A stretch of 64,000 bases of DNA from Azolla caroliniana. Its lineage: Eukaryota > Plantae > Polypodiophyta. Every line of letters starts with the position of its first letter. Position 1 is the stretch's first letter. Location of the stretch: the NCBI GenBank assembly GCA_043228905.1, contig JBHGNT010000002.1:1426001-1490000 (forward strand). The letters are read 5' to 3'. Of the stretch, positions 1 to 64,000 are shown piece after piece. Made by a program: the position numbers and the translations under genes. The notes under the pieces were generated by a model that saw only the letters and a program-made list of their open reading frames with translations, did no database searches and was not told the origin of the DNA.

Positions 1-1235
1 ATTATTCTTCATAGCCATTCACCTAGGTTAAGGTGGCATTAATTACCACATAGATGAGTCAATGATAATACTCTCGATGAGAGAAAATCATAGGTGTAGA
101 ATCTAGAGATTATCAAAAACCTTGCCAAGGAAGAACCATATACATACTTCAATTGGGCACTTCTAGGATAATGACCCAACAAAATGGAAACAAAATAAAA
201 GAACGTGAATGATAGCAATATAAAATAAAGGGAGAAGCTTATTTTCTATATGTGTCTACTTCAATTAAAATCGAGACAAATCAAGTTTGTTTTCGTAGGT
301 TGATCGAAGCTATAATCTAGACTCTAGAGGATGTAAAGGTAATATGTGGCGTTTCAAACATTTTTGGAGTAAACACCCATTTATGAGTATAGAGTTCTAA
401 AAATAACGGTCAAAGGTGAAGAACTTTCATTTTGCTTATAGAAAGATGGGTATGGGATTTAGTGTATAGTTCAAGCTAAACGATAGCAATCCACCTTTGT
501 CTCTCCTTTGACTTGACAAAAAACAATAGATGTACTTATCTAGATGAAGTTACAACAAACCAAGAAGTTGCAATCCACATTGACCAATAAGTTCTATAGT
601 GGAACAACATATCGCCACAATTTAGAAAGAAGTAATAAGAAAACTAGTAAATATCATTAATGAGCTATCCAAATGGTACACACAATGTACATGACCATTT
701 TAACAACATATTTATGAGAATAAATTGGCTTGACCCAACAATGTTTCTTTATCATTGCATTATGTACCAACCTTTGATATTTAGCCTTCAATTTACAAAA
801 ATGGTATTAGAATAAAGAAATGGTTGCGGTGGGATAGAGAGAAACAACAAATAATGTGAGTATATGTAATGCATGCATCTCAATCAAAGTGTCAAAGTTC
901 CAAGAACAACACTCAATCATTTTGCCATTGATGGAGCCTCTTGCATTGCAATATAGGAACAATTGTTAGTGGATGGGTCAATAGCATCACATATGGAATC
1001 TTTGCATTTTACAATTGCAAAAGTTATTGATTGAATGAATAAAATAAAGATATATGTATACCCATCACCCACCACGAGGTCTTGTATTGGTACTCATTAA
1101 TTGGTCTCCCTTTCGGGTTTCACTCTCGTGCTCTTTTTCAATAATGCACGATGATAGTATACATAGATGAACATGTTTAATGAGTCATAATGTTAACTTG
1201 TGGGGCGATGAATGTTTTACTTGTGATACCATAAC

Positions 1236-1325
1236 CATAGATTGACATATTCGCATTCGTGGGGTTTCCCATTCGAATGCAAACGAATACGAATACGAAT
1301 GGGTAGTCAAGTATTCGTTTTACCC

Positions 1326-1356
<31 letters not shown>

Positions 1357-1860
1357 ACTTTTTTTAAAAACATTTCCTAAGATAAAAAAAGGAACTTAAC
1401 AATAAATAGGGATAATAAAAGAGGGACTTTGGGGATTTGACACTACTAAATTTTTATAATAAATGTATAGTCGTTTTATTTTTAATAAATAAATTAAATA
1501 AAATAAAGGCTCATTAATTTCTCACTTTTTATTTCCTCAAAATTTATGAATATTTTTATCTTGACATTAAAAATGGTACTTTAAACTAATCATATTTGTA
1601 TAATAAATATAAACATATTCGTTTTTAAAAAATTAATTAATTAAAATAAGTTTCATAAACTCTCTTAACACTATAATCTATTAATGAATAATTGTTTTTT
1701 TTTTGGTGAAATACATTTATTTTAATAAATAAATAAATTTTTATATTTATTTTACAAAACGAATGGTTTTTTAATATTCTTGGGGCCATTTTGTATTCTC
1801 GAATACTGAGAATATTGCGCATGGGGAATATCACGAATATAACGCATGTGTCAATCTATG
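1236..1860. mobile_element. Non-autonomous hAT-type MITE (625 bp)
   Basis: TIR CATAGATTGACATAT at 1236 vs ATGTGTCAATCTATG ending 1860 (14/15 match); perfect 8-bp TSD ACCATAAC at 1228-1235 and 1861-1868; subterminal CGAATA/ATTCG motifs; AT-rich non-coding core with a poly-C tract. An 8-bp TSD is characteristic of hAT. Confidence 0.9.
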
Positions 1861-3119
1861 ACCATAACTATTCAAAATAGAATGTTGTCATAAATAAAGT
1901 CTATGTGATACGAGGGGCAAGAGGGACACAATTAAGGCAATGGTATTGTCTTGAGACAATGAGTGAATGCCCAATATGGATAAGAATTAGATTGTTGAAA
2001 ACTGAGTTGATTGTGAATCGTCCATAGAACCCAAATTTGGGCCCATTCAAATAATATTGAGAAAGGGCCATATAATGATAGATTGGGTAACTTGTTGCGA
2101 GATAGAAAATCAAATCACGGGGAAAAGTCCAAAGTAGACAAAGAAGGGGTTCATATGCTTAGCTACACACCATCTATAGGTAGCCAAGGCAAATTTCTTT
2201 TACAATGCACCAATATGTCGGATCCCAAAGGAGGCATCACCTAGGGAAATAAACACTCCGGAAGAGGCACCAATATCTTCCTTACACCACATTGATTTTA
2301 TCGTCTCCACTCCAAACCAAAGGAAGTGAAAATTACACTTAGCTGTGACCTGCATGCACGATTCCGAAAGAGCCGATCAGGCCACCATTAAGCATGCAAT
2401 GTGCAAGCTTCACAAAGCCACCATGGTGTCGGGCCTTCATGCGGATAGGATGGGAGGGTGGAGCAGGGCAAGGCAAGGCCCAAAGCAGTCCCCCCCCCCC
2501 CCCCCGTCCGGCCGCACGTGACCAATGCTACATGCAACGAAGAGAGAGACGATTGATACGGATGCGTGGACACGACAATATGATTCAGATAATGACAGAG
2601 CCTCTCTCTGCGGGCAATATTTCTTCTTCAGTTTTTTGATTTTTTGGCTGTTTTTGTTTCTGAAGTAAAAGGGTGGTAAAAACAAACAGAAAAAAAACAA
2701 AAGCATTGGAAGCAGTAAAAAACAAAAAAGAAGAAGGAGAAAAACTACTAACTACTTTGCCTGCAATTCCTTCCTTGAGAGCAGAAGAAGGTTTTCGTTA
2801 ATTACAAGAATGCCCCTCCCCTCTATGGCTATGGCCAATAAAAAAAAAAAAAAAAAAAGCCTTTTGTTTTTTTTTAAGAGAGAAGTATAGTATTAACCAT
2901 ACGTGCCATACGTGCATTCGAGAACGTTACAATCATTCGCGTATGTTAAACACACTTGAAGTATGGTAAATACCATACTTTTGTATTCACGATAAATGTT
3001 TTTTTTTAAAGGTAAGAAAGTTAAGGTAAAAAGTGTAAAAAAAAAGAAGAAGGAAAGTTTTGATAACATACGCATTCGTATGAAAAAAAGAAAGTTTGCT
3101 AATGCATTCGAGTATGTAA

Positions 3120-3428
3120 TATGGGAGAAAGGGTCAAAATAGGAAAAGGAAAGGGAAAAGGAAAGCGGAGCAGGCGTGACAGACCTCTTGGCTATGGCGT
3201 AAGAAGCAGACAGGAGGAAGACGAAGACATAACAAATTACGTACACAGGACCGGCGGAAAAAGCAGAAGTAGACAGACAGGAAGAAGAAGCTTGACGAAG
3301 ACGAAGGAAGTTCCGGAGGCGGCAAAGGGAAGACAGATTCCAGAAGAAAGAGGAAGAACTAAATATGCCCCATCCCTACGCGTATTCTTAGCCTTTAGCG
3401 TGCTTCAATGGAGCTTCTTCCTATGCAG
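3120..3428 (+). promoter_or_regulatory. Probable promoter / first non-coding 5'UTR exon of the RGLG gene
   Basis: Purine(GA)-rich stretch ending in a good donor CAG|GTATGC at 3428/3429, followed by pyrimidine-rich intron-like sequence. Acceptor-like TTTGCAG at 3777 and GTACAG at 4908 lie upstream of the ATG. Boundaries are inferred; no transcript evidence. Confidence 0.4.
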
Positions 3429-4029
3429 GTATGCGCTCTCTTTGTTTTTTTCTTCTCTACATTCTCTATCATTCAATCCTCTCTATGTTATTCAGTTGAA
3501 GACAAGGATCCGTTGATAATGCGTGTTAAATGCAGATACGAGTAATGCTGTCTCTCTCTGATTATCTGATATACACGGAGAGAGAAAGATAGATATATAG
3601 AGAGAGAACTATTTAATTCATCGTTTTGCCTGTTTGTGAAGCTTTCTATATTTCTAAATCAATTTCCGAAGTAATCTTTTCCTATTTTTTTGCTTCCTAG
3701 TCATTTTCTGGTACAATATTTTCGAAGTGAGTTCTGGTATAAAACACTTAGCTTTTCTTCATGGATTCTTTTTGCAGGACCATCTCCACATACCTTTCTT
3801 GCCGCTTTTTCTTTTTCCTTTTCCTTTCCTTATTCTTTTTCTCTGCTGTGTAACTACACTGCAATTCTGGTTTTCAAATCTTCACATATCCTCTTTGTCA
3901 TTCACAACTTCTCTTCTCCTCAAATTTACATGTCTCGTTAATTCTGCACACATGTTTCTGATCCATTTTATGTGCGCTCAGCAGATAATAGTCAGTTTCC
4001 TAAGATTGATAACTGTAAGCTGATCGACA

Positions 4030-4760
4030 GGCCTCCACCATAGCTTTCGCAAGATCTAATGTCTGTCTGTAGTTCTCTGTAGTTTCCAAACTTGTTGCTT
4101 ATAATACGCACATACTCTTCCAAAACAAATACTCTGTATCCATATAATTACACTGGAAGCTTAAGCAAGAAATTAGATCTAATGTGGAGGTATGTTTTAC
4201 AGTAGTGTTTTTATTCATTTTATCCATAATAATCCACCATAGCTTATGCAATAAGCTAGTTTTATGTATTAATATAATTCTTTGTAGATTTTCGACTTAT
4301 TTTTATCCATGAAATTCCACCGTAGCTTATGTAATAAGTTAGATCTATTGTCTAGGTATTTACTGTAGTGCAGCAAACTTTTTATGAGTAGCTTGAACTA
4401 TATTTCTTTCTCTGGTCTTTATGCATTGAACACCATAGCTTATGTAATAAGCTATCACACCAATGTGTAGATATGTTGTAAGGCAATTAATCTTTTTATT
4501 TGGTAATATTTCACACTTGCAGAAGCATACAATTATGTTTTTTTTACTGAGATTTATGCATACAACTTCACAGATTATTCATGTGTAGATCTATTGTCTG
4601 TGGATATTCTTCCTCACTCGTCTTTTCATGGCTTTATATTTACTCCTTTACTCCTGCCAAAATCTTAAATCTTTATTTTTTACTGGCCTATATGCCATTA
4701 TTTATGCAATAAGCTATACATAATGCATGTGAAGGTCTATTTTACTGTAGTGAGAATTTC
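4030..4760. repeat. Decayed tandem repeat with palindromic core in the putative 5'UTR intron
   Basis: Motif CCACCATAGCTTATG(C/T)AATAAGCTA recurs at ~4035, 4234, 4317, 4431 and 4695, often followed by AGATCTA(A/T)TGT; the core TAGCTTA-N5-TAAGCTA is an inverted repeat. Confidence 0.7.
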
Positions 4761-5047
4761 TATGTGCTACAATTTCACCCTTTTATTTCATAAACGGTGC
4801 ATTTTTACTCAACTTTATTCATACAGCGCTGATCTAATATTTCAGTGTATTTTATTGTAGTTAATCTTTCAGAGTGTTAATATATTGCGAATCTTTCGTT
4901 CTGTACAGAATCATATTATCATTGGGAGTCCACACTGTGATTTTCTCTTGCTTCATTGTCAAGACAAGGATTTACCAGCAGAATCTCATCTCAGAATAAA
5001 TTTTAGTCATTGAATTTACAATTGAACTCATTCCCTTTAACCAAATT

Positions 5048-8000
5048 ATGGGAGGAAAATCATCAAAATCAACTTCCTTCTCATCTAGAGACAGTCGGTC
5101 TTCTTCTATAAAGAGACAATCTTCTTCGTCAACCAAGTCCATAAAACGATATGAAAGCGGGAAGAACCTTTCAAGGCAGTACTCTTATATTGGTGATGAC
5201 TATAAGAGTGTTGGACAGGTGCTTATCAAAGGCTGCTTGTTTCTTTAATTCTGATGTAAACATTTTGCTTTCTTCATGCTTTTCTCCTAAAGAGAAAATT
5301 TATGTAATTCTGATATGAATAAAAACGCACTTACGTTTTTTCTTTGTCATGCATATAAAGATTTGCAATCGTATGTATCTCCACAAAGGGTACCTTGAAA
5401 CTATTTTCTTTGTCTTTTTTTCTAAAGAGAAAAAAAAGTGTATCCTGATATTCACTATGACAGGAAAATCACAGAAAATGCTAGCTTTCTTCCGCCATGT
5501 AGGACTTTTGTTAAATCAATGCGTAACCTCAACAGTATACATTCAAGCTGAAGAAGAACTGTATAATTCTATTACAAATAGAAAGTTGCATATGATCATC
5601 ATAAACATGTCAAATTATTCTGTTATACACCAGATAAAATGTGCTTCGTTCTGCATGTAGAACTTTGTCAAATCAATGCATAACCTGAAAATGTACTCAC
5701 ATAACCATGTTATAGATAGAAAGTTGCATATGATGTACATATGCATGTTACACATTGACAACTTATTTCCAAAGCTTTATTTAGTTGAAATTTGTTGTAA
5801 ATCAGATATCTATTCCATAGAGCTAATTTTCTTGATTGGTTTTGTCTTCTCGGAACTGTTGTGTGATCACAGGTGACAGAGGCATTAAGAAATGCAGGTC
5901 TAGAATCCTCAAATCTGATTGTTGGTATTGATTTCACGAAAAGTAATGAATGGACAGGTGCATAGATTTCGTATACTTAATGTTTCAATAGCAATTGTTT
6001 GTACATGAATAATCTGCAAAAATACTACAATAACAACTTTAGAAACAATGCATGACTAAGTTAGGACATAATACATGACTAATCGAGAAAAGAATACATG
6101 ATTAAAGTAAGAAATGAGACACATATAATTTAGGAGACAATACATGAATAGTGTAGGAAATATTACATGAATAGTGAATAATGTAGGAACAATATGTCAA
6201 TAATAAGTGAACAATCTAGTAGACAATACGTGAACAATCTAGGCAACAATACATGAATAATCTCGGAAACAGGACATGAATAACCACGGAAATTATGCAT
6301 GACATAATCTATGAAAGGATGATAATTCTTTGTAAGACATTCTCTGCTGGTTGCTGACAGGTAAAGAGTCCTTCCATGGTAGAAGCCTACATGCAGTGAA
6401 TAACACATCGATGAATCCTTATGAGCAGGCCATTTCAATCATTGGCAGGACGCTTTCACCTTTTGATGATGATAACCTCATACCTTGTTTTGGATTTGGA
6501 GATGGTACGTTCGTTACCTTCCTTGAAACCTATCCATGGCAAACATGCCCATTTCTCCAGGGAAAAGTTTCCCATACCAATTACAACATAATAATTATTT
6601 GTCCAATTATAAATAAACAATTAATTTTCCCAATGTAACATTGATAGCTATGGTATTTAGTTCCATTGGGAACATACCTTGTTTTGGATTTGGAGATGGT
6701 ACGTTTGTTACCTTCCTTGAAACCTATCCATGGCAAACATGTCCATTTCTCCAGGGAAAAGTTTCCCATACCAATTACAACATAATAATTATTTGTCCAA
6801 TTATAAATAAACAATTAATTTTCCCAATGTAACATTGATAACTACGGTATTTGGTTCCATTGGGAATTTGCTAAGCTTGAGTGGCATTTTCAGGATTATG
6901 GTAACGTACAGCGGGCGTTTTGATAAATTTGCCTTTTTTATTATCTAACCCTGTAGTCCGTTCTTGAATTGTTTTTCTGCTATAGTGACAACACATGATC
7001 AAAACGTCTTCAGCTTCCTTCCTGATCAAAGGCCTTGCAATGGCTTTGAAGAGGTACTCTCACGTTACAAACAAATTGTTCCTCACTTGCGACTTGCAGG
7101 TTTGTATGTTGATGACCTCTGATTACCTCTGAAGTTTGAATCAAAACAAGATTAGAGTCTTGTCTAGTATACAATCGAAGCTTAATAAATTCCTTAAATT
7201 GAATATATTTCTAGGGCCGACATCTTTTGCACCTATCATTGAAGCTGCCATCGACATTGTTGTACAGAATGGTGGACAATACCATGTTTTACTGATAATA
7301 GCAGATGGTCAGGTACAAATATAGAGAACAATAATAGACATCACCTGCTTTCTACAAGATATGTGTCCAATACGTCTCTGTTTGATGTGTTTCTTTCAGG
7401 TGACAAGAAGTATTGACACTGGGTCAGGTAGCTTAAGTGTACAAGAGCAAAACACCATTGATGCTATTGTTGCAGCCAGGTGCATATATATGCTTACACA
7501 TATTGAATCATGTCCTCAGTTTTTTTTAATGTTTTTGGACCTTGGGGCACTCAGTTCAAGTTTAGATTATTCATCCTTTTTGTTGATATTTCCAAAATAG
7601 TGAGTATCCATTATCAATTGTATTGGTGGGTGTTGGTGATGGACCATGGGATATGATGAAGCAATTTGATGATAATATACCAGAACGTGTATTTGACAAC
7701 TTTCAGGTCATTTTCTGAAGGGCTTTAATATTGTACATGATAAATTTGAATTAAGATCTGACTTCATTCAAATATTTATAATGCAGTTTGTCAACTTCAC
7801 AGAGATCATGGCCAAGAATGTAAATCTAGAACAGAAAGAGGCAGCATTTGCATTGGCAGCATTAATGGAGATACCAAGTCAGTTTAAAGCTTCAGTCAAC
7901 TTCAACCTTTTGAAGTAAGATTAAATTAAAAAAGGATTGGCTCTGTGTATTAGTAGGTAGATATGCCCTTTCTAATAAAAATGGTCTTGACAGTCGACAA

Positions 8001-8555
8001 ACAGCTAGAAAATCCACTATTGATCCTTTGCCACCACCCATTGATGAAGTAGAAAGCTATCCAGCCTCTAGAAACCTTGGTTCAGTTAATCAACAAAGCA
8101 ATGCTTCTAGAGATGTATATTCATCATTTTCAACTGCAACCAGTGACGATTCTCAGGTGCAGAACTTGGCCTAAGATGGTTGATTTGAATTTGTTATCAA
8201 TTTTCTTATTTGCTGATGAAATTGACTTCTTACAATGATTGTTCTGGACTACCCACATGGGAAGTGTAATGTCTCATTTGTTGATACTCTCATTTGCAGC
8301 TTTGCCCGGTATGTCTAGCGAACACAAAGAACATGGCTTTCAACTGTGGGCATCAGGTTAATGTTTTATCTAACTGTAAAAATGCCATGTACATGTGTAT
8401 TTATTACTTTGAGCTATAAAACGTGATGCAAGTGTTAAGTTTTGTGACAATTCCCCTCACTTGAATCTGAGTAGACATGTCAAAGTTGCGGGGATGATTT
8501 ATCAACTTGTCCGATTTGTCGAGGAGTGATTTTATCAAGGTTGAGGCTGTATTGA
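5048..8555 (+). CDS. RGLG: RGLG-family E3 ubiquitin ligase (N-myristoylation motif, copine/vWA domain, C-terminal RING), 11 coding exons, ~408 aa
   Basis: Exons 5048-5218, 5873-5957, 6361-6504, 6986-7099, 7215-7312, 7400-7479, 7601-7706, 7787-7914, 7994-8156, 8300-8356, 8475-8555. All introns are GT-AG and phases are consistent (1227 nt). Motifs [88 protein letters not shown], and RING CPVC...FNCGHQTCQSC...CPICR...RLY*. Paralogue number cannot be assigned. Confidence 0.95.
6000..6330. repeat. Degenerate ~20-bp minisatellite (ACAATACATGAATA core) in RGLG coding intron 2
   Basis: More than ten imperfect (A)ATACATGA(A/C/T)TA units at short spacing. Confidence 0.75.
6479..6866 (+). repeat. 194-bp tandem duplication spanning the 3' end of RGLG exon 3 and its splice donor
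   Basis: 6479-6672 and 6673-6866 differ at about 5 positions; both contain GGAGATG|GTACGT. Confidence 0.95.
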
Positions 8556-11220
8556 GAGGATGAATGTGCTCATCATACCGATCGATTAAGTGCTTTCGAA
8601 AAAGATTGATAGAAAACTCATCATTCTTTACAACTGCTTGAGATCAAGAATCAGTGAATCCCTCCCTATCTTACATATTTGCTCATACTCATGTATTTAT
8701 AATATCACCTAGGTAACAGTTTCAGAAAGAAGAGAAGCATCACTAACACATGAGACATGATGTACATGATAGCAGAGACTGCAGATTGTTCTGAGTTGGT
8801 CGATCTGACAGAATGTTCAAACTTCTCCAGGTAGTTTCTTCAGTGGCTTTATCTGGAGAATTTGAATGTGACAATGAATGCTCAAAGTTCAAAACAGTTT
8901 GTCATCATAAATTATGGTTGGAACAAGAAAAGAGTGATTTGAGGCATTCAAACATATGCATGTATGTATATGTGAATATATAATATATATGCATCTCCAC
9001 ATTTGAGTCATGGATTGAACTACATGTTGCTGATGATGTTATTGAAGCAATTTGTAATGAACACATTGTCTAATGGTTAAGCCTGAACGGGTAATGCCTT
9101 GTTGGTAATATCCAAGTGGGCCTTTGATATCAAGGTTTGTATGATTTATCTCATTATTTTATGTAATAAGGTTCAGAATCCCATTTCACAACTTTTGTAT
9201 TGCAGTATACCAATCTATGATATGATTCCATTTGTTAATTTCTTCAATTTTTTGTGTCAACAAAATATTAATACATTGTTTGCATCACAGAAACTCTTGA
9301 ATGTGCACTTTGTATGCAGTGTCTCTATACTAATATAAATCAAAATTGCTTATCTGTGACTATCTCCGAAGCTTTGTAGGACAATTTCACATCTTAAAAA
9401 AGGAAAACTAGATGTCTTGAGAGATTCTTGTTTTCTTTGGGTGTTTGTAAATCATTTTGGCTTCTTAGGTACCATCTTAGCCTTAGAAATTTCTTAATCT
9501 CTTTGATAAATACAGTGTTTGACTGAGTATGTCAACTGTTTTCACCTCCCAATTCACATGACCTACTTCCCTACATTTTACATGTAACTGATGTTTTTCC
9601 ATGCGATCTATCTTCTGTAATATTTGAACAGTTATTGTAGCTGGATTATATTAAGCTATAATTACATCTATGCTTTGATGATAGTAGCCTAACATGAAGA
9701 ATCAAAGTTGCAAAAGCTACTAAACACATTAAGAATCTACAGATGCTTAGAGCTGATCTCTATGGTCTCAACAGGTTTTGGCGCCATCTTCTTTACAGAA
9801 CATGATAACGCGCCTGGAAAGACAAGATGATGTTTTAGTAGTTGATTCAATGCTCAATTTCTTCCAAGTAATATATTTGTACCCTTAATGCAGTTGATTA
9901 ATAACATTGGAATATATATGCTAATGTGGAGTAGAATATATTCATGACATTCTTTAAGTATCCTTTGGAAATACATGCTAAACAAATGCAAAGTCCAGAA
10001 TATGGTTTTAGTTAAACTTTAGCAATCAGTATTTTATTCTATCTTTATATATAACTTGTAGGATTCCCCTCGTGAAACAAGATGGCATGTAGCATTTCTC
10101 AATCCCATGTATCAAACTTAGGAACATGTGTATAATTTCAACAAAATTAAGTTCAATTTGAAATGGAAGATAACTAACCTTGTAAGATAGCTACTTGCAT
10201 GCATCAAAGTAGCCCACACAACAATGAAACTCAAAGAAAACATCGTCTACAAGTTCACATAACTATATCACACATCAAGATGACACATAAAAATGCTAAA
10301 AGGAATAGGTTTAGATAGTCCATTTATACATTAAGTATCCGTATGTTCTTGCACCAAAGTCATGACAAACCAAATAAATGAACCCCTTGCAAGTGGCAAC
10401 ATGTCAATGATAAAATAGTGGGTAAATGCCAATCTTGCACCCTATGTCCTTGCCATGAATATTGTTGGCCTTTTCATGGGTAAAAAAGATAACCTTGATC
10501 TCAATATCGCATGTCCACAAATTGGGTTTCTTAGTATGGAGGTATCTATATCACAATTCACATATGATTGATCATCTTCAGTGCATAGATTCATTGTCCA
10601 ATGGCACCTTTGTTTATGGAATTGCTACAATTCTCAAACCCATTCTTGCCCTCCTAGTGCATATTGAGTCTCCTTACCTTCACAAGTGTGTATCCATTCT
10701 TTGGATATTTGTCTAACCCCAAGAAAACCAAACTCAATTATGCATTTGTCAAAGGCCACATAGACACTACATGATGATTCCATCACCAAAATCAATTGTG
10801 TCATGTTTGAAGTACAAGTTGCTACTCTCTATGTGGCATTCACTGACACTATCATTTAATTGCTAGTGAGAGACACCGGGGCGGTCATCTTTAGCCCACA
10901 AAAATGAGCTTGGATTAACATGTAGACTATTGAAAGCCTTCAATTTGAACCTTGTGAAGAATAATGTGTCAAGGTGCTTTTTAATGAGGATTTTGGTGCT
11001 TGATAATTTTTTGTACCCAATGAAATTCCCATGTATGAGTATAGAATTATGAACACGGGTTCAACTAATTCTTGAGGAAACTCTTGGTTCTACCCCTTTC
11101 TTCTTTTTCAACAATTATAAGCAAACTAGGGTAACAAAGCTATTTAGATAATTGACCTAAGATTGTTGGCTTTGAGATATTTCATGCAATAGCAAGTGAA
11201 AAAGCTTCACTTTCTTAATA

Positions 11221-11253
<33 letters not shown>

Positions 11254-11689
11254 TTAAACATACATTATATGCTACATGAATTACATACTCCTCAACATCC
11301 TACTAGTAGATAGATATAAAATTAACGTCCATAGGAGAGACAAACACAATCTAAGAAATAGGGGTTGAGCCCATGGTGAGGATCTAACTTGAGATATCTC
11401 AAATTTATGACTTTGATGCTACAATGTAAAACACTAAGTCAACAACTAGACAAAGAAAGTTACAATAGCTCTATAAACGATTGACAAAAACAATACATAG
11501 GCTATGACAACAAAATGAGGTTACTACCACTTTGAAAGTAGATCAAACATTAATTATGGTACTTAGGGTATAAACATTAGCAAGACAGAGGTCAAGGTGA
11601 AGACATTAGCATAAAGAGGTTAACATAAGTCTGTCTCTGTCTCTGTCTCTCTCTATTTAAAGCCAGAGATAAGAATCAAGAATCAAGCC

Positions 11690-13490
11690 GGAGCACTATT
11701 ATGGAGCAAAAGATAAGCACATGGGCTGAAAGTACAAGCGAAAGAGCACTTGAGCAAGCAGGATTTAGACCAAAACACTCCACTGTGGATCATTTGGTCA
11801 CATTGAGAGTAATCACGGAAGAGAGTTGACTACAAGGAAAAACACTTTATTGTTGTTTTGTTGATTTTAAGAAAGCTTTTGATATCGTACCACAAAGTGA
11901 GCTTTGGAATAGAATGGCAGAGATTGACATGCCATTAGAGTACCGAGTTGCACGCCTATATGAACAAGTTAAATGCCAACTAAAAATGGATAGTGGATTC
12001 TCAAAACACTTTTTAAGTAACATGGGGGTCAAGCAAGGATGTCCACTATCACCCACACTCTTTGGCTTATGTATACATAAATTAGAAGAAGTGGTGAATA
12101 AGGTTGCAATATAAGAAGGATTGAATGCCCCCAAATTGATGCAACATGTTATCTTATTGCATCTATATGCAAATGATGTGGTGCTCTTCTCATATGATGT
12201 TGATAGTATGCAAAATTTACTTGGGGTATTAGAAGAATTTTGCCATAGTAGTGGACTAGCAGTGAATGTGGAGATAACAAAAATGATGGTAGTGCAAACC
12301 GTCCAAACTCATCATTACCCTATGCTCACATATAGAGGTGAACATATACAATTGTTCAAAGCTTTAAATATCTTGGTATTGATGTACCCGCCACAAATAA
12401 ATGGAGTGCATGCTTTGATTCTAGGCTCCAAGCCGGTTGGAAATCGTATTACCTTTTTGAGAACCAATGCAACCAAAGTGATACTTGTAGATGGGAAGTA
12501 AAACTAATGTTGTTCAATGCCATGGTAACTCAAGTATTGCTTTATGGAGTAGAAGTATGGGGTGACACCATCTCTCTTAATGCATGGAATGAGATTGAGA
12601 AAATTCAAAAGATGTTTTTAAGGAGGCAATTAGGAGTTAAATGCACTACCTCTTACCAGGTTATGCTCTTGGAAACATGTGTTCGGCCCATAGAAATATT
12701 GGCACTCCAAAGAGTATGTAAATACATTACAAAAGTCAAGAATATGCCGAATCATCGATTGCCACATCTTGCTTGGAATGCTGGATGTAAGCTACAAAAG
12801 ATTCATAAAAGTAAGATTCTCTCATCCGGTTGGGTTGTTGACATAAGGAAATGGTTTAGAAGATGGGGTTTGGATGATCTTTTAGAGCTTTCGGGCAATG
12901 CTATGCAATATGTAATGATTGAGGAAAGGTTGGTGGAATCATTAAGGATGAAGTGGGAAGATGCTAAGAGGACAAAGCTAGAATACTACATTGCAAATGT
13001 CAACCCTGAATGTTGGTCTCAATATAAAGCAAGAAGGCCTATTGATTGTATCCAAGCTTATCTCATTACCAATATCAGCAATAATGCTCGTAGAGCCCTT
13101 ACACTACTTCACACTCGATCTCACAAGTTAGGTATTGCAGTTGCATCATGGTATCAAAATGTAACTAATTTGAAGACATGTAAAGTATGCAATGAAGGCA
13201 TGGTAGAGAATGAATGTCACTTGCTCTTCATATGATTGACATATAGTGCAATTTGTTCAAGATATGTTGACAAACTAAGAGGGGGTGATAACTTAAGTGC
13301 CATACTTAAGACACCACCGAGAAGGTTGAGCTCATATGTGTATGCTTTATTCACACATAGAGAATTTGTGCTTCAATGTATGAATACCCCTTCTTAGGAA
13401 GGAGACACATCAAGAACACATGTATACTCTGGTCCCATAGATCAAAATTGGCCTCTTTATGGACGATAACAATTCTAATTCTAATTCTCT
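11690..13490 (+). mobile_element. 5'-truncated, decayed RTE/RTEX-like LINE (RT, C-terminal CCHC, microsatellite tail)
   Basis: Broken ORF with QAGFRPKHSTVDHL, CCFVDFKKAFD, GVKQGCPLSPTLF, LYANDVVL (YADD site) and CKVCNEGMVENECHLLF; stops and frameshifts; ends in (ATTCTA)n; CT microsatellite on both sides. Confidence 0.88.
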
Positions 13491-13514
13491 CTCTCTCTCT
13501 CTCTCTCTCTCTAG

Positions 13515-13884
13515 TTTGAACCATTGCTTCCATACAACTTAGTTCACACATACTTATTTTTGAGATGAAACATTGGGGCCCAAGTGATAAGAGTAGTCAA
13601 CTATGCACATTTTGCCCAAACAAGTTCAGAGTATCACATTTTGATACAATGCTTGGACATTGATCACATTTGACTATGCTTCCACACATCTTCAACCAAA
13701 CCCAATTCTTGCATAAATCTCTCTCACGTCACTATGCACTCTCTCAATTGTGACATTTAGTGAATTCTTGATCATGAAGAGTTGTTATTCACTTTTACAT
13801 GTATTATATGAAACCATCATGTTTTTGGTCTCATAGGACATATTTGACCTTTGAAGGCAATCATAAAATCTATCTATCTATCTA
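13515..13884 (+). mobile_element. 3' fragment of a second, older RTE-like LINE
   Basis: Residual SHIL..E..HWG..LCTFCPKQV..EYHILIQC zinc-finger end; 3'UTR GGTCTCATAG resembles GGTCCCATAG of the adjacent LINE; (TCTA)n tail ending ~13884. Confidence 0.6.
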
Positions 13885-14280
13885 AACAAATATATGATCA
13901 ATCTTTCTCTCATGTTCTCTTGCTTAATTGCAAATTCTTGTATTTATGGCAAGAGGAGATTTTGTTTTTGAATGTCCTTTGTAAAGGTGGAAAAGTTTTT
14001 TCTTTCGTGCTTATATCTTTTTTGTAATATATGCGAACCTCTCACATCAATCATTCTCATTAGCCTTTTTTTGCTTTATGACAATTATATCTTCCTATCT
14101 AGATACATGCGTACAACATCTACACTTGCAAACACATTAGGTCAATCTCTTGTAGAAATGTTTTGCCATCATGCTCATAGCTTTCTTTGTAGTGGAAGAT
14201 TTTTTTTTTCATGCTTACATGTTTTCTTTATTGCATTACATAGAAAAGATAAAAAACATTCAAAATAGATATGTCCTATG

Positions 14281-17200
14281 TGTTGGGATTACGGTCCCTT
14301 CGGATGGGATGGTCGGATATCGGAGATGAATGCCGACAAGCCCGGTTTCGGTTTCGGATCCGGATGACGAAGACCCCGGTTTCGGTACCGGATGACGAAT
14401 GTACCCAGAGAGCGATCCGGATGCAGGGACATATCCGTGAATATGTTCGCTATGGGCCCCTGAGGCTACAGTTGTAAATAGCCCAAAGTCATATAAGTAT
14501 AAATATGACTTAGGGCAAACAGTTTTACTGTTGCTTCTCATTTTTTTTGTTTTTCCACTTTAGAGGAGTGAAGAGAGAGCAGCCGTGAGAGAGATAGAGC
14601 GCGAGAGAGGAAGAGGTAGACGCCTCTATGTATTTCCGCCGCCTGTGGCGAGGACAGCGAGCTCAAGGTCGTCGCCTTGCAGCTCGCCATTGTATACTTC
14701 TCTGTATAGTGTTGGTTTGGAGTCTTGTACTCCCGTGGTTTTTCCCGTCTAGGGTTTTCCACGTTAATCCCTGTGTACTCGCGTTTTTTTGTTTCTCCGT
14801 GTGGTTCCTATTTTCTGCTCCATCGATTCGCGCTTACTCGGTTGTGGCAGAGTGAAGAAGGTGAATAGAAGGGTCTATTCCTTGCAAACTGGTATCAGAG
14901 CGAACTGCTGCAGAAAATGGAAGGCGGCGGCAGCGGGCAGCCGGGGATGATGGTGCTGAATGCACAGAATTACGCCGACTGGAAGATCAAGATGGAGGAT
15001 CTTCTGATTGTTCGGGACCTGTACGAACTGATTGACAGGTCGGAAATACCGAAGGGGGTACTTGAGTCGGAATGGAGGCTTCTAAACCGGAAAGCCGTTG
15101 CAACCATTCGGCAATACGTCGACGTGAGCGTTCTACAACATGTGGCGAACGACACCAACGCATATGAGATGTGGCGGAAGCTGTCGGGCCTCTATGAGAG
15201 GAAGAATGCGTTGAACCGAACCTCCCTGATGAGGAAGATAGTGAATCTCAAGTACCGGGATGGCGAGAGTATGGTGGAACACGTAAGCACGTTCATGGGA
15301 TTCGTGAATCAGCTTGCGGCGATCAAGTTCCCGTTGGAGGATGCAATGCAAGCCATCATCCTGATGTGTACATTGCCGGAAAGCTGGGAGAACTTGGTGG
15401 TAACTCTCAGCACCTCCTGCGCCGAAGATAACTTGTCCTTACAAACGGTAAAGACAAGTATTTTGAATGAAGAAGCGCGTCGGAGAGATAAGGAACCGGC
15501 CTCCGACCCGAAGATGTTGTTTACCGAATCCGATCGGGGAAGACAATGGAACCGGAGTCCGCAAAGACGGGAGAAGTCGGGGACCCGGTCGCAGTCAAGA
15601 GGAAGGCCCACATGCTTCCACTGTGGGAAGCCCGGGCACTTCCGAAAGAATTGTCGGCATTACCGAAAGGACAATGGAACCGACAACACCGATTCGAAGA
15701 AGTCACCGGAGAGAAACGGTGCATACCGGGGAGCCACGGACCGAAATGGTTCGGATCGGCGAGGACAGGACCGGAAAGGAACGACGACACTCGCGGCAAG
15801 TGAAGAGGAGATCATGCTCATCACCGAAGAAGGTGAACTAAACATTGCCGGCGATGAGACGACCTGGGTGGTCGATTCCGGAGCATCGTTCCACCTGACC
15901 CCGGAGAGAAGATACTTCTCATCCTACACAGCCGGCGAGCATGGCTGTGTTCGGATGGGAAATGAAGGTACGTGCCGGATTGCCGGCATAGGAGACGTGT
16001 GGTTGACAACCCCGACCGGATGCAAAATGCTGCTGAAGAATGTCCGACACGTTCCGGAGGTCCGACTGAACCTGATTTCGGCCGGGAGGCTAGATGATGA
16101 AGGCTACACGGGTAGCATCCGGAACGGTGTCATGAAGTTCAGCAAGGGGAGCTTGATAGTGGCTCGGGCCCGGAAGGTCAACACACTGTACCTGATGAAT
16201 GCCCGGTTATGTCCGGAAGAGCTGAATGTGGCAGCCGACACTGCCGGTGAGCTGTGGCACAAAAGACTGTGTCACATGAGTGAGAAGGGGATGAAGAGGC
16301 TTGCAGAAGACAACCTTATTCCAGTGAAGCATGTGCACCTGGAGAAGTGCACCGATTGCCTGGCCGGTAAGCAGAACCGAACCTCCTTCCACTCAAGGCC
16401 ACCGACGAGACGTAGCGCACCATTGGAGTTGGTGCACACTGATGTGTGTCAGGTAGAAACGAAGTCACATGGCGGAGCCCAGTACTTCGTAACATTCATT
16501 GATGATCACAGCCGGAAGTTGTGGACGGCACCGCTGAAGACAAAGGACCAAGTGTTGTGCGTCTTCAAAGAACTCCACGCGAGAGTGGAAAGGGAATCCG
16601 GCAAGAAGCTGAAAGCGATACGAGCGGATAACGGAGGGGAATACCGGGGGCAGTTCCAGGAGTACTGTCGCTCGAAGGGAATCCGGCTCGAGTTTACTGT
16701 GCCGAAGACGCCGGAACTAAACGGGCTGGCCGAGAGGATGAACCGGACCATAATGGAGAGGGTCCGGAGTATGCTGGCGCATGCGAAATTACCCAAGGGG
16801 TTTTGGGCTGAGGCAATGTCGACGGCGACATACGTGATAAACAGATCACCCTCAGTACCTTTGGACGGAGACACGCCGCAGAAAGTGTGGACCGGTAAGG
16901 AAGTGTCCTACCGGCATCTGAAGGTGTTCGGGTGTCTCGCATACGTGCATGTGGCAAAGGACCGGAGAGGAAAGCTAGATCCAAAGACCCGGCCATGCAT
17001 ATTCCTCGGTTACGGCGACGACGAGTTCGGCTACCGAGTATGGGACCCGGTTGACAAGAAGATATTCAGGAGTCGAGACATCATCTTCATGGAGGACAAG
17101 ACACTCGCCGACTGGGAGTCGGAGAAGAAGATGAAGAGCTCCAAGTCAACTGGTGAGGATAAACTCTACGAGGAGCAGTCCCGACCGGCAAGGGACCGGT

Positions 17201-19606
17201 TAGCACTCGAGGATCCGGCCGAAGACGGTGAAGAAACCGAACCGGCCGAAGAAGACGAAAATGATACCAGAACCGGCCCCGATCCCGAAATGGATTCGGA
17301 TGAAGAAGAATCGGAAGAACCGGTTACCGAAGCTCCGGAACGGAGATATCCTCTAAGAGAGAGAAGGCCCCCCCGGAGATTTCCGGAACCAGAGCACGTG
17401 CTGCTAACCGACGAGGGGGAGCCGGAGAGCTTTGAAGAAGCAAAGCATGACACCCAGAGCCGCAGGTGGTTGAGTGCCATGCAGGACGAGATGGATTCCC
17501 TGCATGAGAACCACACATATGAACTTGTGGAGTTGCCGAAAGGAAAGCGGGCACTTCGAAACAAGTGGGTGTTCAAGCTGAAACCGGGAGATGCCGGAAA
17601 CCCCCCGAGATACAAAGCCAGGATCGTGGTGAAGGGGTTTCAGCAGAAGAAGGGCGTCGACTTCGACGAGATATTTGCTCCGGTAGTGAAGATGACCTCC
17701 ATCCGGACGGTGCTGAGCATAGCGGCAAGCATGGACCTCGAGGTAGAACAGATGGACGTGAAGACGACATTCCTTCATGGTGACCTCGATGAAGAGATCT
17801 ACATGCAGCAACCGGAAGGATTCGAGAAGAAAGGGAAGGAGCACCTGGTATGCCGGTTGAAGAAGAGCCTTTACGGACTGAAGCAGGCTCCCCGGCAATG
17901 GTACCGGAAGTTCGACTCCTTCATGACCGACGAAGGGTACCTCAAAACGCAGTCCGACCACTGCGTGTTTGTGAAGAAGTTCGAAGAAGGAGACTCTCTA
18001 ATACTCCTCCTGTACGTGGACGACATGTTGATCGTCGGACGGGATCAGGTCAAGATACGGATGCTGAAGAAGGCTCTTCACCGAACCTTCTCAATGAAGG
18101 ACCTGGGTCCGGCGAGGCAAATACTAGGGATGCACATCATCCGGGACCGGAAGAAGAAGCAGTTGTGGCTGTCACAGGAGAAGTACGTGACGAAGGTGCT
18201 TCACCGGTTCAACATGTCGGAAGCAAGACTGGTCGGATCGACCCTCCCGACAAACTGCAAGCTGTCCAGCAAGCAAAGTCCCAAGACAAAGGCTGAAAAG
18301 GAGGATATGATGAAAGTACCGTATGCCTCAGCTGTCGGGAGCTTGATGTACGCCATGGTGTGTACGAGACCGGACATCGGATATGCAGTCGGAGTGGTGA
18401 GCCGGTACATGAGCAATCCCGGCAAAGAGCATTGGAACGCGGCCAAGTGGATACTCCGATACCTGAAGGGCACGGCAAACGTGTGCCTCCGATTCGGCTC
18501 CGGAAAGCCCGAACTCGACGGCTTTACCGATTCGGATATGTCGGCTGATGCAGATACCAACCGGTCCACATCAGGGTATGTGATGACGTATGCAGGGGGA
18601 GCTGTTTCCTGGCAGTCGAGGCTGCAGAAGACGGTTGCGTTGTCAACCACGGAGGCGGAGTACATGGCGGCTGTTGAAGCCGGCAAGGAAATAATATGGA
18701 TGAAGGACTTCATTAGAGAGCTCGGTATCCAACAGGAGGAGTACCGACTCTACTGCGACAGTCAGAGTGCAATCCACCTTGCGAAGAACGCGGCCTATCA
18801 CTCCCGGACGAAGCACATCCAGCGAAGATATCACTGGATCCGGGAAAGGATAGAAGACAAGGAGTTCGTGCTGACAAAGATCCACACGGACGAGAACGGG
18901 TCGGATATGCTGACCAAGGTGCTCACACCCGACAAGCTGGAAGCATGCCGGAAGAGGATCGGATTGGAGAGACATCCCATGCCGAAGTGAAGGGGGAGTT
19001 TGTTGGGATTACGGTCCCTTCGGATGGGATGGTCGGATATCGGAGATGAATGCCGACAAGCCCGGTTTCGGTTTCGGATCCGGATGACGAAGACCCCGGT
19101 TTCGGTACCGGATGACGAATGTACCCGGAGAGCGATCCGGATGCAGGGACATATCCGTGAATATGTTCGCTATGGGCCCCTGAGGCTACAGTTGTAAATA
19201 GCCCAAAGTCATATAAGTATAAATATGACTTAGGGCAAACAGTTTTACTGTTGCTTCTCATTTTTTTTGTTTTTCCACTTTAGAGGAGTGAAGAGAGAGC
19301 AGCCGTGAGAGAGATAGAGCGCGAGAGAGGAAGAGGTAGACGCCTCTGTGTATTTCCGCCGCCTGTGGCGAGGACAGCGAGCTCAAGGTCGTCGCCTTGC
19401 AGCTCGCCATTGTATACTTCTCTGTATAGTGTTGGTTTGGAGTCTTGTACTCCCGTGGTTTTTCCCGTCTAGGGTTTTCCACGTTAATCCCTGTGTACTC
19501 GCGTTTTTTTGTTTCTCCGTGTGGTTCCTATTTTCTGCTCCATCGATTCGCGCTTACTCGGTTGTGGCAGAGTGAAGAAGGTGAATAGAAGGGTCTATTC
19601 CTTGCA
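14281..19606 (+). mobile_element. Copia A: intact Ty1/copia (Tnt1/Tork-like) LTR retrotransposon
   Basis: 606-bp TG...CA LTRs at 14281-14886 and 19001-19606 with 2 differences seen; TSD CTATG on both sides; PBS TGGTATCAGAGC (tRNA-iMet) at 14890; PPT AGGGGGAG before the 3' LTR. Confidence 0.97.
14917..18990 (+). CDS. Copia A Gag-Pol polyprotein (1357 aa, uninterrupted)
   Basis: CFHCGKPGHFRKNC knuckle, WVVDSGASFH protease, HHCC plus VHTD..RADNGGEY..AERMNRT integrase, LLLYVDDML RT, FTDSD..STTEAEY..DSQSA RNase H, in copia order. Confidence 0.97.
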   Translation: MEGGGSGQPGMMVLNAQNYADWKIKMEDLLIVRDLYELIDRSEIPKGVLESEWRLLNRKAVATIRQYVDVSVLQHVANDTNAYEMWRKLSGLYERKNALNRTSLMRKIVNLKYRDGESMVEHVSTFMGFVNQLAAIKFPLEDAMQAIILMCTLPESWENLVVTLSTSCAEDNLSLQTVKTSILNEEARRRDKEPASDPKMLFTESDRGRQWNRSPQRREKSGTRSQSRGRPTCFHCGKPGHFRKNCRHYRKDNGTDNTDSKKSPERNGAYRGATDRNGSDRRGQDRKGTTTLAASEEEIMLITEEGELNIAGDETTWVVDSGASFHLTPERRYFSSYTAGEHGCVRMGNEGTCRIAGIGDVWLTTPTGCKMLLKNVRHVPEVRLNLISAGRLDDEGYTGSIRNGVMKFSKGSLIVARARKVNTLYLMNARLCPEELNVAADTAGELWHKRLCHMSEKGMKRLAEDNLIPVKHVHLEKCTDCLAGKQNRTSFHSRPPTRRSAPLELVHTDVCQVETKSHGGAQYFVTFIDDHSRKLWTAPLKTKDQVLCVFKELHARVERESGKKLKAIRADNGGEYRGQFQEYCRSKGIRLEFTVPKTPELNGLAERMNRTIMERVRSMLAHAKLPKGFWAEAMSTATYVINRSPSVPLDGDTPQKVWTGKEVSYRHLKVFGCLAYVHVAKDRRGKLDPKTRPCIFLGYGDDEFGYRVWDPVDKKIFRSRDIIFMEDKTLADWESEKKMKSSKSTGEDKLYEEQSRPARDRLALEDPAEDGEETEPAEEDENDTRTGPDPEMDSDEEESEEPVTEAPERRYPLRERRPPRRFPEPEHVLLTDEGEPESFEEAKHDTQSRRWLSAMQDEMDSLHENHTYELVELPKGKRALRNKWVFKLKPGDAGNPPRYKARIVVKGFQQKKGVDFDEIFAPVVKMTSIRTVLSIAASMDLEVEQMDVKTTFLHGDLDEEIYMQQPEGFEKKGKEHLVCRLKKSLYGLKQAPRQWYRKFDSFMTDEGYLKTQSDHCVFVKKFEEGDSLILLLYVDDMLIVGRDQVKIRMLKKALHRTFSMKDLGPARQILGMHIIRDRKKKQLWLSQEKYVTKVLHRFNMSEARLVGSTLPTNCKLSSKQSPKTKAEKEDMMKVPYASAVGSLMYAMVCTRPDIGYAVGVVSRYMSNPGKEHWNAAKWILRYLKGTANVCLRFGSGKPELDGFTDSDMSADADTNRSTSGYVMTYAGGAVSWQSRLQKTVALSTTEAEYMAAVEAGKEIIWMKDFIRELGIQQEEYRLYCDSQSAIHLAKNAAYHSRTKHIQRRYHWIRERIEDKEFVLTKIHTDENGSDMLTKVLTPDKLEACRKRIGLERHPMPK

Positions 19607-20045
19607 CTATGTGTGCACATGCGCATGCATGCATACATATATAATTCTCTCTTTCTTGCATTGGTAGTGCCTATTGTTGGCATAAAAGGCCGACTCCTTC
19701 CACTTTGAATCCTAGCGTGAACACGTCTTCTAGCTAGGGCTTGAGTATATAAGCTCAACCCTAACATTGTAAACATATATCTCGCAGTGTAAGAGTTACA
19801 AAGAGAAAGAAGAAGAAGAACTTCCATTGAACCTCGAATCTAAGTCTATTTGTTTGTTTCTCCTCTTGTCACGCATTTGTGTTGTTTGTTGTGCATCGCT
19901 CAACAGGTCCTCACATATTCTTCCGCTTATCTACACATACACTTCTCATCAAGTGGTATCAGAGAGACCTTGTTGTTCAGCGGCAACGAAAAACAGAAAA
20001 GGCTCAAAGAAAAGACCAAGCCAACGACATTCATCTTCTAGAAAA

Positions 20046-21800
20046 ATGGCGACACAATCCAACACAAATGTGGAGATCCAGAAGTTCGATGGAAAGAAAT
20101 GATGCAAGACGTGCTAATCATCCGAAGACAAGTTGAAGCCATCCGGCATAGCGAAAAGCTTGCTTCAATGTCTGTTGAAGAGTGGAAATCCATGGATGAA
20201 ATCACACACTCCACCATTCGGATGCACTTGGCTGAAAACATCTATTTCAGCATGGCCAAGGAGACAACATCATTCTCTTTGTGGGAGAAGTTACAGGTTG
20301 TATTTGAGAAGAAGTCCTCCTCTTCAAAGTTGATATTGATCTGACAGTTATTCAACATGAAGATAAGAGAGACGGATCCAACAACCTCCCACATCAACAC
20401 CTTCAGTCAGGTGTTGTCTAAAATCTCTTCCCAAGGGATCAACTTCGAAGAAGAAGTTAAGGCCCTTGCCCTCCTTTCATGTTTGCCGGCGAGTTGGGAG
20501 GTATTCTGCCCTAGGCTGAACCTGGACGAAACAATCGGCCAAGTCCTCACAGAGGACATTCGGTGAAAATCGATGGGACTCACCATCGACGAGTCGACAG
20601 AAGCCACCACTCGACTGAGTCGATCAAGCGATCGAGCCACTTGAGAGAACAAGTCAAAAGAACTGGTCGGAACACCAGTCGATCAAGAAAGAGGGGGGAT
20701 CGACAATGGTCGAAGTCTAGGAATAGTCGACCAATTGATTTCTCCACACATTGTAGAAAAATTGGTCACAACGTTTCCTACTGTTGGTCGATCAAGAGGA
20801 AGGAAAGTGGTCGGCGATTCAAGCGGAACGTAGGACGATCTGACTCGAACCATTCTCCAATCGGCAAATAAATCAATGTTGTGGACCCCCAATCAGGAGA
20901 AATCCTCTCTCTAAAGGATCCGATGATCAAAGAAGTCCTCTATAGTGCGCAAGATGAACAAGCGTGGCTACTTGACTCTGACGCCACATTTCACGTGACC
21001 GCGAATATCAAATGGTTTTCGAACTACTCGGCCAATGCTAGCGGCACAATTCGATTAGGCAACGGGCAGGAGTGCGCACTCGTAGGCTGAGGCACTGTAG
21101 ACGGTAGTTTATCTTATAAATCTATCACCGTCGAGGGCAGTGCAACTCGAAGTGCCACAAGCACTATGGTTAGGCAAATAGTTGACCTATGACAGACTTC
21201 ATATATTCGGACGCGAAGTCTATGTGTTTATCCCCAAGGAGAAAAGGACGAAGTTGGTGCCTCATGCAACAAAGTGCATATTTCTCGGTTATGGAACCGA
21301 TGGGAATTCGGCTACAGGTTGTGGGACCTAGAGAATCGGAAATTAATCCGAAGTAATGATGTAGTCTTCAATGAAGACTTGATTCTCTTTGAGCGGAACC
21401 AGCAGAAAATAGTTGGTAAAAATGTCTCCTTTGATACCGACAGAAATGTCGTAGAAGGACTGACCCATCGTGCCAAATCGAAGATTCGACAAATAGTCGA
21501 AATCGACCAAGCCAACAATAACCCTGCTGACTCTGAATTGGCAACATGTCCGCTAGTTGAAATCGATTCGATTACGAGATTGATGAAAGCTGACAAGGAC
21601 AAAGTTAAACCAACCAAGGCAAAGGTCACTTTGTCAATCACTCTTGAAAAAGAGGAGGATTACTCAACATCACCGACATCCTATTGCAGGGGTGAGTCAT
21701 CCAATAGGATTCTTGAAGACGATTCAAGTAATACCAATCGGTTGACCGACAAAAATTGGCACCTAGGAGATCCGGACGAGTCCGAAGGCCGATAGAGTTT
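20046..21800 (+). pseudogene. Copia B gag-PR-partial IN remnant
   Basis: MATQSNTNVEIQKFDG, ALLSCLPASWE, WLLDSDATFHVT, FGYRLWDLENRKLIRSNDVVFNE; many stops; integrase core deleted. Confidence 0.85.
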
Positions 21801-22575
21801 TATCAACTGGGCCTTGACTATGTTGTCGTGAAGATTTTCGTCCATAGGGGGAAACCGGGGTGGAATGGGCAAGTCAGTGGTGTGCAACATGTGGCACACG
21901 TATACTAGGAAATGGTGTATAGAAAAAAAGAGGGGAAATTTTATCCCACATTGTAAGGTCCCTCCCTCCTTGGGCTATAAAAGGAAGGGAGGGATCACTT
22001 ATGAAGGGGTTGCCTATTTTGCGTATGAGGGGTATACCACTTAATCTAGAGTTCTTACCGTTTTAGGGTTAGGGTTTCCTTATTCATCTTCGGTTAGGGT
22101 TTTCTCATAGTCATTTGGTGCGGCCCATGTGGCCACTGTTGTTGTAATCATTCGTTTGATTTAATATAACTTGTTGAGTATCTTGCCACCGTCGATCTCT
22201 CCTTCTATGTCATGGTCTTATTCTTTCCTCTTCTCCTCTTGAGCTAAGCTTCCATATCATATTTTATTCTTTCTCCTCTACTCCCTAGTCCAAGACCCCC
22301 GCGGTCTCGCCTTGGATCCTACACGTACTCGCAGAATACCACGCCATATTTGGTGAACTCGACGTGAAGAGGCAGCAAGGGAGCATGGAGATGGAAGAAG
22401 ACTTCGACTTCGAGGAGATGATGGCAAAGATCGTGATGGAAGCCGGACGGAAGATGGCGAAGCGAGATGCGGCTCAACAAGCCGTCGAAAGGGTGGTCGA
22501 TCGAGTTGGCTAGTTCAACGGGAATGAGGTCCCAAATTTTTTGAGAGCTTACAATGCCGAGATGACGGAGCGGGG

Positions 22576-22660
22576 TGTTGGAGACAAAGTCGTCTGTGCG
22601 GAAGATCAAGAAGCATTCGATTGCTGTTGAGTACCTGCGTATGACAGTTTGTAGGTCGTT

Positions 22661-22694
<34 letters not shown>

Positions 22695-25600
22695 ACAAAA
22701 GACTTTGTCTTATTCCATAAAGCAATAATACAACACCCAACCTTACAAAGAGGTTACAAGGTCACTATATATAGTGACCGACTTAGGGCAACTACCCTTT
22801 ATGCTAATTACATAAATGGCCAAAACGGGATAGTGTGAATACGTCCATTATACACATGTATTCGACACTTCCCCGTAATGGGCGTATACATGGGTTATCT
22901 AAGATTACAGGTATAGACTTAGGTTCTCGGACATATCAGCTTTGTTCGGATCGGCAGGGTCCGAAGGCAGAAGACCGAACTGGTCGGGTCGGAACAGTTG
23001 AAGCCGATCATTAAGGAACTGATGTCGGTTGTCGGGAACCATCCTGCTCTGTGTCCGGCTCTAACCGGACTGGTTTGTCGTTACGCCCATCTGATGCCGA
23101 AGAGACCGAAAACGGTCTGCCGAAAGACACTTGGTCATTCCATCTGCGACATTGTCGGTTGTGGATATTTTCTCTAGACCGATTTTCCCTGAAATGACGC
23201 AGTCCCGAACGAAGTGATATCGAACGTCGATATGTTTGGAGGCGTTGTGGTGAACCGGATTTTTCGACAAGGCAACAGCACCTTGACTGTCGCTGTAGAC
23301 AACTGGAGCCGAGTCATGGTCGACTTGTCGAAACGTGTGCGCCAGCCGACCGAGCCACAAAGCTTCTTTTGCTGCGTCGGACGCAGCTACATATTCTGCT
23401 TCGGTCGTTGAGGTCGCTGTGCACTCCTGAAGTTTCGACTTCCACGAGATTGCTCCATTGCCGAATTTGAAGCAGTATCCGGTTGTTGATTTCCGACTGT
23501 CTATACAGCCGGCGAAGTCCGAGTCGGTGTAACCGACTACGCCTGAGGTTCGGTTCGGACCGAAAAGAATGCCGTGGTCTTTTGTGCCAGCCAGATATCT
23601 GAACACATGCTTGACTGCGTTCCAATGCGATCGGCCAGGATTGTGCATAAATTTGCTAACGACTCCTACGGCGTGAGAAATATCAGGCCGTGTCGCGACC
23701 ATCAGGTACATAAGGGAGCCGACTGCCGGTGCATACGGTACCGACTTCATATCTTCCCCCTCCGGACCGGATGTCGGGCAGTCTCGCTGAGAGAGCCGAA
23801 GATTCATGGGGAGCGGGGTTGAAGCAGATTTGGCTGATTGCATGTTGAAGCGTTCTAAGACACGTCGGGTATAGTCGGTCTGAGACAAAAAAAGATGTTG
23901 TTTATCGCGATGCCGACTAATCTTCATGCCAAGGATGTGTCGTGCCGGACCGAGGTCCTTCATGGCAAACTTCAACCGCAGTTGCCGAATGAGATCGGCA
24001 AGTTCGCCCGCGTGGCGTCCAGAAATTAGCATGTCGTCCACGTAAATGATGAGGAAGATGGGTGATCCATCTTGAGCTGTGTTGGTAAAGAGACAATGGT
24101 CCTCATCGCTTTTTGAGAAGCCGATCGATTGGATGAAGTCGTTGAACTTCTTGTACCATTGTCGCGGTGCCTGTTTGAGGCCGTATAGACTCTTCCTGAG
24201 TCGGCAGACTAGATGTGCTTGGCCAGTTGCCACGAAGCCTTTTGGCTGCTCCATATAAATTTCCTCTTCAAGATCACCATGGAGGAATGCTGTTTTGACA
24301 TCTAGCTGAATCAGCTCCAAGTTGTCGGCTGCCACTACGCCGAGTAGAAAACGGAGGGTTGTCATTTTCACCACTGGTGAAAAAATCTCGTCGAAGTCGA
24401 CGCCATATTCTTGTCGGAAGCCCTTCGCAACTAATCTGGCCTTGTACTTTGGGGTGGTCGAATCAGACGTCTCTTTTAGTCGATAAACCCACTTGCAAGG
24501 AAGAGCACGTCGGTTCCTAGGTAATTCAACCAGATCCCAAGTCTTGTTTGCCCGAATGGAGTGCATTTCCGACTCCATCGCCAGATGCCAGGTGGCGGAA
24601 TCGACAGATGTCGATGCTTCTTCGTAAGACGTCGGTTCGCCGGCGTCGGTGAAGAAAATTCCAGGAGAATACCTCTCCGAAGGTTGCGACAGTCTCTCGG
24701 ATCGGCGAGGTAAGATTGGACTGGTCGCATCGGGTATCAAGGTCGGATGGTCCGAAAGCGGATTGTTCTGCTGTGCCGAGTCGGGGTTGTTCGAGTCGGT
24801 AGTGTAAGGTTCAGCTACCCGTGAAGCTGACCGTGTGTTGTGAGCGGGGCCTTCTTGAAGGGTCGGCACATCGGAAAATGTCACCCTTCGGACTTCGATC
24901 GGTTTTTCGACTGATGGATTCATAGCCGACTCGTTGAACACAACGTCCGAACTTCGAACGATTTGTCTGCGTTCGGGGTCCCAGAGTCGGTATCCCATTT
25001 CGCCGTCGGATCCATATCCAAGGAAAATGCATTTCCTGGACCGAGGTGCAAGTTTTCGGCGATCATCTTTCGGAATAAGGGCGTACGCCTCGCATCCGAA
25101 GATCCTCAGCTTGTCGTAATTCGGCTTACTGCCGATCCATAGTTCCTGAGGAATTTGAAGTCCTAGAGGTCTACTTGGCGACATATTGATTATGTGTACT
25201 GCCGTGAGTAGAGCCTCTGCCCAGAAGCCATCCGATAGTCCGGAGTGTTGGAGCATGGAAACTGTCCGTTCTTGGATTGTCCGATTCATGCGTTCGGCAA
25301 TCCCGTTTTGCTCCGGACTGTGTGGTGCCGTAAATTCACGTCGGATGCCGCGTTGTCGGCAGAATTTGACGAATTCTTCGGATTTAAACTCTCCCCCATT
25401 ATCTGTCCGAAAGCATTTCAGCTTTCGGTCGGTTTGATTTTCTACCATAGCGAGCCAATCGGTGAAGATCGAGAAGACCCGATCTTTGGTGCGAATTGGA
25501 TAAGCCCACACCTTTCGAGTCGAATCGTCAATAAAAGTGACGAAGTAAGAGGCACCGCCGAGAGACTGATGCGGCATTGGGCCACAGACGTCCGAGTGGA

Positions 25601-28041
25601 CCAAATCAAGAGGTCTCGTTTCTCTTGGTGCTGATGTCGGGTGTGATGCGGCTGCTTGTTTGCCATACTGGCAATGCTCGCAGAATTGATGGTCCGAGAA
25701 GGAGAGTTTGGGGATGTATCCGGCTCTAGATAGGTGCGTGATGCCGGCCTTGCTGAGGTGTCCTAATCTTCGGTGCCATAGTGATGACACAGGAATATCC
25801 ACCAAAAACAGGTTACCCTCTCTGAGCGTAACATGTAACGGATACAGGGAGTGTATCTTGGGTCCTCTAGCAAGCAGGAGGTTCCCCCTGTGGAGTGTCC
25901 ACCCTCCCGAAGAAAAACCGGCACGAATGCCGTCTTCATCTAGTTGTCCGACTGAGATCAATGGCCTTGAGAGCTCGGGTACATGTCGGACATTGTGGAG
26001 TACAAGTGTAGAGCCACCTGCAAGGTTGAGCTCTACTGTGCCGATTCCGATGATGTCACAGTGTTGTGAGTTGCCGACTCGAACTGAGTCGGAGTGACGG
26101 ATCGTATATTGCCGAAATTGGGATCGATGAGGAGTCACGTGAAATGACGCGCCCGAATCTAAGAGCCATGTGCTCGATTCTTCAGTCGTGAGTAGAACTT
26201 CTGATCCGACTGGATTTTCGATTGATAGTATATTCGGGTCGTCCGGTAGTACATCAGCTGAGAAGCTGACGTAATTGATCTCCTCATGCCGGCCACTCTT
26301 CTTGTTGTTCTTGTTCTTGAGTGCGCGGCAGTCGGCTTTGATGTGTCCGGGTTTCTTGCAATAGTTGCAGATTCGGTTATCCCGTGACTGGCTCCGTCTT
26401 CGCTGATTGTTCAGCGGCCGTGAGGAATCTCTTCCTCGTATGTTCGATCGGTCTGTCGAACCTTGTACTACGTAAGCGTCGTCTGTTGAGTCTTTGGCGA
26501 AAGACTTTCTCCGAGCTGCTTCGGTCAGGATTGCGCTCGTGACTTCGGAGTATTTAACAGCCGTGGTTGACGCGTTGCACACGGTTGTGACGAAAGTTTC
26601 CCATGATGAGGGAAGGCTGCTCATGAGTATCATTGCTCTGAGTTCATCCTCGATTGCCGTCCCCTGTGACGAGATTTGGGAGCTTATGCTTTCGTACTCA
26701 TTGAGGTGTGCTTGAACCGAATCGGATTCTTTCATCCGCAAGTTGTAGAGGCGCCGGATCAGAAACATCTTCGTTGCGGCGACCTTCTTTTCGTAAGTGT
26801 CCGACAGTGTTTTCCACAGTTCGAATGCTGTCGTACACGATTGCACCGTAAAGTATACCGATTCCGATAGGTGCATCCAAATCGTGGCGCGGACAATTCT
26901 GTCCAGCTTCTGCCACTCAATTGGTTTGTATCCTTCTGGAGGTTCTTCATTTTCGATGGGATCGATTTGCCCCTTGACTATGAGATAGTCCTGCATTTGT
27001 TCCTTCCAGAAGTTGAAGTTCGATCCATCGAACTTTCGTAGACTCATTTCTGACGAGCCGGATGTTGATGCCATCAAGTTCGGTTTTGGTTGACGAAGCT
27101 CGGTTCGGAGTTGACTACGAACCTTGTTGGAGTGCAGCCAGTTGGCTCACCCGATATCGTTCTAGTCGGATTTGAACCCGAGTCGGTTCGGCTTCGGAGC
27201 TTGCTTGAATTGACTCCGGTAACTTGAGGGACAGAACCGACTGGTCTTCCCGAATGTTGCCGAGTCGGAGTGAGCCCGGTTCGCTTCGGATATATATGCC
27301 GAATACCGATTATTGAAACCGATTATCTGGACCGATTCTGCTTCGGGTGGCTGCAGCGACGAGAGAGACAGATCCAACTGATCCTCCCGAATGTCGATCA
27401 GCCGGATGAAGCGCGAATTGGGGTTGTTGTCTTGAGACCGATCTGCACCGAGTGGTTACAACGAGCAGCGAGCAACGTTTAATGACCTTTTCGGATGCCG
27501 TTTAACCGAGTGGAGCGCGATCGTGTCAATGTTGCACAAGGGGATTTCACCTCGAGCGTTGCGATCACAAGGAACGGAGTACAACCGGCTGGCTTACTCC
27601 AAGCGAAGAGGATCTAACGCGAAGAGATGCAAGCCTCGTTTTTCTTCTTCTCTCTTCTTCGAATGACGCAGGAAACCGAATGCTGTGCAGGCTGAGACGA
27701 CAGCCGACAGCGGATTGAAGGACCGAATACTGTGCAGGCTCTGATACCAGATGTTGGAGACAAAGTCGTCTGTGCGGAAGATCAAGAAGCATTCGATTGC
27801 TGTTGAGTACCTGCGTATGACAGTTTGTAGGTCGTTGCACAGAGAGAGAGAGAGAGAGACAGAGAGGCACAAAAGACTTTGTCTTATTCCATAAAGCAAT
27901 AATACAACACCCAACCTTACAAAGAGGTTACAAGGTCACTATATATAGTGACCGACTTAGGGCAACTACCCTTTATGCTAATTACATAAATGGCCAAAAC
28001 GGGATAGTGTGAATACGTCCATTATACACATGTATTCGACA
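22576..28041 (-). mobile_element. Copia D: intact, very young Ty1/copia element inserted in the gag of C
   Basis: LTRs at 22576-22867 and 27752-28041 differ only in the (AG)n tract; TSD CGGGG on both sides; minus-strand PBS TGGTATCAGAGC at ~27738-27749; PPT GGGGAAG next to 22867. Confidence 0.97.
23061..27074 (-). CDS. Copia D Gag-Pol polyprotein (~1337 aa, uninterrupted)
   Basis: CNYCKKPGHIKADC, WLLDSGASFH, VHSDVCGP..RTDNGGEF, IIYVDDML, YTDSDFAG..STTEAEY. Confidence 0.96.
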   Translation of the reverse strand: MASTSGSSEMSLRKFDGSNFNFWKEQMQDYLIVKGQIDPIENEEPPEGYKPIEWQKLDRIVRATIWMHLSESVYFTVQSCTTAFELWKTLSDTYEKKVAATKMFLIRRLYNLRMKESDSVQAHLNEYESISSQISSQGTAIEDELRAMILMSSLPSSWETFVTTVCNASTTAVKYSEVTSAILTEAARRKSFAKDSTDDAYVVQGSTDRSNIRGRDSSRPLNNQRRRSQSRDNRICNYCKKPGHIKADCRALKNKNNKKSGRHEEINYVSFSADVLPDDPNILSIENPVGSEVLLTTEESSTWLLDSGASFHVTPHRSQFRQYTIRHSDSVRVGNSQHCDIIGIGTVELNLAGGSTLVLHNVRHVPELSRPLISVGQLDEDGIRAGFSSGGWTLHRGNLLLARGPKIHSLYPLHVTLREGNLFLVDIPVSSLWHRRLGHLSKAGITHLSRAGYIPKLSFSDHQFCEHCQYGKQAAASHPTSAPRETRPLDLVHSDVCGPMPHQSLGGASYFVTFIDDSTRKVWAYPIRTKDRVFSIFTDWLAMVENQTDRKLKCFRTDNGGEFKSEEFVKFCRQRGIRREFTAPHSPEQNGIAERMNRTIQERTVSMLQHSGLSDGFWAEALLTAVHIINMSPSRPLGLQIPQELWIGSKPNYDKLRIFGCEAYALIPKDDRRKLAPRSRKCIFLGYGSDGEMGYRLWDPERRQIVRSSDVVFNESAMNPSVEKPIEVRRVTFSDVPTLQEGPAHNTRSASRVAEPYTTDSNNPDSAQQNNPLSDHPTLIPDATSPILPRRSERLSQPSERYSPGIFFTDAGEPTSYEEASTSVDSATWHLAMESEMHSIRANKTWDLVELPRNRRALPCKWVYRLKETSDSTTPKYKARLVAKGFRQEYGVDFDEIFSPVVKMTTLRFLLGVVAADNLELIQLDVKTAFLHGDLEEEIYMEQPKGFVATGQAHLVCRLRKSLYGLKQAPRQWYKKFNDFIQSIGFSKSDEDHCLFTNTAQDGSPIFLIIYVDDMLISGRHAGELADLIRQLRLKFAMKDLGPARHILGMKISRHRDKQHLFLSQTDYTRRVLERFNMQSAKSASTPLPMNLRLSQRDCPTSGPEGEDMKSVPYAPAVGSLMYLMVATRPDISHAVGVVSKFMHNPGRSHWNAVKHVFRYLAGTKDHGILFGPNRTSGVVGYTDSDFAGCIDSRKSTTGYCFKFGNGAISWKSKLQECTATSTTEAEYVAASDAAKEALWLGRLAHTFRQVDHDSAPVVYSDSQGAVALSKNPVHHNASKHIDVRYHFVRDCVISGKIGLEKISTTDNVADGMTKCLSADRFRSLRHQMGVTTNQSG

Positions 28042-28865
28042 CGGGGTGTGGACGAAGCGACGAGGCTAGATTTTTTTTGTCGAGTGGTGGCCGTATCAAG
28101 GTACGAAGAGGTCAAGGAGCTCTGAGAAGCTCACGAATCGTGAGAGTCCTTAGAGGGAGCTCTATTGGAGGCGTACGGGTACGCGGAACCGGAAGGAAGA
28201 GGTCGACATGAGTTCAATCGGTGGGTGGCATCGGCGAGGCGTCATCGGAGCGTGATGGAGGCATTCCGAGAGTTCGAGTGTCGTTTCTCTCAACTCTCGA
28301 AGTGGGAACGGAGATCGGTAGGGGGGAAAAAGTCCTCCTATTTTTGAAGATGGTCCATCATGAGGAGAGGATGGACATCTTATTCGAGCTTCAAGATGAT
28401 TATGGAACAAATGGTCTCACCGAGGAGTGGTCCGAAGTGGAATGGCTATGCCGACAACATGATGCGAGGTGGTCGGCCACAACACGGCCCGCGAGCGGTG
28501 GAGAAGAGAGAGCGGCGAGTGACTACGCACTACCGCCAGAAGAGAGCTCAATGCAAAATGGTTCGGAGGAGCTTGACCTAGAAGCACTAATACGGGAGGC
28601 ATGCGGGCTTGTGAAGGCGAAAATCGAAGCCGAAGAAGGGCTTATTATGGAGTCGGGCCGGAGGCAATCGGAGGATGCGGAGGAAGAAGCCTCCCTAAGC
28701 ATAGAAGACGGGGCCTATACGGAGGCCGCGAGAGCGTATGACGACGACATGGGAGAGGGTGTGGAGCAAGTGACCCTCTTGCCTTGCGGTGAAGGGACGA
28801 CCATGGAGGCCGATAACTACGGCTTCGGGACATGGTGGCCCGAAAGATCGAGTGGGGAAGAGACA

Positions 28866-29420
28866 AGCGGCGGTGCCACGACCTTACACACACCGACCCT
28901 AGAGGCTCTGGCGGTCGGCCCGAGTGCCGACGTGAGACCTAGAGCGATGGGTGGTGGCGGTGGCAAGGTGGGCAACCGAGACGACGACATGGAAGAGACG
29001 ACGGCAAGCGTAATCGAGGCTTGCGTAATCAGAGGCGGGGTAGCCGCGAACAACGACGTCCGGACGGAGGCAGCTACAGACACAATGAGCGGCGGTGCCA
29101 CGACCTTACACACATCGGCCCTAGAGGCTCCGGCGGTCGGCCTGAGTGCCGGTGTGCGACCTAGAGCGACGGGCGGTGGCGGTGGCAAGGCGGGCAACCG
29201 AGACGACGCCATGGAAGAGACGGCGGCAAGCGTAATCGAGGCTTGCGCGATCAGAGCCGGGGTAGCCACGGACGACGACGTCCGGACGGAGGCAGCTACG
29301 GGCACAACGAGCGGCGGTGCTCGGTCCTTACCCACACCGCTCCTAGAGGCTCCGACGGTCGGCCCGAGTGCCGGCGTAAGACCTAGAGCGACGGGCGGCA
29401 AGGCGGGCAACCGTGACAAC
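28866..29420 (+). repeat. 222-bp (74-codon) in-frame tandem repeat, ~2.5 copies, within element C
   Basis: AGCGGCGGTGC unit starts at 28866, 29088 and 29310; protein repeat SGGATTLHT..LEA.AVG.SA.VRPRA.GG...GNRDD. Confidence 0.9.
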
Positions 29421-32400
29421 GACGAAGATTGTAGCGGACAGAGGCAAGACCCCTCGACACCGGGGCCGGAGACTACGACGGTTGCACTCGGATGCCAACA
29501 TAAGACTGGAGAGAAGGGCGGTGGCCGTGAGGAGGTGTGGCCTGGAGCGGGCACATACGAAGAGGATGCGAGGCCCGGAATGGGCATATCCAAAGGTACC
29601 GCAGGAGAGGCCGGGAGTGGCAACGAGGAGAGAGTCGGGAACCGACCCGACCGGAAGTTGAACCGGTCGGTAATCCGAACCGACCAGAAGACGATGCGGA
29701 AGAAGATTGGAGCAGGGGTCGGTCAACTGGGCCCAAATGGAAGAAGAGCCGGCAAGGCCGGAATTGTTTTTCCGAACCCTTACCGGCCGGTTACGATCAC
29801 GGAAGGGAGCTGACCAAACCAGAACATGATCGATTGGGACCGATACGGGCAAGGGCTATGCCGGCATGATTGCAGGTCGAGGACTACGGGTCACAACACC
29901 CAATGGGAGCCAGTGAGCGCGAGAAGGAGGCCAAGCATGCACGAGGAGTACGACTCGGTGGGAGGCCGAGAGCGAGAGGAGCCCTCCACATCTATCCTTG
30001 AGACTTTGGCGGTTGCGGATCAACGTAAGACCAAAGAGACGGAGGGTGGTGGCGAGGAGTCGGAAGCCGGAGCGGACGAGGATACCAGAACGGGTATCCG
30101 ATACGGAATGGCGGACGAGTGGGGCCAAGACGATAAGCCGGGGTCAGAAGGGGCTACGACAACGAAGGGAGAAGAGGCCGACGCGGAGGTCGGGACTACA
30201 ACGGAAGAAGCGTGTAACAGGAAGCATGCATTACGGCGAAAAACGGAGCATGCACTACGGACAGTGAAGGGCCAAGAAGCAAACATGCATCCGGAAGAGC
30301 GGCAATGAGTGATCGGAAACGGCGGACCGGTCGAGCCTTTGAGAGGCAAGCATGCAGCAAGAGACGGAGCGGTGACTTGCCGGGATCAGCGAATGAACGA
30401 CGAGAGCGGAGGATGGTGTGCGGAGAGCAAAGAACTACACACCGGGGAGAGAAAAAGCGGCGTCCCGGAGGGCATGCGGGGCCAAGCGGGCCAAGAGGAT
30501 GTGAGTCGGGATGAAGCGGTAACGAGAGCCACGAAGGACCCCGACACAAAGGTCGGGATGACGATATGCTCTACTACGAGAGAGCATGGAGAGCAAGGGA
30601 GAATCGAGGTGCGCGTAATGGGGTCACCTAAGGACCAAAGAATGAGCGTGCATTCGGAGGAGCCGCAACGAGTGATCGATGATGACGGTCGGAGGAAACC
30701 TTCGAGAGGCAAACGCGGGACGACGGACAGCGCGACAAGACGCCAAGATCGACAGAACGAGACGAGCGCGATCGCCATGAACGAAGGATTCTGTCTGGGG
30801 AAACAAAGGAGATGTGTGGAGAACGGAGGGTCACGTACCGTGAAGGGCAAACGAGGCATCCCAAAGGATGTGTGCGGCTGAGCGGGCCAAGCGGACCAAG
30901 AGGGTGTACCTCGGGCCGAAGCGGCAACATAGGAGGTTGTGGAGGACGCCGAAGACGAGAGCACCGACACAGATGTCGGGGAAACAACGTACCTTTTCGA
31001 AAGGGTACACAGAGCGGAGCGGAGTTCGAGACGTGCGATGTGGCCGCGTAAGCGCCGAGCGCCGAGCACGAGGTTGATTGACGACGAAGTTCAGTGCGCG
31101 ATAGTGCCGAGTCGAGGAAGCGGCCGAGGCAAGACAAGTGTGGACGAAGAGCACACGGTGCGATATCCGGCAAACAGTCGGGAAGAACGAGGATTTGGTC
31201 CAAGGTCGCGCGCGGAAAATGAAGGAAGACAAAGAGAGGTGTGCGAAGACCGGGTCTAGCGGACCAGGCAGAGACAGTGGTTCGGCGAACTTCGTCGAGT
31301 ATGGTGGATCGGATGGAGCTGGCGGTTCGAGAGCGTATAACAGATATGGCAGACCGGGAGGCTACGGTGGTCCATGTGGGGCGGATGGGCTTGCTCGAAG
31401 TGGAAGACGAAGTCGGGTAAAGTTGACAAAGACGCTAAGGACTCGATTGATCGCCATGGCCGAAAATCTCACCTCTTTCCCCTTCTTGGCACATACCGGT
31501 GGATGTGCGATTTGGTGGGGCAGTTGTCGTAAAGATTTTCATCCATAGGGGGAAACCAGGGTCCCCTTCTTGGCACTTGTTTACGGCTTAAAACAAGTGT
31601 TGAGAATTTGGTATCAGAAATTTGATACTTACATCTGATAGCTTGGCTACCGCCAATCCGACTCCAACCCATGCATGTATATTCGATAACTAGCCGATGA
31701 GTTCCAGATCTATTTGATCCTATACGTTGACGACGTGCTGATTGCACAGAGCAATCAAGCCGAAATCGGAAAGCTAAAGCGGAGCCTTCACGACAAGTTC
31801 ACGATAAAGGAACTTGGATAAGCTCGACACATACTGGACATGAGGATCGAACGAAATCGGAAGACAATGACTCTCTTACTCTCCCAATCCGACTACATCC
31901 GAAAGTTACTGAGGTGCTTTGACATGGAGAACGTGAAGCCAACACCAATATCGCTTCCGACCTTGATCCGACTATCGAACAGAGACTCTCCTTCGACGGA
32001 TGAGAAGAGGGAGCTCAATGGAAAGATACCCTACGCATCGGCCGTAGGAAGTATCATGTACGCGATGGTGGTGACCCGACTTGACCTTGCATATGTCGTA
32101 GGGGTCGTCAGCCGATACATGTCGAAAACCCAGAATGGAAGCACTGGGAGGTCGTCAAACACATCTTCAGATACCTATGGGGCATTGAAGATGCACAACT
32201 GACCTTCGGATCGGCAACCCCAACCAAAGTCGTGACGGGAACTTGTCGTTCCTTATGCGCAAGACTCGGCCACAACCGAAATTCTTTTCATACACAGAAA
32301 ACGGGAAATAGAACACGACACAAAGAAGAGAAATGGTACACAGGAGGTTAACGTGGAAAACCCCAAACTAGGGGAAAAACCACGGCAGCCCACAGGCTGC

Positions 32401-32971
32401 AAACTGTCACTATGTATGAATGTACAAAACAGTGGGTACACGGAGGCAACGACCTCGGACTCACGATCTTCGCCACAGGCGGCGGTTACAACAGAGGCAA
32501 CGACCTCTTTCTCTCTCTCTCTCTCTATGTACACTATTACGTGCTCTCTCTTCTTCTTGCACCAACAAGAAAAATGACAACTACGACTGGACTCAAAGTT
32601 TGCCCTAAGTCATATTTATACTAATATGACTTTTCGGCTATTTACAAATGTAGCCTCGATGGGCTCTCAGAAACATATTTACGAATATGTCTCTTCATCC
32701 GGTTCTCATCGGGTCTGTACCACTCGGCTCTCCGTAGCCGGGTATTCCTCATCCGGTCTTCACCGGGTCTGTATCATCCGGCTCTCCGTAGCTGGGTACT
32801 CCTCATCCGGTTCATACTGGGCCTATATCATCCGGCTCTCCGTAGCCGGGTACTCCTCATCCGGTTCACACCGGGCCTGTATCATCCGGCTCTCCGTAGC
32901 CGAGTTTGTTCATTGGCACTGTTCTTCTTCCTTCCCATCCGGAGGGACCTGTTTCCCAACAAACTCCCCCT

Positions 32972-35900
32972 TCACTCCGGCATGGGGTGTCTTACCAGCC
33001 CGATCCTCTTCCGGCATGCGTCCAGCTTGTCGGGTGTCAACACTTTGGTCAGCATATCTGACCCGTTCTCGGCCGTGTGGATCTTCGTCAGTGCGAACAC
33101 CTGGTCATCTACTCTTTCCCGGATCCAGTGATACCTCCGCTGGATATGCTTCGTCCGGGAATGGTAGGCCGCATTCTTAGCAAGGTGGATGGCACTTTGA
33201 CTGTCGCAATAGAGTCGGAATTCCTCTTGCCGTTTACCGAGCTCTCCGATGAAGTCCTTCATCCATAAAATTTCCTTGCCGGCTTCCACAGCCGCCATGT
33301 ACTCCGCCTCCGTGGTTGACAATGCAACCGTCTTTTGCAGCCTCGACTGCCACGAAACAGCTCCCCCTGCATATGTCATTACATACCCGGATGTAGACCG
33401 GCTGGTATCCACATCAGCCGACATGTCCGAATCGGTGAAACCGTCCAGTTGAGGTTTTCCGGAGCCGAATCGGAGACACATATTTGAAGTGCCCTTCAAA
33501 TACTGGAGTATCCATTTGACCGCGTTCCAGTGCTCCTTGCCGGGATTACTCATGAACTGGCTCACCACTCCGACTGCGTATCCTATGTCCGGTCGGGTAC
33601 AAACCATTGCGTACATCAAGCTCTTGACGGCAGAGGCATATGGAATCTTCATCATATCCGCCTTCTCTGCTTTCGTCTTCAGGCTTTGCTTACCAGACAG
33701 CTTGCAGTTTGCCGGAAGTGTCGATCCGACCGGTTTTGCTTCTGACATGTTGAACCGGTGAAGCACCTTTGTCACATACTTCTCCTGTGACAGCCATAAT
33801 TGCTTCACTGACCGGTCCCGAATGATGTGCATCCCCAGCATCTGTCTTGCCGGACCCAAGTCTTTCATTGAGAAGATCCGGTTGAGAGCCTTCTTCAGCA
33901 TCCGTATTTTGACTTGGTCCCGTCCGACGATCAACATGTCATCCACGTACAGGAGGAGTATCAGGAAGTCCCCTCCTTCGAACTTCTTCACAAACACGCA
34001 GTGATCGGCCTGCGTCTTGTGGTACCCTTGATCGGTCATGAAGGAGTCAAACTTCCGATACCATTGCCGAGGAGCCTGCTTCAGTCCGTATAGGCTCTTC
34101 TTCAACCGGCATACCAGGTGCTCCTTCCCTTTCTCCACAAATCCTTCCGGTTGCTGCATGTAGATCTCCTCTTCGAGGTCGCCGTGAAGGAATGCCGTCT
34201 TCACGTCCAGCTGCTCTACCTCGAGGTCCATGCTTGCTGCTATACTCAGCACCGTTCGGATGGAGGTCATCTTTACTACCGGGGCGAATATCTCGTCGAA
34301 GTCCACACCCTTCTTCTGCTGGAACCCCTTCACCACGATCCTGGCCTTGTATCTCGGGGGTTTGCCGGCATCTCCCGGTTTCAACTTGTACACCCACTTG
34401 TTTCGGAGTGCCCGCTTTCCTTTCGGCAGCTCCACCAATTCTTACGTATAGTTCTCATGCAGGGAATCCATCTCATCCTGCATAGCACTTAACCATTTTC
34501 GGCTGTGGGTGTCTTCCTTCGCTTCTTCGAAGCTTTCCGGCTCCCCCTCATCGGTCAGCAGAACATGCTCTGCATCCGGAAATCTCCGGGGCGCCCTTCT
34601 CTCTCTGAGAGGATATCTACGTCTTCGGGCTTCGGTAACCGGCTCCTCCATTTGCTCTTCATCCGAATCCGATTTGGGGACTTGACCGGTTCCGGTCTCA
34701 GCTTCCTCTACTTCTTCTTCTGCCGGTTCGGTATCCTCACCGTAACCGGCTGGTTCCTCGAGTGCTAACCGGTCTCTTGCCGGTTGGGTCTGCTCATCGT
34801 AGAGTCGATCCTTACCAGTCGACTCAGAGTTCATTATCTTCTTCTCCGACTCCCAGTTGGCGAGCGTCTTGTCCTCCATGAAGATAATATCTCGACTCCG
34901 GAATACCTTCTTGTCGACCGGGTCCCACACTCGGTAGCCGAACTCATCGTCACCGTAATCGAGGAATATGCATGGCCGGGTCTTTGGATCTAGCTTTCCT
35001 CTCCGGTCCTTAGCTACATGCACGTACGCGAGACACCCGAACACCTTCAGATGCCGGTAGGATACTTCCTTACCGGTCCACACTCTCTGTGGCGTGTCTC
35101 CGTCCAAGGGTACTGAGGGTGATCTATTTATCACGTATGTCGCCGTCGACAGTGCCTCAGCCCAAAACTTCTTGGGTAGTTTTGCATGCGCTAGCATACT
35201 CCGGACCCTCTCCATTATGGTCCGGTTCATCCTCTCAGCCAGTCCGTTTAGTTCCGGTGTCTTCGGCACGGTAAATTCGAGCCGGATTCCCTTCGAGCGG
35301 CAGTACTCCTCGAACCGCCCCCGGTATTCTCCTCCGTTGTTTGCTCGAACCGCCTTCAGCTTCCGGCCGGTTTCTCTTTCCACTCTCGCGTGGAGCTCTT
35401 TGAAGACGGATAACACCTGATCCTTCGTCTTCAGCGGTGTGGCCCACAGCTTCCGGCTGTGGTCATCTATGAACGTCACGAAGTACTGCGCTCTGGCATG
35501 TGACTTCGTGTCTACTTGACACACATCCGTATGCACCAACTCCAGTGGTGCATTACATCTCATCGGTGGCCTTGGTCGGAAGGAGGTACGGTTCTGCTTA
35601 CCGGCCAGACAATCAGTGCACTTCTCTAAGTGCACGTTCTTCACTGGAATGAGGTTGTCGTCTGCAAGCCTCTTCATCCCCTTCTCGCTTATATGACACA
35701 ACCTCTTGTGCCACAGCTCACCGGCAATGTCGGATGCCACGTTCACTTCTTCCGGGCATAACCGAGCATTCATCAGGTACAACGTGTTTATCTTCCGGGC
35801 CCGAGCCACAATCAGGCTCCCTTTGCTGAACTTCATGACCCCGTTCCGGATGCTACCCGTGTAGCCTTCATCATCTAGCCGACCGGCTGATATCAGGTTC

Positions 35901-37018
35901 AGACGAACCTCCGGAACGTGTCGGACATCCTTCAACAACAACTTGCATCCGGTTGGTGTTGACAGCCACACGTCTCCTATGCCGATAATTCGGCATGTAC
36001 CTTCATTCCCCATCCGGACACAGCTGTGGTCACCGGTTGAGTAGGATGAGAAGCATTTCCGGTCCGGGGTAAGGTGGAACGACGCTCCGGAGTCTACCAC
36101 CCAGGTCATCTCGTCGCCGGCAAGGTTTATCTCACTCTCCTCGGTGATGAGCATCAACTCTTCTTCACTTGCCGCGATTGCCGTCGTTCCCTTCCGGTCC
36201 GTCCCCTTCCGGTCTTTACCGTTCCGGTCCGGGGTTTGCTTCGAATCGGTACCGTCGGTTTCCTTGTCTTTACGGAAATGCCGACAGTTCTTTTGGAAGT
36301 GTCCCGGCTTGCCGCAATAGAAGCAAGGAGGCCTCCCCCTTGACTTTGACCGCGTCCCCGACTTCTCCCGGTTCTGGGGACTACGGTTTCTATGTCTTCC
36401 GCGTTCCGATTCGGTAAGGAGCGCTTTGGAGTCGGAGCTCGTATCTTTATCTTTCCGACGCGCCTCCTCATCTAGCAAGCTCGACTTTACTCTTGCTAGG
36501 GATAACCGTTTTCCTTCCGGCCCGACGTTGCCCAAAGTGACAACCAACGTCTCCCAGGTATCTGGGAGGGAACCGAGCAGGAGTAGCACTAATACTTCAT
36601 CGGCAAGAGGTACTTCCAATGACGTTGCCTGGTGTATCAGCCCCTGGAAGCTATTCATATGCTCCGCCATGCTGGAGCCATCTTGGTACCAGAGTCTTAC
36701 TAGCTTCCGGAATACCGAAACCTGATTAACAACATTTTTGTTTTGGAACATTATGCCGATCTTCTCCTAGAGCTCATGAACCTTGCTCTCTTCATTGAAG
36801 TTGTTGTACAGGCTCATGTCGATGAAGCACCGTATGTACGCCGTTGTCTTCATGTGCATCACCTCCCATATCGCAGCGTCGATTTTGTCCGGTCTCTTGT
36901 CCCCGAACTGAACCGGCAGCCAGAGGTCTTTAACAACGAGCATGTCCCTCATCTTCGACTTCCATACTGAATAGTTGGAGCCGGTGAGCTTGAACATGCC
37001 GCCAAATGATTCGTCCAT
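32972..37018 (-). pseudogene. Copia E gag-pol with two in-frame stops (36767, 34442)
   Basis: ORFs 36767-37132, 34442-36751 and 32972-34438 are one frame; all copia domains present; pol nearly identical to that of A. Confidence 0.93.
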
Positions 37019-37514
37019 TTTCTGTGTCGATTTTGCTCTGATACCAATTGACGGGAACTTGTCGTTCCTTATGCGCAAGACTCGGCCACAACCGAGATTC
37101 TTTTCATACATAGAAAACGGGAAATAGAACACGACACAAAGAAGAGAAATGGTACACAGGAGGTTAACGTGGAAAACCCCAAACTAGGGGAAAAACCACG
37201 GCAGCCCACAGGTTGCAAACTGTCACTATGTATGAATGTACAAAACAGTGGGTACACGGAGGCAACGACCTCGGACTCACGATCTTCGCCACAGGCGGCG
37301 GTTACAACAGAGGCAATGACCTCTTTCTCTCTCTCTCTCTCTATGTACACTATTACGTGCTCTCTCTTCTTCTTGCACCAACAAGAAAAATGACAACTAC
37401 GACTGGACTCAAAGTTTGCCCTAAGTCATATTTATACTAATATGACTTTTCGGCTATTTACAAATGTAGCCTCGATGGGCTCTCAGAAACATATTTACGA
37501 ATATGTCTCTTCAT

Positions 37515-37775
37515 CCGGTTCTCACCGGGTCTGTACCACTCGGCTCTCCGTAGCCGGGTATTCCTCATCCGGTCTTCACCGGGTCTGTATCATCCGGCTC
37601 TCCGTAGCCGGGTACTCCTCATCCGGTTCATACCGGGCCTATATCATCCGGCTCTCCGTAGCCGGGTACTCCTCATCCGGTTCACACCGGGCCTGTATCA
37701 TCCGGCTCTCCGTAGCCGGGTACTCCTCATCCGGTTCACACCGGGCTTGTATCATCCGGCTCTCCGTAGCCGAGT
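37515..37775. repeat. 54-bp CCGG-rich tandem repeat in U3 of copia E LTRs (5 units here, 4 units at ~32700-32905)
   Basis: Unit CCGGTTCACACCGGGCCTGTATCATCCGGCTCTCCGTAGCCGGGTACTCCTCAT. Confidence 0.92.
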
Positions 37776-39479
37776 TTGTTCATTGGCACTGTTCTTCTTC
37801 CTTCCCATCCGGAGGGACCTATTTCCCAACAAGTCGAAGGTTATACTGACTCCGACTATGTCGGAAATACGGACAATCGGAAGTCAACATCAAGCTATGT
37901 CTTCACCTATGGTGGCGGTGTCATATCATGGAGGTCGAAGCTTCAAGAGTGCATGACCTTGTCTACCACAGAGGTTGAGTACATAGCAGCATCAGAGGCA
38001 ACGAAGGAAGCTATCTGGTTGCACCGACTGCCAACTGACTTCTCGGCTACATGACAAATCGACAATCCGGTGCTGACCATCTATTGCAACTCATAGAGCA
38101 CAATACACCTCATCAGGAATCCAGTCTATCATGCGAAGAAGAAACACATTGAGGCGCGGTTCCATCATATCCCGGAGCTCGTAATAGAGAAGAAGCTCGG
38201 AGTTCGGAAGATCGAAACCGAGGTAAACATCATTGATTTCCTGACGAAGCCACTCCCAAAACAACGCTTCAAAGCACCAAGGACAAAGATGGGACTACGA
38301 CAATCGATTGAGCAGAAGAGTGGTGAACGAGGAGCAGAAGGTAAGTCGAAGACTAGCCCAATCGAACGAGCTGAAAGGCAAAGTCCATAGAATCGGAATG
38401 TCAAGAGGTCGAAGATTCAGCACTAAGCGAGGATACTGACTGGAGAGGAACCGGCGAAGGACGAATGAACATGAAGACAAATCGAGGATCCAACGAGGAG
38501 CACAGGAGGAAGCATGAGTGGATAGTAGACGATTGACCCAAGGCCGAGAGTCTAAATCAGACATGAGCTGATCCAGACAAACAAGCCGATTCAAACAAAT
38601 CGATACGATCGACTCAGACAAGTCGACCTACTCTACATATTGCCCAGATGACTAGCCGAACTAGGTTAGATTTCGACATTGCTTTTGCAGATTCGGCCGA
38701 ATGCCGACAGACTTGTATGTATACTTGTAACTTAAGATTAGACTTGTAATCTAGGTTTACATGGGAGATAACCCCAAAATGAATTGTATACATAGAAATG
38801 AGTAGCCCTTTTATGGGGGATTTTGTTGGCATAAAAGGCCGACTCCTTCCACTTTGTATCCTAGTGTGAACACGTCTTCTAAGCTAGGGCTTGAGTATAT
38901 AAGCTCAACCCTAACATTGTAAACATATATCTCGGAGTGTAAGAGCTACAGAGAGAAAGAAGAAGAAGAACTTCCATTGAACCTCAGATATGAGTCTATT
39001 TGTCCGTTTCTCCTCTTGTCATGCATCTATGTTGTTTATTGTGCATAGCTCGACAGGTCCTCACACATTCTTCTGCATATCTACACATACACTTCTCATC
39101 ACCTATAATGGCAATGATGAAGATGATGATATGAAGGATATGACAAAGCTTTCAACCATCTCCAAAATGAAGGAATAATACATGCATCCAATTGAATTTA
39201 GTGAAGACACACACTTCCATGAATGTTTCTTGTTTAAATAAAAGAGTGCAACCTCATATGCATCTTGGTGTAGTTTTTTGGCTTGCTCTCAATCAATGCA
39301 CAAGACTTATCTAAAAGTATTTGTGCTTGTTGACTTTTGTTTGATACCATAAATTGTGTTGCAAACATATTATTTTCAAAATATTCACAATTTATATGTT
39401 GTGAGACCTGTCCATGTTGGTTATGTTTTTCCTTTACTTGTTTTGCTAGTTGTGCGTATGAAAAGAAGGAATAATGAAT

Positions 39480-39990
39480 TGCAATTTTTACGTTTTGGAT
39501 TATGCTAGATTGGTGCCTAACATGGTAGACATGGAGTTCTTACAAGTAGGTGATGCTCATAGGGTAAGAGTTGTGACTAGATCATATGATTGACTGGTTA
39601 ACTAACCTGAATCCACGAGATGTAAAAGGTGGATGGATTCTATAGGTGTTGGATAAGCAACCTTTGGTGTGGTTATTATGGGATCCTAGAGATTTTGTTT
39701 GGAAGGATCCATTTGCGTTGGACGGTAAAGTGATGAATTTTTTTCAACGCTTTGTAAAGTTAAGCACGCATATTATTCTTCATAAGAATTGTACACATTT
39801 TGCTATGCAATATTATTGTAATGCTCAAAGTATTCCTAACAATTTCTATGGGCCAATGTGGTGTAGAGTTCATTTCATAAATCCGTTTCTTCTTATGAGA
39901 TGGATTCCAATCATGCTTTCAGAATTAATCAATTGGATCTTAGCATTCTTGGAGTATCTAATGTTGGCTTGAATGTTGTTTTGAAATCAA
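39480..39990 (+). pseudogene. Possible highly decayed L1-like LINE ORF2 C-terminal fragment
   Basis: Residual HRVRVV..., PLVWLLWDPRDFVWKDP, FFQRFVKLSTHIILHK, recalled as resembling the distal part of plant L1 ORF2; no diagnostic catalytic motif. Confidence 0.3.
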
Positions 39991-41255
39991 AGGATTGTAG
40001 GATCAATTGTCACCAATTGCTATATAGTCTTTGTAAAGAATCAAGAGATGGATTCTGTGCAGCGGAATAGATATGAACTGTGTGTGTGTATGAGAGAGAG
40101 AGAGACAAGGAGTAAGACACAGAGAATACGCAAGGTAAAGTATATTAATAAAGGAGAAAGACTTAACGTTATACAAAGTGGGAGGAGGGTGCTTTATATA
40201 GTCACCCTCTCTCTTCATTAACTGCAAGACTCATGGAGCATGGGGAATGTGAAAGCTCATAAGTTATGTATCATAGAATATGATTCTATGAATCATACTA
40301 AATGCTAGAGTACAAAGTGGTGACATAATCGTGACTCTTGACCGTTGGAGTGTCTATTCACTCTCAAGGTGAGTTTTCACACTAGACCAAGTTGAGCTTG
40401 ATTCTCAACACGCCCCCTCAAGCTCAAGTAGGGTTGGTTTCAGACGGTATCCGAAATCCGCTTCGACTCCCATTTCGGAGTCCGCGTCGACTCGCATTTA
40501 TGCGGAGTTGCGGAATCCGTGCTCCAGCTTGCGTTGTGCGTAGTTGCGAAGTCTATGCTTCGGCTTGCGTCTTTCTTCGCGGCTTTGCGCGGTGTCGTGA
40601 AGAAAACCGTCCACAAGCGGAATCGGTGCATCGGAGCGTAGGAACCGGCTCTTCATGCACGTGCGTCTTATGTTGTACATAGAAGATCCTAGGTAGGTAG
40701 ATTCGGTAGGTAGGAAGTTAATGGGAAACGACTCCTTCCTTGCCTATAAAAGGAGGGAGATGAGGAGGAGATGGGATCGCGTAGTAAGAGAGGATGAAGT
40801 GCTGTCGGATTGTGGGCCGAAGGCTTCTCTCTCTTCCAAACTCCATAGCTTCTTTCTGTGCAGGTTTCGGGAGGCTCGCGTTGCTCCGAGGAAAGCCCGA
40901 GTGCTTCCGGCAACACCTCCAACCTACTCCTTTCTTTCTCTGCGTTTACGAACAGGCATCGGCATCTGTTCGCCGGCCTGTTCGATTGTAACCGACTTCG
41001 TGTTCCCGTTGTTTGTCTTTGTTAATACATACATACATTCGTGTCTCTCTGTGTCGCTGTCCCACTCGCGTCTTTGTGTCGAAGGGCCGTGTCCCTGTGG
41101 TTCTACGCTCGCATCTAGTGGGTCTCTTCCCTTCTCCTTTCTCTCTTGTTCTTCGGTACAAGACCCCCGAGGTCCCGCCTCATTCCACGCAACCACGAGG
41201 AATACCTCGACATCTTGGTGAACCCGACGTGAAAGAGGCGGCAGAAGAGCAGAAG

Positions 41256-43367
41256 ATGAAGGGGTCGGATCTTGCGGGGGCCATGGCTTCGGCCGTGGAT
41301 CGGATACTAAGCGCGCGCGAGGGCACCGGCGCCCTCGACAGAGCCATTGAGGTGGTCGTCGGTACGATCGGCCGGTTCAGCGGAAAGGATGCCATGAAGT
41401 ATTTGGCGTCCTACGGGGCAGAAATGCTGATGCGGGACATTCCGGAAGAGAGGCGTCTTGCCGGGTTCCCTCGAGTGGCGATGCCGAGCATCCATGCGGA
41501 GGTGCTCGAGGTACGGGCGGAGAGCCGTACCTGGGAGGAGTTCGAAGGCTGACTCCTAGAGAAATACGGGTTGGATGACGCGCTCTGGCTTTCGAAACGG
41601 GACTTCATGGAATGGGTGGAGTCCTCCGGCAAAGGAAGAAACGCGTCGGCACTCCTTCGGGAGTTTGAGGAACGCTTTGCGCGCCTCTTGGCGCTTGACC
41701 AAACCGTTCTGGATACGAGCCGGGTCCTACTGTTCGTCAAGTCGGTGGACGAGCGGGACCGGGATCAAGTCGGCTCCTTGCTAGAAACCGAAGACGGGCT
41801 GACGACCGACTGGACGGCGGTTAAGAGAGTATGTGGCCGTTTCGACAAACGGCGAGAATGGGCTGACAACGGGGCGGCTGGTGCGGGCTCTGTCACAGCA
41901 AGGAGGCTTGAACCGGCACCGCAAGGGCGAAGGGAAGAAACCCTGGAATGGCTCGAAACCAGTCCGGCTTCGACCGGCATGGTTAGTGGCTCGTCCGGAG
42001 GAACAGCGCTGGAGGAGTTGACGCGGGCGATAAAGGATCTCCAGATCGCCCAGACTCGAAGGGAAGGCGGCGAACCGGCTCGTGACCGACGGCCGGTAGC
42101 AGGGAACAGGTGTATGTGGTGCGAGGAGGTCGGCCACATCCGGAAGGACTGCGGCGATTTCGCAGAAGCGTTGAGGAACCGGGTGGTGTACCTGTGGGAA
42201 GGCCGGGTGCACGCCGGCGACACCAGAAGGGCCCTAAACCGAAACGACGGGCGAGGAGGAATGAAGAGACTGATGGAAGAGGCAGCGGCCCGACACGTGG
42301 AGGCCATTCACTACTTGGCGTCGGCTGGCATTCGGGTCGAGGGCAGCGAGGCCCGAAAGGAGGGCAAAGACGGATTCTGGTCGGCAATGCTGGGAGGTCT
42401 TGCCGGCGCACGGCTAAGGAAAGATGAAACGGACCGCGCTGAGAGACGGGTCCGGGATTTAACCGGGTGGAGCGATCCGGTCGAGGAGAAGACAGGCTTC
42501 GTAGAAGCCGCCTGCCGGAACTACGAGGCTCTGGTAGAAGACAAACGAGTGGGGAAAGCCGGAGCAGCCGGACCCTCACATCGGTACGAGACCCGATTCG
42601 GGCAACGACGGAACGATGCCGGTGGGTCCAGCTCGCAAGATAACCCCAGGAAGGGCGGATACCGACTGGGGACGGAAATAGAAAGGACTACGGACCTACG
42701 AAAGGTCCTAGAAGAACGAATCCTCGACAACAAAGTGGAGCTGTCATTGCGAGAGGTGCTAGGGATCGCCAAGAAGGAGTTCCACGACTCCATTGTGGAC
42801 CTGGTGAAATGGAAGAGGCTGTCGATGGAGACGGAACCGGAAAGACCGGTGGAGGTGCGGACGACGCACATCGACGACATGGCGCTGGAAGATGAGTGGG
42901 CGGAGAGCCACTATTCAAGGCCGCACTGGGCCCGAGCGACCACGGAGACCCCGGTAAAGATCGGGGATGTTCAGGAACCGGTGGTGGCATTGGTGGACCA
43001 CGGTTCGGAAATAAACCTGATGTCCATGGACTTCTATAAGAAGGGAAAGTGGCCGATCAACACCAAGCACGGGTGGAAGATACGGGTGGCGATGCGCGCC
43101 ACCGAGGAACTGCACGGGGCCTGCCCGAACGTGCGAGTCAAGATTGACCAGCACTTCTTCGTACAGGAGACGTCCTCGCACCCGGTCATATTAGGGGAAC
43201 CATACATCACGAAGGCGCGAATGGAGACCAAAGTGCTGGACAACGGTTCGGCCTACGCAAGGGTCAAAAGCCAGGACGGGCGCCATTCGGTCCAATTTCT
43301 GACGGTGCGACCGAACCACGAGCGAAACCGCGAATCCCTCGGTGGCGAGAACCGGGAGGATTTTTAG
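41256..43367 (+). pseudogene. P1 ORF1: Gag plus aspartic protease (one premature stop at 41550)
   Basis: CMWCEEVGHIRKDC knuckle; ALVDHGSEINLMS..VILGEPY protease; ends ...REDF*. Confidence 0.88.
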
Positions 43368-46300
43368 AGAGGGCTGCCAAGGCATGGGGCCGAGACAGTC
43401 CGGACACTCGGGAAAGACCCCACAGTTGTACGATAGGTAGAAAATTCTGCTTCTCCAACAACGGAGGGTGTATGATGGTCGGCATCATTGGCCGAGAAAG
43501 GGCAAGGGCGGAAGTGCGACTTCGAGCGTGCGGAGTTCTCGGCCTGAACGAGGAAATCAGTAGGGCCGTGGAGGTGGTCTCCTTCGACGACACCTTGGGG
43601 ATGCTGAGGAAGGTAGCCGGAGAGGACCTTAACGAAGACCGGATGATACCGGTATGTTCCGAAGAGATGTAAGAAGTCATCGCGAACTTCAGCCAGGGGC
43701 TCCGGTCGGATCGGACGGCCCGAGTTAGCACGAAGTACAAGACTGTGGACCGGAAGGTAAGGCCAGTCGCGGCACCCTTACCGGAGGGCAGCGAGTCCCG
43801 AATCAGAGGGGTTGCGTCGGACCCCAGTTTACGAGATCTGGCCTGCATAGGACACAACTTCACCGACGGGACGCTCCGGGAGCTCAAGATCGGTGGGGGC
43901 GGGTTCCTACTGCCGGCGGAGGAAGACCGGTTTCAGAGAATGCTCGGAAGGCACCGGAAAGCCTTCGCATTTTCGCCGGAAGAGATCGGGTGCGTAGACC
44001 CGACAATCATGGAGCCGATGGTGATATTCACGGTACCACATGTACCATGGAATCTCAAGCCGATTCCGGTACCGAGAGCTCACATCCCGAAGTTGATGGA
44101 GCTATTGAGGCAGAAAGTAGATATGGGCATTCTCGAACCGTCGAGTGCCCCATACTCGAACCGATGGTTTACCGTACCAAAGAAAAACGGAACAATGCGC
44201 TTCATTCAAGACCTGCAGCCGGTCAATAGAGTGACCATTCGGAACGCAGGAATCGGACCGACCATAGACGAGTTCGCGGAGGCCTTCGCCGGAAGGTCGA
44301 TTTACTCGGTCGGTGATCTATACTCGGGGTACGACCAATTCCAGCTAGCCGTGGAGAGTAGAGACATTACGACGATGCGAACTCCCCTCGGCCTAGTGCG
44401 AATGTGTACCCTGCCACAAGGAGGGACCAACTCGGTGGCCCACATGGTGAATGCAATGAACAAGGTACTGAGGGATTGCATCCCGGACATCACCATGCCA
44501 TTTTTGGACGACATCCCGATAAAGGGGTGCCCGGTGGAAGAGAAGGACGAGACAGTCGGGCCGGACGGATGCCGGCGATTCGTGGCAACACACATCGACG
44601 ACTGCGAGAAGGTGCTACAAAGGCTAGAGGATGCGAGGCTCACCTTCTCCGGGGAGAAATCGGCCTTCGGGCAATCAGAAATCCTGGTGGTCGGACACCT
44701 GTGTGGACCGTTTGGCCGGCAGCCGTCTCCGGCAAAAGTAGAAGCCATCTCCGCGATGAAGACCGACTGTAGCTCGGTTACGGAAGTTCGGAGGTTCCTG
44801 GGGGCATGCGCATTCTACCAGATATGGATCCCGCACTACGCCCACGTTGCGGAGCCGCTATACGGGTTGCTGAAGAAGGGGCGGAAATTCGAGTGGCGAG
44901 ACGAGCACACAGAGTCGGTCCGGAAGCTGAAGGAAGCTCTTGCGGCAGCACCGGCGCTCCGGAAGGCTGTCTACGAGAAGGGTACCCCGGTATACATAAC
45001 GGTGGATACGAGTCCGACCGGGATCGGATGGGTCGTCAACCAAGAAGACGAGGACGGCATTCGGTTCCCGATCCGATTCGGCGCGAAAGTCCTCAGTGAG
45101 CGACAACGAGGGTACGCCCAGGTTAAACGCGAACTCTAGGGTATCATTTCGGCAGTAAAGGCCGACAACGACTACCTGATCGGGACTGAAGTGATTATCG
45201 AGACGGATTGCCTGCCAATTCTCGGCATGGTTTCCGGATGCGCGACACCGGACCTGGTGATGCTCAGGTGGATAGCGTACATTAAGTCCTTGGATCCGGA
45301 AATACGACACATTTCCGGAAAGGACAACGCCATGGCCGACATGCTTTCGAGGGCGAGGTTTGATAACAAGGGCGGCATGGTTTCGGAGGACGAAGAAGTC
45401 GGCGTGGACTTCTTCGAGGCGGCGTATGTGACGACCGATGGGACGAGCACTCCAGATCGGTGGATTTTTGAGGACGATGACGCCGGATGCGTCATGGACG
45501 AAGGACGAGGCCAACCGGATCCGGAAGAAAGCTTACCGATTCTTTCTCCGGGACGGATACTTATGGAAGCACCCGAAGAAGAGGAGCGACGTCCCGCTCC
45601 GGGTGGTGGCGATGAAGAAAGAACAGGAGGAGCTGCTGACGGCCTACCACGACAGCCCTTGGGCCGGACACCGTGGAACGTGGGCCACGTTCAAGAAGAT
45701 AAAGGGGAAGTACTGGTAGCCGGGACTGTACCGGGACGTGCATCGGTTCGTGACAACTTGCGAGAGCTGTCAGATGCACTCCGTAGTCCGACATCGGGAC
45801 GAGCTTCACCCTACGTACCCTCCGACCATCCACTTCAAATGGATGGTAGACCTGGTGACGATGCCGATAGGAGTAGGACAGATGCGGTATCTGGTCCTGG
45901 CTCGGGAAGATCTGACGAACCAGGTGGAAGGCCGGGCCAATCAGAACAAGACGACTGCGGCCGTATGTCGGTTCCTGATCGAGGACGTGATATGCCGGTA
46001 CGGGTGCGTCGGGAAGATCGTGGCTGATCGCGGGGAGTTGGACGCCGAAGAGGCCGAGGAGTTGTTCGACCGGCTAGGAGTCAAGCTCTCGCTTACCACT
46101 GCGTACAATCCGGAGGCGAATGGGAAGGTGGAGCGCGGACACGGACCGATCGTCAAGGCATTAGTACGGGCATGCAGAGGTCAAGTCGGGAACTGGCCGC
46201 GGCTGCTGCCTTACGCGTTGTGGGCGGACCGAACTACGCACAGTTCGGTAACCGGATTCATGCCGGTAGAGCTCATGTTTGGGCAGAAGCCGATCATGTC

Positions 46301-46789
46301 GATGGAATGTACGATCTCCTCATGGGCCATCGTGGACTGGAGGGACGGGACGAGATGAGTAGGGAGGAACTGTTGGCGGTGCGCATACGGCAGATCGAGC
46401 GAAGACCGGAGGATGTAGAACAAGCTACGGAAAAGCTTCGGGTGGCAAGGACGAGGAACAAAGCCCGGTTCGACCGAACGCACTGGCTCCGACCGAAGAA
46501 GATCGAGGATGGCAACTGGGTGCTAGTCTACGACAACAGCCTCGACAACCAACACCGAGCAACACGGAAGTTCGCAAGAAGGTGGTTCGGGCCTTACGTA
46601 GTACAAAACGCCAACGACAACGGGACGTACCATCTGGCGGAACTCGACGGCACGAGAATGGCGATACCGGTAGCTTGGAAGCGGATCAAAGCGTTCAAGA
46701 AGTGTCACGACGACGGGCCGGATCCGGTTAACCTAGACTACGACAACGAACGATCCGAAACCGAGGAAGAACCGACGGGCGGGGAATGA
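43358..46789 (+). pseudogene. P1 ORF2: RT-RNase H-integrase, starting in the -1 frame (stops and frameshifts present)
   Basis: WFTVPKKNG..DLYSGYDQ..LPQGGTNS..PFLDD, TVDTSPTGIG..ETDC, GHRG..CESCQ, VADRGE..NGKVERGH, WFGPY. Confidence 0.9.
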
Positions 46790-49700
46790 AGGTTGGACCG
46801 GTTTTCTCCGTCCCAACTCAATTTGGCGCATGCCGGTGGATGCGCGGTGTCGTGAAGAAAACCGTCCACAAGCGGAATCAGTGCACCGGAGCGTAGGAGC
46901 CGGCTCTTCATGCACGTGCGTCTTATGTTGTACATAGAAGATCCTAGGTAGGTAGATTCGGTAGGTAGGAAGTTAATGGGAAACGGCTCCTTCCTTGCCT
47001 ATAAAAGGAGGGAGATGAGGAGGAGATGGGATCGCGTAGTAAGAGAGGACGAAGTGCTGTCGGATTGTGGGCCGAAGGCTTCTCTCTCTTCCAAACTCCA
47101 TAGCTTCTTTCTGTGCAGGTTTCGGGAGGCTCGCGTTGCTCTGAGGAAAGCCCGAGTGCTTCCGGCAGCACCTCCAACCTACTCCTTTCTTTCTGTGCGT
47201 TTACGAACAGGCATCGGCATCTGTTCGCCGGCCTGTTCGGTTGTAACCGACTTCGTGTTCCCGTTGTTTGTCTTTGTTAATACATACATACATTCGTGTC
47301 TCTCTGTGTCGCTGTCCCACTCGCGTCTTTGTGTCGAAGGGCCGTGTCCCTGTGGTTCTACGCTCGCACCTAGTGGGTCTCTTCCCTTCTCCTTTCTCTC
47401 TTGCTCTTCGGTACAAGACCCCCGAGGTCTCGCCTCATTCCACGCATCCGCGAGGAATACCTCGACAGCGGTAGATCAGCTCTTCACGGCTTCGTTTCGT
47501 GGTTGCGGAATCCACGCGTTATTGCGTAGTGTCTTCAGTACTCCCCCTCAAGCGTGGTAGGTTAGGGATCGTCAATCTGAGATCGGTCATGAATTACCAT
47601 AGCTTGTCGGCTCCTAAGGCTTTAGTGAAGATGTCGGCCGTTTGAAGATTTGTGCTAATGTATTGTAGGTCGACATCGCCAACTAGAACATGCTCTTGGA
47701 TAAAGTGATAGTGTAGTTCGATGTGCTTTGTCCGCTCGTGGAACACCGGGTTCCGAGCCAGATAGATACTGCTCATGTTGTTCGCAATAAAGGGAAGTCG
47801 GATCCTTGATGGGTATGCCCAGATCCTTGAGTATCCTTTTGAGGCATACGGTTTCACATGTGGCCACTGCCGCGCCCCTGTATTCCGCCTCTGTGCTCGA
47901 AAGAGCGATGGTTGGTTGTTTTTTGCTGCTCCAAGATATTGCTCCGTTGTCGAGGGAAAAAACAAATCCGGAGGTCGATCTTCTATCGGCTTTGTAGTTG
48001 GCCCAATCGGCATCTGTGTACCCCTCGAGTCGTATTGGCATTGCGGTCTTGTAGAGGATGTCGCAATCCATCTTGCCGCTCACGTATCGTAGAACTCGCT
48101 TAGCGCAGTCCAAATGAGTATCACGCGGTGTTTGCATGAATTGACTAAGGAGACCGACCAGATAACTGAGATCGGGTCAAGTGATCGTGAGGTAGATGAG
48201 ACTCCATATGAGTTGCTGATACTGAGTTGGCTCACACACTTTGGTGCCGGAGTTTGAATCTAGTTTGAGATTGCGATCGGGCGGGGTTTCCGCAGATTTG
48301 CACTCAGCCATACCGAACTTGTATAACAAGTTGAGGATGTAGTGCCGTTGAGAGATCATGATTCCGGCCGGGGTCCAAATTACCTCGATGCTGAGGAAGT
48401 AGTGGAGCTCCTTCATGTCCGTCATCTCGAACTTGTCAGAAAGGAGGGATTTGACTTTATTGATTTCAACGAGATGCGCACCTCCAATGACTAGGTCATC
48501 CACATATAAGATGATGACGATCGGACTTGCGGAATCGCTTCATATGTAGAGGGAGTTGTCCGATTTTGACATACGGAAGCTGATTTGATGAAGATATTCC
48601 ATTATCTTCGAATGCCAAGCACGTGGTGCTTGCTTGAGGCCGTAGAGTGGCTTCTTGAGTCGGCATACAGCTTTCGGATGGGTGCTCGAGTTGAAGTCGG
48701 GTGGTTGTATCATGTACACCTCTTCTAATTCTCCTTGTAGAATGACATTCTTGACGTCCATTTGATTGAGGTGCCACCCTTTCGCCGCGGCAAGCGCAAT
48801 TACGGTCCGTACCGTCGTCATCTTTGCTACCGGGGCAAAGGTCTCTTCGTAGTAAACTCTATGCGTTTGTGCGTAGCCTTTCGCTACGAGTCGCGCTTTG
48901 TAGCGGTTGACGGAACCGTCGGCGTTGTACTTCACTTTGTAAATCCATCTGCATCCGATCGCCTTTTTGTGTGGTGAGGTGGGAACGAGATCCCACGTCT
49001 CGTTCTTGCGTAGTGCCTGCATCTCCTCGTTCATGGCTTTGATCCATCGCGGATCCTTGGCTGCTTCGGAAAATGTTTCCGGCTCACGTATTGTCACCAC
49101 CTTCATCATAAAGGCATAGTGATATGCCATGTAGTCGTTGTAGCCGAATCGGCTGGCCGGATTCTTTTCACGGGTGGAGCGACAGAGCTTTTCATTTGCA
49201 GAGATGAGGGCTTTCTTAGCTCCGATTGGTACATCGAAGCCACCGAACTCACTGTCAAGTGAATGAGTCGTCTCATCGTCGTTGAAGCGATCGTCTTCGT
49301 ATTCCGTCATTTTCGCCTTGCCTTTGTCCATCTTCGGGCTAGGTCGTGATGTGCTTTGATCGCTCGGGGGCTCTTGTGGCCCACTTAGCCTTGTGGTAAT
49401 CGGGTTATCTTCGAACATGTCTTCGAGGGGATCTCCACCTTCTTGCTTTTGTTAAGCCGGTTCCGCGTCGATCGGTATCGAAGTCAGAATCTTCTCTGGT
49501 GTGTACCAGGATGTGGATTCGTCGAACATGACATCTCGACTTACTTGAACTTTTCGGGTAGATGGGTTGTAGAATTTGTACTCCTGTTGTTCGAGTGAGT
49601 ATCCTACGAGGATACATTTCTCCGACTTTGGATCTAGCTTTTGCCGCTTTACGTCAAGTATGTGCACGTATGCTATCACACCGAATATCCGGGTGTGCGA

Positions 49701-50128
49701 TAAGTCCGGCTTCTTTCCGAAGTATTTTTCGTGCGGAGTGACCTCGTGCACTTCGGATGTTGTGCACCGGTTCATTAGGTAAACGACCGTATTTGCAACT
49801 TCGGCCCAATATGACTTGGGCATATGCTTCTCGTTCATCATGGCCCGCACTACTTCGAGGATGTGCCGATTTTTGCGCTTGGCTACTCCGTTTTGTTGCA
49901 GAGTGTGTCGGCAAGTGAATTCTCGCCGAATTCCTTCCTTTTGGAGATACACCGTGAAATCATCCGAGAAGTACTCCTTGCCGCCATCTGATCGAAAGCA
50001 TTGTACATGATGACCAGTGGCTTTTTCGACTTCGTTTTTAAACTTTTGGAAGTATCCAAACACTTCGCTCTTTTGCCGCATTAGATAGAGCCACGTGTGC
50101 CTAAAGAAGTTGTCGATGAAGAGCACGT

Positions 50129-52464
50129 TGTCGTGAAGAAAACCGTCCCTTAGCGCAATCGGTGCATAGCGTGCGTGAACCGGCTCTTCACGCGTGCGCA
50201 CCCTTAATGTATATAATAGGGAATTAAGTACGTAGGTATATCCTGGGTAGTTAGATTCGGTAGGTAGGAAGTAAATGAGGGAGACGGCTCCCTTCTTGAC
50301 GATATAAAGGAGAGGGAGACGCAAGGAGAAGGTATCGCGTATTGAGGAGGATGAAGTGTTATCGGACTGTAACCGAACGCTTCTCCTCTGTTCATTCTCC
50401 ATCGCTCTTCTCTGCAGGATTTCGGGAGGCTCACACTGCTTCGAGGAATGCCCGTGTGCTTCCAGCAGCACCTCCACCCTATCCCCCTTTCGTGCGCAGA
50501 CGAGTAGGCATCGGTATCTGTTCGCCGGCCTGTTCGGTTGTAACTGCTCTCGTGCTCTGTTGTTTTGTGTCATTTGATAATATACAAACATTCGTGTCTC
50601 TTTGTCTCTGTGTCCGTTTGTGTTTTCTGCGTTGACGGGCCGTGTCCCTGTGTTTCTTGCTCATACGTTACCGGTCGTCTCTCTCTTTCTCTTTCCCTTC
50701 CTATCACCTGCTCTTCGGTCCAAGACCCCGGTGGTCCCGCCTCGTTTCTCCACGCACGCGCGTAGTAACGCGACATATTTGGTGAATCCGACGTGAACAA
50801 GGCGGTAGAGGAGCAGAAGATGAGGGGGTCGGATCTTGCAGAGGCCATGGCTTTGGCCGTGGACCGGATAGTGAGCGCGCGCGAGGGCACCGGCGCCCTT
50901 GACAGGGCTATTGAGGCGATCGTCAGTACGATCGACCGGTTCAGTGGAAAGGATGCCACGAGTTATTTGGCGTCCTACCGGGTGGAGATGTTGATGAGGG
51001 ATATTCCGGAAGAGAGGCGTCTTGCCGGATTCCCTCGAGTGGCGATGCCCGACATCCATGCGGAGGTGCTCGAAGTCCGGGCAGAGAGCCGGACCTGGGA
51101 GGAGTTCGAAGGACGGCTCCTGGAGAAATATGGGTTGGATGACGCGCTTCGACTTTCGAAGCGAGGCTTCATGGAGTGGGTGGAGTCCCCCAACAAAGGA
51201 AGAAATGCGTCGGTACTCCTCCGGGAGTTTGAGGAACGCTTTGAGGTCGATCGGACCATTCTGGACACAAGTCGTGTCCTACTATTTGTCAAATCGGTTG
51301 ACGCACGGGATCGGGGGCAAGTTGGCTCCTTACTGGAAACCGAAGACGGGCTGACGGCCGACTGGGCCGCGGTAAAAAGAGTTTGCGGCCGTGCGTCAAA
51401 TCGGTTGACGCACGGGATCGGGGGCAAGTTGGCTCCTTACTGGAAACCGAAGACGGGCTGACGGCCGACTGGGGCCGCGGTAAAAAGAGTTTGCGGCCGT
51501 TTTGACAAACGGTGGGAGTGGGCTGATACAGAGGCGACCAGGGTGGGACCTGTCGCAGCAAGGAAGCTCGAACCGATACCGCAGGCGCGAAGGGAAGAGA
51601 AACGGGAGTGGCTCGAAACCGGTTCGGCTTCAACCGGAGTGGTCAGAGGCTCGTCCAGGGGAACAGCTTTGGAAGAGTTGACACGAGCGGTAAAGGATCT
51701 CCAGATCGCCCAGGCTCAGAGGGAAGGCGGCGATCAAGCTCGTGACCGACGGCCTCCGGCAGGAAGTAGGTGCATGTGGTGCGACGAGGTCGGAGGCAGC
51801 GAGGCCCGGAAGGAGAGCAAAGCCGGGTTTTGGCCAACGGTGTTGGAAGGCCTCGCCGGTGCCCGACTAAAGAGAGACGAGGCGGACCGCGCAGAGAAGC
51901 GGGTCTAGGAGGTAACCGGGTGGAGTGACCCGGTCGAAGAAAAGACGGGTTTCGTCAAAGTAGCTTCCCAGAACTACCAGGCTCTGGTCGAAGACAAACG
52001 GGTAGGTAAAACCGGAGGGGCTGGACCCTCACAGAGATACGAAACCCGATTCGGGCCGAAACGGAATGAGGTCAGTGAGTCCAGTGCCCGGGATAACCAC
52101 AAGAAGGGCGGATACCATTTGGGCACGGAGATCGAAAGGACCACGGACCTACGAAAGGTCCTGGAAGAACGAATCCTCGACAGCAAAGTGGAACTGTCGT
52201 TGCGGGAGGTGCTCGGAATCGCCAAGAAGGAGTTCCACGACTCCATCGTGCACTTGGTGAAGAGGAAGAGGCTGTCGACGGAGGCAGAACCGGAAAGGCC
52301 GGTGGAGGTGCAGACGGCGCACATAGAGGACATGGCGCTGGAAGACGAGTGGGCGGAGAGCCACTATTCGAGGCCACACTGGGCCCGAGCGACCACGGAA
52401 ACCCCGGTGAAGATCGGAGATGTTCAAGAACCGGTGGTGGCGCTGGTGGACCACGGTTCAGAAA
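50129..52464 (+). mobile_element. G: 5' part of an older P1-family gypsy element inserted in the integrase of F; interrupted by H
   Basis: LTR TGTCGTGAAG...CGACA at 50129-50775; PBS TGGTGAATCCGACGTGAA at 50780; gag from 50820 with a ~107-bp tandem duplication (51288-51500) and a knuckle deletion; stops at VDHGSE where H begins. Confidence 0.9.
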
Positions 52465-52953
52465 TGTTGAGCGGCAAGCTCAACCGGAGCCGGATCGGCT
52501 GAATAAGCCGGAGCCGGTAAGCGAGACGGATCGGGCGAAACGGATCGGTATGACGGTGAGCAACCGAACCGGCAAGCAGTGGAGGCCGGGTGCAATCCGT
52601 AACCGGAAGTCCAATTGGAAACCTAGTATAGGATAGACTACTAGGTAGCTATAGTCTCGTAGTAAGTGTCAGATGCTCGTGTGAGCATTGAAGTACATGG
52701 TACTTCTGTCAATCCCAAGAGGACTTGTATAAATAGTGCTACTTAGCATAGTGTGTATACACAGTCTTGATATAATTTTGAAATTGTGTTTTGCTCTCTC
52801 TCTCTCTCTCGCTCTCTGTTGTTCTCTGTTTTACGCTTCCGCAAACACTTATGTTTACATGGTATCAGAGCGCGAGGGTTGAGAACCTCTGCTGCAGACA
52901 TTTACTCTTGAGAAGAAAACCCTAACAGGTCGAAAACAGACATAGTAGAAGAC

Positions 52954-55900
52954 ATGGATAGAGGCATGGCTACGTCGCTCCCGGTGGAGAAGCTCGACAG
53001 GAGCAACTACGCATCCTGGTCTTACAAGATGCACCAGTACCTGCTTGGACACGGGTACTGGAGTTATGTTGAAGGAGCGAATGATGCAGCGCCCGACTCG
53101 GCACACAAGGACTTCCCGGTATGGGAACAGGCGGCAAGCAGGGTGATGTACTGCTACGCGTCCAGTGTCGGCGATCAGCTGCTCAGCCACATCCGTGACG
53201 CCAAGATACCGAAGGATGCTTGGGGGAACCTGAAAAAGGTTTTCACCGCAAGCACCACTGCCCGGAAGCTGCAACTCAGACAGGAGTTGAACAATGTTCG
53301 ACAGAAGAACATGTCCATGGCAGACTACACGGGCCGGATAAAGGAGATCTACGACTCGCTCGCCTCTATCAATGTTACCGTAGAGGAAGACGAGATGGTG
53401 CAAGTATGTCTCGGAGGCCTGGCGTCCAAGTTCGGAGCGTTCCGGACTGCGGTGTGTACAAGGGAGAATACCCCCTCATTCTTCGACTTATAGTCGATGC
53501 TCCTTGTAGAGGAGAACCACGCCAGTGCATCTACCAGTGCATCCTCGGACAGCCGAATGTTGTACATGGGAACGGATCGGCTCCGTGGGCGTGGTGGAAG
53601 AGGTGGGTCGACACGCAATGGAGGCGGCCAGCAAGAGCAGGAACGGAGGCACTATGAGCGTGCCGACAGCAGTTCCAGGACTTCCACAAGCAGGGGGAGT
53701 CAAGGCGGTGCCGGAGGCCAGCAAGACAAATCCGCTACGGAATGCTGGTACTGTGGCAAAAAAGGCCACAGGGAAAGCGAGTGCTGGAAGAAGCGTGCCG
53801 ATTCGGACAAATCCGGATCCGGCAAGACCGGTAAGGATGGCTGGCAAAACTCGCACTACGCAAACGGATCAGGAGGATCCGGAACTGGAAAGGCCGGTAA
53901 GGGGCCAGCCTTGGTGATGAATCACAAGGCAAACTCAATGAAGAAGACCACTTCCAAAACGGAGGAAGTGTGGTATGTTGATTCCGGCGCGTCGAACCAC
54001 ATGACGAGCCACAAAGAGTGGTTCTCCTTTCTGGAGAAACCGGATCAACCAGGAGTAGTCGAAACCGGAGACGACACTCCTCACCCAATCGTGCACGTCG
54101 GAGAAGTCCCTCTAAGCCACGTCGGACAGAAAGGGAAGCTGATGAACGTATTACACGTTCCGACAATCACGAAGAACCTGGTGTCCGTCGGTCAGATTGT
54201 CGACCAGGGGATGCAGGTGCGGTTTACGCACCTTGGGTGCTTCATTGAGGATGAGGGCGAAGTCATTGCGCAAGGGCGCAGAGACGGGAGGATGTTTATC
54301 CTCAACACCAACGACTTTGGCACCGCTCTGTTCACGAAACGACAGAAGGTCGAGTCGGACATCGACCTATGGCACAAGCGGATAGGCCACAACAACTACC
54401 GGAGGCTTCAAGACCTGCAAACGAAACAAGTCGTTTTCGGTTTGCCAAAGTTCAGCGGCCGGAGAGCCGACATTTGTGAAGCCTGCCAACTTGGGAAGCA
54501 ATACCGGCTTCCATTCCCCACCGAACGGAACCGGAGCCGTAACAAGCTCGATTTCATCCATTCGGATGTGTGGGGACCGGCACAAAGTGTAAGCCTTGGC
54601 GGGAGCCGATACTTCGTCTCCTTCATCGACGACTATACTCGACAGACTTGGATCTACCTCATTGAGCGGAAGAGCGAAGTCTTCGACTGTTTCCGGAGCC
54701 TTCAGAAGATGGTGGAACGGGAATCGGAGAGGAAGATCAAATGCCTTCGGTCGGATGGCAGAAAGGAATATTTTTCCGGCCAATTCACTAGTTATCTGCA
54801 GCATAAGGGAATTCGGCAAGAGTTCAGCTGCAGATACACACCGGAGCAAAACGGTGTGGCCGAAAGGAAGAACCGGACACTCGTCGAAGCGGCAAGGGCA
54901 ATGCTGGAGGAGTCGAGCATGCCCCGGTTCTACTGGGCGGAGGCGGTCCGGATGGCCGTCTACATACAAAACCGCATTGGTGACAAGGTGTCAGCTCATG
55001 AGCTGTATTTCGGGCGCAAGCCGAACTTAAGACACCTTCGGATATTCGGCAGCATAGCGTATGTGCATGTGCCGGATCAGAAGCGAAGAAAGCTGGATGC
55101 AAAATCGGAAAAATGCATCCTAGTCGACTATGCTCAAGAGCAAAAGGGGTATAAGTGCTTTAACCCCCGGACGAAGGAAGTCCGAGTTAGCCGGGATGTC
55201 GAGTTCGATGAATCGGCATCCTGGTACTCCGTACCGACTCCGACTTCCGATCCCGACCCAATGCCGAAAGATCAGGCCAGTGAGCCGGAATTAGCCCTAA
55301 CAGAGGATGATGAAGCCGGGACTCAAGATGAGAGTCCGGAATCGTTACGGTTGAGTGGACCGAACGAGCGACTGAGTCAGTTGGACCAGTCGGATGAAGA
55401 GACGGCAAGTGGTGGAGACTCTGTCGTGCTCTCCCCGCGCAAGGAACCAAGGAAACGGTTCACGCGCAAAGAGAAGGGGAAGAGGAAGATGCCGGAATTC
55501 GAAACCGACAACGATGAGTCGGATCGGTGCATATCCGACTCCGGAAAGGAGAAAGGCGGATCTTCGGCAACGAAGACAGAACTGGCCAAGAAAGGCCTCA
55601 AATCAGGTGACGGTGCGTTGCGCCGATCAACCCGTCAGAAGGATCCCGTCATGCGGTACAGGTACAATGAATACATGGCGCATCATTATGCGTACATGAC
55701 TAAGGTGACAGAAGTGCGTGAGCCGGAGAGCTACGCAAAAGCGGCAAAGGACGCAAATTGGCGTGCCGCTATGGACGAAGAAATGCGGGCACTCGATGCC
55801 AACGAAACTTGGGACCTAGTTGATCCTCCCCGTCACTGTAAACCGATCGGATGCAAGTGGGTGTACAAGGTCAAGTACAACGCCGACGGTTCTGTTAACT

Positions 55901-56332
55901 GGTACAAAGCCCGGTTAGTGGCGAAGGGATACGCGCAGACCCATGGAATCGACTACGAGGAGACCTTCGCTCCTGTGGCGAAGATGACGACGGTTCGTGT
56001 GGTACTGGCGGTTGCTGTGGCAAGGGGGTGGCATCTTCACCAGATGGATGTGAAGAACGCCTTCCTTCAAGGAGAGCTTGAAGAAGAAGTCTTTATGACT
56101 CAGCCCCCCGGATTTCAATCGGAGATGAACAAGTCGGCGGTATGCCGACTGAAGAAGTCGCTTTATGGCTTGAAGCAAGCCCCCCGAGCTTGGAACGCTA
56201 AGATCACGCACCGGCTGCGTAAGCTGGGGTTTGCTGTCTCTAAGTCGGACTCTTCGTTGTTCATCCGGCAAGGCTCTGACGGTCCGGTATGTATACTCTT
56301 GTATGTGGATGATTTAGTCATCACCGGACCGG
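52954..56332 (+). pseudogene. Copia H gag-pol (stop at 53491; RT split just after LYVDDLVITG)
   Basis: CWYCGKKGHRESEC, WYVDSGASNH, IHSDVWGP..LRSDG, LLYVDDLV. Confidence 0.9.
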
Positions 56333-59300
56333 TGTGCTGATATTCCTCGCGGATGCGTGGAATGAGGCGGGGCCACGGGGGTCTTGTACCGAAGAGCAAG
56401 AGACAAAGGAGAAGGAAAGGGGCCCACTACGTGTGGGCGTAGATTCACAGGGGCACAGCCCTTCGACACAAAGACGCAAGTGGGACACCGACGTAGAGAG
56501 ACACGAATGTATGTATATATATATTAACAAGGACAAACAGAAAGAAGCACGAAGTCGGTTACAACCGAACCGGCCGGCGAACAGATGTCGATGCCTGTTC
56601 GTAAACGCTCAGAAAGAAAGGAGTAGGTTGGAGGTGCTGCCGGAAGCACTCGGGCATTCCTCAGAGCAGCGCGAGCCTCCCGAAACCCTGCGCCGAAAGA
56701 AGCTACGGAGTATGGAAGAGAGAGAAGCCTTCGGCCGACAACCCGACAGCACTTCGTCCTCTCTAACCGCGATCCCTTTCCTCTTCCCCGTCTCCCTCCT
56801 TTTATAGGCAAGAAAGGAGCCGTTTCCCATTAACTTCCTACCTACCGAATCTACCTACCTAGGATCTTCTATGTACCTAATTCTCTCTTATGTACAACAT
56901 AAGACGTACGTGCATGAAGAGCCGGTTCCTACGCTCCGGTGCACCGATTCCGCTTGTGGACGGTTTTCTTCACGACATCCGCCCCCACCTAACCGCGCAT
57001 CCACCGGCATGCGCCAAATTGAGTTGGGACGGAGAAAACCGGTCCAGCCTTCCTCGCCCGTCGGTTCTTCCTCGGTTTCGGATCGTTCGTCGTTGCGGTC
57101 CAGGTTAACCGGATCCGGCTTGTCGTCGTGACGTTTCTTGAACGCTTTGATCCGTTTCCCAGCTACTGGTATCGCCATTCTCGTGCCGTCGAGTTCCGCT
57201 AGATGGTACGTCCCATTGTCGTTGGCGCTTTGTACCACGTAAGGCCCGAACCACCTTCTTGCGAACTTCCGCGTCGCTCGGTGCTGGTTGTCGAGGCTGC
57301 TGTCGTAGACTAGCACCCAGTCGCCTTCCTCGATCTTCTTCGGTCGGAGCCGGTGCGTCCGGTCAAACCGGGCTTTGTTCCTCGTCCTTGCCACCCGAAG
57401 CTTTCCCGCAGCCTGCTCCACGTCCTCCGGTCTTCGCTCGAGCTGTCATATACGCGCCGCCAACAGTTCCTCCCAGCTCATCTCGTCTCTCCAGTCCACA
57501 GTTGCCCATGAGGAGATCGTACGTTCCATCGGCATGATCGGCTTCTGCCCAAACATGAGCCCTGTCAGCATGAATCCGGTCACCGAACTGTGCGTAGTTC
57601 GGTCAGCCCACAACGCTTAAGGAAGCAGTTGCGGCCAGTTCCCGACTTGCCCTCCGCATGCCCGAACTAACACCTTGACGATCGGTCCGTGTCCGCGATC
57701 CACCTTCCCATTCGCCTCCGGATTGTACGCAGTGGTAAGCGAGAGCTTGACTCCTAGCCGGTCGAACAGCTCCTCGGCCTCTTCGGCGTCCAACTCCCCG
57801 CGATCAGCCACGATCTTCCCGACGCACCCGTACCGGCATATCACGTCCTCGATCAGGAACCGACATACGGCCGCGGTCGTTTTGTTCTGAAGGGCTCGGC
57901 CTTCCACCTCGTTCGTCAGATCTTCCCGAGCCAGAACCAGATACCGCATCTGTCCCATTCCCATCGGCATCGTCACCAGATCTACCATCCATTTGAAGTG
58001 GATGGTAGGAGGGTACGTAGGGTGAAGCTCGTCCCGCTATCGGACTATGGAGTGCATCTGACAACTCTCGCAAGTTGTCACGAACCGATGCACGTCCCGG
58101 TACAGTCCTGGCCACCAGTACTTCCCCTTTATCTTCTCGAACGTGGCCCACGTTCCACGGTGTCCAGCCCAAGGGCTGTCGTGGTAGGCCGTCAGCAGCT
58201 CCTCCTGTTCTTCCTCCATCGCCACCACCCGAAGCGGGACGCCGTTCCTCTTCTTCGGGTGCTTCCATAAGTATCCGTCCCGGAGAAAGAATCGGTATGC
58301 TTTCTTCCGGATCCGGTTGGCCTCGTCCCTCGTCCATGACGCATCCGACGTCATGGTCTTTATGAAACCACCGATCCGTAGCCACTCGCCGTCGTACTTG
58401 CTCTCGTCGAAGCCGTTGAGTGCCGGAGTGCTCGTCCCATCGGTCGTCACGTACGCTGCCTCGAAGAAGTCCACCCCGACTTCTTCGTCCTCCGAAACCA
58501 TGCCGACCTCGTCATCAAACCTCGCCCTCAAAAGCATGTCGGTCATGGCGTTGTCCTTTCCGGAAATATGTCGTATTTCCGGGTCCAGAGACTTGATGTA
58601 CGCTATCCACCTGAGCATCGCCAGGTCCGGTGTCGCACATCCGGAAACCATGCCGAGAATTGGCAGGCAATCCGTCTCGATAATCACTTCTGTCCCAATC
58701 AGGTAGTCTTTGTGGGCCTTTCCTGCCGAAATGATACCCCAGAGTTCGCGTTTAACCTGGGCGTACCCTCGCTGTCGCTCATTGAGGACCTTCGCGCCGA
58801 ATCAGATCGGGAACCGAATGCCGTCCTTGTCTTCTTGGTTGAGGACCCATCCGATCCCGGTCGGACTCGTATCCACTGTTATGTATACCGGGGTACCCTT
58901 CTCGTAGACAGCCTTCCGGAGCGCCGGTGTTGCCGCAAGAACTTCCTTCAGCTTCCGGATCGACTCCGTGTGCTCGTCTCGCCACTCGAATTTTTGCCCC
59001 TTCTTCAGCAACCCGTATAGCGGCTCCGCAACGTGGGCGTAATGCGGGATCCATATGTGGTAGAATGCGCATGCCCCTAGGAACCTCCGAACTTCTGTAA
59101 CCGAGCTACAGTCGGTCTTCATCGCGGAGATGGCTTCTACCTTTGCCGGAGACGGCTTCCGGCCATATGGTCCACATAGGTGTCCGACCACCAGGATTTC
59201 TGATTGCCCGAAGGCCGATTTCTCCCCGGAGAAGGTGAGCCTCGCATCTTCTAGCCTTTGTAGCACCCTCTCGCAGTCGTCGATGTGCGCTGCCACGAAT

Positions 59301-62300
59301 TGCCGACATCCGTCCGGCCCGAGTGTCTCGTCCTTCTCTTCCACCGGGCACCCCTTTATCGGAATGTCGTCTAGAAATGGCACGGTGATGTCCGAGATGC
59401 AATCCCTCAGTACCTTGTTCATTGCATTCACCATGTGGGCCACCGAGTTGGTCCCTCCTTGTGGGAGGGTACACATTCGCACTAGGCCGAGGGAAGTTCG
59501 CATTGTCGTAATGTCTCTGCTCTCCACGGCTAGCTGGAACTGGTCGTACCCCGAGTACAGATCACCGACCGAGTAAATCGACCTTCCGGCGAAGGCCTCC
59601 ACGAACTCGTCTATGGTCGGTCCGATTCCTGCGTTCCGAAGGGTCACTCTGTTGACCGGCTGCAGATCTTGAATGAAGCGCAATGTTCCGTTTTTCTTTG
59701 GTACGGTAAACCATTGGTTTGAGTATGGGGCACTTGACGGTTCGAGAATACCCATATCGACTTTCTGCCTCAATAGCTCCATCAACTTCGGGATGTGAGC
59801 TCTCGGTACTGGAATCGGCTTGAGATTCCACGGTACATGCGGTACCGTGAATATCACCATCGGCTCCATGATTGTCGGGTCTACGCACCCGATCTCTTCT
59901 GGTGAGAACGTGAAGCCTTTCCCGTGCCTTCCGAGCATCCTCCGAAACCGGTCTTCCTCCGCCAGCAGTAGGAACCCGCCCCCACCTATTTTGAGCTCCT
60001 GGAGCGTCCCGTCGGTGAAGGTGTGTCCTATGCGGACCGGATTTCGTAAACTGGGGTCCGACGCAACCCCTCTGATTCGGGATTCGTTGCCCTCCGGTAA
60101 GGGTGCCGCGACTGGCCTTACCTTCCGGTCCACAGTCTTGTACTTCGTGCTAACTCGGGCCATCCGATCCGACTCGAGCCCCTGACTGAAGTTCGTTATG
60201 ACTTCATACATCTCTTCGGAACATACCGGTATCGTCCGGTCTTCGTTAAGGTCTTCTCCGGCTACCTTCCTCAGCATCCCCAAGGTGTCGTCGAAGGAGA
60301 CCGCCTCCACGGCTCCGCTGATTTCCTCGTCCGGGCCGAGAACTCCGCACGCTCGAAGTCGCACTTCCGCCCTTCCCTTTTCTCGGCCAACGATGCCGAC
60401 TATCATACACCCTCCGTTGTTGGAGAAGCAAAATTTTTTACCTATCGTACAGGGTTTCTTCGGTTTCGGTTCTATCGTACAGCTGTGGGGTCTTTCCCAA
60501 GTGTCCGGACTGTCTCGGCCCCACGCCTTGGCAGCCCTCTCTAAAAATCCTCCCGGTTCTCGCCACCGAGGGATTCGCGGTTTCATTCGTGGTTCGGTCG
60601 CACCGTCAGAAATTGGACCGAATGGCGCCCGTCCTGGCTTTTGACCCTCGCGTAGGACGAACCGTTGTCTAACACCTTGGTCTCCATCCGCGCCGCTGTG
60701 ATGTATGGTTCCCCTAATATGACCAGGTGCGAGGACGTCTCCTGTACGAAGAAGTGTTGGTCAATCTCGACGTCGCCGATCTTGACTCGCAGGTTCGGGC
60801 AGGCCTCGTGCAGTTCCTCGGTGGCGCGCGTCGCCGCCCGTATCTTCCACCCATGCTTGGTGTTGATCGTCCACTTTCCCTTCTTATAGAAGTCCATGGA
60901 CATCAGGTTTATTTCCGAACCGTGGTCCACCAGTGCCACCACCGGTTCCTGAACATCTCCGATCTTCACCGGGGTCTCCGTGGTCGCTCGGGCCCAGTGT
61001 GGCCTCGAATAGTGGCTCTCCGCCCACTCATGTTCCAGCGCCAAGTCTTCGATGTGCATCGTCCGCACCTCCACCGGTCTTTCCGGTTCCGTCTCCGTCG
61101 ACAGCCTCTTCCGCTTCACCAAGTCCACAATGGAGTCGTGGAACTCCTTCTTAGCGATCCCTAGCACCTCCCGCAATGACAGCTCCACTTTGTTGTCGAG
61201 GATTCGTTCTTCTAGGACCTTTCGTAGGTCCGTGGTCCTTTCTATTTCTATCCCCAGTCGGTATCCGCCTTTCCTGGGGTTATCTTGCGCGCCGGACCCA
61301 CCGGCTTCGTTCCGTCGTTGCCCGAATCGGGTCTCGTATCGTTGTGAGGACCCGACCGCTCCGACTTTCCCCACTCGTTTGTCTTCTACCAGAGCCTCGT
61401 AGTTCCGGCAGGCGGCTTCTACGAAGCCCGTCTTCTCCTCGACCAGGTCGCTCCACCCGGTTATTTCCCGGACCCGTCTCTCAGCGCGGTCCGCTTCATC
61501 TTTCCTCAGCCGTGCGCCGGCGAGGCCTTCCAGCATTGCCGACCAGAATCCGTCTTTGCTCTCCTTTCGGGCCTCGCTGCCCCCGACCCGAATACCGGCC
61601 GTCGCCGAGTAGTGGATGGCCTCCACGTGTCGGGCCGCTGCCTCTTCCATCAGTCTCTTCATACCTCCTCGCCCGTCGTTCCGGTTTAGGGCCCTTCTGG
61701 TATCGCCGGCGTGCACCCGGCCTTCCCATAGGTACACCACCCGGTTTCTCAACGCCTCTGCGAAATCGCCGTAGTCCTTCCGAATGTGGCCGACCTCGTC
61801 GCACCACATGCACCTGTTCCCTGCTGCCGGCCGTCGGTCACGAGCCGGTTCGCCGCCTTCCCTTCGAGTCTGGGCAATCTGGAGATCTTTTATCGCCCGC
61901 GTCAACTCCTCCAGCGCTGCTCCTCCGGACGAGTCATTGACCATGCCGGTCGGAGCCGAACCGGTTTCGAGCCACTCCCGGGTCTCTGCCCTTCGCCCTT
62001 GCGGTGCCGGTTCAAGCCCCCTTGCTGTGACAGAGCCCGCTCCGGCCGCCCCGTTGTCAGCCCATTCTCGCCGTTTGTCGAAATGGCCACAGACTCTCTT
62101 AACCGCAGCCTAGTCGGTCGTCAGCCCGTCTTCGGTTTCTAACAAGGAGCCGACTTGATCCCGGTCCCGCTCGTCCACCGACTTGACGAACAGTAGGACC
62201 CGGCTCGTATCCAGAACGGTTCGGTCAAGCGCCGAAAGGAGCGCAAAGCGTTCCTCAAACTCCTAGAGGAGTGCCGACGCGTTTCTTCCCTTGCCGGGGG

Positions 62301-63355
62301 ACTCCACCCATTCCATGAAGTCCCGTTTCGAAAGCCGGAGCGCGTCGTCCAGCCCGTATTTTTCTAGGAGTCGGCCTTCGAACTCCTCCCAGGTACGGCT
62401 CTCCACCCGTACCTCGAGCACCTCCATATGGATGCTCGGCATCACCACTCGAGGGAACCCGGCAAGACGCCTCTCTTCCGGAATGTCCCGCATCAGCATT
62501 TCTGCCCCGTAGGACGCCAAATACTTCATGGCATCCTTTCCGCTGAACCGGCCTATCGTACCAACGACCACCTCAATGGCTCTATCGAGGGCGTCGGTGC
62601 CCTCGCGTGCGCTCAATATCCGATCCACGGCCGAAGCCATGGCCTCCGCAAGATCCGACCCCTTCATCTTCTGCTCTTCTGCCGCCTCCTTCACGTCGGG
62701 TTCACCAAGATGTGCTGATATTCCTCGCGGATGCGTGGAATGAGGCAGGGCCACGGGGGTCTTGTACCGAAGAGCAAGAGACAAAGGAGAAGGAAAGGGG
62801 CCCACTACGTGTGGGCGTAGATTCACAGGGGCACAGCCCTTCGACACAAAGACGCGAGTGGGACACCGACGTAGAGAGACACGAATGTATGTATATATAT
62901 ATTAACAAGGACAAACAGCAAGAAGCACGAAGTCGGTTACAACCGAACCGGCCGGCGAACAGATGCCGATGCCTGTTCGTAAACGCTCAGAAAGAAAGGA
63001 GTAGGTTGGAGGTGCTGCCGGAAGCACTCGGGCATTCCTCAGAGCAGCGCGAGCCTCCCGAAACCCTGCGCCGAAAGAAGCTACGGAGTATGGAAGAGAG
63101 AGAAGCCTTCGGCCGACAACCCGACAGCACTTCGTCCTCTCTAACCGCGATCCCTTTCCTCTTCCCCGTCTCCCTCCTTTTATAGGCAAGAAAGGAGCCG
63201 TTTCCCATTAACTTCCTACCTACCGAATCTACCTACCTAGGATCTTCTATGTACCTAATTCTCTCTTATGTACAACATAAGACGTACGTGCATGAAGAGC
63301 CGGTTCCTACGCTCCGGTGCACCGATTCCGCTTGTGGACGGTTTTCTTCACGACA
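56333..63355 (-). mobile_element. I: full-length P1-family gypsy element, youngest layer of the F>G>H>I nest
   Basis: 645-bp LTRs at 56333-56977 and 62711-63355 (about 4 differences); 4-bp TSD CCGG; tRNA-Trp PBS at 62690-62707; PPT GGTTAGGTGGGGGCGGA at 56978-56994. Confidence 0.95.
57040..62667 (-). pseudogene. Element I gag-PR / RT-RH-IN with several premature stops
   Basis: Same domains as P1; stops near 62263, 62111, 60583, 58802, 58037 and 57617. Confidence 0.9.
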
Positions 63356-64000
63356 CCGGGTCTTCCCGAAATCAACCGCGTCAAGTCCCAGTTGTCGGAC
63401 GCATTCGAAATGAAGGACCTGGGGGACCTTCATTATTTTCTTGGGATCGAAGTGCTCCGGACCCCCGACGGCATATTGCTCTCACAACGACATTACGTGT
63501 TGAATATGTTGTATAAGTTCGGCATGACGGATTGCCGACCTGTCTCCACACCCCTGGACCGGAACCAGAAGCTTCGTCCCAACTCCGAACCGGCCTGCAA
63601 TGAGAAACGGTTCCGACAGGTTGTCAGAAGCCTGATCTACTTAACCATCACTTGACCTGACATCAGCTATCCGGTTGGCATGGTAAGTCAGTTCATGCAG
63701 AAGCCGACCGTGGAGCACCTTCAGTGCGCGCAACGAATATTACGGTATGTCAGCGGCACTAAGGATCGGGGACTGCTATACCGGCGAGGTATACCCGAAG
63801 AGCTTGTCGGTTACACAGATGCGGACTGGGCCGGCGATGCGTCTAATCGCCGCTCCACTTCCGGATACATGTTCTCCATAGGTAGCGCGGCCGTTGCGTG
63901 GAGCAGCAAGAAGCAGCCCACAGTGGCTTTGTCAAGCATTGAGGCTGAGTACCGGGCCGCTATCGTTGCCACTTGTGAAGCCATCTGGCTTCGGCGACTG

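What the first reader, a model, noticed from the sequence alone, without database searches (positions are those of the whole stretch)
40589..63359. A gypsy family whose 4-bp target sites are centred on CpG: possible (methyl-)CpG-directed integration
Seen: P1 TSD GCGG (40589-92 and 47468-71), I TSD CCGG (56329-32 and 63356-59), G left flank ACGT (50125-28), C left flank ATGT (21820-23). Three of four are nCGn, and ATGT is what ACGT becomes after 5mC deamination in an old insertion. The five copia target sites here (CTATG, CCTAT, CGGGG, AGTCG, AGAAA) share no pattern. All four gypsy copies sit inside other TEs, and the integrase has no chromodomain. Inference: the integrase prefers a central CpG, possibly methylated, which would be a chromodomain-independent route into heterochromatin. 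Caveats: n=4, two sites are seen on one side only, the hosts are CpG-rich, and a flexible central pyrimidine-purine step is a known general preference of integrases making 4-bp TSDs.
Basis: partly seen in the sequence, partly recalled or inferred. Interest (0 to 1): 0.8.

Follow-up and report, generated by a model that had tools for sequence, protein, structure and literature searches.

The report
Jumping gene that inserts at CpG
This plant retrotransposon family almost always inserts with a CG pair at the centre of its four-base target, a habit already published for the moss Phygy lineage to which it likely belongs; whether the CG must be methylated is untested.

Summary
All four window flanks are as described. 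In metagenome contigs from a related host, 60 of 64 distinct 5' flanks of this LTR family have a central CG, against 3.3% background. None has TA, and 3 of the 4 exceptions are CpG decay products. The motif is VCGB, mostly ACGT, so generic pyrimidine-purine flexibility is refuted.

The preference is published: Neumann et al. 2019 report 186 Phygy elements with 4-bp NCGN duplications. This family matches Phygy in TSD, tRNA-Trp-like primer site, lack of a chromodomain and Physcomitrium gag relatives. It is shorter than the published size range, and tree placement could not be tested.

Methylation dependence is untested. The integrase has no reader domain, and sites are no richer in CpG than more distant flanking DNA. 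Target density alone (5.7 per kb in gene DNA, 23-39 in copias) would bias insertion into other elements. The scan earlier noted NCGN-targeting LTR elements in another, probably fungal, genome.

The parts
40589..40592 (+). P1 left target site duplication GCGG
   Evidence: empty site has one GCGG
40593..47467 (+). Element P1, 6875 bp, Ty3/gypsy; LTRs 40593-41212 and 46848-47467 (14 mismatches in 620); gag-protease and pol broken by stops and frameshifts; no polypurine tract
41216..41232 (+). Primer binding site, likely tRNA-Trp
   Evidence: after the TGG, 13 of 14 bases match a published human tRNA-Trp antisense probe
41553..43367 (+). gag-protease frame with DUF4100
   Evidence: Physcomitrium patens relatives at 28-55% identity
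43673..45139 (+). Reverse transcriptase and RNase H frame
   Evidence: named relatives mostly Riccia, also Adiantum and Calypogeia
45561..46789 (+). Integrase: zinc finger, core, GPY/SH3-type C-terminal domain, short acidic tail, no chromodomain
47468..47471 (+). P1 right target site duplication GCGG
50125..50128 (+). G left flank ACGT (one side only)
50129..52465 (+). Element G: 5' LTR 50129-50775, primer site and gag part, interrupted by a copia; the rest was not seen in the window
56329..56332 (-). I target site duplication CCGG
56333..63355 (-). Element I, 7023 bp; LTRs 62711-63355 and 56333-56977 (4 mismatches in 645); polypurine tract at 56978-56992; lies inside a copia RT gene
63356..63359 (-). 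I target site duplication CCGG
21820..21823 (+). C left flank ATGT, likely a decayed ACGT (one side only)
   Evidence: decay is inferred
21824..22346 (+). 5' LTR of element C (TTTT subfamily), followed by a primer site
31525..31562 (+). Remnant of C's 3' LTR behind a polypurine tract

Best explanation
This is a chromodomain-less Ty3/gypsy family, likely of the Phygy lineage, that inserts at the palindromic four-base target VCGB (best ACGT), and its integrase likely reads that sequence itself without needing the C to be methylated. Shown: the target motif, the 4-bp duplication and the absence of a chromodomain. Inferred: the integrase would bend and unstack the central CG step and exclude T and A at the edges, as foamy virus integrase does at VYRB, with the central step narrowed to CG. 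Also inferred: host gene DNA is CpG-poor and young elements are CpG-rich, so this sequence rule, helped by selection against insertions in genes, would pile copies into other elements with no chromatin reader.
For: 60 of 64 distinct 5' flanks have a central CG against 3.3% background; 2 of 36 chance pattern hits do. 15 of 16 separate 3' flanks have it (16 of 17, less L116, whose four bases also count in the 5' set). T at the first target base 0 of 60 against 35% expected, ACGT 26 of 60 against 3.8 expected. Both LTR subfamilies agree, 38 of 39 and 22 of 25. The loose ends behind the LTR at 47467 begin ACGT in 3 of 4 laid runs; the fourth shows the primer site. The foamy virus consensus is VYRB, with T and A disfavoured at the edges (PMC4422553). 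CG choice holds in CpG-poor flanks, 19 of 21, and near-site CG density equals distant density. VCGB density is 5.7 per kb in the gene region and 23-39 per kb in five copia stretches. Drosophila errantiviruses have a CGCG target in a host that, from my own knowledge, lacks CpG maintenance methylation.
Against: No methylome or biochemical data, so independence from methylation is inferred. Host gene DNA is CpG-depleted (observed/expected 0.2-0.7 over 1-14000), which suggests widespread methylation, so even CpG-poor sites may have been methylated. The 64 sites come from one series of short-read assemblies of a related host, which favour unique flanks, and are read on one side only. 94% CG is much stricter than retroviral YR use (about 63% above a 22% background), so something beyond bendability acts and I did not identify it. 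The elements are 6.9-7.0 kb, below the published Phygy range of 7656-9968 bp.
Confidence: 0.72

Rival explanations
1. The integrase prefers methylated CpG, so it is steered into silenced DNA without a chromodomain.
For: The CG specificity is near absolute. All four window copies lie in copia elements. The host shows CpG depletion. [quoted passage not shown]
Against: Only about 30 acidic residues follow the SH3-type domain, and Pfam shows no reader domain. Sites occur in CpG-poor DNA and in or near gene sequence: L083 a broken UDP-glucosyltransferase gene, L019 about 0.8 kb from a PIP5K exon. Target density explains nesting without methylation. CG-centred targets occur in Drosophila.
Confidence: 0.15
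2. The CG rule is intrinsic, but a host factor bound by the acidic integrase tail also tethers integration to heterochromatin.
For: Phygy into Tcn1 was the commonest repeated nested pair in Physcomitrella (PMC6911290). Phygy domains are reported enriched in predicted liverwort centromeres (PMC12885004). Four of four window copies are nested.
Against: No excess CpG richness near sites. Only 15 of 64 flanks had a repeat match near the junction in my limited comparison, though assembly bias and the small reference set make this a lower bound. The window is one TE cluster and so is not a fair sample.
Confidence: 0.11
3. The pattern is only the general preference of 4-bp integrases for any flexible pyrimidine-purine step, inflated by CpG-rich hosts.
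For: Retroviruses with 4-bp duplications favour central YR (PMC4422553). The edge rule (no T first, no A last) is shared.
Against: 0 of 64 TA, 2 CA and 1 TG, although each is twice as common as CG in the flanks. CG among YR-centred sites is 60 of 63, p about 5e-48.
Confidence: 0.01

Closest known systems
Phygy lineage of non-chromovirus Ty3/gypsy elements (Neumann et al. 2019, PMC6317226)
   Same: 4-bp NCGN duplication (186 elements), tRNA-Trp primer site (81%), no chromodomain, no extra ORF, coding sequence filling the internal part; Physcomitrium proteins match the gag-protease region.
   Different: 6.9-7.0 kb against 7.7-10.0 kb; a host whose RGLG exon has no named match above 79%; the motif is resolved here to VCGB with ACGT commonest, which I did not see stated in the passages and table read.
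Prototype foamy virus and gammaretrovirus integrases (Serrao et al. 2015, PMC4422553)
   Same: 4-bp duplication, VYRB form, T and A disfavoured at the edges.
   Different: They use any YR step, weakly; this family uses CG in 94% of sites.
Drosophila errantiviruses of the ZAM subgroup (review PMC5408687)
   Same: Gypsy-type elements with a palindromic CG-centred target (CGCG is listed among the three subgroup targets).
   Different: Animal lineage; the review says their integrases lack the GPY/F motif, which this one has.
Ginger1 DNA transposons (Bao et al. 2010, PMC2836005)
   Same: Gypsy-like integrase with a GPY/F motif; 4-bp targets CCGG (75%) or CCGT/ACGG (24%).
   Different: DNA transposons of animals; they prefer CCGG, this family prefers ACGT.

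Membership tests
Phygy | Clade membership in RT-RH-INT trees with REXdb references | not testable with these tools
   The reference FASTA and element table were too large to read. Indirect: Physcomitrium proteins match gag-protease at 28-55% and the start of pol at up to 57%.
Phygy | 4-bp target site duplication | tested here: met
   P1 and I; empty site
Phygy | NCGN target preference | tested here: met
   60 of 64; 3 of 4 in the window
Phygy | Primer binding site for tRNA-Trp | tested here: met
   13 of 14 bases match a human tRNA-Trp probe; no plant tRNA-Trp was obtained (empty)
Phygy | No chromodomain, no additional RNase H, no extra ORF | tested here: met
   no chromodomain family among the Pfam lists of the 120 hits shown, many of them partial
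Phygy | Size range 7656-9968 bp (descriptive; the paper calls size insignificant for classification) | tested here: not met
   6875 and 7023 bp
Chromoviruses (Tcn1, Galadriel) | Chromodomain at the integrase C-terminus; self-priming or tRNA-Met primer | tested here: not met
Selgy | tRNA-Ala primer site, 4.4-6.7 kb, no stated target motif | tested here: not met
Methyl-CpG-guided integration | Target cytosine methylated before insertion and required | not testable with these tools
   No methylome or assay available

The most novel reading that the evidence does not exclude
Phygy-type integrases read 5-methyl-CpG directly in the catalytic core, where they carry an acidic residue at the position of HIV Ser119 / foamy virus Ala188, and so reach silenced DNA with no chromodomain; each insertion supplies fresh CpG targets for the next.
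Probability: 0.15. Interest if true: 0.8.

Novelty: new member of a known kind. Interest (0 to 1): 0.3.

Why it matters
As it stands, this confirms a published but little-followed trait in another plant host and sharpens it to VCGB with about 94% CG. That is unusually strict for an LTR integrase, so the family is a clean system for asking how an integrase reads target bases. It also gives a simple passive route into repeats: genes lose CpG by methylation-driven decay while young elements keep it. If methylation proved to be required, it would be an integrase that reads an epigenetic DNA mark, which bears on the open question of how non-chromovirus gypsy elements end up in heterochromatin.

Tried and rejected
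No genome is held for this window, so the genome-wide count was replaced by a metagenome scan. The viral contigs pattern scan gave 3 loci with no similarity to the window, which I dropped as chance. Searches for a plant tRNA-Trp found nothing. Host identity: one RGLG exon shows a land plant but not the lineage; best named hits were 76-79%, unnamed 83-88%. The Atlas search of a relative's integrase gave only generic integrase clusters. The first read-laying showed mainly the polypurine-tract junction at the LTR start. Six contigs carry flank-LTR-flank, but only 2 of 6 have matching 4-mers; I treat the others as likely assembly chimeras and did not use them as TSD pairs. Ancestral host sequence at the four non-CG sites and at C and G could not be recovered. 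A Pfam scan of 104 flank ORFs gave hits in 13, from 11 loci, too few to class the flanks. The 1992 methylation paper was not held. No structure prediction was run.

Full report
1. Observation. The four flanks are at the stated coordinates. P1 (40593-47467) and I (56333-63355, minus strand) are full-length, with LTR pairs differing at 14 of 620 and 4 of 645 bases and with GCGG and CCGG on both sides. Uninterrupted copies of P1's host copia, seen in 4 of 4 laid runs, carry a single GCGG at that place, so the duplication is 4 bp. G and C are truncated by later insertions and give one flank each. Three CG in four has a chance of 0.0002-0.0016 at local CG frequency.

2. More sites. No genome is held. 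A scan of metagenome contigs with a pattern for the LTR start, blind to the flank, returned 120 loci; it stopped after 19 of 64 parts. 84 loci come from one series of assemblies and continue as this LTR family. A sequence-only criterion agreed with that grouping for 117 of 120. Of the 84, 19 are internal polypurine-tract junctions and 65 are 5' flanks; one duplicate (L100) was dropped, leaving 64. Central dinucleotides: CG 60, CA 2, TG 1, AG 1, TA 0, against flank backgrounds of 3.3, 7.0, 7.0, 6.1 and 6.7%. The other 36 loci are chance matches and have CG in 2. At LTR 3' ends, 16 of 17 flanks have CG, or 15 of 16 without L116, which shares its four bases with the 5' set. The edges are also chosen: T first 0 of 60 (35% expected), ACGT 26 of 60 (3.8 expected). 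The motif is the palindrome VCGB. Both LTR subfamilies obey it. In 3 of 4 laid runs the loose ends behind the LTR begin ACGT. Limits: the host of these contigs is related but is not shown to be the window's species (flank matches to window elements are 63-84%); the sites are read on one side; short-read assembly favours unique flanks.

3. What it is. The host is a land plant with an RGLG gene at about 6.3-8.4 kb; its lineage is unresolved. The element's RT relatives with names are mostly liverwort (Riccia, Calypogeia) and fern (Adiantum). Its gag-protease carries DUF4100 and matches many Physcomitrium patens proteins at 28-55%. The primer site matches tRNA-Trp at 13 of 14 bases by comparison with a human probe (PMC5737633, one passage). 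The integrase ends in a GPY/SH3-type domain and about 30 acidic residues, with no chromodomain.

4. How it likely works. Shown: target motif, 4-bp duplication, domain layout. Inferred: the intasome bends the target and unstacks the central step, as described for foamy virus with consensus VYRB (PMC4422553; passages and section 6), but here the centre is narrowed to CG. Retroviral YR use is only about 63% above a 22% background, so 94% CG needs more than bendability. Nesting needs no chromatin reader: VCGB occurs 5.7 times per kb in the gene region (1-14280) and 23-39 times per kb in five copia stretches. In the larger set, 21 of 62 flanks have under 2% CG, 19 of those 21 sites are still CG-centred, and CG density near sites equals that more than 1 kb away (2.26% against 2.30%). 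Some sites lie in or near gene sequence (L083, L019). Against my reading: the host's gene DNA is CpG-depleted, so these CpGs may well have been methylated, and nothing here measures methylation. I put methylation dependence at about 15%.

5. Comparison with what is known. Neumann et al. 2019 (PMC6317226; passages and supplement 5 read) state that Phygy elements have an insertion preference for NCGN: 186 elements, all with 4-bp duplications, 81% tRNA-Trp primer sites, no chromodomain, 7656-9968 bp. This family meets every trait tested except size (6875 and 7023 bp), which that paper calls insignificant for classification. The defining test, tree placement, could not be run because supplements 1 and 3 were too large to read; they may also already show the VCGB detail. 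So it works like Phygy and is likely a member. Jedlicka et al. 2019 (PMC6911290, passages; author name recalled) report GC-rich centres in 4-bp duplications and Phygy nested in Tcn1. A liverwort genome paper (PMC12885004, passages) reports Phygy domains enriched at predicted centromeres. CG-centred targets are also described for Drosophila errantiviruses (PMC5408687, passages) and Ginger1 (PMC2836005, passages). GingerRoot (PMC6839031, passages) has GC-rich 6-bp targets with no motif. I found no paper testing methylation dependence for Phygy in searches or in passages of a 2025 review (PMC12477314); the library lacks most subscription journals. An earlier scan note (e1-10582392) reports NCGN-targeting LTR elements in a probably fungal genome; I checked only its Ginger1 citation.

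6. Verdict. The feature is real and strong, but it is a new member of a known kind. Interest 0.3. The methyl-CpG reading remains open and would deserve about 0.8 if shown.

Noticed in passing
window:46833-46848: P1 lacks the 15-bp polypurine tract that I and 19 metagenome junctions have; its 3' LTR is preceded by the same 7 bases as its 5' LTR, which suggests a microhomology deletion or conversion from the 5' junction.
   Followed up: partly
window:46028-46045; P0032, P0045, P0052, P0056: The integrase core reads D-R-G-E or D-R-G-D after the second catalytic Asp, so an acidic residue stands where I infer, from recalled motif spacing, that HIV has Ser119 and foamy virus Ala188, residues that contact target DNA.
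   Followed up: partly
L116:247-320 and L065: L116 shows an LTR end, ACGT, then another LTR start; L065 has an LTR inserted just before the polypurine tract of a related element. The family may reuse its own duplications as targets, or these are assembly joins.
   Followed up: no
L018, L026, L077, L082: The terminal CA of the LTR reads TA in four copies, perhaps non-CG methylation decay.
   Followed up: no
window:6479-6866: A 194-bp tandem duplication (97% alike) inside the RGLG gene, including an exon end and splice donor.
   Followed up: no
window:1-14280 against 14281-64000: A sharp compositional step: GC 31-40% and CpG observed/expected 0.2-0.7 in the gene region, against mostly 46-60% and about 1 in the nested retrotransposon block.
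   Followed up: partly
window:11850-13300: A degraded repeat that resembles a LINE by eye; no Pfam hit, but matches in three metagenome flanks.
   Followed up: no
L083:1200-1803: An insertion at ACGT in or beside a broken UDP-glucosyltransferase gene.
   Followed up: partly
window:28863-29421 and 32691-32962: Internal tandem arrays (222-bp units in C's interior; 54-bp units at a copia LTR end).
   Followed up: no
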